Positions 1 to 64,000 of a DNA stretch of 64,000 nt are shown here, piece by piece. Position 1 is the stretch's first letter. Every line of letters begins with the position of its first letter. The translations under genes and the position numbers were made by a program. The stretch lies in the IMG/VR virus record IMGVR_UViG_3300032233_002459. One strand, 5' to 3'. This DNA is from an uncultured virus (IMG/VR IMGVR_UViG_3300032233_002459) (Duplodnaviria > Heunggongvirae > Uroviricota > Caudoviricetes). The notes below the pieces were generated by a model. The model had not been told where the DNA came from, made no database searches, and saw only the letters and a program-made list of their open reading frames with translations.

Positions 1-30
1 AAAACTTTAAGATCATTATTTCCACGAACT

Positions 31-336
31 ATGGAAGAAGATCCTTATGCTCCAGGAACAGTATTAGCCAGCATGATTAAATCTATAGGCATTCATATGA
101 GCGATAATTGTTCGTGTCGTAGACACGCATTAACCATGAATGCTAAAGGTAATGAGTGGTGTTCTCAAAATGTTGATACTATTGTTGGCTGGTTAAGAGA
201 AGAAGCTCAAAGAAGAGGCTTACCATTTGTTGATATGATTGGTAAAATATTAATTAATAGAGCTATTAAAAAGTCCACTAAATTATTAAACAATCAACCA
301 GTTCCTGATAATGATGAAGATCTAGATAAAGAATAA
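31..336 (+). CDS. Hypothetical phage protein with CxC motif (may begin upstream of the window)
   Basis: 101-aa ORF with NCSCRR and IVGWLREEAQRRGLPF; followed by a hairpin. Confidence 0.6.
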   Translation: MEEDPYAPGTVLASMIKSIGIHMSDNCSCRRHALTMNAKGNEWCSQNVDTIVGWLREEAQRRGLPFVDMIGKILINRAIKKSTKLLNNQPVPDNDEDLDKE

Positions 337-368
337 AGCCACATTATATTATTAATATGGCTTATTTT
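336..368. terminator. Probable intrinsic terminator between convergent ORFs
   Basis: Imperfect stem AAGCCA-c-ATTA / TAAT-a-TGGCTT followed by ATTTT. Confidence 0.45.
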
Positions 369-383
369 GGTGTATTAATTTAG
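369..383 (+). promoter_or_regulatory. Candidate phage late-promoter motif (GGTGTA plus AT-rich tract)
   Basis: GGTGTATTAATTTAG; same core recurs upstream of several late genes. Confidence 0.4.
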
Positions 384-402
384 ACCACACCTTCTGCATT
401 AA

Positions 403-603
403 TTATACTGCTGAAGTTCTTGGTCTGCCTCTTTTGCGTCCTAGTACCAGCTTGCGTCGTTGTCTTCGTACCATACTAATACTAATACTTTGACCAGAAA
501 TCTTGGATAGTGTCTCCGACATATCTTTATCTGTCATAGTATTATAGTTGGCACGAATAAATTCTAGATCAGTTTCTGTCCATTTTTTGTATGTTTTATT
601 CAT
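403..603 (-). CDS. Small basic HTH/Myb-like DNA-binding protein
   Basis: KWTETDLEFI start, helical core, C-terminal RKRGRPR (AT-hook-like). Confidence 0.65.
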   Translation of the reverse strand: MNKTYKKWTETDLEFIRANYNTMTDKDMSETLSKISGQSISISMVRRQRRKLVLGRKRGRPRTSAV

Positions 604-625
604 TATTAGTGTCTCACTTTACATT

Positions 626-645
626 GGTGTAACTTATCCTATAAT
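626..645 (+). promoter_or_regulatory. Candidate promoter for the sigma/packaging operon
   Basis: GGTGTAACTTATCCTATAAT in the intergenic gap. Confidence 0.4.
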
Positions 646-693
646 AATTATATAATAGGCCAGCTTTTTATCTATGCAACAAACGAGTTTTTT

Positions 694-858
694 ATGAACA
701 AAATTGTATATAATGTGGTTGGTTCCACAATAAAAGTTATAGCATCTTCTAAAGTAGATGTTACTAAGGACTTAGAACAAGAAGATATTCAGGAACATAA
801 AACTATAGCAGAATTACTTAATGAGCAAAAAACCGAACAATCCAATAATCAAAAATAA
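694..858 (+). CDS. Small hypothetical protein (54 aa, absent from the ORF track)
   Basis: ATG at 694 open to TAA at 856-858 (MNKIVYNVVGSTIKVIASSK...); fills the gap and overlaps the next gene. Confidence 0.5.
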   Translation: MNKIVYNVVGSTIKVIASSKVDVTKDLEQEDIQEHKTIAELLNEQKTEQSNNQK

Positions 859-1444
859 TACTGTTTCAGAAGAAGATTTTCTTAGAACATTAGATATTAT
901 AACTAAAAAATTAGTTTATAAATTTAAATTTGGATATCATGATGTTGATGATATGAAACAACAAGCAGCAATTTTTGCTATTGAAGGACTAGAAAAATAT
1001 GATCATTCTAGGCCACTAGAAAATTTCTTATGGACACATGTTAGAAATCGTTTATTTAATTATAAAAGAGATCACTATCAAAGGCCCGATAAACCTTGTT
1101 TAACTTGTCCATTATATAGACCAAATAACGAAGAATCCGATTGCGCCCAGTTTAAAGATAAGTCTAATTGTCATGCTTATGAAATATGGTTTAAGCGCAA
1201 TAATAGTAAAAAGAATATTATGAAGCCAGGATACATGGAGAATAATGATCCAGTTCAACCATCTAATTTTATTAATAGCATAGCCAATCAGGATATTATT
1301 GACTATTTAGAAGATAATTTGCCCACTAAATATAGGGAAATTTATTTAAAACTAAAATATGGAGCTAAAATATCCAAGAACGATAAAACTAAACTACAAA
1401 ACTATATTAAAAATAATATTTTACCAAACTTTAAAAAAGATTAA
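821..1444 (+). CDS. Phage sigma-70-like factor with Cys-rich insertion
   Basis: Region-2-like DVDDMKQQAAIFAIEGLEKYD...LENFLWTHVRNRLFNYKRD; CLTC...C...C insert; short region-4-like LPTKYREIYLKL. Confidence 0.7.
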   Translation: MSKKPNNPIIKNNTVSEEDFLRTLDIITKKLVYKFKFGYHDVDDMKQQAAIFAIEGLEKYDHSRPLENFLWTHVRNRLFNYKRDHYQRPDKPCLTCPLYRPNNEESDCAQFKDKSNCHAYEIWFKRNNSKKNIMKPGYMENNDPVQPSNFINSIANQDIIDYLEDNLPTKYREIYLKLKYGAKISKNDKTKLQNYIKNNILPNFKKD

Positions 1445-1448
1445 TCCT

Positions 1449-2264
1449 ATGAGCAAAAAACGAGGACAGCTTAGTTTAGAAGAAGAAAAATATATTTCTG
1501 ACTATATAGAAACCACAAGCATAGAGGACATTGCTTCTGCATTAAATCGCACAACAGAACCAATTAAAAAATATATTGAGAGCAAAGCTTTATTACAACC
1601 CAAAGGAATTCAACAAGAAAATGAAATTCTTAAATTAAAATTAAGATCCAAGTCTTTTTGGATAGAAATTACCAGACAATTTGATACTGAAACGGGCGAA
1701 TTAGAATATTTTGAAAATACATGGGTTAATCTTATTAAACAATTCAGAGAAGACGTTTTGCCCGCAGAAGAACTACAAATTAAACAATTTATAACTATTG
1801 ATATTCTTATTAATCGAAGCATGAAAGAAAGAAAAAGACACATAGCGGAAACTGAAAAACTTCAAAAAGCTGTTGATCAAGAATACTCAAAAGAAGAAAG
1901 TGACCGAGATATTCCAAAGCTGGCCAATCTTGAAACTCAACTAAGTTTTGCCCGAAATAGCATAGCCAGTTATACTAACGAATATACTAAATTATTAAGT
2001 GAACAACAAAAAATTAGTAAAGATCTTAAGGCCACCAGAGAACAGCGAATTAAAAGAATCGAGGATGGTAAAAGTAGCTGGGCTGGTTTAATACGAATGC
2101 TTGAAGACGAAGAAATTAGAGAAAAAGAGGGTCGTCAATTAGAAATTCTAAAGATGGCCACCGACAAATTTAAAGGTAGCTTATATGACTTACACTCATA
2201 TCAAGATGGTCAGCTAGATAGACCAATTCTTAACGCAGAATCAGTGGCTAACGACGATGCGTAG
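1449..2264 (+). CDS. Coiled-coil protein with N-terminal HTH; possible terminase small subunit
   Basis: Likely start ATG 1449 (MSKKRGQ) just after the sigma stop; IEDIASALNRT HTH-like segment; upstream of the large terminase. Confidence 0.5.
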   Translation: MSKKRGQLSLEEEKYISDYIETTSIEDIASALNRTTEPIKKYIESKALLQPKGIQQENEILKLKLRSKSFWIEITRQFDTETGELEYFENTWVNLIKQFREDVLPAEELQIKQFITIDILINRSMKERKRHIAETEKLQKAVDQEYSKEESDRDIPKLANLETQLSFARNSIASYTNEYTKLLSEQQKISKDLKATREQRIKRIEDGKSSWAGLIRMLEDEEIREKEGRQLEILKMATDKFKGSLYDLHSYQDGQLDRPILNAESVANDDA

Positions 2265-2529
2265 ATTCTATGATAAACAATATAAAGAATGGATCAAATC
2301 TATTTTTAAAAGAGATGACCATAAATGTAAGTGGCCCCACTGCTCTCAGCCTCATAAAAAATTAAATGCTCACCATATAAAAAAATGGTCAGATTATCCC
2401 GGCTTAAGATTTCATCCATCCAACGGAATAACACTTTGCAAATATCATCATGATTTAATTAAAAATAATGAAGAAAACTACGAGCTATTCTTTTTAAAAC
2501 TATTATTAAATAATGACATCAACAAATAA
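2257..2529 (+). CDS. HNH endonuclease (packaging-associated type)
   Basis: RDDHKCKWPHC...AHHIK...NGITLCKYHH. Confidence 0.85.
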   Translation: MRRFYDKQYKEWIKSIFKRDDHKCKWPHCSQPHKKLNAHHIKKWSDYPGLRFHPSNGITLCKYHHDLIKNNEENYELFFLKLLLNNDINK

Positions 2530-3196
2530 CCCCTATCTGTATAATTTTATATTATCTTCTTATTTTATTAATTATGATTATAACTATGATGCTATATTAG
2601 GTTTAGATAGTGCTTTACCATTATATCTATTTAACTATTCCAAAGATTTATTTTTTACATATCCAACAACATTTGAAACTTGCTCCTTAGTAACAGATTC
2701 TGATCTATTTGTTAACATATGTTATAGTCTGATTCATAACTTTCAACCAGTGGCCCACATAGGATATGTTGATCAAATTTTAACATTTAAATATTTACAT
2801 AAATTTAATTTTAGTATTTATAATATGAATAATGATTTATATTACAAAGAACTTTATAATAATGAATATCATACTTTACCATATAATGGTTTAAATTTTA
2901 ATATTCCTAAAATAGAAGCTGTTATAGCATACTGTATTCATAAGTATACTATCTACGATAAAGATATCAAATATTTAATAGATACTTTAATTTTATCTGG
3001 AATATATAAAACTCGTCTAGTATATAATAATGTATTAATTAATCTATTAAAGCTTAATGTAAACTTAAAAATAACATTAAAGTCATTAATAAAAGATATT
3101 AAACGACTACAAGAACTAGAAATACAGAATCTTCCACTACAATATAGTATTATTAAACAAAGATCCTTAGAGTTATTAGAGTTTTGTTATGGATAG
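2513..3196 (+). CDS. Hypothetical protein, very AT-rich
   Basis: 227-aa ORF overlapping both neighbours; no recognisable motif. Confidence 0.45.
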   Translation: MTSTNNPYLYNFILSSYFINYDYNYDAILGLDSALPLYLFNYSKDLFFTYPTTFETCSLVTDSDLFVNICYSLIHNFQPVAHIGYVDQILTFKYLHKFNFSIYNMNNDLYYKELYNNEYHTLPYNGLNFNIPKIEAVIAYCIHKYTIYDKDIKYLIDTLILSGIYKTRLVYNNVLINLLKLNVNLKITLKSLIKDIKRLQELEIQNLPLQYSIIKQRSLELLEFCYG

Positions 3197-3665
3197 TAAA
3201 TATACTTTTAATATTATTATTGATACTAGAGAACAAAAGCCATGGGCTTTTGCATCTTGTAATACTATTAAGAAAAAGCTTGATACCGGAGATTATTCTA
3301 TAGATGGACTTGAGAATATGCTTTGTATTGAGCGTAAAAATTCTGTTAGTGAAATAGCTAATAATATGTCAGAACCACGCTTTAAAGATGAATTAGATAG
3401 AATGTCTAACTATCTTTATAAATTTATATTACTAGAATTTAGTTTACAAGATGTATTGAACTATCCACGAGGATCTAATGTGCCATCAAAAGTGTGGAGC
3501 AAAATTAAAATAAGGCCACCATATATTCTTAAATATTTAACAGAACTACAAACTAAATATAATATTCATGTAATTTTTTGCGACAATCCTATAGCAGCAG
3601 AAGAGATGGCTTTTTCTATTATTAAAAGAGTAAACGAGATGCATACTTATGGCAGATCATCATGA
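3189..3665 (+). CDS. ERCC4/XPF-family structure-specific nuclease
   Basis: IIDTREQ, LDTGDY and CIERK motifs. Confidence 0.85.
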   Translation: MDSKYTFNIIIDTREQKPWAFASCNTIKKKLDTGDYSIDGLENMLCIERKNSVSEIANNMSEPRFKDELDRMSNYLYKFILLEFSLQDVLNYPRGSNVPSKVWSKIKIRPPYILKYLTELQTKYNIHVIFCDNPIAAEEMAFSIIKRVNEMHTYGRSS

Positions 3666-5676
3666 ATTAGATAATGCCTGGTTAAAACTAGGCAATATTA
3701 ATACTTTATCACTACCTAATAATTTAATGATTCATAGGGCTCAAAAAGATATTGAGAATCCCGATCAACATTTATTAAGAATAATGAGAAATCCTGCTAA
3801 TTTTAGTATTACTGCTAGACTATTAATGGATATTGAATTGCATCCTATTCAACTAGCTATTTTAGAAGAATTTTGGAGCAGGCCATTTCCAATGTTTATT
3901 GCTAGCCGAGGTTTTGGTAAATCTTTTATACTAGCATTATATTGTACATTAAAATGTATTTTTATACCAGGAACAAAAATTGTTATAGTTGGTGCAGCAT
4001 TTAGACAAAGTAAAGTTATTTTTGAATACATGGAAACTATATGGAGAAAATCATCTATTATACGGAGTATTTTTAGTGGTAATGATGATGGACCCAGACG
4101 AGATGTTGATAGATGCACCATGAGATATGGAGATAGTTGGGCCATTGCTATTCCTCTGGGAGACGGAAGTAAAATTAGAGGTTTAAGAGCACATATTATT
4201 ATTGCCGACGAATTTGCATCAATATCTCCAGAAGTATATGAAACCGTGGTATCAGGATTTGCTGCTGTATCTGCCGATCCTATTGGTAATGTTAAGGCAG
4301 AAGCTAAAAAAGACTTAATGAAAGAGCTGGGTATATGGTCCGAAGAAATGGAAGAATTTCAATATAGACGCAGTAATCAAGCTATCGTAGCCGGAACAGC
4401 AGACTATTCTTTTAAACATTTTGCTGCTTACTGGGAAAGATACAAATCTATTATTCAAAGTCGTGGGGACGATAAAAAATTATCTGAATTATTTAAAGGC
4501 GAAGTTCCGTCTAATTTTAATTGGAAGGACTATAGTATAGTTAGAATGCCTTATGAACTTATACCAAAAGGCTTCATGGATGATAGACAAGTTGCTAGAG
4601 CCAAAGCTACTATTCATAGTGGCATATATAATATGGAATATGCAGCGTGTTTTACAAAAGATAGTAGTGGATTTTTTCGTAGAAGTTTAATAGAAAGCTG
4701 TGTGGCTAATATTAAAAATCCTATTACAATTAATAATCAAAATATAGTATTTGATGCTAAAATAGCAGGAGATTCTGATAAAAAATATATTTATGGTATA
4801 GACCCAGCTAGCGAACAAGATAATTTTAGTATAGTAGTTATAGAAATTCATCCTAATCATAGTAGAATTGTTTATTGTTGGACCACTAATAGATCAAATT
4901 TTAAACAACGACAACAAACAGGATTAATAAACGAAAATGATTTTTATGGTTTTTGTGCTAGAAAAATTAGAAATTTAATGAAAGTATTTCCATGTGAATA
5001 TATAGGAATTGATGCTCAGGGAGGAGGCGTTGCTATAGAAGAAGCTTTACACGATACTAGCAAAATTAATCCTGATGAATTGCCAATTTGGCCAATTATT
5101 GACCTAAATAAAAGCAAAGACACTGATAATAAGGCAGGATTGCACATTTTACATCTAATTCAATTTGCTAGAGCAGAGTGGACTAGTCATGCTAATCATG
5201 GTCTTAGAAAAGATTTTGAAGATAAAGTATTATTATTCCCATCATTTGATAATTTAACACTAGGATTAGCTTTAGCTAATGAGTCTAAAGATATAATTGG
5301 TAGTGATTTAGACCCAATTTATGATACTTTAAGCGAATGTATTCTAGAAATAGAAGAACTTAAAAATGAGTTAACAACTATTGTTATGACTCAAACTAGT
5401 AATAATTCCGGAGCTAGAGAAAGATGGGACACACCAGAAGTAAAGGGTTCTAATGGCAAAAGAGGAAGATTAAGAAAAGACCGATATAGTGCTTTAGTAA
5501 TAGCTAATTCTATAGCACGATCCGTAAGCAGGGCCGATGCTCCAGTTTCTTATGATGTTATCGGATCAACCAAAGAGAATTATTATTCTGACACCGATAA
5601 AACCTTATACAGAGGGCCGTCATGGTTCACAAATTCTGCTAATAGCGATTTATACCTTGGTATTTATAAAAAATAG
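3649..5676 (+). CDS. terL: Terminase large subunit
   Basis: Walker A ASRGFGKS, Walker B IIIADE, nuclease motifs GIDPA, IDAQGGG, KDRYSAL. Confidence 0.92.
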   Translation: MADHHELDNAWLKLGNINTLSLPNNLMIHRAQKDIENPDQHLLRIMRNPANFSITARLLMDIELHPIQLAILEEFWSRPFPMFIASRGFGKSFILALYCTLKCIFIPGTKIVIVGAAFRQSKVIFEYMETIWRKSSIIRSIFSGNDDGPRRDVDRCTMRYGDSWAIAIPLGDGSKIRGLRAHIIIADEFASISPEVYETVVSGFAAVSADPIGNVKAEAKKDLMKELGIWSEEMEEFQYRRSNQAIVAGTADYSFKHFAAYWERYKSIIQSRGDDKKLSELFKGEVPSNFNWKDYSIVRMPYELIPKGFMDDRQVARAKATIHSGIYNMEYAACFTKDSSGFFRRSLIESCVANIKNPITINNQNIVFDAKIAGDSDKKYIYGIDPASEQDNFSIVVIEIHPNHSRIVYCWTTNRSNFKQRQQTGLINENDFYGFCARKIRNLMKVFPCEYIGIDAQGGGVAIEEALHDTSKINPDELPIWPIIDLNKSKDTDNKAGLHILHLIQFARAEWTSHANHGLRKDFEDKVLLFPSFDNLTLGLALANESKDIIGSDLDPIYDTLSECILEIEELKNELTTIVMTQTSNNSGARERWDTPEVKGSNGKRGRLRKDRYSALVIANSIARSVSRADAPVSYDVIGSTKENYYSDTDKTLYRGPSWFTNSANSDLYLGIYKK

Positions 5677-5690
5677 TGTATTATAAAATA
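5675..5690 (+). promoter_or_regulatory. Candidate late promoter upstream of portal
   Basis: AGTGTATTATAAAATA, about 55 nt before the portal ATG. Confidence 0.5.
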
Positions 5691-5731
5691 TAAAATCTAT
5701 AATCCTATTATAATAGAAATGCAATACAACT

Positions 5732-7954
5732 ATGCCCAAAAAACAACCCGGAAAGAACAATAGTATTCCTGACGCAGATCCTAATGCCGATAAGGTTGAA
5801 GCTTATGTTACATGGGGTGATGATTTAGATTCTAAAAAAAGCGCTTTAAATGAATCTTCAGCATCTTTAAACGAATATGATGGCATTCATAGAACTACTG
5901 GTTACGCCAGATATAGTAGAGATTTTTCTAATTTAACAGAAAATACATCTGGTAGACCAGGATTAACTAGATCAGACTATGACTATTTTAGACCAAGCGA
6001 ATCTGTTCCAACTCAAATCAAAAATATTATTCGTACTGCTGATATTGTTTATCAAAGAGTTGGTTTAGTAAAAAATGTTATTGACTTGATGGGTGATTTT
6101 GCAAGTCAGGGCATACGATTAGTACACAGAACCAAGAAAGTGGAGAGATTCTATCGTAATTGGTTCCAAAAGGTTCATGGACAAGAAAGATCAGAAAGAT
6201 TTTTAAATAATGTTTATCGTGTTGGAAATGTAGTTATCAATAGACAAACAGCAAAAATTTCTAAAAAAACTTCTGATAATCTATATAAAGCATCAGGCAG
6301 AGCTGATATATCATTGTATGAGGATGATATTATTATTGAAAAAAGGGAAATACCATGGAAATATACTTTTATAGATCCTTATTACGTTGACGTAATTGGT
6401 GATAGTTTATCGTCATTCGTTGGGAAAAGAATTTATGAAATTCAATTGCCAGGACAATTACGCAAAACTATTAATAGTCCAAAGAATGATCTAGAAAGAA
6501 ATATTATCTCACAACTACCAGAAGATATTTTACAAGCAGCCAAAAATAAAACTTCTTATGTTCTAGATGCCGATAAAACTTTAGTATTTCATTATAAAAA
6601 AGACGATTGGCAAATTTGGGCCTATCCAATGATATATGCTATTATGGACGATATAAATATTATCGAGAAGCTTAAATTAGCAGACTTAGCCGCTCTTGAT
6701 GGAGCCATTTCTAATATTCGTATTTTTAAATTAGGTAGTTTAGAACATAAAATTGCTCCTACAAAAGCAGCAGCATCAAAACTATCCAATATTTTACAAA
6801 ACAATGTTGGTGGTGGTACAATGGATTTAATTTGGGGGCCAGATATTGAGCTTATAGAAAGCAAAACTGCTGTTCATCAATTTCTTGGAGAAGCTAAATA
6901 TACTCCACACTTAAATAGTATTTATGCTGGATTAGGAATTCCTCCAACATTAACAGGAACATACGGAGCATCAGGAACAACCAATAATTTTATTAGTCTC
7001 AAAACTTTAACACAAAGATTAGAATATGGTCGTAGAGTTCTTACAGAATTTTGGACCAGAGAGATAGAGATAGTACAAAAAGCTATGGGTTTCAAATACC
7101 CAGCAAAAATAGAATTTGATAGAATGGATTTAAGTAATGAAGATACAGAAAAAGCATTACTAATTCAATTAGCTGACCGTAATCTTATTAGTGACGAATT
7201 ACTCCAAACAATCTTTGGCTTTGATCCAGATATGGAAAAGAATAGAATTAATCGTGAAAATAGAGAAAGAACATCACAAAGAAGAGTTCCCAAAGCTGGT
7301 CCTTGGAATGATCCAGAATTTGAGAATAGTCTTAAAAAGATTGTATTACAAACTGGCGTTGCTACCCCAAGTCAAGTTGGATTAGATTTAGAAACTAAGA
7401 AAAAGGGAGAAAAAACATTATACGATCTAAAAATGGAGACTGCGCCTAAACCGCTAGCCAATCCTTCTTCTCTTGTTCCTACAACGAAGTTGGTAAAAGA
7501 TTCGTCAGAATCTTTACCAGGAGTTCCAGGTCAGGGTAGACCCAAAATGTCCAAAGATACTGAAAAACGTAAGACTAAAACATTTAAACCTCGTACTGGG
7601 GCCACATTAAATATCTGGGCGCAAGAAGCTCAAGATAAAATTAGCACAATTATTAACCCACTAATTTTAGAATATTTTAATAAAAAAAATCTTAGATCTT
7701 TATCGAGCGATGAATCCAAATACTTAGAAAATCTTAAAACACAAGTATTATTTTCTCTTGAGCCATTTACTACTATTGATGATAGTAAAATTACCCATCA
7801 TATTAAAGCATCGGAAAATCAAGCTAAAAAACTAATATCGGGGTATGAATATTGGTTAAGATGTATAGGTAATGATCTTAATAGACCAATAACTATAGAT
7901 GAACAAAAAATAATTAAATCAATATATTATTCTAATATTTATAACAACACCTAA
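5732..7954 (+). CDS. Portal protein
   Basis: 740 aa between terminase and protease; portal-like LVKNVIDLM and IYAGLGIPPTL segments; low-complexity C-terminal part with GRP. Confidence 0.8.
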   Translation: MPKKQPGKNNSIPDADPNADKVEAYVTWGDDLDSKKSALNESSASLNEYDGIHRTTGYARYSRDFSNLTENTSGRPGLTRSDYDYFRPSESVPTQIKNIIRTADIVYQRVGLVKNVIDLMGDFASQGIRLVHRTKKVERFYRNWFQKVHGQERSERFLNNVYRVGNVVINRQTAKISKKTSDNLYKASGRADISLYEDDIIIEKREIPWKYTFIDPYYVDVIGDSLSSFVGKRIYEIQLPGQLRKTINSPKNDLERNIISQLPEDILQAAKNKTSYVLDADKTLVFHYKKDDWQIWAYPMIYAIMDDINIIEKLKLADLAALDGAISNIRIFKLGSLEHKIAPTKAAASKLSNILQNNVGGGTMDLIWGPDIELIESKTAVHQFLGEAKYTPHLNSIYAGLGIPPTLTGTYGASGTTNNFISLKTLTQRLEYGRRVLTEFWTREIEIVQKAMGFKYPAKIEFDRMDLSNEDTEKALLIQLADRNLISDELLQTIFGFDPDMEKNRINRENRERTSQRRVPKAGPWNDPEFENSLKKIVLQTGVATPSQVGLDLETKKKGEKTLYDLKMETAPKPLANPSSLVPTTKLVKDSSESLPGVPGQGRPKMSKDTEKRKTKTFKPRTGATLNIWAQEAQDKISTIINPLILEYFNKKNLRSLSSDESKYLENLKTQVLFSLEPFTTIDDSKITHHIKASENQAKKLISGYEYWLRCIGNDLNRPITIDEQKIIKSIYYSNIYNNT

Positions 7955-7965
7955 GAGATATTATT

Positions 7966-9579
7966 ATGCATATTTATGAACACGAATATAATGATGGCAT
8001 AGCTGATAAAATATTGGCTAAAACTTCTTTAGCTTATTCGACCGAAGTTCAACTCTGCACAAAAAATGATATTAATTTTTCTAGAGCAAACTCAAATGAG
8101 TATAAAAAAACTGTAAGTAATTTTAAGGACGAAGATCTTTATTATGTTCAATCCATATTAGTATCTTCTTCATGGAATAAAAATGATGATATTTTTGATA
8201 AAAAAGAAGTTTGGGCAGCAAGATCGACTCCTGAAGATAAGCCAACAAATTTAGAACATCAAGAAGATCTTATAGTTGGTCATATAATTTCTAATTGGCC
8301 CATAGACATTGATGGTAATACTATTTCAGAAAATATTAGTATTGATAGTTTACCAGATAAATTTCATATAGTAACAGGATCCGTTATATATCGTAATTTT
8401 GTTTCTCCAGAGCTAAAAAATAGATCGAATATGCTAATCGAACAGATCGAGGCTGGACAAAAATATGTAAGTATGGAATGTTTTTTCGATAATTTTGATT
8501 ATGGTATTATTCATAAAAGTACTGGAGAATACAAAATATTAAAGAGAGATGATAATACATCTTACTTAACAAAACACTTAAGAGCATACGGTGGTCTTGG
8601 CGAATATGATAATTATAAAATTGGTAGAGTATTAAGAAATATAAACTTTTCTGGTAAAGGATTTGTTGATAAACCAGCTAATCCAGATAGTATTATTTTT
8701 GAAAATGATATTACTAGAAAAATTCTTAAACCTAAAAATGTCCATTTTGATAATAATAGTGTATCTAATTTAACAGAATCCCTTAACCAGGAGAACGATA
8801 AAATGAGTTTAGAAACAGACATGCAATCACCACAAAATAAAGATGAATCAATGAGTAATTGTGCCGCTTTAATTAAAGACGTGTACAATCGTAATAATGA
8901 ACTAGAAACCATGCTCAAAGATTCAGATACAGCAATGAAGAAAATGTATAGCGACATGCTTACTAAAGATGAAGAAGTCGCAGCTAAGGATAAGCAGCTC
9001 GAAGAATATAAAAACAAGATGCAATATGATGTAGCTGCTGCTGAAGAAGTAAAAGCCTCAGAGATTCAAACTTTAGTAGAATCTCATAACGAAGTTGTTA
9101 AGGCTAAAGATCTTGAAATTGAATCATTAAAATCTGATCTTGTTACTGCTAATGATATTCTTGATGCTTATAAAGCTAAAGAGGCAGAAATGATTAGACA
9201 ACATAAAATTATGAGCAGAGTTACAGAACTTGTTCAGGCTGGTGTGGATAATTCAGTAGCAGAATCTACTGTTAGTAAATTTGAAGCACTAGATGACGAG
9301 TCATTTGCCACTATTAAATCTTTGGTACTCTCTCATATGCCGGAGTGGGTTAAGCCATCAGCATCAGTTGATGCTAATAGCGAAACATCTGCCGAGGTAA
9401 CTGAAGAGAAAACCGAGTCAACTGTAACGGAAGATGTTTTAGAAACAGCCGAAGTTGAACCCGGAGTTGATCTTAGCGTTGGTAGTGAAGATGACTCAGA
9501 AGTACAAAATACTAGAGCATCACTAATAGATTTTGTATATTCTAGACTAGGCAAACCACAATTAAATAAGGGAGAATGA
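7966..9579 (+). CDS. Prohead protease fused to scaffold-like coiled coil
   Basis: NKNDDIF, NLEH, VSMEC and GFVDKPANP motifs in the N half; acidic coiled coil in the C half; just upstream of capsid genes. Confidence 0.75.
   Translation: MHIYEHEYNDGIADKILAKTSLAYSTEVQLCTKNDINFSRANSNEYKKTVSNFKDEDLYYVQSILVSSSWNKNDDIFDKKEVWAARSTPEDKPTNLEHQEDLIVGHIISNWPIDIDGNTISENISIDSLPDKFHIVTGSVIYRNFVSPELKNRSNMLIEQIEAGQKYVSMECFFDNFDYGIIHKSTGEYKILKRDDNTSYLTKHLRAYGGLGEYDNYKIGRVLRNINFSGKGFVDKPANPDSIIFENDITRKILKPKNVHFDNNSVSNLTESLNQENDKMSLETDMQSPQNKDESMSNCAALIKDVYNRNNELETMLKDSDTAMKKMYSDMLTKDEEVAAKDKQLEEYKNKMQYDVAAAEEVKASEIQTLVESHNEVVKAKDLEIESLKSDLVTANDILDAYKAKEAEMIRQHKIMSRVTELVQAGVDNSVAESTVSKFEALDDESFATIKSLVLSHMPEWVKPSASVDANSETSAEVTEEKTESTVTEDVLETAEVEPGVDLSVGSEDDSEVQNTRASLIDFVYSRLGKPQLNKGE
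8803..9579 (+). CDS. Probable nested in-frame scaffold protein
   Basis: In-frame ATG 8803 (Met280) preceded by AGGAGAA at 8789-8795 and AGTGTA at 8758. Confidence 0.55.
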   Translation: MSLETDMQSPQNKDESMSNCAALIKDVYNRNNELETMLKDSDTAMKKMYSDMLTKDEEVAAKDKQLEEYKNKMQYDVAAAEEVKASEIQTLVESHNEVVKAKDLEIESLKSDLVTANDILDAYKAKEAEMIRQHKIMSRVTELVQAGVDNSVAESTVSKFEALDDESFATIKSLVLSHMPEWVKPSASVDANSETSAEVTEEKTESTVTEDVLETAEVEPGVDLSVGSEDDSEVQNTRASLIDFVYSRLGKPQLNKGE

Positions 9580-10040
9580 ACATGGCGTTAAAACCAGATC
9601 GCGTTGAAAGTTTCACAGACGTTTCCTATTTCATGAACACAACTGGTGATCGAGGTGGTGTTGTTGTATTTAGCACCGGTGGCGTTGGGTCCGCTATGGA
9701 CGATGCCGACGCTGTTGTTGCATATCCATCCGGCACTCCATCTGGCACATCCCCAGCTGGTGTTCTATTGAATGATGTTGTTAATCTTGATCTAACTAGA
9801 CAGCACATCAATTGGCACAAAGACGAGACGCAAGTTGGCGGTAAAGTTACGCTTCTTCGCAGAGGTCAAGTAACAACAGATATGCTTGCTTCTGGTCAAT
9901 CGCCAGTTGCTGGTGATGCTGCTTACTACAACGGCGAAGGAAAATTTACTACCGTTACAACCAACAGTAAGAAAGTTGGCACATTCTTGAGTAGTAAAGA
10001 TTCCGAAGGTTATGTTAAAGTAGACATCAATATCACCTGA
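9576..10040 (+). CDS. Capsid decoration/cement protein
   Basis: About 150 aa, Gly/Val beta-rich, between scaffold and MCP; GGGAG RBS; start may be 9582. Confidence 0.65.
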   Translation: MNMALKPDRVESFTDVSYFMNTTGDRGGVVVFSTGGVGSAMDDADAVVAYPSGTPSGTSPAGVLLNDVVNLDLTRQHINWHKDETQVGGKVTLLRRGQVTTDMLASGQSPVAGDAAYYNGEGKFTTVTTNSKKVGTFLSSKDSEGYVKVDINIT

Positions 10041-10057
10041 AACAGGAGAAAAATATA

Positions 10058-11062
10058 ATGGCAAATACTAGATTCGAACCGACCGAGCAGCTTACAGAAC
10101 TATTAGTGCAGTCAGGCTCTGCTGAGAAAGAGAAATCTTTAGCAGCTAACAGAGAGTTTGCCAAGGCACTAGAACTTCCATTGCGACAGGCGCTACTCAA
10201 TGGAGATATTCTTAATGGCATATTTGAGCCAATTAAACTTGCTCAAAGTGCTACTCCAGAATTTCCATTGGACTTTTTGGCTCCTGGCACAGAAAAAGAC
10301 TTCGTAGCCTATACCATTCCAAACCACGGGTATATTCCAGAGCGTCATGTTGAGGGTGATTATGTTATGGTTCCAACATATGATATTGGAGCCAGCATCG
10401 ATTATCTTCTAAAGTATGCTCGTGATGCTCGCTGGGACGTTGTTGGTCGTGCTATGGAAGTCCTAGAGGCTCAATTTGTTAAGAAGATGAACGACGACGG
10501 ATGGCATACACTTCTAGCTGCTGGTGTTGATCGTAACATCGTAGTTTATGATAATGATGCTGCCGCCGGTCAGTTCACAAAGAGACTAGTTTCATTAATG
10601 AAAACAGTCATGCGTAGAAATGGTGGTGGTAACTCGGCAAGTAACAATAGAGGTATTTTAACAGATCTCTATGTTTCACCAGAAGCTATGGAAGATATCA
10701 GAAACTGGGGTATTGATCAGGTTGACGAAATCACTCGTCGTGAGATTTATACCGCTGCTGATGGTACTCTTAATAGAGTTTTCGGTATTAATCTACACGA
10801 CCTAGATGAACTTGGCGTTGGTCAAGAATACCAAGAGTTTTATGACAATGTATTAAGCGGCACACTTCCTGGTTCAGATACTGAGCTTGTAGTTGGTCTT
10901 GATCTTCGCAAGAGAGACAGCTTCATTATGCCAGTTCGTCAAGAAGTTCAGATTTTTGAGGATGATACTCTTCATCGTCAAAAGCGCGCAGGCTTCTATG
11001 GTTGGAGTGAGCAAGGCTTTGCGGTTCTTGATAACCGTAGAGTTCTACTTGGATCCCTCTGA
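10058..11062 (+). CDS. Major capsid protein (HK97 fold expected)
   Basis: 334 aa, AGGAG RBS, codon usage shifted toward C-ending codons, terminator follows; C-terminal GFAVLD pattern. Confidence 0.85.
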   Translation: MANTRFEPTEQLTELLVQSGSAEKEKSLAANREFAKALELPLRQALLNGDILNGIFEPIKLAQSATPEFPLDFLAPGTEKDFVAYTIPNHGYIPERHVEGDYVMVPTYDIGASIDYLLKYARDARWDVVGRAMEVLEAQFVKKMNDDGWHTLLAAGVDRNIVVYDNDAAAGQFTKRLVSLMKTVMRRNGGGNSASNNRGILTDLYVSPEAMEDIRNWGIDQVDEITRREIYTAADGTLNRVFGINLHDLDELGVGQEYQEFYDNVLSGTLPGSDTELVVGLDLRKRDSFIMPVRQEVQIFEDDTLHRQKRAGFYGWSEQGFAVLDNRRVLLGSL

Positions 11063-11090
11063 TCTAATACTGTCATTAGTTTATGAAATG

Positions 11091-11123
11091 AATAGGGCTG
11101 GCTTTATGCCAGCCTTATTTTTT
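11091..11123 (+). terminator. Intrinsic terminator after MCP
   Basis: AATAGGGCTGGC-TTTAT-GCCAGCCTTATT then T-run. Confidence 0.9.
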
Positions 11124-11145
11124 ATATATTATTGTATACCAGTGT

Positions 11146-11162
11146 GGTGTAATTAATAATAG
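11146..11162 (+). promoter_or_regulatory. Candidate late promoter for neck genes
   Basis: GGTGTAATTAATAATAG just after the terminator, 52 nt before ATG 11198. Confidence 0.55.
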
Positions 11163-11197
11163 TTTTATAACACAACTATCTTTCTAAGGATTCAACT

Positions 11198-11728
11198 ATG
11201 TCCTGGCAATCAGAAATTCCCGTGATTGTTCGTACGCTTATTAATGATTTAGACACAGATAATCCAACATATACTGATGATAGACTATTACAAATTATTA
11301 CTGTAGCAGCTAAATATGTACAATTTGACGTTGTATTGGATCAGAGCTATGTTGTTGATGTGGTTGATAAAACAATATCACCAGACCCTACTGTTACTAA
11401 CGATAGCATATTTATTAGTCTAGTTGGACTAAAATCTGCTTGTATTATTGATCAAAGTACACTAAGAACCAAAGCAGCATTAGAAGGTATCAGAGCAGCT
11501 CTTGGACCAGCCCAATTGTCTATTGCTGGTAGTTTGGCCGGATTTGATCTTATCATAGATAAAGGCCCATGTGCCGCATATGACGAGCTAACCTCTCATT
11601 GGGATGTTAGAGAGGCTACCGCCGTTAGAGCTATTCTTAGTCCTTTTGCTGGTAATAAATTCGATCCAAGATATTTACAATCTTCAGATTTGCCCGCTAG
11701 AAGCACAAGAGATGGATTTTATTCATAA
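11198..11728 (+). CDS. Head-tail adaptor-like protein
   Basis: First gene after MCP; VRTLIND...YTDDRL N-terminal pattern. Confidence 0.6.
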   Translation: MSWQSEIPVIVRTLINDLDTDNPTYTDDRLLQIITVAAKYVQFDVVLDQSYVVDVVDKTISPDPTVTNDSIFISLVGLKSACIIDQSTLRTKAALEGIRAALGPAQLSIAGSLAGFDLIIDKGPCAAYDELTSHWDVREATAVRAILSPFAGNKFDPRYLQSSDLPARSTRDGFYS

Positions 11729-12231
11729 TGATAGATCTTACTATTTTTAAATCTTATTATAATAAAGCTATAGACGCTGTCTTAAGTAGCACTGGCTTAA
11801 CTATTCCATGTAAATTAATATTTGAGTCTACAAAGCCACAACAGTGTCCTAATTGTATTTATGATACTATGAGCCAGAAATCTGCTAATATATATAAAAG
11901 TGGAGGCCCAATTGTTTTTGTTAATGGTCAAACATGCCCATATTGTTTAGGAAATGGAATTACAGCCAACTATACCAATGAGCAGGAAGTATATTTTGCA
12001 GTATTAACTAATGCTAAAGATTTTATTGGAGGAACATTAAATCAACCAGATATATCAGCGCAGACTATTTGTAGTATAGACTATATTGATAAAATTAGAA
12101 AATGTTCAAAAATTATCTTTAATACTGACATACCAAATCTTAGTAATAATATTTTTATTAGAGCTAATGAGCCTCAACCAGTTGGCCTTGGTGATAATAG
12201 ATATATTTTTACCAATTGGACTAGATCATGA
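11728..12231 (+). CDS. Head closure/stopper-like protein with Zn finger
   Basis: CPNC...CPYCLGNG; position in neck module. Confidence 0.55.
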   Translation: MIDLTIFKSYYNKAIDAVLSSTGLTIPCKLIFESTKPQQCPNCIYDTMSQKSANIYKSGGPIVFVNGQTCPYCLGNGITANYTNEQEVYFAVLTNAKDFIGGTLNQPDISAQTICSIDYIDKIRKCSKIIFNTDIPNLSNNIFIRANEPQPVGLGDNRYIFTNWTRS

Positions 12232-12866
12232 CTAATATATCAATAGATATTTTAGAATCCACAAACGAGATTACTACAAGAATTTTGAATGCTTTGTTGC
12301 CCCAAGTTACTACATTCTTTGATAAAGCATTTGATAATTGTAAAAATGATATTAATAATATTGTTTCAGAAGCTATAATAGCCTCACCAGAATATCAATC
12401 AATACTATCTGGTAAACTAAGATATGAATTTGGACTACCTGATTCTGATGCTAGATTATCTTCAATATTATCTATTATTTCTAATATAAAAACTAACTAT
12501 AATAAGCCTAAAATTAGCAAAAGTCAAATTCAAGGATCTTTTAGTTTATATATGATTCCTTCAGATTACTCTGAACTACTTTCGTCTGCGGCTGCTATTT
12601 TTACTACTGAAAAAGGATCAAAATTAGAATGGTTAAAATGGTTACTCTTATTAGGAGATAAAACCATTATAAAGGATTATGTAGTCGAAATAGGGCCAAA
12701 TTCACGATCTCGTACTGGAAATGCTATTATGGTAGGATCTGTTAAGGGTCGTTGGAATGTACCGCCAGAATTTGCTGGTACCAAAAATAATAATTGGATA
12801 ACAAGAGCTATAGATAGTGTAAATGATAATATTGAACAATTATTAGCTAAATCTTTGAGGATCTAG
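12228..12866 (+). CDS. Neck/tail-completion protein (putative)
   Basis: Gene order; coupled by ATGA overlap. Confidence 0.45.
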   Translation: MTNISIDILESTNEITTRILNALLPQVTTFFDKAFDNCKNDINNIVSEAIIASPEYQSILSGKLRYEFGLPDSDARLSSILSIISNIKTNYNKPKISKSQIQGSFSLYMIPSDYSELLSSAAAIFTTEKGSKLEWLKWLLLLGDKTIIKDYVVEIGPNSRSRTGNAIMVGSVKGRWNVPPEFAGTKNNNWITRAIDSVNDNIEQLLAKSLRI

Positions 12867-12867
12867 A

Positions 12868-13818
12868 ATGACACTTGATAACGAAAAATTTTCTGGCGTA
12901 TCATCTATTAATGATTACCTATTAATTTCTAACTTAGAGAATAATCTACAGTCTTTCTTGGATTGGGGATTTTTAAATATTGGTGGATTTATTAATGTTA
13001 ATAATACTGCCACCAGCTATAGCAATAGTCCTAATAAACTAGCTATTGTAGATGATCCTAACTATGCAACAGGACAGGTGTGGCAAACAAGATTTAATAA
13101 TTGGGTTTGGGAAAGCGATATTATTTTTGGTGAGTCGTCCCCCACACAAATTGGTAGTGTGGTGGTAAATGGTACAACAGCTAGTAGTTCGTCTTATACT
13201 TTGGATTACTTAAATAGTCGTGTAATCTTTGATACTGCTATAAGATCTAATAGTACTGTAACAATGAATTATTCATATAAATTCGCACAAATACATAAAT
13301 TATCTGACAATTTAGTTTGGTGGAAACAGTTTCAGTCTGATGTGGCTAATGAAACAGCACAATTTAACAATAATACTGGTGATTATGCTATTTTTTCTCA
13401 GCATAGAGTACAGTTACCATGTATTATTATACAAACTGTGCCAAGAGGAGAATCTGAGCCTTACCAGCTAGGAGACAAATCTTTAAGAACATACCAAGAT
13501 ATTATATTACATATTATAACCTCAAATATTGGACACAGAAATTCAATAATAGATATTATTAGACTACAAGAAGATAAAGTAATATGGTTATACAATACAT
13601 CAACAATCATATCTGCTAATGTTTTACCATTTAATTTTAATGGATCTCTTAATTCAAATCGATTAAATTATGGTCAAATTATTAATCATAATGATTATCG
13701 TTGGAAAACCTGTCATTTACAAAATTTTATTATTTCTGAGGTAGAATCTAGATATTATTTTCATGAAGCAAAAATTAGATTAACTGCTGAAATTATATTT
13801 AGTCCTATTCCTATTTGA
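12868..13818 (+). CDS. Tail terminator-like virion protein (putative)
   Basis: Directly before the tail tube; VQLPCIII...YQLG pattern. Confidence 0.5.
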   Translation: MTLDNEKFSGVSSINDYLLISNLENNLQSFLDWGFLNIGGFINVNNTATSYSNSPNKLAIVDDPNYATGQVWQTRFNNWVWESDIIFGESSPTQIGSVVVNGTTASSSSYTLDYLNSRVIFDTAIRSNSTVTMNYSYKFAQIHKLSDNLVWWKQFQSDVANETAQFNNNTGDYAIFSQHRVQLPCIIIQTVPRGESEPYQLGDKSLRTYQDIILHIITSNIGHRNSIIDIIRLQEDKVIWLYNTSTIISANVLPFNFNGSLNSNRLNYGQIINHNDYRWKTCHLQNFIISEVESRYYFHEAKIRLTAEIIFSPIPI

Positions 13819-13833
13819 TAATTTTATACATTT

Positions 13834-13850
13834 GGTGTATACAACAATAG
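13834..13850 (+). promoter_or_regulatory. Candidate late promoter for tail tube
   Basis: GGTGTATACAACAATAG, 54 nt before ATG 13888. Confidence 0.55.
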
Positions 13851-13887
13851 TGTTCCCATAGTTTTATATTTAAACGGAGATTTTATT

Positions 13888-14781
13888 ATGCCAAATAATA
13901 GAGTATTTTATGCTTCCCAGGGCGTTAGCGTTGGGGGCACCACAGTCACAGGCGCTCAGAGTGTTGGAATCACAACCAACTTTAATCTAGAGCAAGCCTT
14001 CCAATTAGGCCAATTGGCCATTTATGACAATATTAATCTTGATCCAGAAGTTGAAATCACAGTATCAAAAGTATTAGATGGTGCAGATTCTATTTGGAAA
14101 TTATCCAGCACAACAGGCACTAGTCTTATTGATAATGCTAATGATAAGAGTACAGTTGTTGTTGGTGTTGGTAGCGATACAGAAGATAGCCTAAGTAGTG
14201 ACACTGCTATTACTTGCACAGGCATGTATGTGTCTTCACTAAGTTATACTTTCCCTGTTGATGGTAACCTTACAGAAGAAATTACATTCGTTGGTAATGC
14301 TAAGTCTTTAAGCGGTAGCGTTAGTGCTCCTGGCGCCGTAGCAAATCCAGTATTACGCAGACAAAATGTAAATATTGCTGGTTCAACACTACCAGCAGTA
14401 GTATCAGGCAAGAATATTAGTAATATTACTATTAGTGCTGATCTTGGTAGAGAAAGTATGTATAAGCTTGGTAGTTTAGCTCCATTTCATCGCTTTGTAA
14501 ATTTCCCATTAGAAGTTACATGCGAATTCGAAGTTATTGCCACCGAACTTGATGGTGTTGAGGTTGATATTCCTACCGGAGCATGCAGCGGACTCAATGT
14601 TTCTGATAGTAGTATCAACATTGTTGTTTGTGGTAGTGGTGGTGAAGGCGGCTATTCTTTTGATCTTGGAACCAAGTGCAAGCTTAGTAGTGTAAACTAT
14701 AGTGGTGGTGATACTGGTGGCGGAAATGCTACTGTCACATATTCATTTACCACATATAATGAATTAGACATCACTGGCTGA
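13888..14781 (+). CDS. Major tail tube protein, copy 1
   Basis: Ser/Thr/Gly/Val beta-rich, GGAG RBS, own promoter motif and terminator; internal two-fold repeat (AFQLGQL / MYKLGSL). Confidence 0.7.
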   Translation: MPNNRVFYASQGVSVGGTTVTGAQSVGITTNFNLEQAFQLGQLAIYDNINLDPEVEITVSKVLDGADSIWKLSSTTGTSLIDNANDKSTVVVGVGSDTEDSLSSDTAITCTGMYVSSLSYTFPVDGNLTEEITFVGNAKSLSGSVSAPGAVANPVLRRQNVNIAGSTLPAVVSGKNISNITISADLGRESMYKLGSLAPFHRFVNFPLEVTCEFEVIATELDGVEVDIPTGACSGLNVSDSSINIVVCGSGGEGGYSFDLGTKCKLSSVNYSGGDTGGGNATVTYSFTTYNELDITG

Positions 14782-14802
14782 TACTATTCGTCTGGGAACA
14801 TG

Positions 14803-14835
14803 GTACGGAGGGGAGAGATCCCCTCCATACTTTTT
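14803..14835 (+). terminator. Intrinsic terminator between the two tail-tube genes
   Basis: GTACGGAGGGGA-GAGA-TCCCCTCCATAC then TTTTT. Confidence 0.9.
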
Positions 14836-14890
14836 GTGTTATTATATAATAAATAAATAATTTATTAGATAGGAAAGTAGGAACTAACAT

Positions 14891-15751
14891 ATGCCGAATA
14901 GAATTTTTTATGCTTGTCAGGCTGTTAGTGTTGATGGAGCTGCTGTTCATGGTGCTCAAAGCGTTGGTATAACAACTTCATTTGATCTAGAACCAGTATT
15001 TCAGTTGGGTCAAGTAAAACCAGTTGAGATAATGACCATATCTCCTAATGTTGAAATTACTGTTAGTAGGACTCTAACTAGTCAAAACTCCACAATATGG
15101 AGTGGAGATTTTATTACTAATGTTGGAACAGCTGATAAAACTATATGCATAGCAATAGGCGACGATACTGCCCCACTACTAACATCTAGTTTGGCACAAA
15201 TTTATTGTACTGGAGCTGGTATTAGTGGTGTTACCTATACTTTTCCTGTGGATGGAGTATTTACAGAAGAAGTAACTTTTGTTGCTCAACATAAACAAAT
15301 TGGTGGGTGCGGCATATCAATTAGTGAAGATACAACATCACAAGCAAAAACCAGACAATATTATAGCAGTGGCGCGCCATCATTAGTTACTAGCGCTGGT
15401 AATTTAACCAATATTACTATTAGCGCATCTATTAATAGAGAAAATTTATTTAAGCTGGGTCAATGGCAGTCTTATCATAATTATCCTAACTTACCAGCTG
15501 AAGTTACTGTGGAATTTGAGGTTAGTGCCACTAGCTTGGATGGTGTAGCAATTACTACCGTAGCATCTTGTGCTAGTCCAACTGGAGGAGCCTTTGATCC
15601 ACAAGATATAACATTAGATATTTGTGGTAAAACATTTACAATGGAAAAATGTAAACTAAGTAGCGTTACCTATGGAGGAGGAGATACTGGTGGAGGAAAT
15701 GCTACTATTAATTTTACATATACAACATATAATAGTTTAGAAGTTACATAA
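14891..15751 (+). CDS. Tail tube protein paralog, copy 2
   Basis: Colinear with 13888-14781: GAQSVGITT, FQLGQ, YTFPVDG, KCKLSSV, GGDTGGGNAT, TTYN shared. Confidence 0.75.
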   Translation: MPNRIFYACQAVSVDGAAVHGAQSVGITTSFDLEPVFQLGQVKPVEIMTISPNVEITVSRTLTSQNSTIWSGDFITNVGTADKTICIAIGDDTAPLLTSSLAQIYCTGAGISGVTYTFPVDGVFTEEVTFVAQHKQIGGCGISISEDTTSQAKTRQYYSSGAPSLVTSAGNLTNITISASINRENLFKLGQWQSYHNYPNLPAEVTVEFEVSATSLDGVAITTVASCASPTGGAFDPQDITLDICGKTFTMEKCKLSSVTYGGGDTGGGNATINFTYTTYNSLEVT

Positions 15752-15769
15752 CAATAATTTTTAGGATTT

Positions 15770-16810
15770 ATGCAAGACATAGAGGAATTAACATATAGAA
15801 TTATTAATGGATATTATTATCTTAATATAAATCATAAAATATATAAGATATTATCTCCTACACTGCCTATTAAACAACAGGCACATAATATATACTTATC
15901 TATTATTAATAGTAATAAATTTGATGATACTAGTTGGATTAGAAAGTCTGAAGCTGAAGCTATTCTTAAAAATAATCAATTATGGGATGACGACAAAGAA
16001 AATCAACTTAAATTATTAAATAATAGACTTGATGATATGAAGATTGAGTTATATGTAAAGTTTTTAGATCCAACAATGAAGAAAAAAATTAAGACCAGTT
16101 TGCATACTGGAAAAATCAAAATACAGGAGATGCTTAATATTAAAAATTCTATGGATCATTTAACATTGGAACATTATGCTGATGGATTAAAAAATGAACA
16201 TATTATTTTAAATACGGTGTATGATAATAATGATAATTTAGTTTTTGGAGATGTTGTTGATACGGATTTTTTTGAGTCTATAGTAATAGCAATTAATAAG
16301 TCTTCAATAGGAATGGAAACACTAAGGGCTATAGCTAGACATGATATATGGAAATCTTATTGGGATGCTGCAAAGGAAAGTATTTTTCCATTACCAGCAT
16401 GTAATTGGACAGATGAACAAAGACTGCTTATAAATTTGAGTAAAATGTATAATTCAGTTAGAGAGCATCCTGAATGTCCAGATGATGATCTTATAGAAGA
16501 TGATGATGCGTTAGATGGTTGGATGTTATTTCATAGGCGTAAAATTGAAAAAGAACGTAAAAAAAATAAATTAATGGATAGTGTTGGCGGAAAATATAAA
16601 AATGCTAATGAAATTTTTGTTGTAACTAATTCTATAGAGGAGACAAAAGAAATTTATAGTTTGAATGATCCAGAAGCCAGAGCTGCTATTAATCATATGA
16701 AATCATTGGCTAAAAGTTCTGATCAACCTATTCAATGGGCCGATTTACCACATGTTAAAGCCGATTTACAAAATAAATTAAGACAAAAAAATGCTGCTAA
16801 GGGAAAATAA
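15770..16810 (+). CDS. Tail assembly chaperone-like protein A
   Basis: Between tube and TMP; N half aligns by eye with 17124-18020. Confidence 0.5.
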   Translation: MQDIEELTYRIINGYYYLNINHKIYKILSPTLPIKQQAHNIYLSIINSNKFDDTSWIRKSEAEAILKNNQLWDDDKENQLKLLNNRLDDMKIELYVKFLDPTMKKKIKTSLHTGKIKIQEMLNIKNSMDHLTLEHYADGLKNEHIILNTVYDNNDNLVFGDVVDTDFFESIVIAINKSSIGMETLRAIARHDIWKSYWDAAKESIFPLPACNWTDEQRLLINLSKMYNSVREHPECPDDDLIEDDDALDGWMLFHRRKIEKERKKNKLMDSVGGKYKNANEIFVVTNSIEETKEIYSLNDPEARAAINHMKSLAKSSDQPIQWADLPHVKADLQNKLRQKNAAKGK

Positions 16811-16813
16811 ATT

Positions 16814-17131
16814 ATGAAAAACAATCAAAACAATAGTAGTAGACGACAAATTATTGATCAAATGGAAACTAGATTTAAAACTATTATGATAGGCTCTATA
16901 GCCCGATTTGAAAAAGAATTTGGAGCTTTATGGAATAATAATAATGAACCAACAAATGATCAAGAAGTTTATTTTGGAGATAAATGGGAAGATTTGAGAC
17001 AAGACTTGTTGGATCATGGAAATAATCAAATCCGCCAAGGATTAGAAGAATTGAATATGTATTTAAATAGTGTTGAAAAATATAGATTGCAAGTATTTTA
17101 TAATCAAAATAGGAGACCTAATAATGAGTGA
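16814..17131 (+). CDS. Hypothetical helical protein
   Basis: 105-aa ORF tightly packed in the operon. Confidence 0.6.
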   Translation: MKNNQNNSSRRQIIDQMETRFKTIMIGSIARFEKEFGALWNNNNEPTNDQEVYFGDKWEDLRQDLLDHGNNQIRQGLEELNMYLNSVEKYRLQVFYNQNRRPNNE

Positions 17132-18020
17132 TACTTTTAAGATTAAGACGCAGGATAAAGAAACCACTTTTCTAGTAAAAATGCCTAGCTTACAGAACCA
17201 AAGAGAAGGACAGAAAGTATATAATCAAGCTTTCTCTGATGCTGTTAAGTCTGGTTCTATAGTTAGGGCAAAATTGGACGATCTATTAACAGAGCAAGGA
17301 CTTTGGGATGACACTAAACAGGCTAGATTTTTAACTATTCAAAAAGAATTAAATGATAGTGAAAAAAAGCTGGCTGTTGGAGGCATCTCTCTTAAAGAAG
17401 CCAAAAATGTGGCTATCTCAATGAAGAAGATCAGAGATGAGCTTAGGGACCTTATTTCTGTTAAAACTAATCTTGATACACATACAGCAGAAGGTCAAGC
17501 AGATAATGCTAGATTTAACTATCTAGTTTCGTGTTGTGTGGTGTATAATGATAACAAGAAGACTTATTTTAGTAACTATGAAGATTACCTAAATAGATCT
17601 TCTGATCCTGTTGGGGTCTTGGGTGCTCAAAAATTAGCCTCTATGCTTTATGGCTTAGACTCTGATTTTGAGAAAAAATTACCAGAAAATAAGTTTTTAT
17701 TGGACTATAAGTTTATTAATGAAGATTTAAGATATGTAAATAATAATGGTAAGCTTGTTGATGAAGATGGTAGATTGGTTGATGAAAATGGAAGGTATAT
17801 TAATCAGGAAGGAAAATTTGTTGATAGAGAAGGAAACTTAGTTGATGAAAAGGGTGATTATATTGTAGACTTTAGGCCATTTACTGATGATGATGGTAAA
17901 CCAGTTGTATTGGAAAAATCAAAGAATGATACACCAGCTACTAAAGAAGCAATCGCAGAAGTTGTTAATGAGGCAAAACCAGCCACAGAACCAGCTTCGT
18001 CCCCATCTGTTAATGGCTGA
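17124..18020 (+). CDS. Tail assembly chaperone-like protein B with heptad repeats
   Basis: AGGAG before ATG 17124; last gene before TMP; VDEDGRL-type repeats. Confidence 0.55.
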   Translation: MSDTFKIKTQDKETTFLVKMPSLQNQREGQKVYNQAFSDAVKSGSIVRAKLDDLLTEQGLWDDTKQARFLTIQKELNDSEKKLAVGGISLKEAKNVAISMKKIRDELRDLISVKTNLDTHTAEGQADNARFNYLVSCCVVYNDNKKTYFSNYEDYLNRSSDPVGVLGAQKLASMLYGLDSDFEKKLPENKFLLDYKFINEDLRYVNNNGKLVDEDGRLVDENGRYINQEGKFVDREGNLVDEKGDYIVDFRPFTDDDGKPVVLEKSKNDTPATKEAIAEVVNEAKPATEPASSPSVNG

Positions 18021-18054
18021 AACTATATTAGTGTCTAATTTAAATACTTGTAAT

Positions 18055-18093
18055 AATCCTCCATGTTCTTTGGATGTGGAGGATTTTTATTTA
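18055..18093 (+). terminator. Terminator/attenuator hairpin before TMP
   Basis: AATCCTCCATGTTC-TTT-GGATGTGGAGGATT then TTTATTT. Confidence 0.65.
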
Positions 18094-18120
18094 CTACATA
18101 GACTAATGGATTAATAATTT

Positions 18121-21100
18121 ATGGCAGCAGCATTTAATTTAACAGCTCAAATTAATTTACGCGGACCAACAAATACACGAGCAATAGCTTCGTCTATTCG
18201 TAAACAACTATCAAATATTAAAGTTAAAGTGGACCTTGATCTTAAAGGATCATCATCAAAAAGTATTGCTGCTGTTAATAAAGGTTTACAAAATATATCA
18301 GCAAATGCAGCAAGAGCTAATACTAATATTAATCAATTAAATGCAAATATTCAAAGATTAGCTGCTAGTCTTGGTGGACTAGGAACATCTGGTCCACAAA
18401 CTTTAGCAGCTACTGGTAAGGCTGCTAGTAGTGCCGGTAAATCTATTAATCAAGTTTCTACACAGATGCAAGAATTCGGCAAGCAATCTGGATTAGCTAT
18501 TCGTCGTTTTGCGGCCTTTAGTACAGTTACTGGTGTTATTTATGGATTAACTAGTGCTGTTAGTAGCGCATATAAAGAATTTATTACATTCGATAAAGAA
18601 ATAGTTAGATTATCTCAAGTTACTGGTACTAGTGTAGCAGGATTGGCTGGAATTACTAGCGAAATTACTAAACTATCAACAGGTCTTGGAGTAGCATCTG
18701 CTGACTTACTACAAGTATCAGTTACTCTGGCTCAAGCAGGCTTATCTGCACAAGATACTAAAACTGCATTAGAAGCACTAGCCAAATCAGCACTAGCCCC
18801 ATCATTTGATGATCTTAATAGTACTGTAGAAGGTAGTATTGCTTTAATGAGACAGTTTGGTATTAGTACAGGAGAATTAGAGGGTGCTTTGGGTAGTATT
18901 AATGCTGTAGCAGCAGCATTTGCTGTTGAAGCTAGCGATATTATTACTGCAATTCAAAGAACCGGTGGAGTATTTGCAAACGCTAGCAAGGGAGTAAGCA
19001 CAGGAACAGAAGCTTTAAATGAATTCGTGGCAATATTTACGAGCGTACGAGCAACTACTCGTGAAAGTGCCGAAACTATTGCTACTGGATTAAGAACTAT
19101 TTTTACTAGAATTCAAAGAGGATCTACCATAGAAGCTTTGAAAGAATATGGCGTTGTTTTAACAGACTTAGAGGGCAAGTTTATTGGGCCATATGAGGCT
19201 GTGCGTAGACTTAGCGAAGGCTTGGCTGGTTTAGATCCTCGTGATTTACGTTTTGCTAAAATTGTAGAAGAGCTTGGTGGCTTTAGACAGATTGGTAAGG
19301 TTATCCCTCTTATACAACAGTTCGCTACCGCACAAAATGCATTGGGGGTGGCTCAAAGAGGTCAGTCATCTCTAAGTAAAAATGCTTTAGAAGCTCAGAA
19401 ATCTCTTGCTGTTCAGTTTGAAAAAACTAGACAATCTTTCGTTGCACTTATTCGTGATGTTGGCAATAGTGGTACATTTAGAACCATAGCAACGATTAGT
19501 CTAACAACAGCTAATGCATTTATCAGTTTGGCTTCAGCACTAAAGCCATTATTACCAATGCTTACGGCATTAGCTGCTATTAAGGGAGCATCTGTTCTTA
19601 GCGAGTTTAGTGCTGGATTTTTAGGTGGTCTTGGTGGTGGCGGAGGAGCCAAGGGAGGTGGTGGCGGAGGTGGTAGTGGTGGCAGCGGAGGTGGTGGTGG
19701 CTCAGGAGGAGGCGGTCGTGGTAAAGGTGGAGCAGCTAGTTCCAAAGCTGTTATTGCTAACACACACGCTATTTCAGCAAATACATCTCAACTATCTACT
19801 GTTAATGCAACACTAGCTACTATGATTAGTAGTTTAAATAATTTAACACAAGCTATAAACAATATGACTCCTCCATCAGCAGGACCAACAACTGCTAATA
19901 GTGGTGGAAAGATTTTGGGTTTTGCTAAGGGAGGATCTGTTCCTGGAACGGGACGAGGAGATAAAGTACCAGCTATGCTTGAGCCAGGCGAAGTAGTAAT
20001 GAGCAATAAAGCTGTAAATAAATACGGACGAGGTAAGTTAGTTAGAATGAATAAATATGCAGTAGGAGGCCCTGTTGATATTGAGGATTTAGAAAATAGA
20101 GATGGTTCATCAACTATTATAGAATCTTATGGTTTACCATATATACAAAAAAAAGATAAAATATTAGGCAATATTAATCGTGAAAATATAACATTCGATC
20201 CCAATTCTACAATTATAAATTGGAAAAAAATAGTTAAGGACACAGATTCTGTATACCAAAGACTTAAAACAGAAAATCCAGATGCAGACACATCCAAGCT
20301 CACCAACGAGGCTTCATCAAAAGCTTTTGAACAAATGATAGCACAAATTAAAGGAGGATCTCTATCAGAACAACCAAATTATCCCGTAGATATCATAAGA
20401 GAAAAAACAAATCCTTTAGAAGTAAAATTTACTAAAGACCCAGTTCCAGATATTGATTTACTTAGTAAATTATATAGATATAGATATGATAAAAAAACTC
20501 TTGGAAGATATGGTTTTACAAAAAATATAGATAAAGACCCACCCATAGACATAGGAGCACTAGACGTTGTTCAAATGGGTCCAAATCAAAAAACAGCTTT
20601 TTCTAGTTGGTATAGCTCAAATAAAAAGAAAATTTTAAATAAAAATTTTGGAGGTCAAATACAAAAATTTATGGCAGGAGGAGTAGCCGAAGCTAGTGAA
20701 GCTATGACACTAGAAGACGCTAAGAAAAAGAGTAGAAAAGAAATTATGGAAATATTGGCTAGTAGGCCAGGAGGTATTTCTACAACAGAAAAAGCAGCGA
20801 AAGTTGGAAGTGGAGAAGTATATAAAATATTAGGACAAAGAAATCCTAATGCTGCTACGGAATCTCTTAAAGAAGCTATATTAAAAGAATATGTTAAAAC
20901 ATATAATAGACAAGCTGGAGCAGCTCAAGGACAAATAACTAGAATGACTAATGAGGGATTAGTAGTTGCTGCTGCTGGTATGTTTGGTAATAAATTTGCA
21001 GATACGACAGAAACAATAGAGTCTTCCAAATTGTCATCGCCTGCTAAAGTAAGAATAATGAGTGGGGTTATGGGTGCTAAAACAGCGGCGTCTCTAGATT

Positions 21101-24100
21101 CCATGTTTAAGCAAGGAACAGAACAAATAACAGACAAAGGAGCAGAAACTCTTTTAATATCAGATATTCTAGAAAAATTTGGACTAGGTAAAGAGCTTAA
21201 TTTAGATTTTGATAGAACTCTAGCTATGGGAGCAGATGAGATTTTATCAGATCCTGGTTCTCCAGTTTTTTCTGAATTTTCTGACAGAAGTAAAGTACAA
21301 GAGGCACTGAAAAAAGCAAGACTAACAGCTCTTGGAGAAGCCCTAGCGTCTTCTGTTAAAGATAGACCAGAGCTACTAGGCTCTACTAAAATAGTAACAG
21401 CTAGACCAGATTCTACATTAGATCTAGTTCAGAGTTGGCTTAGTTCTCAAGGATTACCTATTCCATTATCTCAATTTAAAGGCTTTGGAGGAGCTGGTGT
21501 TAAAGCCGATGATATAGCTAAACTTAAGGCAGCTTTCTTGAGTCCAGGATCCTTATTTGTTGATGATGATGCTAGAAATATAAGTGCTGCTAGTTTAAGA
21601 AAAGATGTTACATCATATCAATATGGAATTGGCAAAAGCTTACCCAATAATCAAGCAGAAGGAGATATTCAAGGACTATTATTAGAACAGATTATACAAA
21701 AGCTTGGCGGCCCAGGAGCATCCAAAGGATTTGGTTTTGACTTTCCAAAAGGATTAGGAGCCGCCGCTAAATATTTTGATTTACCAGATGATATTCCAAC
21801 AGACGTTAAAAGAACAATTAATGGGCCATCAACTATTACAGATAATATAGTAACTTGGCTTAAAAATGTTATGGGTTATGCTAGTGGTGGTAAAGTAGAT
21901 TATTATTCATTAGAAAAAAATAGTGGATTAAATTCTAGAGAATTCGAAGATATAGCAAACTTTGCTAAGACGAATGGTTTTTCTTTGGAAGAATTTAAAA
22001 AATATCTACAACAAAGAATACAGCAGAAACAAGCTAAGTCTGGATTAAGGATGGATCCGGCCAGTCTATTAAGAGCAATTACTCCAGAAACGCCATCAGC
22101 ATCCCAAAAACAAATGGAACTAGCTCGTTCTTTAATGGGGCCAGTTGATCCACAATATAATCCAAAATATGATAATGCTAGAAAATTTGCTGTTGGCGGA
22201 AGTCCCAAGTCTGAAGAATTTGTACAGCAAGGTAATCTTAAATATCTCAGACCTGATGTCATCAGGGCTATGAGAGAAAATTATGGCGAGTCACTCACCG
22301 AAGATCAGGCCGTAGAAGAATTTTTAAGAAAAGACGGAAATTACTTCGTTAACACCGACTTTGGTATTCCTGGTAAAAGTCGTAAGCTTCCCTCATGGTT
22401 AACTCCGTATACGGGACAGTCTGACGCTTTTGATAAAGTACAAGCTAAAAAATATGAGATATCAGATATGGCAGCAAAAAAGAAGGAAAGACAAGGAGTT
22501 TCGGTTGGTGATTTTGAGAGTGGGGCGAGGTTTAACGTCGGCGGTATGATTCAAAAATTTGCTGTTGGTGGTTTAGCAGATGCTACTAGTGAGATGCAGG
22601 GCTTAATGACAGGACTATATGGAAATAGACAAGCTAAAAAACCAGACTCTAAAGCAGATAAGAAACAAAAGAATTTTGGGAAGATAGCTCTTAGAGATGA
22701 AGGACGATCCATAAGCGCCACATACTTTAAAAATGATGAGAGATCTGGTTCTGTTAGTGCTTATAAGATGAGGGATTATTTATATTATGTAGGCTTATCT
22801 CAGGCCACTAAGGGCTATGGTCCTAAATTATATGATGCTGTTATGGAAGCTGTAACGGCAAATGGGGCCATGTTAACTGCTGACAGAGCTAGTGTTAGTG
22901 GAGACGCTAAAAGAGTTTGGGAATATTATTTTAATAATAGAAGTGATGTAAAAAAGACTCCATTAAAACCTGATGATTGGACAAGAAATTCGTCCATGGT
23001 TGATCCTAAACTATATGGTAAAGAAGATACTTGGCCACCAGCTAGTGATCCAGCATGGATATTACAAAGCGGATATAGCAAGAGTCCTGATTTGATCAAC
23101 GATAAAAATTCTGTTATCAGAATGGATCAAGCTCAAGACGCCAGATCAATGGCTCTAGACTTTTTCCGATCCAAACAAACTTTTGCTTCTGGAGGAAGTG
23201 TACCGGCATTAGTTAGTAATGGAGAAGCTTATGTGCCTCCTAAAATTGCTAAAAAAATTGGTTATGGTACATTAAATAGAATGAATCAAGCTGATAAGAA
23301 TGGGATGGGAAGATTTAGTAGTGGAGGTGTTAGTGTATTTAAGGGTCCTGGCAGTGGCACTAGCGATAGTATTTCTACTAATTTACCAGTTGGTAGTTTT
23401 ATTATACGAGAAAAAGCAACAAAAGCACTAGGATTTAATAGTGGTGGAGCAGTTGGTGTCAGAAAATTTGCTTCTGGAGGAAGTGTAGATGCTGATAGAA
23501 TGGACTATTTAAATAGAATAGCTGATAAATTAGGAATTACAGTTCAACAATATGAGCGTAGCGTTAGACAACAAATTTATAAGAAAGCAGCAGGAAGTGC
23601 CACAGCAAAAACATCTTCTCAAACTGATATACAAGATTTATTAACTAAAAATCTTAGTAATATTGGAGACGCTGATGTTGAAAAAGAAACTAGAGAAGGC
23701 TTGACTAATCTTTTTAAGAAAATTGATCCAAAGATAGATGATACAAAATTATCTAAAACTATAGACGATATTGTTGACGGTATGAAAAAAGGATTTTCTG
23801 TATCAGATCTAAAAAATAGCTCAACAGAACTAGAACAAATTTTAAATCAAAATATTACAATACAATCAGAACTTTCTTCTGTTACTGCTGAATTTGAAAA
23901 AGAATTAGGATTTTTAACAGGCAAAATGAAAGTTAGAGGTATTGATGTTAAAGCGCAAAAATCATTACAAGAAGGTAAATTTGGAGCTTTAGAAAAGGGT
24001 AATATTCGACAAGCACAAAGAAATTTAGAATCTCCAACTGGAAAAGTATTAGATAGAATTGGTCAGGCTAATAGTACTGCTAATATACCAGGAATGAAAT

Positions 24101-27100
24101 TACTAGAACGATCATTTCCTAATGTAGCAGATAAATTAACTAAAATGGGTGATAAGGTAGGTGGTATAACTGGTGTTATTGGAGTAGCAGCTTCTCAATT
24201 AAGTTCTCAGATGCCTACTATTCTTAGTACATTAGATCATTTTGCTGGGACTGTTTCAGAAACTAGTCCCGCTATATCTGGTTTACAAGGAGCATTAAAA
24301 AGCGCTAGTAGTTTTGGTTTAAGCGGATCTATTGTTGGTCAACAAGCTTTTGGCGCTAAAGGAGCTGCTGTTGGCGGAGCAGTAGGCTTGGCTGGTGGAG
24401 CAGTTTCTGGTTTTATTAAAGAGTCAACGGCCAAAGAAGTAGAAATGGCCATGAAAGGAGTTAGTGGAGCATCTAATACACTATCTAAAACATTAGACGA
24501 ATTAGCTAATGCTAGAACGTTCGCAGAAAGAGAGGAGCTTCAAGATAGAGCAAATAAAAATTATGAAGCTTTAAATGTTGCATTAGAAACATCTGCTAAA
24601 ACTATAAAAGATAATAGAGTATGGAGTGCTGTTTCTGGTGGATTAGAAGGATTTCTAAGCACTCTAACAACTGTTATAGGAATGATGGCCGCAGTAAATA
24701 TGAGTGGAGGTGGTTTTGGCGCTGGTGCTGGTGGAGGCGGTGGCAAAGGACCAAAACCCAGAAGAAAGCCACGAAAAGCTATTGGCGGTAGAGTAGGACT
24801 AGCTACCGGAGGACTCGTTCCTGTTAAATTAGCTAGCGGAGAAGGAGTTTTTACTCCACCATTACCAACCAGTAAAAATGAATTAGACCAAATGAATCAG
24901 GCTGATAGAAATGGATATAAGCCATCATTTGGTGGACAAATGGGTATAGTTCCTGGTAGTGGTAGTGGCAAAGTTGATAATTTTGATACTATGTTACCAG
25001 AAGGTTCGTATGTTATAAGAACAGATGCTATGAAAGCTATGAACGAACAAGATATATTTGCCGCTAAGGGAGGCAGAATATCTCGTCAAGGATTATCATT
25101 AGGAGGAAGAGTACAATCTTTTGCTAGTGGAGGAGGAGTTAGAGGATATGCTGCTGGTGGATTAGTATTAAAGCTTATAGGCGGAGCTATTAAACAATTA
25201 GGTCCATATTTAGCAGCTGCTTTTGCGGGCTCAATTGTTGAAGGATTTACTGCTTACTTAGATAATTCTACCGAAAAAGAAAGACTAAAAGCAGAGGTAG
25301 AGAGTTTACAGCAATTAAGAAGAATAGCAGATAATAGCGAGGCTTTTGCAACAGGAAATAAGGGTTATGCCGAAAGGGTGATGACACTCAGTGAACCTAT
25401 TGAAAAAGCATCAATGACAGCTGACCAAAGACTATCAGCATATGGTCGTAGCAGAGATAGTTCTGGCAGATTAAATTCTCTCAATATACTACAAGAGCAA
25501 CAAGCTAGAACGTCTCTTAGTGCAGAAGGTATGAACGTTAGTGATAGTCAGAGTGTGCAAGAATATTTAGATAGTTTGGGGGAAGGTACAGAAAAACGTA
25601 AAAAGGCTGATGCGGCAGTAATTAAGGCTCAAGAAAGATTAAGACAAAGAATCTATTTAGAAGCTAGACAAAGACAAGGATTTAGCGAAGATGTTGCGGC
25701 TAAAGAATATAGATCAGCACAATTTGATGATAAGGGTGGAGCAAAGAATAAGGCTGCTCAAGATGTAAATACCCTTGTGGAAAGAGAGGTTGGTCGTGAA
25801 AATAGATCTAGAATATTAGCTGATAGATTAGAAATAGTTAATAGAGCTGTTAAAAAATTTACATTAGATATTACTGATGTAATGAATAGATTATCTTCTA
25901 ATATGACTCGAATTGTTGATGAAATTGGGGCTAGCGCTGATAGGGCTAATAGTGTTTCTGGTGAGTTGTCCGGATCTGGCGCTAAAGCTTACTCTGGAGA
26001 TTCAGAAAATTTAAGAGTATTACAGAATATAAGTGCTTATAGTAAAGAAGAGCTTGGTTCTGCTGTTGACAGTATCAGTAAAGGATTGGGAGATAATGAA
26101 CAAACGCAGAAGATGGGTGACTTTATCAAGGGTCTTCAAGTTATTCAGCAGGAGTTGCCTTTGATTCTTAGAGATACTGCTGGTGGCAATATCAATGAGG
26201 GAGCAGAATCTAATGTAAGATCAAAACTTGGTCAAATGTTTGGTGGATTAGATATGAGTCCAGAGATCCGTCGCCAGTTAGAGGATAGTGTTATGGATTG
26301 GATTCAGGCTAGTACTTCCATGAATAGACAAGGCATGACTATGGAAGATTTAGCTAATAATGTTGAGGGTTTTAAAGAACTAAGTGATGCTGGTGAAAAA
26401 GCCAGACAAACTTTTGAGGAATATGCTAGAAAACAACTTGAAGTTAATCGTCAACTTGGGGCTATGTCGGATAATTTAGCTACAAGTTTTGAGAAATTAG
26501 CAGATAATACCATTAAGGTTCAAGACATATCCCTCCAGTCAGCATTACAGCTTAAAGAAAAGTTTGGTCAAACCATATCCCTAAGAGAAATGAATGCACC
26601 GTTCGAATCTTCTGTAAGAGGATTAACTGGAGGAATAACTGATCCAGCAGCCATAGGTAAACAAATATCAGAAGCTATAGCACAAAAAAGAGTATTAGAA
26701 AGTGATCCTAGTAAAGCTACAAGCGCACTAGGCTCTGGGCAAATAGCTGGCTTAACGTCAAAAATAAATAAATATCAAAGAGCTTTGGATGTTTTAGCAA
26801 ATAGTACTGATAGAGCATCATCAGCACTTAAGAAGATCGATGAACAATCACAAATATCTGCTGGTCGTCGTCGTAGCGTAATGGATTTCTTTGGTATGTT
26901 AGATAATCCAGAAGCTATGATAAATTTTAATAAAGAAACTAGTTCCTATAACAGAGTTATGGGTGGCGCAGGAGGAGTTGGGGATATTCAAGGCGCTCTA
27001 TCGACACTACAATCATTAGAGGGATCAAGAAGTCCAGAAGAATTTGCTAATTTACAAAAACAATTATTTGATAATATAACAAGAGTACTTGGCAATAGTG

Positions 27101-30100
27101 GAATGGATCCGGTTCTTATTGACACATTCAAAAAAACTTTTGCTGCTGACTTTGGAAAACCACAAGATAATCCTCAGATAAAACCATTTATTGATGCGTT
27201 CAATGAGGCGGCAAAGATTCAATCAGATGCTGTTAGAGCACAATCTGATTTAATATCTCAAGGCGGTCAGCTATTATCCAATGCCCTAGCAGCATCTGCA
27301 ACAGATTTTACTACCAAAATGAGAACAGCCGTAGATGGGGTGGTTGCTCAATTAAATGCTGTAGCCAATAGATTAGGATTAGCAGGAGCGGCTCCTGCGG
27401 CTGGCGGAAGAGCCAAGGGTGGTATTGTAGGTTATTATTCTATGGGAGATATGGTTAGTTTTACTCCTCAAGGCACAGATACTGTACCGGCAATGTTAAC
27501 TCCTGGAGAATTTGTAGTTAATAGAGCTGCTACTAGTAAACATTTACCATTATTGCATAGTATTAATAGTGGCAAATATAGTAGTGGTGGTAAAGTAAAA
27601 TATCTTGCTGCTGGTGGCCGTGTACCAGGAGCGCCAGAATTTGATCTTGGTACGACCACAGAATATAGAGAAGAGAATAGTTTTGGAAATAGAAGTATTT
27701 CTACATTATCTCAGCTACAGTATGAATCCAGATATGGTGTGCCAGGAGTTAGGGATAATGTAAAAATGATTTCTGATGATATGTATGATTCTCTTAAAAA
27801 TAGGTCTACAGAAGAGTCAAGATTAAGACAAGAAGGGACTCCTATGCTTTATCATGACGAAAGCACAAGGGGTAAGATTAAAAAAGCCAATCAATTAAAA
27901 CTCAATAAAAAACAATATACAGAATTATCTATTGGAGAAACAGAGCGTAGAATACCTCTTTATCAAAGACAAACAGCAGAATATTATCCGAATGGAGCAG
28001 ATTTTGATCATAGAGCATTTGATCAAAAGATGTTAGATTATAAAGACTTACCCACACTAAATTATCTAAATGTAGATATTCGTTCAAATAAACAAAAAAT
28101 CGCAGCTGTTAGTCAGGCCATGCAAACTAGAGATGGTTTTCCAGACTTATTGGCAAAGTATTTATTAGGTTTAAAAGAGTATGAAAGCACATGGGCAAGT
28201 ATGGGACTTGGTATGGCTTTAGATTTAGAGAATCTAGTTCCTGGTTCTGTAACTGCTGATGCTGGCCCAATGATTGCTAGTAAAGCATTAGGATGGTTAA
28301 GTAAAAATACAGGTATAACAAAAGGCATATCTACTGCTATTAAAAAAGGGGCTACAACTCCTCTTGGTAAATTAAAACAAGCTAGTACTAAGGACTCGGG
28401 TATTGGTAGAATCTCAGCTAAAGATTTAGGTTTGCCAGAGTTTGCCCCTGCCAGCCCAGCAGCTTCTACCAAAGCAAAACCTCCTAAACCAACTAGTGGA
28501 TTTGATAGAGTTATACAAATAACAGATGATGTTAAAAGTCTTATTGGTAGACTTCAGTCAGAAACTGGCAGTAAACTAGCATCTAGTTTTAATAAGTTAG
28601 GTGCTGATAATTTATTACAAAATACAAGGAATGCGTTGGGTATTTTTGGTATAAATCCAGAAGATTTCTACTTAGCTATGCCAGATTCTATTAAAGTAGC
28701 CCCCAGTCTTAAAGATATGAGAGGATACTATGCTGCTAATAAAGGAGCATATAGCGGCTTAGGAGATGTAGTAATACAAAAAGATGTTACTGCAAAAACC
28801 CTGTATCATGAAATGGTACATAGCTTATTTGATGGAGTAAGGAAAAAGGGTGGTGGAGCTTGGGAAAGATATCAATCTAAAGTTATGGAAGTTTTTAGTG
28901 GCAATGATCCTTATAAACTTACTGATGCCATAGCACAGTATAGCGATAGCTATAAAGCACAAGATATTGTTTATGGTAAATATTATAAATTAAAATGGTT
29001 AGATGATTTAACTAATGGCGTTAAAAATAAAGACCTAAGAGAGAAAATTTTAGATACATATCCGGAACTTCAAAATTTCTTTAGAAATCCAAAGAATATG
29101 AATATTCCATATGATACTAATTTTGATAGAATCGTTGGTGGCGCTTTAGAGTTAAGCGGTAGACCAGAATTATTAAAAACTGCTAGTGGTTATGGTATGG
29201 AGGAGTTTTTAACTAAGTTGGTTGATAGTTCTAATTTAATGAGTAATCAGCAGCGACTAGGATTAAGTAAAATATTAGATGATTTATTAGCAGGGCCTCC
29301 CCAAACCTTAAGAGATAATAGCGTTTTGGCTAGTCTTAATACTCCAACAAAATGGGAAGTATTAAAACAACAGTGGACAAGAGTTACAGATCCATTAAGA
29401 AGAATGGTCTCTCCACGAAAATCTACGCCAACAACCCCTAAAGCCACAACTGCTCCACCAACCACCACAGGCACATCGGCTGGAGGAGGCACTCCAAGAA
29501 CAGGATCTCCTGGAGCACGAACTACTGGTCAGCCGCCGGTTCCTCCCAAACCAAGACCAAAAACAAAATCAAATAGAGGAGGCTCATCATCTACTTCAAC
29601 AAGATCACGCTCGGGTAAATCATGGTCTGATTATTTAGCTAGTAAGTTTGATGATACTAAACAATGGTTAAGTGGAGGAGATGGACCATGGACCTCAAGG
29701 GCTAGCACATGGCTTGGAAGAATCTCGAATGGATACTTTCTTGGTAGTCTTGGGGTAGGAGCAGGCACATCCTTATGGCCCTGGATTACTGGGAATAGTT
29801 CGTTACCACCAGATGCTAGTTCTTCGTCAGATTCTTCTAGGCCAACAGGTGGCCCACTACCGCCCCCAGCGTTTGATCCAAAACAAGATCCAGTTGCCGA
29901 TATAAAATATGCTACTGAATTTGCTAGAAAATTTGCTACAACAAATACATCTGCAAAAGACGCATTTACTAGTGATGATGGTAAATATAAATTTGGCCAA
30001 GTATTAAGAGCGGCCAAAAACTTAGGACTAAAAGATCCTATGGGTGTTACTGATTTTAGAGTACGAAGCGCTACTATACCATCATACGAAGCAGGAGATG

Positions 30101-33100
30101 GCTCAGACAAGGGAATACTATTAAGTGCAAAAGAAAGAGCAGATAAAGAATTAGAACTTAAAGAACTAGAAAAATCTATAGCAGATGCTGGGGATTATAA
30201 TCTAGATAATGATCCCAATATGCGTACGATAGTTGGTCGTAGAGATCAACTACGCAGACAATTACGAGGAGATTATAGAGCACAAGTTAATATGGGTATT
30301 CCTACTGGAGAAGGTGGAGGTCCGCCAAAGTTTAGTATGGTTGCTCCTAGAATACCGCAACCAGAAGATTTTGGTTTTTCATCTCTTGATAAATATAATG
30401 ATGAATATATTTTTAATCTTAATAAAAGACCATATAAAAATATTGTTAGTAAAGCAATGTCTAGTGCATATTTAAAAGATTATACTGAGCTAGAGAAACA
30501 GAGAGCTATTATTGGCTCACCTATTGCAGACACCAGCTCGGGCGCTGCTCAAACTAATGGAGATAATTTAAAACAATATAAAACTAATTTTGAGCAAATA
30601 CAGGCCGAGGCGGCTGATGCTGGTTTATTAAATGCTGGTAGTATTTTAAATAAATTTAATAGTCTTAAGAAATCATATTTAAATGATTTTGGACCAGTGG
30701 ATGGTGTTGATGCTAATGATATACCACTTGCTCCTGGGGCTAAGGAAACAGCAAATTCTCAAGGAGAAGCTATTAGACAACACTTAATGAGTAAATTAGG
30801 AGATACTAATTTTACGAAACAGCCTTTTAAAGGAAAAGGTTCTGTTTCTGGTGTTACAAAAGAGGATCAAGATAAAGCTAGAGCAGTTATGGCTGATATG
30901 GTTACCAGATACGGAGTATCAGGAAGTACTGATGAAGACAAACAGTCTCAGCTAGCGTCTTATCTTCAGAATATGTCTAGTAAGGATAGAAGAATTATTG
31001 ATTCTGATAAAGCATGGGGTTCTTTTGATAATAATATAAAATCATATAACGATCAGCTAGAAAAATATTGGATAATTAGAGCACGATATGAGAACAGAGA
31101 TACTCTTAAAAATGATCCTTTAAGTATGATGGAAGGATCTCCTGTTATTGACCCCAAAATCAGAGATGCTAAATTAGCTGAGGTTAGAAAAATAGATGAT
31201 ACTATTAGAGATTTACAAAAACAACCTGGAGGAGCACCAGACAAAGAAGAAATTGAAAGAAAAATAGCTGAAAAACAAAAGATTTTAGATGATCTATATG
31301 GTGGTTCTGGCGGAGCAAAGTTTAAATCCGTACCATCAATGGATTATCTATTATTTAATGATCCTGCTGATACTAGTCGTATCAATCCATTTAAATATTT
31401 TACTGATAAATCAAACGTTTACGGACTACCTAACACGAAAAATACTTCTGGAGCACAAATATATGCTAATCAAACCAATGAAGTTATTAAACAATTATTA
31501 AGCTCATATGGCACTGCTTTCGGAATAAAAGCCCCAACACCAAATAATAATGAGGAATTTCAAAAGTGGATCAAAGGTATTGATTCTGAAAAAGCTACTA
31601 GTTTACCATCAAGCTCTGTGAATAAAAATTGGAAGCTCGATAAATTACAAAATATGTATAGTTTAGCTGGTAGTGACGATACTAATTGGGCTGGTAAGTT
31701 TGGGCTTTGGAGCTTCAATAATGAAGAAAATGCTTACGATAGTAATTTTGCAGAAAATTATAAAACTAAATTTTTACAAAAAGCTCGTGACTATCTGATA
31801 CAAAAGAGTGAACAAATTTCTGGCGAGCAAATTAATCTACCTAAAAATACTACTAATTATCTTAAAGCTATAGATGCTATGTCATTATATAGTGGTAAAA
31901 TGGATAGAAATATATATGGTAAAGTTAATGGCGGTTTTGGAGCATTAAATATTAGTAAAAAATTAGAGGGCGCCAATGAAGAGGACAAAGCAAATAATTT
32001 ATATAGACAAATTAGTCGCTCATATAACGCGTGGAGAAGATCCAATGTAGATAAAATATTTGGTGGTATTACAACAGCCGATTTACCACGATGGAAGACA
32101 GTAGATGATAAATACCAGTTCCCCGGTAGTCCAGAAGAACTAAGATCGGCCGTCACAACAGATATTGATACATTGGAAAGAATTAAAAATCTAGATACCT
32201 ATGTAATAGACAGCATTCTTAGTGGAGCAGGACCAGCTCAAATGAGATCTGTTAGTGGTTTTGGTAATCTATTAGCCGCTGGTAATGTTGCTATAGGAGA
32301 AGCTGGAGCTACTGGATTAGAAGGTGTAACAGGAGAAACTAAGCTTTTGGATCTTTTAGCACAAACTTTAAATTTTAGCAATCCACACCTTGTACAAGAT
32401 AGGCAGGCTAAATTACAGTTTGTTATAGATAAAGATTTATCTAGTAATTTAAAAAATAAAATATATTCTAAGGATGAGCCTCAGTTGGATTCTAATTTAC
32501 ATATATTATCAGGAGCATATAATTTATGGGATTCTTTAAAGAGTTATGGAGTAGATCCTAATACCAGAATACCAACAGTTAATATTATTGATTCTGATAG
32601 CGGACAACTAGAATCAATTATTGGCGGAGCAAATAAAGAGGCTATGATTGGCAATAAACCTATTAGGCTTGATACTAATTTTGTTTCCAATTATCTTAAC
32701 GAATTTAGTGATTATCAAGACGAATACGATACAGTTAGATCAGCAATGGACAAAATATCCAAATCAGCAGCTAATACTGGACAGCAAAATATTGCTGGAC
32801 TCATAGGCACTGCTACCCCATTTCAAAATGCAGCCTATATACAGGCACAAAAAATGATTGATATACAATCACTAGAAAATAAGCCAACACCAGCTACTGA
32901 TGCAGCATCAACAGATGGTACTAATAAACCACAGTATAGGGCTAAAGGAGGAATGATTTATGCTAGTACTGGAGCATTAGTAAATTATGCGCCCCGAGGC
33001 ACAGATACTGTTCCAGCCATGTTGACTCCTGGAGAATTTGTGATTAATAGACAATCAACAGCCAAACATTTACCATTACTTAAAGCAATTAATAGTGGTT

Positions 33101-33588
33101 CAGTAGAAGGTAGTACTAATGGTATATCTTATGCTAGGTCTGGTGGTATTATTAATCCTATATATAGATTTGATGGTGGAACTAGCGTTATGGGTGCCGT
33201 TCAGTCTATGGGTAAAGCTATGGGATTTGATACTAGTGGAATTAGTTCAGTTTTTAATAATTTTATTACCTCCTTTAATACCGAAACAAATAATTTTGGA
33301 TCATTAATTAATAATCTAGCTAAGGTTTTTCCAGCTTTAGGTGGTCCAGTTAGCGCTTTTGGTGGCCATGTTGATAAATTGGTCAAAGCACTTAATGATC
33401 TTAAGTCTATAGAGATTAAGGGACCAAACATTCCTGATACTATTACTGTTAATAGTGATACTATAAGAGTAGAATTAATAGCGCCTCAAGATACTAATTA
33501 TAAATTAAGCGATGAAGATAAACGACAAATAACACAAGCCTTAGAGACTAAATTAAGAACATTAACTACAATGGGTAGAATTGCATAA
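18121..33588 (+). CDS. Giant tape measure protein with embedded enzyme-like domains
   Basis: N-terminal TMP core (TLAQAG...GTEALNEF...TGLRTIFTRI), canonical position; repeated FAxGG and DTVPAMLTPGEFV modules; HAD, GNAT, PD-(D/E)xK and HExxH motifs. Confidence 0.9.
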   Translation: MAAAFNLTAQINLRGPTNTRAIASSIRKQLSNIKVKVDLDLKGSSSKSIAAVNKGLQNISANAARANTNINQLNANIQRLAASLGGLGTSGPQTLAATGKAASSAGKSINQVSTQMQEFGKQSGLAIRRFAAFSTVTGVIYGLTSAVSSAYKEFITFDKEIVRLSQVTGTSVAGLAGITSEITKLSTGLGVASADLLQVSVTLAQAGLSAQDTKTALEALAKSALAPSFDDLNSTVEGSIALMRQFGISTGELEGALGSINAVAAAFAVEASDIITAIQRTGGVFANASKGVSTGTEALNEFVAIFTSVRATTRESAETIATGLRTIFTRIQRGSTIEALKEYGVVLTDLEGKFIGPYEAVRRLSEGLAGLDPRDLRFAKIVEELGGFRQIGKVIPLIQQFATAQNALGVAQRGQSSLSKNALEAQKSLAVQFEKTRQSFVALIRDVGNSGTFRTIATISLTTANAFISLASALKPLLPMLTALAAIKGASVLSEFSAGFLGGLGGGGGAKGGGGGGGSGGSGGGGGSGGGGRGKGGAASSKAVIANTHAISANTSQLSTVNATLATMISSLNNLTQAINNMTPPSAGPTTANSGGKILGFAKGGSVPGTGRGDKVPAMLEPGEVVMSNKAVNKYGRGKLVRMNKYAVGGPVDIEDLENRDGSSTIIESYGLPYIQKKDKILGNINRENITFDPNSTIINWKKIVKDTDSVYQRLKTENPDADTSKLTNEASSKAFEQMIAQIKGGSLSEQPNYPVDIIREKTNPLEVKFTKDPVPDIDLLSKLYRYRYDKKTLGRYGFTKNIDKDPPIDIGALDVVQMGPNQKTAFSSWYSSNKKKILNKNFGGQIQKFMAGGVAEASEAMTLEDAKKKSRKEIMEILASRPGGISTTEKAAKVGSGEVYKILGQRNPNAATESLKEAILKEYVKTYNRQAGAAQGQITRMTNEGLVVAAAGMFGNKFADTTETIESSKLSSPAKVRIMSGVMGAKTAASLDSMFKQGTEQITDKGAETLLISDILEKFGLGKELNLDFDRTLAMGADEILSDPGSPVFSEFSDRSKVQEALKKARLTALGEALASSVKDRPELLGSTKIVTARPDSTLDLVQSWLSSQGLPIPLSQFKGFGGAGVKADDIAKLKAAFLSPGSLFVDDDARNISAASLRKDVTSYQYGIGKSLPNNQAEGDIQGLLLEQIIQKLGGPGASKGFGFDFPKGLGAAAKYFDLPDDIPTDVKRTINGPSTITDNIVTWLKNVMGYASGGKVDYYSLEKNSGLNSREFEDIANFAKTNGFSLEEFKKYLQQRIQQKQAKSGLRMDPASLLRAITPETPSASQKQMELARSLMGPVDPQYNPKYDNARKFAVGGSPKSEEFVQQGNLKYLRPDVIRAMRENYGESLTEDQAVEEFLRKDGNYFVNTDFGIPGKSRKLPSWLTPYTGQSDAFDKVQAKKYEISDMAAKKKERQGVSVGDFESGARFNVGGMIQKFAVGGLADATSEMQGLMTGLYGNRQAKKPDSKADKKQKNFGKIALRDEGRSISATYFKNDERSGSVSAYKMRDYLYYVGLSQATKGYGPKLYDAVMEAVTANGAMLTADRASVSGDAKRVWEYYFNNRSDVKKTPLKPDDWTRNSSMVDPKLYGKEDTWPPASDPAWILQSGYSKSPDLINDKNSVIRMDQAQDARSMALDFFRSKQTFASGGSVPALVSNGEAYVPPKIAKKIGYGTLNRMNQADKNGMGRFSSGGVSVFKGPGSGTSDSISTNLPVGSFIIREKATKALGFNSGGAVGVRKFASGGSVDADRMDYLNRIADKLGITVQQYERSVRQQIYKKAAGSATAKTSSQTDIQDLLTKNLSNIGDADVEKETREGLTNLFKKIDPKIDDTKLSKTIDDIVDGMKKGFSVSDLKNSSTELEQILNQNITIQSELSSVTAEFEKELGFLTGKMKVRGIDVKAQKSLQEGKFGALEKGNIRQAQRNLESPTGKVLDRIGQANSTANIPGMKLLERSFPNVADKLTKMGDKVGGITGVIGVAASQLSSQMPTILSTLDHFAGTVSETSPAISGLQGALKSASSFGLSGSIVGQQAFGAKGAAVGGAVGLAGGAVSGFIKESTAKEVEMAMKGVSGASNTLSKTLDELANARTFAEREELQDRANKNYEALNVALETSAKTIKDNRVWSAVSGGLEGFLSTLTTVIGMMAAVNMSGGGFGAGAGGGGGKGPKPRRKPRKAIGGRVGLATGGLVPVKLASGEGVFTPPLPTSKNELDQMNQADRNGYKPSFGGQMGIVPGSGSGKVDNFDTMLPEGSYVIRTDAMKAMNEQDIFAAKGGRISRQGLSLGGRVQSFASGGGVRGYAAGGLVLKLIGGAIKQLGPYLAAAFAGSIVEGFTAYLDNSTEKERLKAEVESLQQLRRIADNSEAFATGNKGYAERVMTLSEPIEKASMTADQRLSAYGRSRDSSGRLNSLNILQEQQARTSLSAEGMNVSDSQSVQEYLDSLGEGTEKRKKADAAVIKAQERLRQRIYLEARQRQGFSEDVAAKEYRSAQFDDKGGAKNKAAQDVNTLVEREVGRENRSRILADRLEIVNRAVKKFTLDITDVMNRLSSNMTRIVDEIGASADRANSVSGELSGSGAKAYSGDSENLRVLQNISAYSKEELGSAVDSISKGLGDNEQTQKMGDFIKGLQVIQQELPLILRDTAGGNINEGAESNVRSKLGQMFGGLDMSPEIRRQLEDSVMDWIQASTSMNRQGMTMEDLANNVEGFKELSDAGEKARQTFEEYARKQLEVNRQLGAMSDNLATSFEKLADNTIKVQDISLQSALQLKEKFGQTISLREMNAPFESSVRGLTGGITDPAAIGKQISEAIAQKRVLESDPSKATSALGSGQIAGLTSKINKYQRALDVLANSTDRASSALKKIDEQSQISAGRRRSVMDFFGMLDNPEAMINFNKETSSYNRVMGGAGGVGDIQGALSTLQSLEGSRSPEEFANLQKQLFDNITRVLGNSGMDPVLIDTFKKTFAADFGKPQDNPQIKPFIDAFNEAAKIQSDAVRAQSDLISQGGQLLSNALAASATDFTTKMRTAVDGVVAQLNAVANRLGLAGAAPAAGGRAKGGIVGYYSMGDMVSFTPQGTDTVPAMLTPGEFVVNRAATSKHLPLLHSINSGKYSSGGKVKYLAAGGRVPGAPEFDLGTTTEYREENSFGNRSISTLSQLQYESRYGVPGVRDNVKMISDDMYDSLKNRSTEESRLRQEGTPMLYHDESTRGKIKKANQLKLNKKQYTELSIGETERRIPLYQRQTAEYYPNGADFDHRAFDQKMLDYKDLPTLNYLNVDIRSNKQKIAAVSQAMQTRDGFPDLLAKYLLGLKEYESTWASMGLGMALDLENLVPGSVTADAGPMIASKALGWLSKNTGITKGISTAIKKGATTPLGKLKQASTKDSGIGRISAKDLGLPEFAPASPAASTKAKPPKPTSGFDRVIQITDDVKSLIGRLQSETGSKLASSFNKLGADNLLQNTRNALGIFGINPEDFYLAMPDSIKVAPSLKDMRGYYAANKGAYSGLGDVVIQKDVTAKTLYHEMVHSLFDGVRKKGGGAWERYQSKVMEVFSGNDPYKLTDAIAQYSDSYKAQDIVYGKYYKLKWLDDLTNGVKNKDLREKILDTYPELQNFFRNPKNMNIPYDTNFDRIVGGALELSGRPELLKTASGYGMEEFLTKLVDSSNLMSNQQRLGLSKILDDLLAGPPQTLRDNSVLASLNTPTKWEVLKQQWTRVTDPLRRMVSPRKSTPTTPKATTAPPTTTGTSAGGGTPRTGSPGARTTGQPPVPPKPRPKTKSNRGGSSSTSTRSRSGKSWSDYLASKFDDTKQWLSGGDGPWTSRASTWLGRISNGYFLGSLGVGAGTSLWPWITGNSSLPPDASSSSDSSRPTGGPLPPPAFDPKQDPVADIKYATEFARKFATTNTSAKDAFTSDDGKYKFGQVLRAAKNLGLKDPMGVTDFRVRSATIPSYEAGDGSDKGILLSAKERADKELELKELEKSIADAGDYNLDNDPNMRTIVGRRDQLRRQLRGDYRAQVNMGIPTGEGGGPPKFSMVAPRIPQPEDFGFSSLDKYNDEYIFNLNKRPYKNIVSKAMSSAYLKDYTELEKQRAIIGSPIADTSSGAAQTNGDNLKQYKTNFEQIQAEAADAGLLNAGSILNKFNSLKKSYLNDFGPVDGVDANDIPLAPGAKETANSQGEAIRQHLMSKLGDTNFTKQPFKGKGSVSGVTKEDQDKARAVMADMVTRYGVSGSTDEDKQSQLASYLQNMSSKDRRIIDSDKAWGSFDNNIKSYNDQLEKYWIIRARYENRDTLKNDPLSMMEGSPVIDPKIRDAKLAEVRKIDDTIRDLQKQPGGAPDKEEIERKIAEKQKILDDLYGGSGGAKFKSVPSMDYLLFNDPADTSRINPFKYFTDKSNVYGLPNTKNTSGAQIYANQTNEVIKQLLSSYGTAFGIKAPTPNNNEEFQKWIKGIDSEKATSLPSSSVNKNWKLDKLQNMYSLAGSDDTNWAGKFGLWSFNNEENAYDSNFAENYKTKFLQKARDYLIQKSEQISGEQINLPKNTTNYLKAIDAMSLYSGKMDRNIYGKVNGGFGALNISKKLEGANEEDKANNLYRQISRSYNAWRRSNVDKIFGGITTADLPRWKTVDDKYQFPGSPEELRSAVTTDIDTLERIKNLDTYVIDSILSGAGPAQMRSVSGFGNLLAAGNVAIGEAGATGLEGVTGETKLLDLLAQTLNFSNPHLVQDRQAKLQFVIDKDLSSNLKNKIYSKDEPQLDSNLHILSGAYNLWDSLKSYGVDPNTRIPTVNIIDSDSGQLESIIGGANKEAMIGNKPIRLDTNFVSNYLNEFSDYQDEYDTVRSAMDKISKSAANTGQQNIAGLIGTATPFQNAAYIQAQKMIDIQSLENKPTPATDAASTDGTNKPQYRAKGGMIYASTGALVNYAPRGTDTVPAMLTPGEFVINRQSTAKHLPLLKAINSGSVEGSTNGISYARSGGIINPIYRFDGGTSVMGAVQSMGKAMGFDTSGISSVFNNFITSFNTETNNFGSLINNLAKVFPALGGPVSAFGGHVDKLVKALNDLKSIEIKGPNIPDTITVNSDTIRVELIAPQDTNYKLSDEDKRQITQALETKLRTLTTMGRIA
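19624..19731 (+). repeat. Poly-glycine linker (GGN codon run) in TMP
   Basis: GGLGGGGGAKGGGGGGGSGGSGGGGGSGGGGRGKGG. Confidence 0.9.
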
Positions 33589-33636
33589 TTAATAATGAGT
33601 AAGTATTATTAATATAAGAGGTTATTAAAAAATAAT

Positions 33637-35241
33637 ATGTATAAAGTACAAAATGAAACATCAACAGAAAATATAAGCATACAAGCTATTCCTCCGGGAG
33701 GAGCTAGTGTCACGGTAGGAGGCTCCTCCCTTGATCCTGCGCCATTTGTGTCTTTATCTATTGATCAATTCAGAGTTGGAGATTTAATAGTTGGTGGAGT
33801 ATTAATAGTATCATTAAATGGCACAGTATATTCTGAGGATGGTAATGGTTTTAGTGATATAGCCACCAAACTTAAAAATAAATTCAAAGATATAGGACAA
33901 AAAGGAGACTGTATTCTTGTAGATATAAATTGTGGTGGAACAGTTTTAGTAAATGGATATGGCACCATTCGTTCTGTAAGTATTGATGAAGGACCAGATC
34001 CCACATGGACACAAATCGCAGCATATAGCATAGAAGTAGAGATGTATATTAATGATAATGATTTAGTAGTTAAGCCTAATTCTAATGCTAGTAATTATGT
34101 AACAAGTAATGAAATTATTAGAGATTTATCAGAATCAGTTACATTAAATGTGGATAATGAGGCTTTTGCTATAGATGTAGCCAGTGGACAAAAGGTTGGA
34201 AGAGCACACGCTAAATATAGTTTTAATATAAGCGCAACAGGAGCGGCTGTATCCTGTAAAAGTAATATTAGTCAAAAAACAGGACTAGAAGCTGCTGAAG
34301 AAGTTATTAAAAGAAGAATTAGTACCATAGCTAATGGGTCTATTAGTAGTAGTTTAGCGGCTCCACCATCACTAATAGCTGCTTTAGCAACTTATCATAG
34401 TGGATCTAAATATATGCAAGTTCGTAGTGTAGATGCTGATCCTATTAATGGCACCATGACAGTTGCTGGAGATATTATTATTAGACCACCAGGTTTGACT
34501 TATCCTCAAGCCTTTGTTGATATTTCTGTTGATTCTAGATCAGACGCTACTCAAATTGGTAGAACCGTTACTATTTCTGGTACTGTAGAGGGTTTATATA
34601 CTGAAAGTTTTAGCGATTTAATAAGTTCATCATTTACTTCTGCTAGTGCCAATAAAATAGGTAATGCCGAAGGGGTCTATACCTCTATTAAAGGCTTAGG
34701 AGCAACATTAGCGAATAATTATTTAGAAGGAAAGCTAACTGACCCTTGCTCTCAAAGTTCCGGAAATCTAACCGCAATATGTCCTGTTTCTTTATCCATA
34801 CCAGAATGTAATTTAAGGCTTGTAAGTCGTACAGCAACTAGAAATTTTGGACAAGGAACAATATCTTTTTCTGATGAATATTCAACGGTTCCAAATTGTA
34901 ACATCCCAGGAGCTGCTAAAGTAGAGAGTGAGGTTACACATACTTACCCAACAGATGTTTTTGCAGAATTTACTATACCTTTTAGAGGAGAGCCTCTGCT
35001 ACAAAATTTAGGAACAAAAACTAAAGAAACCATATCTGTTACAGTAACTGCTACAGTAGATGCTGGATGTAAGGTAGCGGATCTTTCTAATATAGCAGGA
35101 TGTTTAGCAGCAGAAGCATTTAGGTTAAGAGATGAGGCTGGTGGAGATAGCTCTTGGTATGTAACACAGGATTCTTTGACCAAAAGTAATACTGGAACTT
35201 TAAGAGTTAGTACAGAATGGACCAAACCCTATAATTGTTAA
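33637..35241 (+). CDS. Tail tip / distal tail protein (putative)
   Basis: Beta-rich, directly after TMP; GAGG RBS. Confidence 0.55.
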   Translation: MYKVQNETSTENISIQAIPPGGASVTVGGSSLDPAPFVSLSIDQFRVGDLIVGGVLIVSLNGTVYSEDGNGFSDIATKLKNKFKDIGQKGDCILVDINCGGTVLVNGYGTIRSVSIDEGPDPTWTQIAAYSIEVEMYINDNDLVVKPNSNASNYVTSNEIIRDLSESVTLNVDNEAFAIDVASGQKVGRAHAKYSFNISATGAAVSCKSNISQKTGLEAAEEVIKRRISTIANGSISSSLAAPPSLIAALATYHSGSKYMQVRSVDADPINGTMTVAGDIIIRPPGLTYPQAFVDISVDSRSDATQIGRTVTISGTVEGLYTESFSDLISSSFTSASANKIGNAEGVYTSIKGLGATLANNYLEGKLTDPCSQSSGNLTAICPVSLSIPECNLRLVSRTATRNFGQGTISFSDEYSTVPNCNIPGAAKVESEVTHTYPTDVFAEFTIPFRGEPLLQNLGTKTKETISVTVTATVDAGCKVADLSNIAGCLAAEAFRLRDEAGGDSSWYVTQDSLTKSNTGTLRVSTEWTKPYNC

Positions 35242-37173
35242 ATGGATATGAGTAATAATCTTTATCAGATAAGGGCGTCAAAACCCAAATGTTTTATTAA
35301 TCAAGACGGTAACATCATTATTGATGATTTATCTAGCGGAGCACTATCTTTTAGCTGGATAGACCTCCCAAGTTCTGCACTAGTAACAGATAGTGGTAGA
35401 GCTGTTTATAATTTATCTTGTGGAACATATACATTAAAAATATATAATATATCTAAACATTCTAATGAAGTAATATATATTGATTTATCTTGTGCTGATC
35501 AATTAAGTATAGATTTAGTACATGTAGATGAAATAAAATGTTATAATGATAATATTAATATGTTTATAGAATGGTCCGGCGGACTTGCCCCATATACATT
35601 ACAAATTAATAATGATAAAATAATTATTATGGATACTAGATATGATTATTCTATACAGCCAAATCAAGATTATCGTATATCCATAATAGATAGTAATGGC
35701 TGTATAGCTACTAGAGAAACTATTAGAGTTATGGCCGAGCCAGTAATTGCTAATATTAGATGGGAACCAATTACAACTCATAATGGCATATCTGAAAAGG
35801 TATTTTGTTCGGTTAGCGGAGGTAAACCACCATATAAAATAGCATGGTTTAAACAAGGAGACTCTAAACCACTACTAGTTAATCAGGATTGTATTAGAAA
35901 TAAATTTAAGGCTGGACTGTATTCATTAACCATTATAGATAATAATGGCTGTAGATTTGACAAGGATTTTGAAATTACACAACCTCCACCTATAGCGGTC
36001 AACATAACATCATTCAATGATTACAGTACTAAGGCCCTTTTTGATTCTGTAGAAACACAAAAAGTATACAATTTGATACTTTTGCCAGATAATAGTAATA
36101 TTACAGATGATAAAATTTTAAATTCTACCAAAATTTATATTCAACATAATAAAAATAAAATACCACAGAATTTATGTATGGATTATGGGAAAGTAACTAT
36201 AGATGACAATATTTATCGTTACTACTATATTTCTCCAGGATTATCGTCTTTACAAACATATAAGCCATCAACTCTTGTTGTGGACGATATAGAGTGTGAC
36301 ATTCAGCATAAATTTGGTAATTCACAACCAAAATTAGTTATTGGGTCTCTAATCATGCGTAATGATTATGGTTTTGCTTATAAAAATAATGATATTGTAC
36401 GCATATCATCAGATGATAAAGATATTAATATACAAATTGATCAGGTATATATTAAAACTGGATTATATTTATCTAATAATATTTATACTATTATTAATGC
36501 TATTAATTCTAATCTGCCGCTAGAAGATGGTTTAGTTTTTATTAATAATAATCAGGAATGTATTCTACAGTCTTTAACTACTAAAAGTAATAATAGATTA
36601 GGGTCTATTATTTGCTATGTTTCCAACGGCGATAAAAATTCATTACGAGCTATATTAATTAATGAAAATGAAGATAAAGAAGAATATAATTTTAATAATA
36701 CATATACTTTAACAATTAATAATTTAAGATATGGTAAGTATAAATTAATAGTACAAGATAAGAATGGCATAGCTACAACTTTTAATAATCAAACTATTAA
36801 TGAGGATTATTTTATTGTTAAAATTTTAGATTCTGATAATACAGAACGAGAGGAATCGTCAATCCAGTCTGCTCAAAGCTTTAATTTAGACCCTAAAATC
36901 TTGAATGTTTATAATTATCGTCCAAATAAATTACTATTTTATGATCCAGAATTCAAAAATGGGGTATTAATGAATATAAGCCCATTAGACGCTTGCTATG
37001 AAATAGTTGGACAAGATATTAATATACAGGATTGTGGATATAAGATTTTAGAAAATTTACCACATGGTAAATATAGTATTAAAATTTTTAAAGATGGATA
37101 TAAAACAGAGAATGTTAAATTATTTTTTAATACCAAAAAAGATTTAGTAACAGCAATTTTACAGAAAGATTAG
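35242..37173 (+). CDS. Ig-like SprB-repeat protein with C-terminal PEGA-like domain
   Basis: SGGLAPYT...IIDSNGC and SGGKPPYKIAW...YSLTIIDNNGC repeats; LPHGKYSIKIFKDGY. Confidence 0.6.
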   Translation: MDMSNNLYQIRASKPKCFINQDGNIIIDDLSSGALSFSWIDLPSSALVTDSGRAVYNLSCGTYTLKIYNISKHSNEVIYIDLSCADQLSIDLVHVDEIKCYNDNINMFIEWSGGLAPYTLQINNDKIIIMDTRYDYSIQPNQDYRISIIDSNGCIATRETIRVMAEPVIANIRWEPITTHNGISEKVFCSVSGGKPPYKIAWFKQGDSKPLLVNQDCIRNKFKAGLYSLTIIDNNGCRFDKDFEITQPPPIAVNITSFNDYSTKALFDSVETQKVYNLILLPDNSNITDDKILNSTKIYIQHNKNKIPQNLCMDYGKVTIDDNIYRYYYISPGLSSLQTYKPSTLVVDDIECDIQHKFGNSQPKLVIGSLIMRNDYGFAYKNNDIVRISSDDKDINIQIDQVYIKTGLYLSNNIYTIINAINSNLPLEDGLVFINNNQECILQSLTTKSNNRLGSIICYVSNGDKNSLRAILINENEDKEEYNFNNTYTLTINNLRYGKYKLIVQDKNGIATTFNNQTINEDYFIVKILDSDNTEREESSIQSAQSFNLDPKILNVYNYRPNKLLFYDPEFKNGVLMNISPLDACYEIVGQDINIQDCGYKILENLPHGKYSIKIFKDGYKTENVKLFFNTKKDLVTAILQKD

Positions 37174-37178
37174 AAATA

Positions 37179-38108
37179 ATGGCCAGTGCAAAATTCTTAA
37201 ATTGTGAAATAGTTAGTTTAACATGCAGCTTAGGCTTTGGCGGACAAGAATCATCTGTTCAGTTAAAGCTGGTAGAGTGTGGTGCTCCTTATGATGGTTC
37301 TTTGGGATGTGTTTATACTATATCTGTTGGAGGCTTTTTGTTTACTGGAGTCTTAGCTGATCATACTTATAGTCAATCTAGCTCAGGATTAATTTGGGAC
37401 GTTAGACTCACAGACGGTAGACAAAGCTTATCCAACGTTTCAGTTATATTAAATGATTATTATTGTAATATTAATACTCCAAATTTAATTAATGTTTTAG
37501 CTATACTAGAGCCATCAGTATGTAATCTTGGATGTGGTGATTTTATGGCATCATTTAAAGATGACCTAGGAATACCCATGCTATATATTTTAAGGGCCTT
37601 ACAAGGTAAAACTTGTCTATTACCAGTATGCGGCGTTACGATGTATATTGACGTATCACAAATTATTAGTATATGTCCTGGATATTTAAAAGTTCCAGAA
37701 AATAAATCTGATGTTTTACAGTTAATCGGTCAGGCTTGTGACGAGGCTGGTTGCGATTTTATTATTACTATTGTTGGAAATACCTTTACTGCTGTTCCTA
37801 TCAATAAAAAGTTTCCGCCGCCAAGTGGCGCATTAGGCACTTTTTTAAACACTATAGCCGCTAGTTCATGTGCTGGAGCAGGCACTATAGACTATAGATA
37901 TGGTGAAGAAGCATCATATGAGCCTAGTAAAAAATTGGTAATAGGCGAAAATGTACATTATTTGATGGTCGTTAGTAAAAATGGGGATTGTGCAGGCTCT
38001 CCCGGTACAGAAGGCGGCGGAAAGGGCGGCACTTCAAACGACGCAATAGATTCTAGCGGTAGTGGTAGTGGTAGCAATAATAATGTCTCTCCCGGTGGCG
38101 GAGACTAA
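37179..38108 (+). CDS. Tail tip/hub protein, Cys-rich (putative)
   Basis: Position; SLGFGGQESSVQLKLVE and FTGVL...VRLTDGR hub-like pattern. Confidence 0.5.
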   Translation: MASAKFLNCEIVSLTCSLGFGGQESSVQLKLVECGAPYDGSLGCVYTISVGGFLFTGVLADHTYSQSSSGLIWDVRLTDGRQSLSNVSVILNDYYCNINTPNLINVLAILEPSVCNLGCGDFMASFKDDLGIPMLYILRALQGKTCLLPVCGVTMYIDVSQIISICPGYLKVPENKSDVLQLIGQACDEAGCDFIITIVGNTFTAVPINKKFPPPSGALGTFLNTIAASSCAGAGTIDYRYGEEASYEPSKKLVIGENVHYLMVVSKNGDCAGSPGTEGGGKGGTSNDAIDSSGSGSGSNNNVSPGGGD

Positions 38109-38128
38109 AAATAAATTAGGGTATACTT

Positions 38129-41100
38129 ATGGCATGTTCAGTTTATCAATATTTTGGAGAAAGATTTACCGGGGCTGAATGGAAAATATTCTATACAGAA
38201 CCAGACAATATAGACTATCCAAATTTTGATTGTTCTATACTAAAACAATCACTAGATTTAAATTTTGATAAGTTTACTTTAACAGAACTAGAGCTGTTAT
38301 CAACAACTGATCTTAATACTTGGTTAAGCTATTGTATGAAGAGTGATAATAATGAGTTATTAGGAACAAAAATTGTTAAAAATCTAATTGCAGACTGGGA
38401 GAAATTTCAAGACCATACTGGGCGTGCTTTTGATAGCATATTTGGTAATAATAGTTTTCAAGGAGTAGCAGAAAATTTTGCAACGCTTGACATTGGGAAT
38501 GAAGTATTAGCAAAAATTAATAGTGCTTTAAAATGGTTGCAAAATATACATAATGAATTTTATGGTAAACAATATTTAATACAAATAGGTAATTCTTCCA
38601 CAGGAGTTTGTATTAAAGATAGGTTTGGCAATGTCCCACAGGGTAATATTAAAGTAGAATCTGAAGGCGGATTATTCTATGCATCTGATGCCCCAGCTAC
38701 TGGTGGGGGTTGGTTGGGGAAAAATCAAAATCAAATTATGGGACTAAATGTTGGGCCAGAATTATATCCATTTACAGAAAGTGACGATAGAGTTGGATGT
38801 TTCGTTAAATATACTAAACATACTGAAATAGATAAATTAGATTTAAAATGGGAGATAAATCTATCAGCCTTAGATAATAAAAATTATTATATCAAAGATA
38901 GTGACTTATATGTTAAAGCAGATGTCAATCCCGCTATATACAAAATAGGATCTAATCAATATGCTTTAGTGACCGTAGACGCACCTGAATTATTACTTTC
39001 TCCTGATATATTCTCCGAATGTCCAACCGCACTAGCTTCTCAGGGCGCCACGGCCCTACTTGCTTTACATGGTGTTAAATATAAGGATGTTATTCAAAGA
39101 ACATTCTGTGGTAAGGATAAAGAAGGAGAAGAGACCTCTGGAGTATCATATCTACATAGTCATATAAATATTTTTCAAATGCATAAGCCGTCAGTATGTC
39201 CAGAAGAATTTTGTTTACCTTTTAAAAGTAATATTTTTACATATGGTCCTTGGTTTTTTCAAGCTGATCCTGTTGGTGGAACAGAAGTTGAGTCCAATAA
39301 AGAGCTTGCGCCGTGGAATTTTGCCAACTTACAAAATACTGGTTATGATGTAATGAATTATTATGGTTCGCTCATAGCTGCTGATGGCCCAAGAGGATTA
39401 CAGAAACAGGAAAATGGATCTATTACAGTTGCTAGTTTACCATCATATGGTATTGGTTATATAGTTGGAGGTAATGCTGGTACATTAACAGACTTACAGA
39501 TTAACATTGGAGATAATGGATATACTACTACATATAATTTTAGAACATATACTCCTAAATTTGGTCAGCCAGGAAGACATTTGTCTGATTTATGGCATAA
39601 AAACTATAAGTCTATGTCCTATCTTAATAAATTTTTTAAGGATCAAAATTTAGAGATTAGGGCTTTAATTAATAATAATAAAAAAGAATTACAAGACTTA
39701 AAACATAAAAATAAAGCTAAAGGCGTTGTAGCAAGTAATGACTCAATAGCAGAGGGTGCTAACGGAGGACCAGCGGCTGGCTCGCCATCTAATAAAAGTC
39801 CACAGTCTTTAATACTATCTGGATATCATATTAGACCAAAAGAGACTAATAATAACGATGGCGTCAACGATTTTGATAATTCTTCTGGACTTCCAGCGTC
39901 ACCGTGTTCATGCTATGGTCAATCAACCCCACCGCCTGCAACTTTGTCTCCATCAGTAGCAACATCTGGAAATAGTATTAAGAATTTTCCAGAGGTCGTC
40001 ACAGATGATATTGCTCATAACACATGGTATCAGCAAAATTTTGAAAGAGCAGCTATCAATAGTCTTGATTTATTATTTTGTCCTATGAGCACCAATCAAG
40101 AAGGAGATACAGATGCTGAATTACCAAGATTAGCTATGTATCAAGATTTCACTGGCTCTTTTGTCGAATTTAAAGATAAATCACAGACACCAAATAAACT
40201 TGGAGATGGTAAAGCTCCAAATTCTAGATCTCGTTCAGAAATACCCCCCTTCCTTATTGACGATGTGCTACAATATGATTTACCTATTCATCAAATGTAT
40301 CTTAATGCTACAACATCTACTGTTATGTTATCTGATTGGTTAAGTAGAATTAATGGTAGTACACAGGGATTTATTACTAAAATTATTGCTTATGGAACAG
40401 ATGTAAAAGAGTTCACCCTAATAATGTCAGACGAGGAGGAAGACAATAAGCAAGATGCTACTAATTTTAGATATAGCGTTTTAAGAGGTCCATTAAGCTT
40501 ACAATCTTGGGGCTATGATACTTCTGGCAAACCCGTACCAAACGCTATAGATTCTGCATATTTAGCTGAGAGGGGTCAGTTTAGAAGACGTGGGCTACAG
40601 GATAAATTTTTAAAAGACTGGCTTTCTAACCCTAAAACATGGCCTGCAGGCCCTATAGATTTACGCTGGGATAGGGAGCGTGGAGTATGGGTAGCTCCTC
40701 CAGCCAATAAAATCGTAGTTGCTAGACTTTTGACCAATTTAGAAAAATTTGGAGTAGCAGAGGCCGAATTAGTTGATCCTTCGGCTGGTGGTATAAAATT
40801 TTATGAAGAATACGATATATGGTCTGTGGATGGAGCAAATGTTAAGCAATCCATGAATAAAACTAAAATTAAAGTTTATGATTTTCTTGGAGTAAAATTA
40901 TGTAAGTGTGATTATATATATGCTTATTATGATGATAATAGATATATTGTTCTGGAGAGTAATCGAGCCTATAAGGATCCTAATGAATCGTGCTGTCCAA
41001 CAACCACAGCAACTCAACAAACTACTAGAGCATCACAACCAACCCCAACTCAGCCAACTCCAACGTCATGCTGGTGTGATCTTGATTGTTTAAAGACTCT

Positions 41101-41227
41101 GAAAAACTATGACGAAAATAAACATCAGGCCCTGGTGCATAAGAAAGAAACACCAGGACCAGATTGCTTAATGTGGGAAGATATTGTAGAGTGCTATACA
41201 ACTCCACCAAACTTTTATAATCATTAA
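38129..41227 (+). CDS. Large tail tip / central fibre protein (putative)
   Basis: 1032 aa, last gene of the + arm; GYTTTYNFRTYTPKFG, WPAGPIDLRWD; Pro/Thr linker and Cys-rich C-terminus. Confidence 0.55.
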   Translation: MACSVYQYFGERFTGAEWKIFYTEPDNIDYPNFDCSILKQSLDLNFDKFTLTELELLSTTDLNTWLSYCMKSDNNELLGTKIVKNLIADWEKFQDHTGRAFDSIFGNNSFQGVAENFATLDIGNEVLAKINSALKWLQNIHNEFYGKQYLIQIGNSSTGVCIKDRFGNVPQGNIKVESEGGLFYASDAPATGGGWLGKNQNQIMGLNVGPELYPFTESDDRVGCFVKYTKHTEIDKLDLKWEINLSALDNKNYYIKDSDLYVKADVNPAIYKIGSNQYALVTVDAPELLLSPDIFSECPTALASQGATALLALHGVKYKDVIQRTFCGKDKEGEETSGVSYLHSHINIFQMHKPSVCPEEFCLPFKSNIFTYGPWFFQADPVGGTEVESNKELAPWNFANLQNTGYDVMNYYGSLIAADGPRGLQKQENGSITVASLPSYGIGYIVGGNAGTLTDLQINIGDNGYTTTYNFRTYTPKFGQPGRHLSDLWHKNYKSMSYLNKFFKDQNLEIRALINNNKKELQDLKHKNKAKGVVASNDSIAEGANGGPAAGSPSNKSPQSLILSGYHIRPKETNNNDGVNDFDNSSGLPASPCSCYGQSTPPPATLSPSVATSGNSIKNFPEVVTDDIAHNTWYQQNFERAAINSLDLLFCPMSTNQEGDTDAELPRLAMYQDFTGSFVEFKDKSQTPNKLGDGKAPNSRSRSEIPPFLIDDVLQYDLPIHQMYLNATTSTVMLSDWLSRINGSTQGFITKIIAYGTDVKEFTLIMSDEEEDNKQDATNFRYSVLRGPLSLQSWGYDTSGKPVPNAIDSAYLAERGQFRRRGLQDKFLKDWLSNPKTWPAGPIDLRWDRERGVWVAPPANKIVVARLLTNLEKFGVAEAELVDPSAGGIKFYEEYDIWSVDGANVKQSMNKTKIKVYDFLGVKLCKCDYIYAYYDDNRYIVLESNRAYKDPNESCCPTTTATQQTTRASQPTPTQPTPTSCWCDLDCLKTLKNYDENKHQALVHKKETPGPDCLMWEDIVECYTTPPNFYNH

Positions 41228-41553
41228 TTCTTTTCTTTAGGGGCTTGCCACTTATGCCAGCCCTTATTTGGTAACCAATTATTATCGTCGTCTTTTCTCT
41301 TGGGAAATAATGTTCCACCCTTTTTATGTTGACCAAATGCTAAGATAGCATTACAATCATTACATCTTAACTCATAGTAATCATTTCCGTCAACATTTCT
41401 TACAACGAATCTTAGGTTTGTACTCCCACAAAGACCACAAGCCTCTTCTGCAAAAATTTCTTGAATAGTTGCTAGTTCTTTGAAGATTTCTTTTTGACCA
41501 GCTCCCTCAAGTTCAAATTCTAATTTATCACCAACTTTATATTTTACTTTCAT
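41224..41553 (-). CDS. Zn-ribbon hypothetical protein
   Basis: CGLC...CNDC. Confidence 0.7.
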   Translation of the reverse strand: MKVKYKVGDKLEFELEGAGQKEIFKELATIQEIFAEEACGLCGSTNLRFVVRNVDGNDYYELRCNDCNAILAFGQHKKGGTLFPKRKDDDNNWLPNKGWHKWQAPKEKN

Positions 41554-42272
41554 GAGATGCTCCAGTTATTTAGATAGCCTTTAACATTATTAGGAATATC
41601 ATCTGTTCTTTGTTGATAAGATGACAATTCTCTTATAACCGTTAAAGCATCATGATGCAATATATTTTTTATATTAGTATTATCAATATTAAGCGTCTTA
41701 AGTAGTTCTGGTATGTTAATATCTAATCTTTTAGCTAATACATCAATAAAATTAATCTGATTATTAGTAATTTTAGTAACATTATCACTACTAATATCAT
41801 CTTCTATATTTTCGGCCAGTTCTTCTGCTGCCACCACTTTTCTTAGTCTCATAGCTCTTCTAAGAGCCCTACCTTCTGCTCGTGTTTCTGCAACAGCCAC
41901 AGGATGATTGCGATATACTTTATCACAATTTCCCCAATATACGTCAGCAGCACCACTTACGGTCTTAACTTTACAAGCTTCGTTTGTTTCTGGACTTAAG
42001 TCATACCATGTTATAGAATGAACTACAGATGCTCTTTTTTCATTAGAAGGCTCAGGAGACTGAACAACAGTAGAGTCAGACTGTATAACAGAACAATTCA
42101 TTACTTTTTCAAAGACTCTACGCAATCCATCTGTTGTAGGATTGCCATTAATTTTTTCATCATCAGATAATTGATGTAATACAAAATCTGTCCACTCTAT
42201 ATCTCCTATTCCAACCTTTTGATTTACTTCTGTAGGATTAGTTACTACTTCAGTATTTTTAGCCTTAGCCAT
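41550..42272 (-). CDS. Single-strand annealing protein, Rad52/Red-beta superfamily (putative)
   Basis: DGLRR and AVAETRAEGRALRRA helix; separate C-terminal domain starting ITNNQ. Confidence 0.5.
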   Translation of the reverse strand: MAKAKNTEVVTNPTEVNQKVGIGDIEWTDFVLHQLSDDEKINGNPTTDGLRRVFEKVMNCSVIQSDSTVVQSPEPSNEKRASVVHSITWYDLSPETNEACKVKTVSGAADVYWGNCDKVYRNHPVAVAETRAEGRALRRAMRLRKVVAAEELAENIEDDISSDNVTKITNNQINFIDVLAKRLDINIPELLKTLNIDNTNIKNILHHDALTVIRELSSYQQRTDDIPNNVKGYLNNWSIS

Positions 42273-43062
42273 CTGTATCTCCTATTTCTATAATATTAGT
42301 ATTACTTTTATTTTTATCTAGATTTTTAAGGGAAACTAAAAGATTAGAACATATTAAATTAGCTCTAGCCTTAGAAAAATCCTTAGTTTGCTTGATTCTA
42401 ATTAATTTATAACCCTTGCCGATAAGTAAACCGGCTTTTTTCTTATCATATACTATATTTTTTTGTAAAACATCTTCTCCCCAAACAGGAGCAAAGTGTG
42501 AGGGTCCATCAATTTCTATAGCTATGTTCATAGTAGGTAGGAAAATATCTATTTGCAACTTGGTATTTGCTAGAATATGTTCTTTATGGAATTCTGTTTT
42601 AAAGCCCTGATCAATCAAAAAATTTAGAACAAAGTGCTCTAGCTTTGAGCCAACCTTGCTACTATGTCTTACTGCTAAGTTAGCTTTATGTAACATATTT
42701 GCTTTTTCATCGTCACTTTTTTTATTCCATAATTCTTGATATACTAGTTTTTTCTTTTTTAACTCTTCTTCACCCAATTCGTCCCATGTCTTCATAACTG
42801 ACATGCCTATGTTTTGTTTTTCTGTTTCTGATCTTTCCCTACCCTTTGTTGGGTGTTTATGTTTACCTGTTTGTAATGCATTTTTTTGTGCTTCTGATTT
42901 AGTTTTAATTTTAATCCCAAGTCTTTTGGCGTCCCTAAGAATTTTATTAGGATATGTATTATATTTATCCGCTATGTCTCTAAAGCTTGTATTTAATTTA
43001 GTATACAGTTCATTTATCATATCCATTTTAGCAGCATCTGACAGATCATTATAGTTTTTCAT
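42265..43062 (-). CDS. Homing-endonuclease-like protein (HTH, NUMOD-like segment, Vsr/DUF559-type nuclease)
   Basis: SFRDIADKY HTH, KGRERSETEKQNI, IDIFLP...IEIDGPSH. Confidence 0.7.
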   Translation of the reverse strand: MKNYNDLSDAAKMDMINELYTKLNTSFRDIADKYNTYPNKILRDAKRLGIKIKTKSEAQKNALQTGKHKHPTKGRERSETEKQNIGMSVMKTWDELGEEELKKKKLVYQELWNKKSDDEKANMLHKANLAVRHSSKVGSKLEHFVLNFLIDQGFKTEFHKEHILANTKLQIDIFLPTMNIAIEIDGPSHFAPVWGEDVLQKNIVYDKKKAGLLIGKGYKLIRIKQTKDFSKARANLICSNLLVSLKNLDKNKSNTNIIEIGDTDG

Positions 43063-43390
43063 GAAACAATTCCTTAATTTGAGAAGCTGTATCTGTAATA
43101 TTACTTTTTATATTCAGAGTAAATATATGATTATTTGGTATCAAAATAGAATTGAGAATATTTCTGTCGTATTCTGAGATTACCACATAAACTAATTTTG
43201 ATAAATTTATTTTAGTACTATATATGGTATGAAATAATGCAATATTTTTTATTTCATCAATACCAGTCAAGATATTATCAGTAAATATTATAGGTTGCTC
43301 AGATAGGATTTCACAAATACCCTCATAAGCTCGTATCAACTCTTTATCTTCAATAGTTAGATATTGTTTATATAGCGCTAGCATTTTCAA
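43049..43390 (-). CDS. Hypothetical protein
   Basis: 113-aa ORF overlapping both neighbours. Confidence 0.5.
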   Translation of the reverse strand: MKMLALYKQYLTIEDKELIRAYEGICEILSEQPIIFTDNILTGIDEIKNIALFHTIYSTKINLSKLVYVVISEYDRNILNSILIPNNHIFTLNIKSNITDTASQIKELFHEKL

Positions 43391-44063
43391 TTTTCCTAAA
43401 TAAATTTTTAATATTAGTTAACTGATCAATACTATTAAAATGCATAATATTGGTTTTAAGTTTTATGGTATTAATCTGAATATTATGATGTATCAATTCA
43501 TTAATAATCTCAAATAAATACATATTGCTTTTAATATGATTTTTAATTACCCATTTAAATATACCATTATCTTTTTTATTGATATATAAATATTCACATA
43601 TTTTATTGGGTAAATCATAAAAAACAAATTCAACATTATTGTTATGATCTATTGTACATCCAATTTTTGATTTAAATTTTGCAGACTGGTTTATGATCAC
43701 GGCGGAATCTTTTAATTTTAAATTTTTAATTAAACCAGGGTCAATAACCATAGATATATTTATAATACTAATATCACTATTATCTGGTATATGATCTATA
43801 ACATTTTTTAATGATTCTCCAACATTAGAATACTCAGTATATGCATGATTAATGCAATCAACTCTTTTATGTTTAATTATATTATCTAATATCTTTTTAC
43901 TTTCAAAAGCACAAATAATAAATATCTTCGCTTTTTTATTAGTTTTAAGTAGATTTTTGATCTGATGATTCAAAAAAATATCTTTATGTATCCTAACCAA
44001 AGCCTTATTGCTCATATTCTTTATGTTTTTGTCAGGTATAGACGCAATTAAAATATAATACAT
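43368..44063 (-). CDS. Sugar-phosphate nucleotidyltransferase-like protein (divergent)
   Basis: ILIAS...NKALVRI, NVGESL, MYLFEIIN; canonical GxGxR and PK residues absent. Confidence 0.55.
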   Translation of the reverse strand: MYYILIASIPDKNIKNMSNKALVRIHKDIFLNHQIKNLLKTNKKAKIFIICAFESKKILDNIIKHKRVDCINHAYTEYSNVGESLKNVIDHIPDNSDISIINISMVIDPGLIKNLKLKDSAVIINQSAKFKSKIGCTIDHNNNVEFVFYDLPNKICEYLYINKKDNGIFKWVIKNHIKSNMYLFEIINELIHHNIQINTIKLKTNIMHFNSIDQLTNIKNLFRKIENASAI

Positions 44064-44068
44064 AAGCT

Positions 44069-44488
44069 TTATGGTTTTGATGCCTTAATATAATATTCAA
44101 AAACATTAATATATTTTTTAATATCAATTATAAATCCTACCCTTTTGAGCATATCTAACATTTCAGATATTAAATGAATTGATTTTTTATTAGGATATAG
44201 TACTTTTTTAACAATATCTTGATCTATCATATTAAAAGAAACGGCCATACATAATTGTCTCAAGTCGGAACCCTGTATAAATATGCTTCCACCATGATTA
44301 AGCTTTTGGTAAGCCTTTTGTAAAAGAGTAGTAGCATCATCTGATATAAAAAAATCACAAAGGTCTTGATATAAAATTTCATCTAATGAATTATCTTCAT
44401 ATTTATCTATATCAGAAATATGAGCATATGCACTCTTGGTAGGCATTAATTCTTGATCTGACACATGAAACAAAATAGATTTATCCAT
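44069..44488 (-). CDS. Methyltransferase-fold protein (divergent)
   Basis: DNSLDEI...QKLNHGGSIFIQGSD post-motif pattern; no Gly-rich SAM loop. Confidence 0.45.
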   Translation of the reverse strand: MDKSILFHVSDQELMPTKSAYAHISDIDKYEDNSLDEILYQDLCDFFISDDATTLLQKAYQKLNHGGSIFIQGSDLRQLCMAVSFNMIDQDIVKKVLYPNKKSIHLISEMLDMLKRVGFIIDIKKYINVFEYYIKASKP

Positions 44489-44954
44489 AATATTTAAAAA
44501 CCATTTTACAAGTTTGGAAAATAACCCTTTGCCACATTTCTAAATTTGATATATCATTTTTATTATCTAATATTTTATGATACGAAGTAGACCACGATTT
44601 GGCAATATTTTCATTTATTGCTATCTTATATGCCGAAGGAAACTCATATTTATGAGCTAGTGTTTCGTCTTCTATAACATCTCTTGGTCTAGATATATGA
44701 TCAATCAGTAATACTGGTATATGAAATTGAATAGAAATATTTTTACATTTTTCATAATATAAAAATTTATTATTACAAATAATTATATGGGGACAGTCTT
44801 TGCCAAAATATAAATGATCAAAAGCAATTAAATTATGGCCTAGCTTTTGTACCGTTTTCTCGAAAATCATATTGTCTACAGGAGTCCATAATATATTAAC
44901 TTTGTCATTATTATTTATGGTTTCTCTAGCTAAAATACCGGTTATAGAATTCAT
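44481..44954 (-). CDS. Short glycosyltransferase-like or hypothetical protein
   Basis: 157 aa Rossmann-like alpha/beta pattern inside the GT cluster. Confidence 0.4.
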   Translation of the reverse strand: MNSITGILARETINNNDKVNILWTPVDNMIFEKTVQKLGHNLIAFDHLYFGKDCPHIIICNNKFLYYEKCKNISIQFHIPVLLIDHISRPRDVIEDETLAHKYEFPSAYKIAINENIAKSWSTSYHKILDNKNDISNLEMWQRVIFQTCKMVFKYYG

Positions 44955-46060
44955 GGATTTAAAAGACCTTCTACAAATGATTTTTCACTAAATTGTAATT
45001 TATTAAAGTTGGCTAATTTTTGCTGTTTTTCAGTAGATGTTAGCTCGTATGCTTTTCTCATTTGCTCTTTGATAGAATCTAAATATGGCTCTCTCCATTT
45101 TTCATAAATGGTATAAGTATTTTCCATATAATAATCTTTACTATAAATATTAGTTAAAAAGCTTTCTATCTCAAGACCATTAGATTTGTTAATATATGTA
45201 TTGGCTCCTGTGCCACTATTGGTGATTGTTAAATTATTAAATAATATAGATTCAATAGCACTTGCCCCGAAAGATTCACACCTACAAACATTAACATAGC
45301 AATCACATTGTTTGTGTAGCCTCATCATATATTCTTGTTCATAATATCCTATAATAACATGCGGAGCTTGTACATATTTACTATTAATTCTGAGCGCTCT
45401 TTCTACTTGTTGTATATCATAAGTGATTATTTTTTCTGCTTCTTGATGATCAAATCCTGTAATATCAGTTTTGATAATTAATTTTACATCGTCATGTTTT
45501 CTAAATTCTAGAAAAAATGCAGCTAGTAACGCCTTAATATTATTTTTATCTTGATGTTTCCCTATATAGTAAAATACAAAATCTTTATTTGGATTATCAA
45601 ATAGGGGATCATAGGTTTTTTCAAATCTAGATAAATCAAATGGTTCTGGCAGAACCTGAATTTTGGTACTTGTCCCCGCTTGCTGTAATGACCTTTTGGA
45701 CCAATCAGATTGAACTATAACGCGATCCATTAAATTAATACGGTCCACCCACCCAGTATGATTAATGCCCCAAGTGTCAATATCAGTAATTGCTATATTT
45801 TCTCCAAACTCTTTTCTATATTCAAAACAGTTAGGAATTCCGTGCTGAATTACCATATCATAATATTTACTACTATTATCTTCGAATTCATTATAGTCTT
45901 TACCAGACTCATTTCCGCTATCTAGATATGGAGTAAAATATATAGGGCGAATACTAAGATTAACATCAAAATTATATCCTAGAGCATCTATATATCTTCT
46001 AGAGGATCTTCCTAAGCCAGTATTTTCTTTATATGGACCTATATATAGTATATTTTTCAT
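44951..46060 (-). CDS. GT-B (GT4-like) glycosyltransferase
   Basis: TGLGRSSR, CDCYVNVCRCESFGASAIES (E-x7-E). Confidence 0.85.
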   Translation of the reverse strand: MKNILYIGPYKENTGLGRSSRRYIDALGYNFDVNLSIRPIYFTPYLDSGNESGKDYNEFEDNSSKYYDMVIQHGIPNCFEYRKEFGENIAITDIDTWGINHTGWVDRINLMDRVIVQSDWSKRSLQQAGTSTKIQVLPEPFDLSRFEKTYDPLFDNPNKDFVFYYIGKHQDKNNIKALLAAFFLEFRKHDDVKLIIKTDITGFDHQEAEKIITYDIQQVERALRINSKYVQAPHVIIGYYEQEYMMRLHKQCDCYVNVCRCESFGASAIESILFNNLTITNSGTGANTYINKSNGLEIESFLTNIYSKDYYMENTYTIYEKWREPYLDSIKEQMRKAYELTSTEKQQKLANFNKLQFSEKSFVEGLLNP

Positions 46061-46061
46061 A

Positions 46062-47672
46062 TTAATAATTTAGAAAATCGTTAGCGACTATAGCAGAAGG
46101 GTTGTCTAAAAATTTATTTAGTGTTACTTTATTATTAAACCATACCTCTAAAGTTTTAAGAGCATCTTGTTGTTTATAGGGGGATACTGATTTGTCTGAT
46201 ATAATATATCCATTATCTAGCCCCATTATGACTTGCTGAATAAAAAAACTACTCTTTAGCTCAGGAGCTTCTAAGATATTATCAACAATATTATAGATAA
46301 ACTCCCTATTATTAGTTGTTTGTTTAGCTGTTTTATCAATTTGATTAAAATGTTCCTCTGGTATACTAGACCATCTAGAAGCATCAGTAGCACTAATATT
46401 ATCTATAATATCTTCAAAGGCTTTGGCAGTATAGTCCCAAGAATGCTTATTTATAGTTTTTATTCTTAGATTCTCTGAGAGTTGTGTTTTTTGTGATATT
46501 GATAAATTTTGAAATTGTTTAATTAAATCTATACATATATTATTATTTGGATGTACTCTATCTGAGTTATGGTCATGATCTCTAAATACAGATGCTACTG
46601 GAATTTTTTGACCACCCAGATCATCTGACAACTCAGCCATTGCTCCGTGATCAACGGTTAAAAATGGTATGCCACAAGAAGCTGCTTCTAATGGAGGTAT
46701 ACCAAATCCTTCGCATATAGCATATTGTATATATAGATCAAATGTATTATATATTTTAGCTAAATCTTTATCCTCAATACCATGAGCAACATTAGCCAAT
46801 ATCATTTGTTTATTAGAACATTTTGGGCATATAGCATGTGCTCCTTTCCATTTCATTGGAAGCCAATGCTTGCAATTTTTACATAAATATGTGAATAGTA
46901 CTTTATCATAAATATTATGTTCTAGTAATAAATCTGGAATATCCCACCCTATTGTTTCTGGATAACTAGAATGTAAATATAGATATGTTGGAGTTTTGGT
47001 ATTATGATTAATATTACTTATAATTTTGAATAGATCTGGTATGAGTTTTCTTTTTTGATTTCTCATAACGGAACCAATAATAAAAGCATCCAGATCTAAA
47101 CCTAAACTTTGTCTACAAGATATTTTATTTAATGGTTTAAATATATTTGTATTTATCGAATCTTTAACTATACCCTTGCATTTAATATTATAGAGTTCTT
47201 CTATAGTATTTTTTGCCCATTCTGTGTGTGTTAATAGCGTATCACAATTCAACATTAAATCCAGCCACTCATGTTTAACAGGAAATGAGTCTATTGTTGG
47301 AGCTAAAATCCAATGAAACTTATTTCTAAAAACGGATGTTCTTTGAAAAGAAGCCATAAAAATATCCCTGAAATCTATTACTATATCAGGTTTAAAATGT
47401 GCTACAGCAACATCAAATCTCCACTGGCCAAAAGAATTGCTGGGGCTAGAATTATACTGAGCAAATCTTGCGTCGTTTTTTTCAACTGCGTTTGGATATA
47501 TTTTCCAAGGAAAATCTTTAGCTTGTGATGTTGTTCTATAACAAGACAGTTCGGCTATATCGTATTTGTTAGTGGCAAATAGTCTTTCTAAGATTGATTT
47601 GGTATAATTGCCGTAGCCAGATTTTATGTGTGCAGATTCTGTACAGAAAAGTATTCTTTTTTTTATAGTCAT
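46062..47672 (-). CDS. GT-B (GT4-like) glycosyltransferase with Zn-ribbon insert
   Basis: SGYGNY, RNQKRK, CKNC...CPKC, EGFGIPPLEAASCG; ATG 47672 preferred because the longer start lies inside a terminator. Confidence 0.88.
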   Translation of the reverse strand: MTIKKRILFCTESAHIKSGYGNYTKSILERLFATNKYDIAELSCYRTTSQAKDFPWKIYPNAVEKNDARFAQYNSSPSNSFGQWRFDVAVAHFKPDIVIDFRDIFMASFQRTSVFRNKFHWILAPTIDSFPVKHEWLDLMLNCDTLLTHTEWAKNTIEELYNIKCKGIVKDSINTNIFKPLNKISCRQSLGLDLDAFIIGSVMRNQKRKLIPDLFKIISNINHNTKTPTYLYLHSSYPETIGWDIPDLLLEHNIYDKVLFTYLCKNCKHWLPMKWKGAHAICPKCSNKQMILANVAHGIEDKDLAKIYNTFDLYIQYAICEGFGIPPLEAASCGIPFLTVDHGAMAELSDDLGGQKIPVASVFRDHDHNSDRVHPNNNICIDLIKQFQNLSISQKTQLSENLRIKTINKHSWDYTAKAFEDIIDNISATDASRWSSIPEEHFNQIDKTAKQTTNNREFIYNIVDNILEAPELKSSFFIQQVIMGLDNGYIISDKSVSPYKQQDALKTLEVWFNNKVTLNKFLDNPSAIVANDFLNY

Positions 47673-47683
47673 TATGTATATAT

Positions 47684-47714
47684 AAACAAATAGCCCCTCC
47701 ATTAGAAGGGGCTA
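47684..47714 (-). terminator. Intrinsic terminator after ssb
   Basis: Minus strand TAGCCCCTTC-TAAT-GGAGGGGCTA then TTTGTTT. Confidence 0.85.
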
Positions 47715-47731
47715 CTGTTCCCACCTAGTCC

Positions 47732-48145
47732 TTAAAACGCTACAACTTCCTCGTTTTCCTGACTATCAACACCATCATTTGTTGCGCCAGTGGCAACCTT
47801 GGCCTGACCGCCCTTAGAAACCTTTTGAATACGAGCAAAATTATTAACTCGTACCTTCATAGTTGATCTCTTAACTCCATCCTTTTCCCATGTGTCATTC
47901 CTTAGTGATCCTTCGATCATTACCAGATCGCCCTTCCTAAAAGAAGATGATATGGCTTCGGCTCCACTATCCCATGCTTCACAATTAACAAAGGTAGTAA
48001 CCTTATCAGTATCACCATTATTCTTGGTAAACTCTCTGGATACAGCAACGGTAAAATTTACTACTGCCGTTTCCTTTCCAGATGGATTTACATATCTAAT
48101 TTCGGGATCCCTAGCCAAATTACCTCTCAAAATTACTAAATTCAT
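47732..48145 (-). CDS. ssb: Single-stranded DNA-binding protein
   Basis: MNLVILRGNLARDPE, FTVAV, KGDLVMIEGSL, acidic tail ending in F; AGGAG before ATG 48145. Confidence 0.95.
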   Translation of the reverse strand: MNLVILRGNLARDPEIRYVNPSGKETAVVNFTVAVSREFTKNNGDTDKVTTFVNCEAWDSGAEAISSSFRKGDLVMIEGSLRNDTWEKDGVKRSTMKVRVNNFARIQKVSKGGQAKVATGATNDGVDSQENEEVVAF

Positions 48146-48190
48146 AAATGCTCCTAAAATCAAAATGTATATGTAACGAACCACGCTTAT

Positions 48191-48219
48191 ATTGTATCAG
48201 GACCGCCTACCCATGTCAA
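48191..48219 (-). promoter_or_regulatory. Sigma-70 consensus promoter for ssb
   Basis: TTGACA-17 nt-TACAAT on the minus strand. Confidence 0.85.
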
Positions 48220-48220
48220 G

Positions 48221-49828
48221 TCAAACTTGCCAACATTTTTTAACTATAAATGTCTCCTTATCCCTGGACCTATCAAGCTTAATTAATAGTGTATTTCCGT
48301 CTATAAGTAAATCTCTATATTGAGAAAATTCTTCCGGAAAAATCACCAAATCTGCTGACCCAGTAGAATCTGTAACTTTAATAAAGGCCATTTCTTGACC
48401 AGGATTAACTCCTTTTTTAGTTTTAATTATATTGATATCACTAATTTCCGCCCCAAGAATAGGAGTTTTTGTTTTGGTGCCTTGCGATAAGTCTTTACAC
48501 TCAACGTTTGCGGCATATATATCACATCCATCAATTTTATGACAAGTAATCGATGCTCCTAAATAAAATTTCTCATTATTAGCTAGCCATTCTGGACTAT
48601 CATCCAAATTATATGGAGGATGTTTTAAAGTATTGATAAGAGATATAATTGTTTGCTTTCTTTTAGCCGTTATTTTAATCATACTGGAGTCAATAAGCAT
48701 TTGTAAAGCATCTTCTATTTTCTGATTATTAAATATTTTTAATAACACATCAGCTTCTCTGTTTGTTAGATTATTTAGTATATCATAATAAAATAACATT
48801 CTTGTTCTTGAGATTGTAGAGTTGCTTATAGCACCACAAGATATCAATCCCTTACAGGCTGTAGAATTGATATGTCTAAGAATATAACAATAAATTTCTA
48901 TAAAATTCATAGAACTAACATCGTATTGTTTTAGTAGATCTAGTAGTTTATCATATACAGAATCGCCCAAGCCTTTAATATTAGTTAAACCAAATGAAAT
49001 ACTATTGTCTTTTGTATTAATAAAAAATTCTTTTTCAGGCTTAAGTATAGATGGTAATTTAATAGATATATTCATTTCATTAGCATTACTAATTAACTCT
49101 TGTATTTCTTTAAGAGGATCTATTTTATCTTTAGCAAATTTTAAATATGATGCAAAAAATTCTATAGGAAAATGTGCTTTAGCATATGCTGATAAATATG
49201 CATTATAAGCATAACTCACAGCATGACTTTTATTAAAAGAATATCTTTGACTTTTCTCTATCCATCCGAATAGTTCTTCGGCTTCGCTCTTAGAGATTAT
49301 ATTCATGGATTCTGATTTTTGTAGAAACAACTTCTTAATCTTAACCATTTCTTCTGGCCTTTTCTTACCAATGGCTTTTCTAAGCTTGTCGGCTTCTGTA
49401 AGATCAAAATTAGCTATTTTCTGACAAATTTGCATAGCCTGCTCTTGATATACCATCTCTCCGTATGTATTACTTAATATTGGTTCTAAGGCAGGATGAA
49501 AAAAATCTAGTGCTTCATTTTTATTTTTCTTATCTATATAATGATTGCTTACAGATTTTCCATCTCTATAAGCTTCTAGACATCCTGGCCTCATGATACT
49601 GATAAGAGCAGAAAGTTGTTCTATATTTTCTGGCTTAAGTTTTTTAGCCATAGATTGACCAAGCCTAGACTCTAACTGAAAACACCCCTTTGTGTTGCCA
49701 TCAGATATCATTCTCCAGGTTTTTGGACATTCCAAATCAATGTGTTCAATATCAATATCAAAATCAATAGTTCCCTGATTATTAATGCAGAATTTGCATT
49801 CACAATCGTCGAATGTTGCGGTTTTCAT
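48221..49828 (-). CDS. dnaE: DNA polymerase III alpha, C-terminal part (fingers, HhH, OB)
   Basis: GCFQLES, IMRPG, VYQEQ, ADKLRKAIGKK, YSFNKSHAVSY, FGLTNIKGLG, MAFIKVTD. Confidence 0.92.
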   Translation of the reverse strand: MKTATFDDCECKFCINNQGTIDFDIDIEHIDLECPKTWRMISDGNTKGCFQLESRLGQSMAKKLKPENIEQLSALISIMRPGCLEAYRDGKSVSNHYIDKKNKNEALDFFHPALEPILSNTYGEMVYQEQAMQICQKIANFDLTEADKLRKAIGKKRPEEMVKIKKLFLQKSESMNIISKSEAEELFGWIEKSQRYSFNKSHAVSYAYNAYLSAYAKAHFPIEFFASYLKFAKDKIDPLKEIQELISNANEMNISIKLPSILKPEKEFFINTKDNSISFGLTNIKGLGDSVYDKLLDLLKQYDVSSMNFIEIYCYILRHINSTACKGLISCGAISNSTISRTRMLFYYDILNNLTNREADVLLKIFNNQKIEDALQMLIDSSMIKITAKRKQTIISLINTLKHPPYNLDDSPEWLANNEKFYLGASITCHKIDGCDIYAANVECKDLSQGTKTKTPILGAEISDINIIKTKKGVNPGQEMAFIKVTDSTGSADLVIFPEEFSQYRDLLIDGNTLLIKLDRSRDKETFIVKKCWQV

Positions 49829-50526
49829 ACTTTGAAAGAATCCTTAAACTGTATTTTTTGACTTAATTTTTTATGTAGTCTTAGAAATCTGAGTAGAATT
49901 TGGGCACAATCCTCAACATCTTTAGAGGCATTGTGAGCATTTGTTTTATCAATACCTAAATAATCTCTCATATAGTCTAGAGACAAGCCTCTTACCTCAG
50001 AGATATAGCTCGTCCACATCCCAAATAAATGCATAATATCTATTTTATCTCTTGGATGAAATAAACAAGTTTCTTTTTCTTTGTTTGTATTATTATACTT
50101 ATTACTTAGTCTATTTACAATAGCCATATCAAATCGCAAGATATTATATCCTGCCGCTATTGGTGCGGTAAATTGTGATTTTTTACTATTACTATTAGAC
50201 TTTAAATGATATTTATCTAGATATGAAACAAACTGCGCCCAAGCATATTTTTGCTCAGGATACCCCTTCCATTCTGTTAAAACTTGTTCTCCAGAGAGAT
50301 TGCGTATTTTGCCGTGCCAGTCAAGGATGTCAGAATCAGTATAAGGATTATCCGTGTTACAGTTAACTAATTTTTCTGGTTTTAGAAAAGTATTGAATTC
50401 AGATTTAGGTATAATTTCCAATTTAATTGGATCAATAATTATAGCAGATAGTTGTACCGGACTACATTCTTCAGGATTTTTACCATCGGTTTCAAAATCA
50501 AATACGCAAATTTTATTGTTGATCAT
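49825..50526 (-). CDS. DEDDh 3'-5' exonuclease (DnaQ/epsilon-like)
   Basis: VFDFETDG, AGYNILRFD, AHNASKDV. Confidence 0.9.
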   Translation of the reverse strand: MINNKICVFDFETDGKNPEECSPVQLSAIIIDPIKLEIIPKSEFNTFLKPEKLVNCNTDNPYTDSDILDWHGKIRNLSGEQVLTEWKGYPEQKYAWAQFVSYLDKYHLKSNSNSKKSQFTAPIAAGYNILRFDMAIVNRLSNKYNNTNKEKETCLFHPRDKIDIMHLFGMWTSYISEVRGLSLDYMRDYLGIDKTNAHNASKDVEDCAQILLRFLRLHKKLSQKIQFKDSFKV

Positions 50527-50698
50527 CTATTACAGCCTCCACTTGTGCTTTGTATTCAAATAAAGTTTCTTTATTGTCTCTTAATCTAATAGCATTAGCA
50601 TGAATCTGACAACATGTTTTTTTAATTTCTGGAATCTTAAGATATTCATATTCTTTATATCTAAATCTTTGTCCAGCTAGAATTTCTTCAAATAGCAT
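50513..50698 (-). CDS. Small hypothetical protein
   Basis: 61 aa overlapping both neighbours; KKTCC. Confidence 0.55.
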   Translation of the reverse strand: MLFEEILAGQRFRYKEYEYLKIPEIKKTCCQIHANAIRLRDNKETLFEYKAQVEAVIDDQQ

Positions 50699-52580
50699 AT
50701 TCAGCCTTTTTTATTTTTAAAATATCCCTAATACACATAATTTTATCTAATAAAGCGATACCAAGAATATCAAACTTAATCACTCCGATAGACTCTAAGT
50801 CGCTCATCTCAAACCCAGCAATATTTTGCTCTGTTTTTGGATCCCATATCATTGGACATATAGTATTTAATGATGTGTTAGATATTGCTATGCCAGCGGC
50901 GTGTTTAGATTGATTATATTTTGCTCCCTCCAATCTAATAGCCTGTTCAAATCGTTTAGCAAGTGGCCCATATAGCTGTCCATCATCGCCAATATAGCAC
51001 CATTCTTTAAGTTTGGATCCATTATTTTCTAAAGCCCATCGCAAAATAGATGCTTCTCCATCTTCATCTTTCATTTCCTGTAATTCGTCCGCAATTTTAG
51101 CTTCATCTGGTATGTGTTTAGTGATACGATTCATTTCTTCGAAAGATATATTACCGTATATACGCAACACTTCTTTAAGGGCTCCTCGTCCTTTAAGAGT
51201 ATTAAAGGTGATCATTTGAGAGACCTTATCATTACCATATTTATTTTTTATATAATTAATAATATCTTCTCTATATTCAATTGGTACGTCCACATCAATA
51301 TCTGGCATGGATATGTTGGAATCTGTATTTCTTCCAGTGTTATAAAACCTTTCAAAGATCAAATCATATTTAATAGGGTCTATAGCAGTAATGCCAACCA
51401 GATAAGAAACTAAGCACCCAGCAGCAGAGCCTCTCCCTGGTCCCGGTAGACAGCTTTTATTTCTTATATATAAGACTATATCTCTAATAATAAGAAAATA
51501 ACTTGCAAGATTAGTGGACTCTAAAATACTTAGTTCCTTTTTTACTCTGTCTACATAAATATCCTGTTGTTCTTTTGGTATTTTATTTTGAATCTTTTCT
51601 AACCATCCTTGCCTACAAAGATGTCTTAAGTATTCAATAGGCTTTTGTTGATCTGGACACTCAAAGGTTGGTAATTGAGGAGCAGACAAAATCTCATAAC
51701 TTTCGCACATATTATCAATTACTATTGTTGTGTCCAATTCTTCTTTATCATGAATCGATAGCATTTCTTCATATGAAAGTATATAGTACTTTTCTGATGT
51801 AAAAAAGCTAGACATGGGCACTTTTTCATTATTAATAATTTTATTAGATATTTCTGGTAGCGTAATTTTTAATGCACTACACAGAAGAACTCTTTGATCT
51901 ACGGCGTCAGATGACTCACAATAATGTGCATCTATTGATGCTGTTTTCTTTAATTTGTGTTCTTTACATAGATCTCTTAAGGCTTTACCTATTGTTTGTT
52001 GGTGAACATTATCAGTGTCCATCAATTGTATTTCTACAAATACATTTTCCTCACCAAAAATAGAATATAGCCTTTTGATATGATCCAATCCTTTAATCTT
52101 CCAATCGTCTAATAGTTTGCTTTCATCAAAGCTATATATAGTATCAGCCAATGTAGATCCTGGATGACCAGTAATACAAATTAGATTATGACTATCTAGA
52201 ATTGTTTTATGTATAAGATCAAGATCTAATCTTGGCTTATAATAAAAATAATTAGCATTATTGGATAAAGAGACAAGACTTATCAAGTCCTGCCAGCCAT
52301 TAAAATTTTTGCATAAAATAACCATGTGTGATAGATCACTATTGGTTTTATCTTTAACTGATGCATCCTTTGGGGAAATATATAGTTCACAACCCATTAT
52401 TGGTTTAATGTCATTTTTTTTCATAGTTTTATAAAAATTAACATTACCAGATATGGTGCCATGATCAGTAATAGCGCAACTTTTTGCTCCGATAGTTTTG
52501 CATCTTTTAGCTATTTGTTCTGGTTTAGACAAGCCATCCAAAAGACTATAGTGTGTATGAACATGTAGCGGAATATACAT
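50688..52580 (-). CDS. dnaE: DNA polymerase III alpha, N-terminal part (PHP and palm)
   Basis: LHVHTHYSLLDG, ITDHG, GPGRGSAAG, MPDIDVD, SKHAAGI, IKFDILG. Confidence 0.95.
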   Translation of the reverse strand: MYIPLHVHTHYSLLDGLSKPEQIAKRCKTIGAKSCAITDHGTISGNVNFYKTMKKNDIKPIMGCELYISPKDASVKDKTNSDLSHMVILCKNFNGWQDLISLVSLSNNANYFYYKPRLDLDLIHKTILDSHNLICITGHPGSTLADTIYSFDESKLLDDWKIKGLDHIKRLYSIFGEENVFVEIQLMDTDNVHQQTIGKALRDLCKEHKLKKTASIDAHYCESSDAVDQRVLLCSALKITLPEISNKIINNEKVPMSSFFTSEKYYILSYEEMLSIHDKEELDTTIVIDNMCESYEILSAPQLPTFECPDQQKPIEYLRHLCRQGWLEKIQNKIPKEQQDIYVDRVKKELSILESTNLASYFLIIRDIVLYIRNKSCLPGPGRGSAAGCLVSYLVGITAIDPIKYDLIFERFYNTGRNTDSNISMPDIDVDVPIEYREDIINYIKNKYGNDKVSQMITFNTLKGRGALKEVLRIYGNISFEEMNRITKHIPDEAKIADELQEMKDEDGEASILRWALENNGSKLKEWCYIGDDGQLYGPLAKRFEQAIRLEGAKYNQSKHAAGIAISNTSLNTICPMIWDPKTEQNIAGFEMSDLESIGVIKFDILGIALLDKIMCIRDILKIKKAEYAI

Positions 52581-53644
52581 TAAACTTCTCCTGGTGCCTT
52601 GTATGTACCAACACTATATCCTGGCAATTGATAAACGTCAACCGCTTCATTCATGCCCCGCAATTCAAGATCATGCTTAATTTGTTCACATTGGGTCATA
52701 AAATTATTTTTTGGTGTTATTTGATTATCTCTATATTCTATTGTTGGCAAAACATGTTTATCGTTTTGAAATGTATTTTTCCCAAAATGACATAATTTGC
52801 TACACATCCAAGACTTTTTAAGCTGAGGCTTTTGTGTTTTTTGAATATGAATAAATTTTTCTTTAAGCATATACTCAGTCTTCATCGCGTTGTCTGTATT
52901 ATCAAAACAAACAGAGAATGGACCACCGTCATTAATAAAGTTTATTGTTACAATGATATGCTTGAATTCTGGAAATAATCTATGTACAGCATAGTGGTAT
53001 AATCTTAGTTGTGGGTCATCTTCTAGTTTAGCTTGTGTTTTTTCTTCACCGGTTGCCCAGTTTAGCCTGCGACCAGTTTTCCAGTCAACAATTTCTAGGG
53101 TGTTATCGTCGATCTGTGTAATTAGATCCATTGTTCCTTTGATAGCTAGTTTACCACTAATTTTTTTACCATTAATATCATAGATATAGTTAGCCCAATC
53201 TTTGTTTATAACCAAATCAAAATGCTGTTCTGATCTAAAAATATTGCGTCTCCTAGGATCAAACATACGATTATTAGCCCTAAGAGTTTTGCTAATCCAT
53301 TCTATACAGTCTTTTCTGTCTTTGTCTAGCCACGAATGATGGGAGCATTGTGAGGTATAATAATCATATACCTTATTAGCTAACGATAAAATAAATTGAT
53401 CGTTGAACATATCATCTGTATTTAGATCAATAGTTCCAACAATATCGTCTTCAATAATTTGTATTTTATCTTGCTGGGCCTTTTTCATAATGGCTAGTAT
53501 TTCTAGCACCTTATGAACAATAGTCCCTTTATCTGCCTTCTTATTAGATAGACCTCTTCTACCAAGAACATATTCAATAAAGTACTGCTGCTCACACATT
53601 GAATGGGTATTATATGATGAGCTTCTAAAGTATGTAATTATAAT
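52580..53644 (-). CDS. PD-(D/E)xK (RecB/Cas4-like) exonuclease; probable ATT start
   Basis: KGTIVHKVLE, KGTMDL, VDWKTG, QLRLY, CSKLC; frame continues above ATG 53599 as IIITYFRSSSYNTHS. Confidence 0.85.
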   Translation of the reverse strand: MIITYFRSSSYNTHSMCEQQYFIEYVLGRRGLSNKKADKGTIVHKVLEILAIMKKAQQDKIQIIEDDIVGTIDLNTDDMFNDQFILSLANKVYDYYTSQCSHHSWLDKDRKDCIEWISKTLRANNRMFDPRRRNIFRSEQHFDLVINKDWANYIYDINGKKISGKLAIKGTMDLITQIDDNTLEIVDWKTGRRLNWATGEEKTQAKLEDDPQLRLYHYAVHRLFPEFKHIIVTINFINDGGPFSVCFDNTDNAMKTEYMLKEKFIHIQKTQKPQLKKSWMCSKLCHFGKNTFQNDKHVLPTIEYRDNQITPKNNFMTQCEQIKHDLELRGMNEAVDVYQLPGYSVGTYKAPGEV

Positions 53645-54234
53645 GGTAAAAATCCTTTTTGTTTTAGAAAATTTAATAATAAAAGATTTTGTTGTGATAT
53701 GGTCATATTTTGATTGTCTATAACAAGATCAAAGTTTTTCGCATCAAATCTGTTTTCATCGAGAGCTACTTCGCTTTCGTGCTGAGAATTATAGGGATTT
53801 CTTGTTAACTTTACCACTAGACCCCCAGCATTTTTAATTGCATGTACTTCATTAGGAAACCTACAGTCAGCAATCAAACTAATCTTTTGTGTATCTTGTT
53901 TTATCTTTCTTATTGTAGTTTCAGACCAAACATTTGTTTTAAGTTTTCGAAACATATCAGTCCCCACTAGCTGCATAATTTCTCTAGCCGTAAGCTGTTT
54001 ATTTTCCCAATAGCAGTCAACCAATTGATTCTTTTCTTCATCTGTACCATAACACTGATCATATGTTAAACCCAGTATATTTATACATATATCATTTTTT
54101 AGAGAATCAGCAAAATTATATATTTTACATGAATCACCATCAGAAATAGTATCGAATATTTCTTTTGTAAACTGAGCACAAGTTGTTTTACCCGATTGTT
54201 TACGTCCAGCAAAGGCCAAAATAAAATTAGACAT
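53638..54234 (-). CDS. Deoxynucleoside monophosphate kinase
   Basis: GRKQSGKT, FADSLK, REIMQLVGT, DCRFPNE, HESE; start likely ATG 54234. Confidence 0.88.
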   Translation of the reverse strand: MSNFILAFAGRKQSGKTTCAQFTKEIFDTISDGDSCKIYNFADSLKNDICINILGLTYDQCYGTDEEKNQLVDCYWENKQLTAREIMQLVGTDMFRKLKTNVWSETTIRKIKQDTQKISLIADCRFPNEVHAIKNAGGLVVKLTRNPYNSQHESEVALDENRFDAKNFDLVIDNQNMTISQQNLLLLNFLKQKGFLPL

Positions 54235-55393
54235 GCATTTTATCCATTTCTGGTATAATAGTTTGTTGTATATCTTCAATAGTCATATCCGCTATATCAT
54301 TCTTTATAATAGATAATGTTTTAATATTATATGTACGATAACACTTATCATATATTTGTTTTGCTCCTACCTGACCAGCTTCATCATTATCTAATAAAAT
54401 CAATAAAGACATAGCACCAGAGCAATCTAATAGCATTTTTTGCCTATCTCCTAATGAGGTTCCAAAAATAGCTATAGAATTATGAATACCAGCTTCTTCT
54501 AGTCTCCATACATTACCTGGGCTTTCGACAACAACGGCTATTCCGGTTTTTAATATATAATCTTTGGCAAACCATAGGTTGTAAAGATGGTCTTTGGCTT
54601 TAAAGTCTTTATTGTGTTTCCATTTAGAATATTTCCAGCCAAATTCACTATTGATACAATCAGTATTTGGATTATGATAATAAGAACACTTAGAACATTT
54701 TTCATATATACTTCTGCCACTACATCCCACCATATGACTATACTGCTGGTTATATATAGGAACAACAATTCTATCAAACATTTCTTTATTAGAATTGGTA
54801 CATTGACCAACATCGTACTTGTCTAAAATCTTTTGAGAATAACCTCTTTTTAAATAGTAGTTTGCTGGAATATCTAATGCTTTTCTTACCATTTGTCTTG
54901 TTGGTAATTTATCTAAACTATCAGGTATATGAGATATGCTTTGTATATTTTTAATAAAAGCCTTTTTCTCCATATTGGTATAATTAACTTTAATATCTTT
55001 TATATCTTTATTTAAGATTTTAAGGGCCATTTGCATAGTATTATCAAAGCTATACATTTCATCACCATCTTTGATCCAATTATTAGTTCTAACTGATAAT
55101 ATACCTCTTAAAAAACCAATAATAGATGGCTGAAAAATCCTTTCACAATGATGTGTTCGACAAACCCAATTGCCACGATATGAATCCCCCACATAATATA
55201 GATTAAGTGCCGACTCATTATCTCCGCCGTGTATTGGACAAGCCATGGTGATCATTTTATTATTGTGTTTGCAATTAAGATCAAAGGTCTCGCACAATAA
55301 GTCTATATTATCACACAGCTCATCGCATACGGCCTTTATTTTAGCCTGACTAAACGAACGAGATTTCTTTGTCGTGTTGTTCATTATCTTCAT
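54227..55393 (-). CDS. DNA primase (CHC2 Zn finger and TOPRIM)
   Basis: CPIHGGDN...CRTHHC, RIVVPI, VVVESP, LDNDEAG; extra CSKC..H..C insert. Confidence 0.88.
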   Translation of the reverse strand: MKIMNNTTKKSRSFSQAKIKAVCDELCDNIDLLCETFDLNCKHNNKMITMACPIHGGDNESALNLYYVGDSYRGNWVCRTHHCERIFQPSIIGFLRGILSVRTNNWIKDGDEMYSFDNTMQMALKILNKDIKDIKVNYTNMEKKAFIKNIQSISHIPDSLDKLPTRQMVRKALDIPANYYLKRGYSQKILDKYDVGQCTNSNKEMFDRIVVPIYNQQYSHMVGCSGRSIYEKCSKCSYYHNPNTDCINSEFGWKYSKWKHNKDFKAKDHLYNLWFAKDYILKTGIAVVVESPGNVWRLEEAGIHNSIAIFGTSLGDRQKMLLDCSGAMSLLILLDNDEAGQVGAKQIYDKCYRTYNIKTLSIIKNDIADMTIEDIQQTIIPEMDKMHV

Positions 55394-56831
55394 CTGTGGT
55401 TATTTGAAACGTATTTTTATTTTTACCAGAGCCATTATTTAGCTCTAATTTTGTTTGGCCCTCAGTAATTTTAGCACACCAGCCCTTCATATGACAATTA
55501 ATATAATCATTATCATCTAAGCCTCCACCGTGTCTACTTACTAGTGGTATTAATTTTCTATTGCCTGCTGATGGGCCATCCTCTGCTATTTCTTCGTCAG
55601 ACTTACGTTTAAAAATTGAGAAATTACTACACAGCCATATAATTCTATCTGAACCAGAAGCTGTGTCAGTACTTTCTTTGGTGATGCCGTCACGATTTAA
55701 TTGCACAAATGCTACTACTGGAATTTTATATTTTGTAGCAAAATTATGTAGAGATGTCATCATGAATCCTAAAACTTGGTATTCTTTTAGATCCTGAGAC
55801 ATACCAGCAGAATCCATGAGTTTAAGATAATCATAAAATATAACACAATCTTTTGCGCTTCCATCATCATTTAAACCAACCTCTTTTATAATCCATCTAC
55901 GCATAATAGCTAGTTGTTCATCGAATGGTTTACCAGCTATAGATTTATAATAAAGTTTTATATCTTTTAATTTGGATTTGGCATCATAAATTTTACTTTT
56001 TAGATCAGAGGAGTCTCTAAATTTACCAGTTTCTATTGTGTTTAAGTCTATATCTGTCATCATACCAATAATACGATTAATATGATCGTCCGTTGTCATT
56101 TCTGTATCCATATTTAAAACTGGTATTTTATTATTGGCCAAGTAAAATCCCATGTTGTCTGCTAAAAGGGTTTTTCCGGTCTTAGGTCTTGCGGCAATAA
56201 CATTAACAGTGCTTTTCCTTAAGCCCCCTCCTATAGCCTTATCATATATGGGAAATCCTGTGGATAAGCCTACTTGATCAACCGGATTATCTTCTAGATT
56301 TTGAATATATTCATCTATATTTTTACCAATAGCTTCAGGCTCGGTCTTATTATCACCAAGCAGCATACCTAAATCAAAAACCTTACTCTCCGCTATATTT
56401 AGAATATCGGAAATAGATTCTGATCCCGTAACCTCATGAAGCTCTTTTTGTGCAGAGCCTAGTTGATCACTAATATTTCTAGCTATTTCTAGCTTCTTTA
56501 TTTTACTTGCAAATTTTCTTATGTTTGTTTGGTCTACTGGAAAATCTAAGATAGCTTTTATATGCATTGCCTCATCTTTTGATGATAATGCTTCTTTATA
56601 TCCTAATTCCTGTGCTACGCTATATATGTATGCTAAATCTATAGTAGCATTATTATCGTTTGAATATATATGCTGTATACAATTATAGATTAAAGCATTA
56701 CTGTCTATAGTAAATACTGCGCTAGATATTAGATCGCTTACGTCTAAATAAGCATTTTCACCGTATTTACACAGTCCAGATAGAACTGCTCGCTCGGCAG
56801 ATGGGTCAGCCAAATAGTCTTTATTTGCCAT
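55350..56831 (-). CDS. dnaB: Replicative DnaB-family helicase
   Basis: AERAVL, STGF, AARPKTGKT, TEM, DYL, QLNR. Confidence 0.93.
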   Translation of the reverse strand: MANKDYLADPSAERAVLSGLCKYGENAYLDVSDLISSAVFTIDSNALIYNCIQHIYSNDNNATIDLAYIYSVAQELGYKEALSSKDEAMHIKAILDFPVDQTNIRKFASKIKKLEIARNISDQLGSAQKELHEVTGSESISDILNIAESKVFDLGMLLGDNKTEPEAIGKNIDEYIQNLEDNPVDQVGLSTGFPIYDKAIGGGLRKSTVNVIAARPKTGKTLLADNMGFYLANNKIPVLNMDTEMTTDDHINRIIGMMTDIDLNTIETGKFRDSSDLKSKIYDAKSKLKDIKLYYKSIAGKPFDEQLAIMRRWIIKEVGLNDDGSAKDCVIFYDYLKLMDSAGMSQDLKEYQVLGFMMTSLHNFATKYKIPVVAFVQLNRDGITKESTDTASGSDRIIWLCSNFSIFKRKSDEEIAEDGPSAGNRKLIPLVSRHGGGLDDNDYINCHMKGWCAKITEGQTKLELNNGSGKNKNTFQITTDEDNEQHDKEISFV

Positions 56832-56863
56832 ATATTATATTAATTATAAGAATAGTTAGTTTT

Positions 56864-57265
56864 TTAACCAGGAGTTGTCGAACACTTATTGCACTTAAAT
56901 CTTTCTATACCACCATACAGTAGAGACGATTGGATCTTCTCTTCTCTACCACATACCCTACACTTAGCCTTCATGGTTTGATTTTTTCTATTTCTGGCGA
57001 TTGGCGGTTGTTTATATAGTTTTTGTGCTAATTCAGGATCTTCTTTATGCATCCTGGCTTCTGGCATAGAAATAAATTTATTTTCTCTTTGTATTTTAGT
57101 TTTTGTTTTTTTTATTTTGCTTACTGATCGTGTTGTTTTGGTTTCTGGCACTTTGTTATCGTCGGCTTGTTGGGCCGCGTCAAGCAAGCTAGACAGTACT
57201 CCGATAATTTGTTTGATTTGGTCCGGATTTTTTAGTAATTCATTAAGATCAAAATTAGTTGACAT
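56864..57265 (-). CDS. Hypothetical protein with C-terminal Zn finger
   Basis: CRVC...CNKC. Confidence 0.7.
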   Translation of the reverse strand: MSTNFDLNELLKNPDQIKQIIGVLSSLLDAAQQADDNKVPETKTTRSVSKIKKTKTKIQRENKFISMPEARMHKEDPELAQKLYKQPPIARNRKNQTMKAKCRVCGREEKIQSSLLYGGIERFKCNKCSTTPG

Positions 57266-57737
57266 TTCTCACCTTTGTTTTCTGAATAGATAACATAATA
57301 TCCGATAAATGTTTTATACTATTAGCTAAATATTGAAGTCTATCACTTCTTTGTTTAGCGTATTTTTTTATTTTATTTAATGCTGTAGCTTTTTCATTAT
57401 TTTTTATGGCTTGTGAAGACTTTTCGATATAACCATACCCTTTATAATTATTAATTTCTTCGGCAATAGTTTCTTTAATCGTTTCTTCGGCCCAATTAAC
57501 TCTCGATAGCTCCCTATTAAGAGATCTTTGCATATGAAAAGCAAACTGACCTAATCTATAAGCTATTTCTCCGCATACTTCTGGTGTTGTTTTTTCTAGT
57601 TCGTCTCGACTCATTTGAAAATATCCGTTCAATTCTGTTTCAGAGAAAATATCGGATTTGTATACTCCTAATCCAAGTCCTTGTTCGTACTCGTCAAGAA
57701 CACGGTCCCACTCATTTACTTGTTCTTTAGTGTTCAT
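57255..57737 (-). CDS. Coiled-coil protein, possible UvsY-like recombination mediator
   Basis: All-helical 160 aa two genes from the recombinase; function is a positional guess. Confidence 0.4.
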   Translation of the reverse strand: MNTKEQVNEWDRVLDEYEQGLGLGVYKSDIFSETELNGYFQMSRDELEKTTPEVCGEIAYRLGQFAFHMQRSLNRELSRVNWAEETIKETIAEEINNYKGYGYIEKSSQAIKNNEKATALNKIKKYAKQRSDRLQYLANSIKHLSDIMLSIQKTKVRNVN

Positions 57738-58134
57738 TTTTAATCCTTATTTCCCATTGACTTATTTGATCAAATGGCAGTTCTATATGCTCAATACCAT
57801 TTAGTTCACACCACTCTTTTTTTTCTTGATCTCTCTTTTTATGTTTTATAAAACCGAGTGGAGTATTATGAAAAAATTTACTGAATTTATAATGTTGCTC
57901 TCCATGAACCTCTATACATTTTTTAATAAGGGGTAAATAAAAGTCTAAATAAAGAGTTTCTGATCTTCTTATATTGACGGGAACTTCTTCCAATACTTGT
58001 AATGTAGGAAAACAAACATGGATTAAATCCCTGGCCTGTAAATGTAGGCTAGATTTATTTTGAATAGACCCATGTGATATATTACCGATTAATTGCCAAT
58101 TATAAGAATTACCATCCAGATCTTTTACTTGCAT
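57727..58134 (-). CDS. Vsr/DUF559-like endonuclease
   Basis: YLDFYLP...IEVHGEQH...RDQEKKEWC. Confidence 0.8.
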   Translation of the reverse strand: MQVKDLDGNSYNWQLIGNISHGSIQNKSSLHLQARDLIHVCFPTLQVLEEVPVNIRRSETLYLDFYLPLIKKCIEVHGEQHYKFSKFFHNTPLGFIKHKKRDQEKKEWCELNGIEHIELPFDQISQWEIRIKNEH

Positions 58135-59144
58135 TTGATGCCCATCATGTCCTTAACTTTTATCCATAAATCGTCATAAACTTCTGGATGATCAACTAAA
58201 TACTGTCTTGTTTTCTCAAGACCCTGGAATTTTGGCTTGTCCTCCACAGATGACATAGTATACCATGCACCCCCCTTAGATACAAGACCCAAATCTACAG
58301 CCAGTGTCAATAGTTCCATCTGTTTATCAATACCTTGTCCATATCTAATATAGCTTGTAATTTTACCACCAGGAGCACCTAGAGCAGAACACATTACTTG
58401 CCAATGTACTTCTTGGCCAATCTGTGGACTGTCTGTACTTAAATTCCAAGGACTAAAATAGTTGGCTTTAATTTTAATATCTGTTTGATAAGCAATAGCC
58501 TGACCACTCTTTTCTTTCCACTCACTATGACCCATCCCTGGATTACCCATTTGATGAGTAATACCTATAACCACATTTCTATTAACAGGAATAACATTAG
58601 ACACTTTCCTGCAAAACTTAGCCAATAGCTTGGCTCCGTCTGCTCTTTGCATCTTATCCATATCGCTAGTAATTTCAGCTTCTGTGCATAGAGCAGAGTA
58701 GGAGTCTATGATAACTACTGATCCAGGAATTTCATTAATAATTCTTTCTCCAATTTGGAGATATTCTTCTGCATGTAAGATTTTACCTTCTTGAGATCCA
58801 ATAATATTGAATTTTTCTAGATTTAATCCTGGTATTCCTTCTAGATCTCTTTTTTTCAATCTACCTTCAATATTTAGGTAGTACACTTCTCTGCCATCCT
58901 TAAACGAGCCGTGGGCATATTCTTTCTTTTGTGCAGTAGCGCAGAAGTCTAAGGATGTTGTGGTTTTCCCGCATTTGGGTTGACCGGTAAAAATAACAAA
59001 ACTTCCTTCTGGTATACCACCATTTAGAACAATATCTAATGCTGGACTAACAGGGATTGTTATCAATGACTTGTCAATAACAGCGTTTGCTGTTAACATA
59101 ACATTATCACCAAAATTTTTCTTAACATCTTCTTTAAGTGTCAT
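58125..59144 (-). CDS. RecA/UvsX-like recombinase
   Basis: LDIVLNGGIPEG, GQPKCGKTT, IIDS, SGQA, KGGAWY, KFQG; start likely ATG 59144. Confidence 0.9.
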   Translation of the reverse strand: MTLKEDVKKNFGDNVMLTANAVIDKSLITIPVSPALDIVLNGGIPEGSFVIFTGQPKCGKTTTSLDFCATAQKKEYAHGSFKDGREVYYLNIEGRLKKRDLEGIPGLNLEKFNIIGSQEGKILHAEEYLQIGERIINEIPGSVVIIDSYSALCTEAEITSDMDKMQRADGAKLLAKFCRKVSNVIPVNRNVVIGITHQMGNPGMGHSEWKEKSGQAIAYQTDIKIKANYFSPWNLSTDSPQIGQEVHWQVMCSALGAPGGKITSYIRYGQGIDKQMELLTLAVDLGLVSKGGAWYTMSSVEDKPKFQGLEKTRQYLVDHPEVYDDLWIKVKDMMGIKCK

Positions 59145-59568
59145 TATCAATCTCTCTTAATTTAGAAATAATATTTTGCGATTTATTGTTTTGACGAAAT
59201 TTAATATTTTTAACCTGTCGGCTATCTTCATAATTTTTAGAAATATGAGACTGACTATCAATCAAAGCCTGTTCTTGCTCTATGATAGGTATCAGATGTG
59301 GCGCTCGCAACGAATAAATATTACGAGCCTTTGTATTCTTTAGGGCTTTAGCAATTGCATTAGCGGTATATGTTTTTAATAACTTATGTGCAGACGCAAT
59401 CTGGCTCTTATAAAATTGTGCCCATTCCTTATTGGTCCAAAATTTATAATGAAGATCTTTCTTTTCTCTTATAGCTTTGTTTTCACAAATAATTTCTGTG
59501 ATAAACTGAGCAGCAGAGACCATCTTCCCATTAGAATATTTGGATGGATATGAATTTAATTCAGTCAT
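59134..59568 (-). CDS. Hypothetical protein
   Basis: Likely start ATG 59568 (MTELNSYPSKYS), overlapping the upstream stop. Confidence 0.6.
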   Translation of the reverse strand: MTELNSYPSKYSNGKMVSAAQFITEIICENKAIREKKDLHYKFWTNKEWAQFYKSQIASAHKLLKTYTANAIAKALKNTKARNIYSLRAPHLIPIIEQEQALIDSQSHISKNYEDSRQVKNIKFRQNNKSQNIISKLREIDNDT

Positions 59569-59899
59569 TTGGCTTAAAAATATATCCTTGACTATCACCC
59601 GACTTGCCACGAAACTTCTTTTTGAGTTCATCATTAAGAGCAGATGCTTCTGGGGTCATTATGGCAACGCTTTTGTTTTTCTTTTCTGATGTTTGTGTAA
59701 TCATTAAAGACTTAGACTTACTATTCTTTTTTGTGGAAGCCGATTCTGCTTTAACAGATTGCTTAGGTTCAGAATTAACTCGTATTGCGGCTTCGACCTT
59801 TTCTATACCAATACCCAACTCATCCGCTATATCTCCTTGTTTATGATTTTGAGAATGAAGCCATAGTATCGCATATTCTTGCATTTTATTTTTTTTCAT
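59561..59899 (-). CDS. Hypothetical protein with N-terminal HTH
   Basis: QGDIADELGIGIEKV. Confidence 0.6.
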   Translation of the reverse strand: MKKNKMQEYAILWLHSQNHKQGDIADELGIGIEKVEAAIRVNSEPKQSVKAESASTKKNSKSKSLMITQTSEKKNKSVAIMTPEASALNDELKKKFRGKSGDSQGYIFKPND

Positions 59900-60237
59900 A
59901 TTAGCGCCTCTCTTTGTACATTATATAGTAACGATAGGTTTTGTGAATTAAGAAATTTTATATACATATCAAAAATCTTTTGTGATACTTTAATAAATTT
60001 AAGCTCCTTATTATCGAATAAGCTTTTTGTTTTTTTATAGCCATAAATATCAAATGGATTAACTATCGTATTATTTTGTGATAAAATATAATACTTGATT
60101 CCACTATGACTATAAACTTTTTTAGCATAAGTTTCTTTGGATTCTTGCAATGTTATTGCATTATTATCTTCATCTAATAAATGCTTAGATAAATAATTTG
60201 TATAAAAAATACTATATGGTAATTTTATGTCGGCCAT
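59896..60237 (-). CDS. Hypothetical protein, paralog of 60573-60986
   Basis: YAK, YYI, NP, FIKVSQKIFDMYIKFLNSQN. Confidence 0.65.
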   Translation of the reverse strand: MADIKLPYSIFYTNYLSKHLLDEDNNAITLQESKETYAKKVYSHSGIKYYILSQNNTIVNPFDIYGYKKTKSLFDNKELKFIKVSQKIFDMYIKFLNSQNLSLLYNVQREALI

Positions 60238-60572
60238 TTGGGTTTATTTGGTTTTTTGATCCTAGACATTCCACTTGGAAGTGGCTTATCAGATACAGTT
60301 TCCTTATAGTCGTTATGCTTTTTACTCAATTCTTGTTTTTGATCATCAGTCATTCTGTCTCTATTTCTATTAGCCAAATCCCCGATAGTTTTAAGTTCAT
60401 TATCGCTCTTTTTTATAGATGTGGCTAGAGATGAAATGTCTGTAGTATAGCTTCTTGAGCATTGTCTCTTACACTCAGGACACTTTTGTTTAATATCTTT
60501 ATATGTTCCAATAGTAAAAAATAATTCAAAAATATTTGAGCATTTTTCACAATAATATGAGTAGGTTGGCAA
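60225..60572 (-). CDS. FmdB-family Zn-ribbon protein
   Basis: MPTYSYYCEKC...FE...CPEC; TTG start. Confidence 0.8.
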   Translation of the reverse strand: MPTYSYYCEKCSNIFELFFTIGTYKDIKQKCPECKRQCSRSYTTDISSLATSIKKSDNELKTIGDLANRNRDRMTDDQKQELSKKHNDYKETVSDKPLPSGMSRIKKPNKPKWPT

Positions 60573-60986
60573 TTATTTTAAACTCCTGTTAGCCTTTTGT
60601 AAAAGTCTAAGATTTTGTGTTCTTAGAAAATCAACATAAGTATCAAATATTGATTTATCAACTTCTTTAAAAGACCATTCAGATTTACATACCTTATCTA
60701 TAAAATTAGACTTATTTTTAATTGTAGAATGAATCTTTATTGGATTGTATAATTCATTTTTAGGATTAGCTATAACATAGTAGCTATAATATGTTTTTTT
60801 ATCAGAAATATGCTTTGTTTTTTTGTTGAGAATAGCTTTAGCATATACCTGATCGGATAGTTCTGATTTACATGGATTATTATCTGTATCTAGAAAATCA
60901 TGATTATCTATTAAGGTATAATATTTATCACTAAAGGAATTTTCATTGGAATGAGATATATCAAAATCTTTAATATTAACTTTCAT
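60573..60986 (-). CDS. Hypothetical protein, paralog of 59896-60237
   Basis: YAK, YYV, NP, FKEVDKSIFDTYVDFLRTQN. Confidence 0.65.
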   Translation of the reverse strand: MKVNIKDFDISHSNENSFSDKYYTLIDNHDFLDTDNNPCKSELSDQVYAKAILNKKTKHISDKKTYYSYYVIANPKNELYNPIKIHSTIKNKSNFIDKVCKSEWSFKEVDKSIFDTYVDFLRTQNLRLLQKANRSLK

Positions 60987-61573
60987 TGAGGTAGGTAGTC
61001 CTTGTGCAAAAAGTCTTTCCAGGCCAAGTTATATTCTATATTAGACAATACGTTGAACCATGGCAAGTACTTGTGATTATATTGGGGTATCTGTGGGATA
61101 TTAAGCAAAGTCATACCGGCTTCTTCTGGTGTTTTATTACCCTTTTTGCGATTACACCTACAACATGCAGTAACTATATTTTTCCAACATGTGGAAGATC
61201 CAGAATGGTTCCATTTAGATTTTGGTATAACGTGATCATAGGTTAATTTACTATAATGATATTTAATCCCACAATATTGACAAGTAAAATTATCTCTAAT
61301 AAATATATTTTTTCTAGAAAAATTAATATTTCTTTTATATACATCAAAATAATGACTCGTTTTAGCTACTGCTGGTATAGGATGCATTCTACCACCAGAA
61401 CACTTAATGAAGTCACTATTATAGTGAGCTAAAATTTCAATAGAGTACTCCGTATTAGTCTCATATCTTAATGACCATACTATAGCTCTTTGCCATGATA
61501 TAATACGGAGTGGAGAAAAATCAGCATTAAGCAGAAGACATCTATGATTATTATATTTAGTTGTGTCTCTCAT
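60983..61573 (-). CDS. HNH endonuclease (McrA-like)
   Basis: LLLNADFSPL, RDNFTCQYCG, TYDHVIP, NIVTACCRCNRKK. Confidence 0.9.
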   Translation of the reverse strand: MRDTTKYNNHRCLLLNADFSPLRIISWQRAIVWSLRYETNTEYSIEILAHYNSDFIKCSGGRMHPIPAVAKTSHYFDVYKRNINFSRKNIFIRDNFTCQYCGIKYHYSKLTYDHVIPKSKWNHSGSSTCWKNIVTACCRCNRKKGNKTPEEAGMTLLNIPQIPQYNHKYLPWFNVLSNIEYNLAWKDFLHKDYLPQ

Positions 61574-62282
61574 AAGATTCTAATCTAGAAATAATTGATG
61601 CTATAATCGGATTTCTGACTATATCAACAGATTCTAGAACAGAAAATCCTATATTCTCAATGCCATTAAGATACTCTATCATTTGTAAAAAACCACCACG
61701 AAGATGTTTAGCTAGATCTGATTGTCCTATATCTCCAGTTAAAATCATCTTACTATCTCTACCTAATCTAGTTAATAACATTTTAAGCTGATCATAAGAA
61801 GCATTTTGACATTCATCAGCTACTATAAAACTTTCATGAAAATTTCTGCCTCTCATTAATCCCAATGGAACAACTTCTATCTTATTATGTAATTTTAAAC
61901 TAGCATATAATCCCGAGGATATAAAATGATTAATCTCGTCTAGGATTGGCAAAAGATATGGATGTAACTTTTCTTCTGCCGTTCCCGGTAAATATCCTAT
62001 TTTTTCTCCTGCTTCTAGTACTGGTCTAGTGATAATAATTTTTTTAACTTTTTCCTCTAATAAATATTCTAAAGCCATACCGATAGCTATATGTGTTTTA
62101 CCACTTCCTGCTAAACCCTGACAAAATGTAATAGCATTTTCTGCGGCTGTTCTGATGTATTCTCTTTGATTCTCTGTTCTTGGTCTTAATTTATTTCTAT
62201 ATGTTTGAGGACTTGGATTAATTTCATTTGTAGCATCAATAGTCTTATTTTTTTTTCTAGAATTTTTATTATTTTTTCTCAA
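61557..62282 (-). CDS. phoH: PhoH-family ATPase
   Basis: GLAGSGKT, ITRP, GYLPG, MRGRNF, DECQN, TGDIGQSD; TTG start. Confidence 0.93.
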   Translation of the reverse strand: MRKNNKNSRKKNKTIDATNEINPSPQTYRNKLRPRTENQREYIRTAAENAITFCQGLAGSGKTHIAIGMALEYLLEEKVKKIIITRPVLEAGEKIGYLPGTAEEKLHPYLLPILDEINHFISSGLYASLKLHNKIEVVPLGLMRGRNFHESFIVADECQNASYDQLKMLLTRLGRDSKMILTGDIGQSDLAKHLRGGFLQMIEYLNGIENIGFSVLESVDIVRNPIIASIISRLESYERHN

Positions 62283-62327
62283 TTGTTGCCCTTTATTATA
62301 GAATAATATATATTAAATGCCAATTAT

Positions 62328-62343
62328 GTTATTAATATACACC
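62328..62343 (-). promoter_or_regulatory. Candidate GGTGTA-type promoter upstream of phoH
   Basis: Minus strand GGTGTATATTAATAAC, about 60 nt before the start. Confidence 0.5.
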
Positions 62344-62348
62344 ATACA

Positions 62349-62714
62349 TTATAATACAAATGGTTTTAAATTGGGTGGTTGCCAATTATTTGGCTTTAAA
62401 ACTTTTCCATCTTCTCTTTTATTAACCTTACCAGTATTAGCGTCCACCTTAGCAAAATTAGTTTTCATAACTTCATTCCAAGCTCCCTGTCCATTTGCGC
62501 CCATACTATTAATAGCGCCGACAGTGACTACTATAATATCTATAAGAGCATCTAAAATTTCTACACGATCATTATTATCGAATGCCTCTTGAAGCTCTTT
62601 TGTTTCTTCTTTAATCAATGTGTGATACATATTTAATTGATCTTGATTCCATTCGCATACAGTCTGATCACAAGCAACCATAAAATTAATTTGATCTAAA
62701 AATATATTTCCCAT
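62349..62714 (-). CDS. MazG-like all-alpha NTP pyrophosphohydrolase
   Basis: EETKEL, DALID, EVMKTN, REDGKVLKP. Confidence 0.88.
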   Translation of the reverse strand: MGNIFLDQINFMVACDQTVCEWNQDQLNMYHTLIKEETKELQEAFDNNDRVEILDALIDIIVVTVGAINSMGANGQGAWNEVMKTNFAKVDANTGKVNKREDGKVLKPNNWQPPNLKPFVL

Positions 62715-62754
62715 TTAGTATTCCTTATTATTGTTTATTAAATAAAAATAATTA

Positions 62755-64000
62755 TCAAGACTCACAACTACTACAAGTTAATATGCTCCTAGCTAATTCT
62801 TGTGCTGGATTAGAAGACCTTTGATAATAAAATGTTTTTATACCATTTTCCCAGCCATAAATTAATAACTCGCTTACCTCTTTTGCTGCACAGCTAGGAG
62901 GAATCATAAGATTTAAAGATACTGCTTGATCAATATATTTTTGTCTTTGAATATTTTGTATCACTATTTCTTTTTGGCTTATTTCTCCAAAAGTTTTAAA
63001 AATATCTTTTTCTTCTTGAGTTAAAAAATCTAAATGCTGAACACTACCTCCTCTAACCAGTATGTCTTTCCAAACATCTTCTTTATCTTGGTTTTTATCT
63101 TTTAATAATTTTTTAAGATATGGATTTTTATATGTAAAACTTCCTTTGGCTAATTTTTTAACAAAATAATTACTATTGAGTGGCTCTATACTAGGACTAA
63201 CTTGCCCCAAAATAAAACTACTAGATGTAGTTGGTGCAACAGCTAGGGTTGTTATATTTCTACGATTATATCCTTTTAAAAATTCTGGTTCTCCAAGTTT
63301 GGCGGCTAGTTCTATGGATGCCTTATCTGCTTTGGATCTAATTGTTTTCCAAATCTCAATATTTAAATGTTTTGCGGCCATTGATTCGAACGATATCAGT
63401 TTAGATTGTAATAAAGAATGCCAGCCTAATACGCCCATACCCAAAGCTCTTTGGTTTTTTGCAAAATTATGTGCCGCTTCCATAAACCTAGTATTTGATG
63501 TTTTACGAATGAATTCCTCATTAACAGCATCTAGGAAAAACACTAGGGTTTCTACAGCATCAGTATCTTTAATTTCATCCCAATGCAATAAATTCAAAGA
63601 GGATAAAACACACACAAAAGAATTTTGTTCATCAGAATAGAGGGTGATTTCTGAACATAAATTAGAATTTTTTATTTTTAGTCTTTTATCTTTATATGGT
63701 TGTGGAGCACTGTTATTAATATTGTCAGTAAATACAAGATAAGGATATCCTGTTTGAAATCTTTTTTGAATAATTTTTGCCCAAACTTTTCTTTTATCTT
63801 TATCTCCATCAACCATATCCTTCATCCATTCATCTGATATGGTTACTCCTATGCTCATATTCTGAATGTTGTGTCCTTCGGATCTAATTTGTAAAAACTC
63901 TTCAATATCCGGATGTTCTACTGGTAGATATGCTGCGAAAGAACCTCTTCTTGCTGATCCTTGAGAAACAACTTCGGCTACTTTATCAAATAATTCCATA
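62755..64000 (-). CDS. nrdA: Class I ribonucleotide reductase alpha subunit (5' end outside the window)
   Basis: QGSARRG, SNLCSEI, APTTSS, IDQAVSLN, KTFYY, C-terminal CSSCES. Confidence 0.92.
   Translation of the reverse strand, partial: MELFDKVAEVVSQGSARRGSFAAYLPVEHPDIEEFLQIRSEGHNIQNMSIGVTISDEWMKDMVDGDKDKRKVWAKIIQKRFQTGYPYLVFTDNINNSAPQPYKDKRLKIKNSNLCSEITLYSDEQNSFVCVLSSLNLLHWDEIKDTDAVETLVFFLDAVNEEFIRKTSNTRFMEAAHNFAKNQRALGMGVLGWHSLLQSKLISFESMAAKHLNIEIWKTIRSKADKASIELAAKLGEPEFLKGYNRRNITTLAVAPTTSSSFILGQVSPSIEPLNSNYFVKKLAKGSFTYKNPYLKKLLKDKNQDKEDVWKDILVRGGSVQHLDFLTQEEKDIFKTFGEISQKEIVIQNIQRQKYIDQAVSLNLMIPPSCAAKEVSELLIYGWENGIKTFYYQRSSNPAQELARSILTCSSCES

Follow-up and report, generated by a model that had tools for sequence, protein, structure and literature searches.

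The tape measure protein (TMP) whose gene lies in a stretch of 64,000 nucleotides from an uncultured virus (Caudoviricetes, IMG/VR record IMGVR_UViG_3300032233_002459; the whole stretch is denoted as the window) is, as judged from alignments with its relatives, a modular chain of swappable enzyme-like cassettes that are set between copies of a conserved joint. We consider it fairly probable that the protein doubles as a carrier of ready-made enzymes, that is, as a "polyvalent" tape measure.

A giant tape measure protein and its relatives

The TMP gene is located downstream of terminase, portal, and capsid genes and upstream of large unannotated ORFs. According to ORF analysis no other long frame extends across its coordinates, and family scans of the window ORFs gave no matches for tube, chaperone, or tail-tip genes. 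Apart from joints and cassettes, the gene comprises the following features:

18121..33588 (+): tape measure gene, open frame of 5,155 aa
18661..19275 (+): TP901-type TMP core domain, aa 181-385 (PF10145, E 3.4e-23)
19486..19740 (+): hydrophobic stretch, then a poly-Gly run, aa 456-540 (hydropathy, translation)
23482..24798 (+): segment S6, aa 1788-2226, with another hydrophobic stretch plus a run rich in Gly at its C-terminal end
25162..27408 (+): segment S7, aa 2348-3096, long, rich in helix formers, ruler-like (composition)
29401..29820 (+): low-complexity linker rich in Pro, Thr, Ser, and Gly, aa 3761-3900 (composition)
29821..32937 (+): segment S9, aa 3901-4939, a joint-free span of 1,039 aa
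33151..33585 (+): conserved C-terminal tail, aa 5011-5155

The query carries the core domain that defines TP901-type tape measure proteins: PF10145 scores 83 bits (curated cut-off 33.2), TIGR01760 matches aa 140-451 (E 5.8e-22, 78.2 bits, cut-off 28.8), and the TMP PHROGs 28, 4211, 794, and 1533 match the N-terminus, which the first-pass annotation had rightly read as a normal TMP core. Whole-gene megablast against GenBank phages found no close relative, and tblastn of aa 1-600 against the same phages gave a single weak TMP match (Rhodococcus phage Reynauld, 25% identity). There are 83 giant relatives with lengths of 2,932-7,794 aa. Near-identical copies reside on the independent metagenome contigs L023, L024, and L026; these three and P0002 share the same architecture at 86-99% identity. 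The chain is a true tape measure, made by an uncultured phage with a long tail. That it is a mis-assembled or fused ORF never made by any phage, a notion whose sole ground is the uncultured source of the window, has a practically negligible probability in view of this recurrence, of the 83 giant relatives, of the multi-module representatives, which number in the hundreds, and of 15.5 kb without a stop codon at 30-39% G+C.

The first hydrophobic stretch peaks at aa 456-494, and the poly-Gly run behind it is visible in the translation. Segment S6, present in 13 of the 83 relatives, has hydropathy peaks at aa 2081-2099 and 2174-2192. Segment S7 (49% helix formers, 10% Pro+Gly) is common to most of 59 relatives at 25-29% identity. 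Together, about 1,200 aa (S6 and S7), perhaps more, look like plain ruler, a point against the carrier reading. The linker has zero homologous HSPs in the 83 relatives, and S9 is common to only 6-9 of them and has no match in Pfam, NCBIfam, or PHROGs. The C-terminal tail (33 of 83 relatives) is presumed to be a tip-proximal anchor, by analogy with residues 818-849 of lambda gpH and the C-terminus of T5 pb2, which sit in the tail tip (PMC12617516, PMC10038345).

The GG motifs delimit a conserved joint module

The first-pass annotation listed 18 pentapeptides that end in GG, all of which are present at the positions given, and put their total at about 25. This is roughly right, as a looser pattern finds 22 sites, three of them inside Gly runs. 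The strict pattern [FY][ASNM]xGG occurs 14 times, compared with 0.87 +/- 0.87 (maximum 4) in 500 shuffles. When the 83 relatives are counted together with the query, [FYW]xxGG is observed 1,028 times with 174 expected, and it exceeds twice the expectation in 83 of these 84 proteins. F/Y is enriched 4-fold and A 2.3-fold before GG; V, M, or I follow it.

The motifs are the edges of a module of about 45-70 aa with its own conserved core, PAxLxxGExV. Seven copies were identified in the query as internal repeats (alignment A6):

19921..20070 (+): copy 1, aa 601-650, FAKGG...PAMLEPGEVV...YAVGG (internal repeat, A6)
23182..23481 (+): copies 2 and 3, aa 1688-1787 (internal repeat, A6)
24799..25161 (+): copies 4 and 5, aa 2227-2347 (repeat of aa 1688-1789, E 1e-14; A6)
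27409..27618 (+): copy 6, aa 3097-3166, RAKGG...PAMLTPGEFV...LAAGG (repeat of copy 7)
32938..33150 (+): copy 7, aa 4940-5010 (internal repeat, A6)

The identity of copies 6 and 7 is 69% over their first 55 aa (E 9e-24); over 84 aa it is 55% (E 5e-25). Copies 2 and 3 contain an exact 21-nt repeat (at 23182 and 23467) and are modelled by AF2 as a beta-hairpin and two helices (pLDDT 44-72). Two copies coincide with profile matches: phrog_35029 covers aa 601-688, over copy 1, and the TMP families phrog_25241 and phrog_7025 match at copy 7. A complex prediction with three copies of module 6 scored 0.01, compared with a mark of 0.42, and speaks neither for nor against self-association.

The module is not confined to this protein. 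At E <= 0.001 its profile matches 20,154 representative proteins, of which 697 reach E <= 1e-30; all of the best 150 matches measure 2,289-7,872 aa and carry between 4 and 11 copies. The stretch FATGG...GEFV...YATGG, which the first-pass annotation named for lambda gpH, is indeed present in its sequence at about aa 733-790, and hhalign aligns A6 with gpH 733-776 (probability 82%, E 1e-5). By this profile comparison, the joint module is homologous to gpH 733-776, a segment within gpHC. No relation to T5 pb2 is detected by hhalign (probability 0.2%).

The cassettes and their predicted functions

Scans of five overlapping pieces of the query with Pfam, NCBIfam, and PHROGs detected zero enzyme families, which counts against the carrier reading, and the mean pLDDT of the two AF2 models is low (49.6 and 47.3). 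A confident fold is obtained for only one cassette, the HAD domain. The cassettes and associated features are:

20071..20667 (+): cassette S1, aa 651-849, closed by FMAGG (20668-20682)
20683..21876 (+): cassette S2, aa 855-1252, contains the HAD phosphatase-like domain, closed by YASGG
21145..21645 (+): HAD-fold domain, aa ~1009-1175, Rossmann-like HAD fold with motifs I, II, and IV
21892..22185 (+): cassette S3, aa 1258-1355, helical, closed by KFAVGG
22201..22572 (+): cassette S4 with its closing motif, aa 1361-1484, presence/absence polymorphism between KFAVGG-coding direct repeats
22183-22200 and 22555-22572 (+): KFAVGG-coding direct repeats flanking S4, a 15-nt exact run common to both
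22573..23181 (+): cassette S5, aa 1485-1687, autonomous conserved domain, possibly GNAT-like
27619..29400 (+): cassette S8, aa 3167-3760; the sole HExxH in the chain lies here, at aa 3563-3567 (28807-28821)

Cassette S2 is present in 47 of the 83 relatives. Its HAD domain has motif I (D1029-F-D1031-R-T1033), motif II (T1093), and motif IV (D1148-D1150), which are conserved in 47/48, 48/48, and 42/42 of the homologues reached by alignment, respectively; six homologue alignments end short of motif IV. The catalytic residues are retained down to 31% identity. The closest folds are phosphatases of nucleic-acid ends and nucleotides, not wall enzymes, and the closest of all is the 3'-phosphatase of T4 Pnkp, at 14% sequence identity. 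T4 Pnkp is a free early enzyme, whereas the HAD domain of the query is embedded in a virion protein, where an adjacent kinase domain was not identified. Fold and conserved motifs make the HAD cassette a credible phosphatase-like enzyme.

Of the catalytic motifs named in the first-pass annotation, HAD is thus borne out; the others were HExxH, GNAT, and PD-(D/E)xK, the last one twice. HExxH is found at one site, aa 3563. All 20 of the 20 aligned homologues keep its H, E, and H, it begins a predicted helix in the AF2 model, and in the same sequences E407 and E408 of a GKEEF string are nearly invariant, so that a downstream Glu of the kind required for a third ligand is present. AF2 models this unit as all-alpha, mostly at low confidence, and the model has no fold match; the profile of the unit (A3) has zero matches among PDB sequences. 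The other two assignments are weak leads. For S5 as a GNAT acetyltransferase, one ESM Atlas cluster carries PF00583 on 13% of its members and Acetyltransf_16 is found in 3 of 19 members of alignment A4 at E 0.15, a weak score in a per-member Pfam scan; per-member scans of A5 and A4 gave weak scattered rows only, and profile A4 has one chance row against PDB sequences (E 1.1). S5 itself is well conserved (40 of 83 relatives, 30-97% identity), is modelled with strands and helices (pLDDT 55-79), occurs as free-standing ORFs of ~180 aa in L032-L034 and of 283 aa in L022, and scores 0.94-0.95 against viral proteins of 160-195 aa in the ESM Atlas. For S1 as a PD-(D/E)xK nuclease (29 of 83 relatives, AF2 pLDDT mostly <50, about 30), every one of the closest ESM Atlas clusters that bear a name is a restriction endonuclease family, with scores of 0.84-0.85 that fall short of the 0.9 level. 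Cassette S3 is present in 16 relatives (AF2 helices, pLDDT 53-71) and S4 in five.

In relatives, the inventory is larger. An ADP-ribosyltransferase domain (PF03496) adjoins joints in P0077 (E 1.6e-24) and P0065. PF28597 is annotated at source for four relatives; a scan of P0082 with a Pfam copy that lacks PF28597 returned zero families.

Gain and loss of cassettes at the joints

The segments of the query are present in between 2 and 78 of the 83 relatives, hence cassette content is far from invariant, and the refuting outcome of invariant content that the first-pass annotation had set did not occur. The clearest case is S4, which in L023 (junction at residue level) and in P0002 is gone exactly between two KFAVGG motifs; one relative that lacks S4 is 96-99% identical over aligned stretches. 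L031 lacks both S3 and S4, and S2 is joined to S5 at YAEGG. The HExxH unit is found by BLAST in 16 relatives; of 16 distinct loci with this unit, 13 have a joint on each side of it. Of 52 copies of the HAD cassette, 48 are closed by a motif at +150 to +320 aa, and three have a motif inside the core. Cassette order is permuted among relatives: HAD, S5, and HExxH occur in twelve combinations of presence and order, and eight further proteins have none of the three. In one multi-cassette AF2 model all nine motifs fall in coil or in stretches with pLDDT <50, and no predicted secondary-structure element crosses a motif. The clean cases (S4 in L023 and P0002, S3 with S4 in L031, and the flanks of the HExxH unit) bear out the earlier proposal that the motifs are borders at which cassettes are gained and lost.

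The family-wide signal is weaker. Counting clusters of HSP endpoints (HSPs >=150 aa) within 15 aa of a motif, 781 of 6,217 clusters (12.6%) are near a motif with 6.9% expected, while 87% are not, which counts against the carrier reading; the enrichment is real but modest, and endpoints are not independent. For the query only, 334 of 870 endpoints are within 12 aa of a motif (7.5% by coverage), an excess that is inflated by paralogous module hits; in clusters the count is 16 of 94. The probable mechanism is that conservation of the joint peptide gives rise to identities of 15-21 nt in the coding DNA, at which phages insert, delete, and permute cassettes.

Comparison with known systems

Lambda gpH resembles the query in having a hydrophobic stretch, a Gly-rich run, and then an FAxGG...GExV...YAxGG module, which in the Pfam copy searched no family covers. 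It differs in size and make-up (853 aa with a single module and without cassettes, instead of seven modules over 5,155 aa) and in its N-terminal core (TMP_2 and Tape_meas_lam_C, compared with PF10145). The protein is cut in the Gly-rich region into gpH* (about aa 1-710) and gpHC, and the latter is kept in the virion (PMC12617516).

Enzymes fused to TMPs (P23-45, T5) and polyvalent proteins are both published. P23-45 gp96 is a TMP of 5,002 aa with an N-terminal virion RNA polymerase that is thought to enter the host via the tail (PMC10770324). Like the query it is a giant TMP with an enzyme, and its counterpart P74-26 gp95 (5,006 aa) is nearly equal to the query in length; P23-45, however, has a single N-terminal enzyme, whereas the query has an N-terminal TMP core and several swappable cassettes downstream. 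P74-26 was rejected as a relative of the query, as its TMP has zero [FYW][ASNMTC]xGG motifs, zero module cores, and no BLAST similarity. T5 pb2 has a C-terminal muralytic metallopeptidase motif and is cut after R1127, at the boundary of ruler and enzymatic part, during tail assembly (PMC10038345). In sequence this site is R|AEGG, which like the joint motifs of the query has the form xAxGG, but pb2 lacks an array of cassettes and has just one small domain at its C-terminus.

Polyvalent proteins (Iyer, Burroughs, Anand, de Souza, Aravind 2017) are giant mosaic multidomain proteins that are co-delivered with DNA. Their domains include ART, GNAT, and an HExxH peptidase to which the release of the domains is ascribed by prediction; the phage examples described are head-packaged or of N4 type (PMC5512222), and the term "tape measure" is absent from the text. 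With HAD, HExxH, S5, and the ADP-ribosyltransferase of relatives, and with twelve combinations, the query family shows the multi-effector mosaic that characterizes this class. The conserved joint module is a feature of the query family, not of the polyvalent class. A literature search, with most subscription journals outside its reach, found no paper that describes a giant joint-and-cassette TMP family, nothing on a tape measure protein with an ADP-ribosyltransferase domain, and nothing relevant on one that is a polyprotein.

Carrier, polyprotein, or ruler

As a carrier, the chain would be ordered into a TP901-type core, a hydrophobic stretch and Gly run, cassettes and ruler-like helices, and a C-terminal anchor, with cassettes parted by the joint of ~45-70 aa that has [FY]AxGG at start and end. 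In assembly it would set tail length and fill the tube lumen; upon infection it would be expelled ahead of the DNA, as TMPs are, and expulsion would bring the cassettes to the envelope or the cytoplasm. The cargo would consist of the HAD phosphatase, the HExxH unit, and S5, in relatives also of the ADP-ribosyltransferase. We infer host delivery and enzymatic activity of the cassettes, the former from the general behaviour of TMPs. A point against this reading is that a tube lumen of a few nm would leave no room for three or six copies of folded 160-400-aa domains, and we therefore infer that TMP cassettes must travel unfolded or lie outside the lumen.

Size alone needs no cargo explanation, as P74-26 shows that a TMP of ~5,000 aa can accompany a 1-um tail (5,006 aa, tail nearly 1 um). 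This speaks against the carrier reading and weakens the argument from tail length in the first-pass annotation, by which 5,155 aa at about 0.15 nm per residue would imply a tail near 770 nm. The query might likewise be a plain ruler whose 5,155 residues measure a tail of ~0.7-0.8 um, with enzyme-like parts that are incidental or act on the wall. S6 and S7 are ruler-like, and TMPs with local wall-degrading motifs are known from TM4 and T5 (for T5, PMC10038345). We nevertheless consider a mere ruler improbable: the TMP of P74-26 is built differently, the HAD domain keeps its catalytic residues at 31% identity and has closest folds that are not wall enzymes, and relatives carry ADP-ribosyltransferase cassettes, whose counterparts in known phages, such as T4 Alt, have intracellular targets (PMC7824862).

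Whether the joints are cut is a separate question. In a true polyprotein, the reading of the first-pass annotation, the [FY]AxGG joints would be processing sites, and cutting the chain at each of them once the tail is assembled would release eight or more separate effectors in the host. Lambda gpH, cut beside its single module (PMC12617516), and T5 pb2, whose R|AEGG resembles the RAKGG that opens copies 6 and 7 (PMC10038345), both fit this idea, as do the site-like residue preferences around GG and the position of the motifs in predicted linkers. The invariant HExxH cassette could be a protease, and a zincin peptidase has been predicted as domain releaser in published polyvalent proteins (PMC5512222). 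However, the module is unrelated to pb2 by hhalign, therefore the T5 link amounts to five residues matched by eye, and the T5 bond precedes AxGG instead of following GG. With 16 of 83 relatives the HExxH cassette is no universal processing enzyme; it also has no recognisable zincin fold, and no protease family was detected among the 44 other window ORFs scanned. A folded-looking module with a conserved core would moreover be superfluous for a bare cleavage site. We regard a true polyprotein as possible but less likely than not. To the more limited proposal that the joints of the carrier are also cut after assembly, near the element as in the lambda and T5 TMPs, we give a similarly tentative standing. 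Still somewhat less likely is that the module is a portable maturation element, with every joint cut after tail assembly, whether the module cleaves itself or is recognised by a protease of host or phage origin, and eight or more effectors freed into the host ahead of the DNA, which would explain the cuts in gpH and pb2 as well.

The joints may instead be structural only, that is, hinges or docking points in the tube, with the chain left whole except perhaps for one lambda-like cut. They might dock, for instance, onto neighbouring chains of the TMP, onto the assembly chaperone, or onto the tube lumen, and an evolutionary role would arise only via the conserved coding DNA as a recombination hot spot. 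The conserved core with its predicted beta-hairpin and helices, the spread of the module to 20,154 representatives, its single copy in lambda gpH, an ordinary TMP, and the exact 15-21-nt identities at joints, with the S4 indel between such identities, are consistent with this; the P23-45 enzyme, too, is described as fused to the TMP, in a text that nowhere mentions proteolysis and speaks of cleavage once, for an expression tag (PMC10770324). Against it, the lambda module lies in a gpHC stretch that is unresolved in the virion (gpH ~690-817, PMC12617516), which argues against an ordered, symmetric contact there. Purely structural joints come, in our estimate, close to an even chance without reaching it.

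Implications

TMPs are usually regarded as passive rulers that later line the DNA conduit. In the query and hundreds of uncultured relatives, the ruler also appears as a modular enzyme carrier whose cargo is swapped at a conserved joint. Because lambda gpH shares this joint, the module is a defined, conserved element that is testable in the most tractable phage, for which the exact site and the catalyst of gpH cleavage are still unknown as of 2025 (PMC12617516). If the cargo is delivered, giant TMPs would constitute, alongside packaging in the head, another major pathway for proteins of counter-defence or takeover that are made in advance, and the family would be a rich, uncatalogued source of such enzymes.

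The tape measure gene and its genomic setting

The window is a phage genome. The gene for the tape measure protein (TMP) occupies 18121-33588 (+) as 5,155 uninterrupted codons of 30-39% G+C (frame translation), and upstream of it are found:

3649-5676 (+), terminase
5732-7954 (+), portal
10058-11062 (+), capsid, weak match

The replication module lies on the minus strand. The N-terminus of the protein consists of a TP901-type TMP core (PF10145, aa 181-385, E 3e-23; TIGR01760, aa 140-451; four TMP PHROGs), followed by a hydrophobic stretch (aa 456-494) and then a poly-Gly run. Directly 5' of the gene, two ORFs overlap in different frames, namely 16814-17131 (+, 105 aa) and 17070-18020 (+, 316 aa). 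The position of this pair (16814-18020, +) suits a frameshift-made tail assembly chaperone; family scans of both ORFs gave no match.

Elsewhere, a family-A DNA polymerase is encoded in two ORFs (48221-52580, -), of which 50688-52580 (-) matches phrog_405 positions 43-618 and 48221-49828 (-) positions 621-1060; a 233-aa ORF between the halves (49825-50526, -) matches an RNase_T exonuclease (E 1.4e-8). Two neighbouring glycosyltransferase genes (phrog_2170) are located at 44951-47702 (-), with three genes for HNH or homing endonucleases dispersed over the window (2257-2529, +; 42265-43062, -; 60983-61573, -). The window also encodes PhoH, a MazG-like pyrophosphatase, a ribonucleotide reductase large subunit and, at 821-1444, a sigma-70 region-2 protein.

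GG motifs are the edges of a conserved joint module

All 18 of the GG-ending pentapeptides listed in the first-pass annotation were recovered at their positions. The strict pattern [FY][ASNM]xGG occurs 14 times in the TMP, compared to 0.87 +/- 0.87 (maximum 4) in 500 shuffled sequences. These motifs bound a repeated unit that occurs at seven places.

Copies of the joint module in the TMP (self-tiling of the TMP; alignment A6 of the module copies)
Copy 1: aa 601-650 (+)
Copy 2: aa 1688-1736 (+)
Copy 3: aa 1732-1787 (+)
Copy 4: aa 2227-~2280 (+)
Copy 5: aa ~2280-2347 (+)
Copy 6: aa 3097-3166 (+)
Copy 7: aa 4940-5010 (+)

Each module opens and closes with [FY]AxGG; in between come a variable loop, then (D/T)xVPAxLxxGExV and a short helix. 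GS replaces GE in two copies, the second member of each tandem pair. In the AF2 model the module is a beta-hairpin with two helices (pLDDT 44-72). Other motifs (aa 850, 1253, 1356, 1471/1480) are single or doubled and have the form xxxGG-x4-K[FY]AxGG.

The module is a conserved joint that is so far uncatalogued. Across 84 proteins, namely the TMP and its 83 giant relatives, [FYW]xxGG is observed 1,028 times versus 174 expected, and exceeds twice the protein's own expectation in 83 of the 84. A profile of the module was searched against 1.84 billion representatives. It matches 20,154 proteins at E <= 0.001; a cut-off of E <= 1e-10 leaves 3,982 of them, and one of E <= 1e-30 leaves 697. The 150 top-ranking matches are all proteins of 2,289-7,872 aa with 4-11 matched stretches apiece.

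Cassettes turn over at the joints

The 83 giant relatives (2,932-7,794 aa) were obtained by a word-indexed search. One of them, P0002, is 97-99% identical over aligned stretches; the others retain the core at 40-82% identity and elsewhere align in patches only.

Segments of the TMP present among the 83 relatives (present: an HSP covers more than half of the segment)
S0: 78/83
S1, aa 651-849: 29/83
S2, aa 855-1252, holding the HAD domain: 47/83
S3, aa 1258-1355: 16/83
S4, aa 1361-1484: 5/83
S5, aa 1485-1687: 40/83
S6, aa 1788-2226: 13/83
S7, aa 2348-3096: 59/83, mostly at 25-29% identity
S8a (part of S8, aa 3167-3760): 2/83
S8b (part of S8, with HExxH at aa 3563): 16/83
S9, aa 3901-4939: 6-9/83
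C-terminus, aa 5011-5155: 33/83

HAD, S5 and HExxH alone occur in twelve combinations of presence and order among the 84 proteins, 8 of which have none of the three. PF28597 is tabulated by the source on four giant relatives (P0004, P0005, P0006 and P0082); our own scan of P0082, using a Pfam copy without PF28597, gave no Pfam family.

Individual cases place the exchanges precisely. The metagenome contig L023 (96-99% identity over aligned stretches) lacks S4 and reads KFAIGG|LADAT, where the window has 124 residues (aa 1361-1484) between KFAVGG and a second KFAVGG; P0002 has the same gap. The codings of the two motifs that flank S4 (22183-22200 and 22555-22572) have a 15-nt exact run in common, and other joints share exact repeats of 16 and 21 nt, for example 23182 and 23467. 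In locus L031, S2 leads through YAEGG directly into S5, without S3 and S4. The HExxH unit follows S5 in the window and precedes it in five loci (L002, L012, L025, L020 and L029). With the pattern used, this unit is flanked by joints at -241 to -272 and +171 to +186 from HExxH in 13 of 16 distinct viral loci, and the alignment of a 14th, L048, has YGAGG at the flank position; the flanking joints are absent in the window's own copy and in L036. The HAD cassette (52 copies in 50 proteins) is closed by a motif at +150 to +320 aa in 48 copies (median +229.5) and opened by one 100-300 aa upstream in 28, with a motif inside the core in 3.

Family-wide, 781 of 6,217 endpoint clusters (12.6%; HSPs >= 150 aa) fall no more than 15 aa from a motif versus 6.9% expected. 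In the query taken by itself, 334 of 870 endpoints, or 16 of 94 when clustered, come within 12 aa of one, with 7.5% expected. This statistic is crude, and weaker than the individual cassette cases. The proposal that cassette borders coincide with the motifs holds cleanly in L023, P0002 and L031 and at the flanks of the HExxH unit; over all breakpoint clusters the enrichment is modest, so that the joints are preferred exchange points, not the sole ones.

We note a stretch of 140 low-complexity residues rich in Pro, Thr, Ser and Gly (aa 3761-3900; window 29401-29820), located where relatives have the joint after the HExxH unit; a homologous HSP was found in none of the relatives.

Identity of the cassettes

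An AF2 model of aa 651-1790 (17-row alignment from the loci, mean pLDDT 49.6) contains a sole confident domain, aa ~1011-1170 (pLDDT 80-95). All nine motifs in this region lie in coil or at pLDDT < 50 and are crossed by no predicted element. The first-pass annotation had named HAD among the catalytic motifs of the protein, rightly so, since Foldseek searches against PDB and BFVD concordantly return the HAD fold and the catalytic motifs are conserved. These are D1029-x-D1031-x-T1033, T1093 and D1148-D1150, kept in 47/48, 48/48 and 42/42 of the alignments reaching them (48 of the 83 relatives carry the domain). The cassette thus holds a HAD phosphatase-like domain with intact catalytic motifs.

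S5 is highly conserved, with the core G[YFW]GPxLY[DE]...VW E.Y, and is also encoded outside TMPs:

L032:1300-1845, free-standing S5 ORF, ~180 aa
L033:334-879, free-standing S5 ORF, ~180 aa
L034:705-1244, free-standing S5 ORF, ~180 aa
L022:8355-9203, S5 in a 283-aa ORF

Since the small free-standing ORFs lie on unrelated metagenome or viral contigs, S5 is an independent viral protein family. Its neighbours in the ESM Atlas are viral proteins 160-195 aa long, scoring 0.94-0.95. The GNAT suggested for this chain is a lead only: one Atlas cluster has PF00583 on 13% of its members, and Acetyltransf_16 matches 3 of 19 S5 members at E 0.15.

The HExxH unit keeps both His and the Glu of its motif in all 20 aligned sequences, and a downstream GKEEF is conserved. 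Its AF2 model yields just an all-alpha stretch (aa ~3563-3724, pLDDT 51-87), and fold and family searches gave no match. The copy at L037:2380-3447 resembles that of L036 to about the middle, then diverges and ends as if frameshifted or truncated. For S1, the nearest ESM Atlas neighbours are all restriction endonuclease families, below threshold. Relatives carry a further enzyme, the ADP-ribosyltransferase PF03496 (3 of 83 in the source's precomputed table), which begins about 20 residues past a module in P0077 (E 1.6e-24) and ends about 40 residues ahead of YAVGG in P0065 (E 2.8e-6).

Relation to known systems

Enzyme-bearing TMPs and polyvalent proteins are known kinds already published, and the TMP described here varies on both. 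Phage P74-26 has a tail of nearly 1 um (PMC10034513) and a TMP of 5,006 aa that, unlike ours, lacks the joint motif and the module core and shows no similarity to the query. The TMP of P23-45 begins with a virion RNA polymerase as its N-terminal part, which the authors of that work believe to be injected; they term this 'a previously unsuspected association' (PMC10770324). Polyvalent proteins unite ART, GNAT and a zincin peptidase predicted to free the domains (PMC5512222, PMC7824862); 'tape measure' does not occur in the 2017 text (PMC5512222). The literature searched, mostly outside subscription journals, contained no description of joint-delimited cassette arrays in TMPs.

Proposed delivery and possible cleavage

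The TMP chain would fill the tail tube and, at infection, leave first, as TMPs do; the cassettes may thereby reach the envelope or the cytoplasm. From geometry we infer that the lumen is too narrow to hold three or six copies of folded domains of 160-400 aa. The cassettes would travel extended and fold later, or be cut free.

The latter was the reading of the first-pass annotation, a polyprotein processed at its GG motifs, which cited a similar stretch in lambda gpH. That statement is correct: gpH has one module, at about aa 733-790, right behind a hydrophobic segment with its Gly-rich run, compared to seven such lambda-type joints in the query. Alignment A6 matches gpH 733-776 (hhalign probability 82%, E 1e-5), a region left uncovered by a Pfam scan of gpH (TMP_2, 54-256; Tape_meas_lam_C, 627-701). 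One source reports that gpH is cut in its Gly-rich region into gpH* (about aa 1-710) and gpHC, that gpHC is retained in the virion, that residues 818-849 bind gpI with ~690-817 not resolved, and that the exact site and catalyst of the gpH cut are not known (PMC12617516); a second locates 818-842 in the tail tip (PMC10721106). By this comparison, the module adjoins the only known lambda cut. In T5 pb2 the cut follows R1127 and separates a hydrophobic stretch from a muralytic metallopeptidase motif (PMC10038345); the T5 record reads R|AEGG at this point, similar to the opening RAKGG of module copies 6 and 7. Since hhalign does not relate the module to pb2 (probability 0.2%), this likeness is a lead only.

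Because the known cuts in lambda gpH and T5 pb2 are at or next to the joint element, cutting of the joints is plausible, though less likely than not. Family scans of the other ORFs in the window found no protease; the HExxH unit is distributed too unevenly over the relatives to serve as a general one. The original observation is confirmed and its interpretation partly supported: the chain is modular, its cassettes turn over at the joints and its HAD domain is enzyme-like. The joint makes the old question of lambda gpH cleavage testable.
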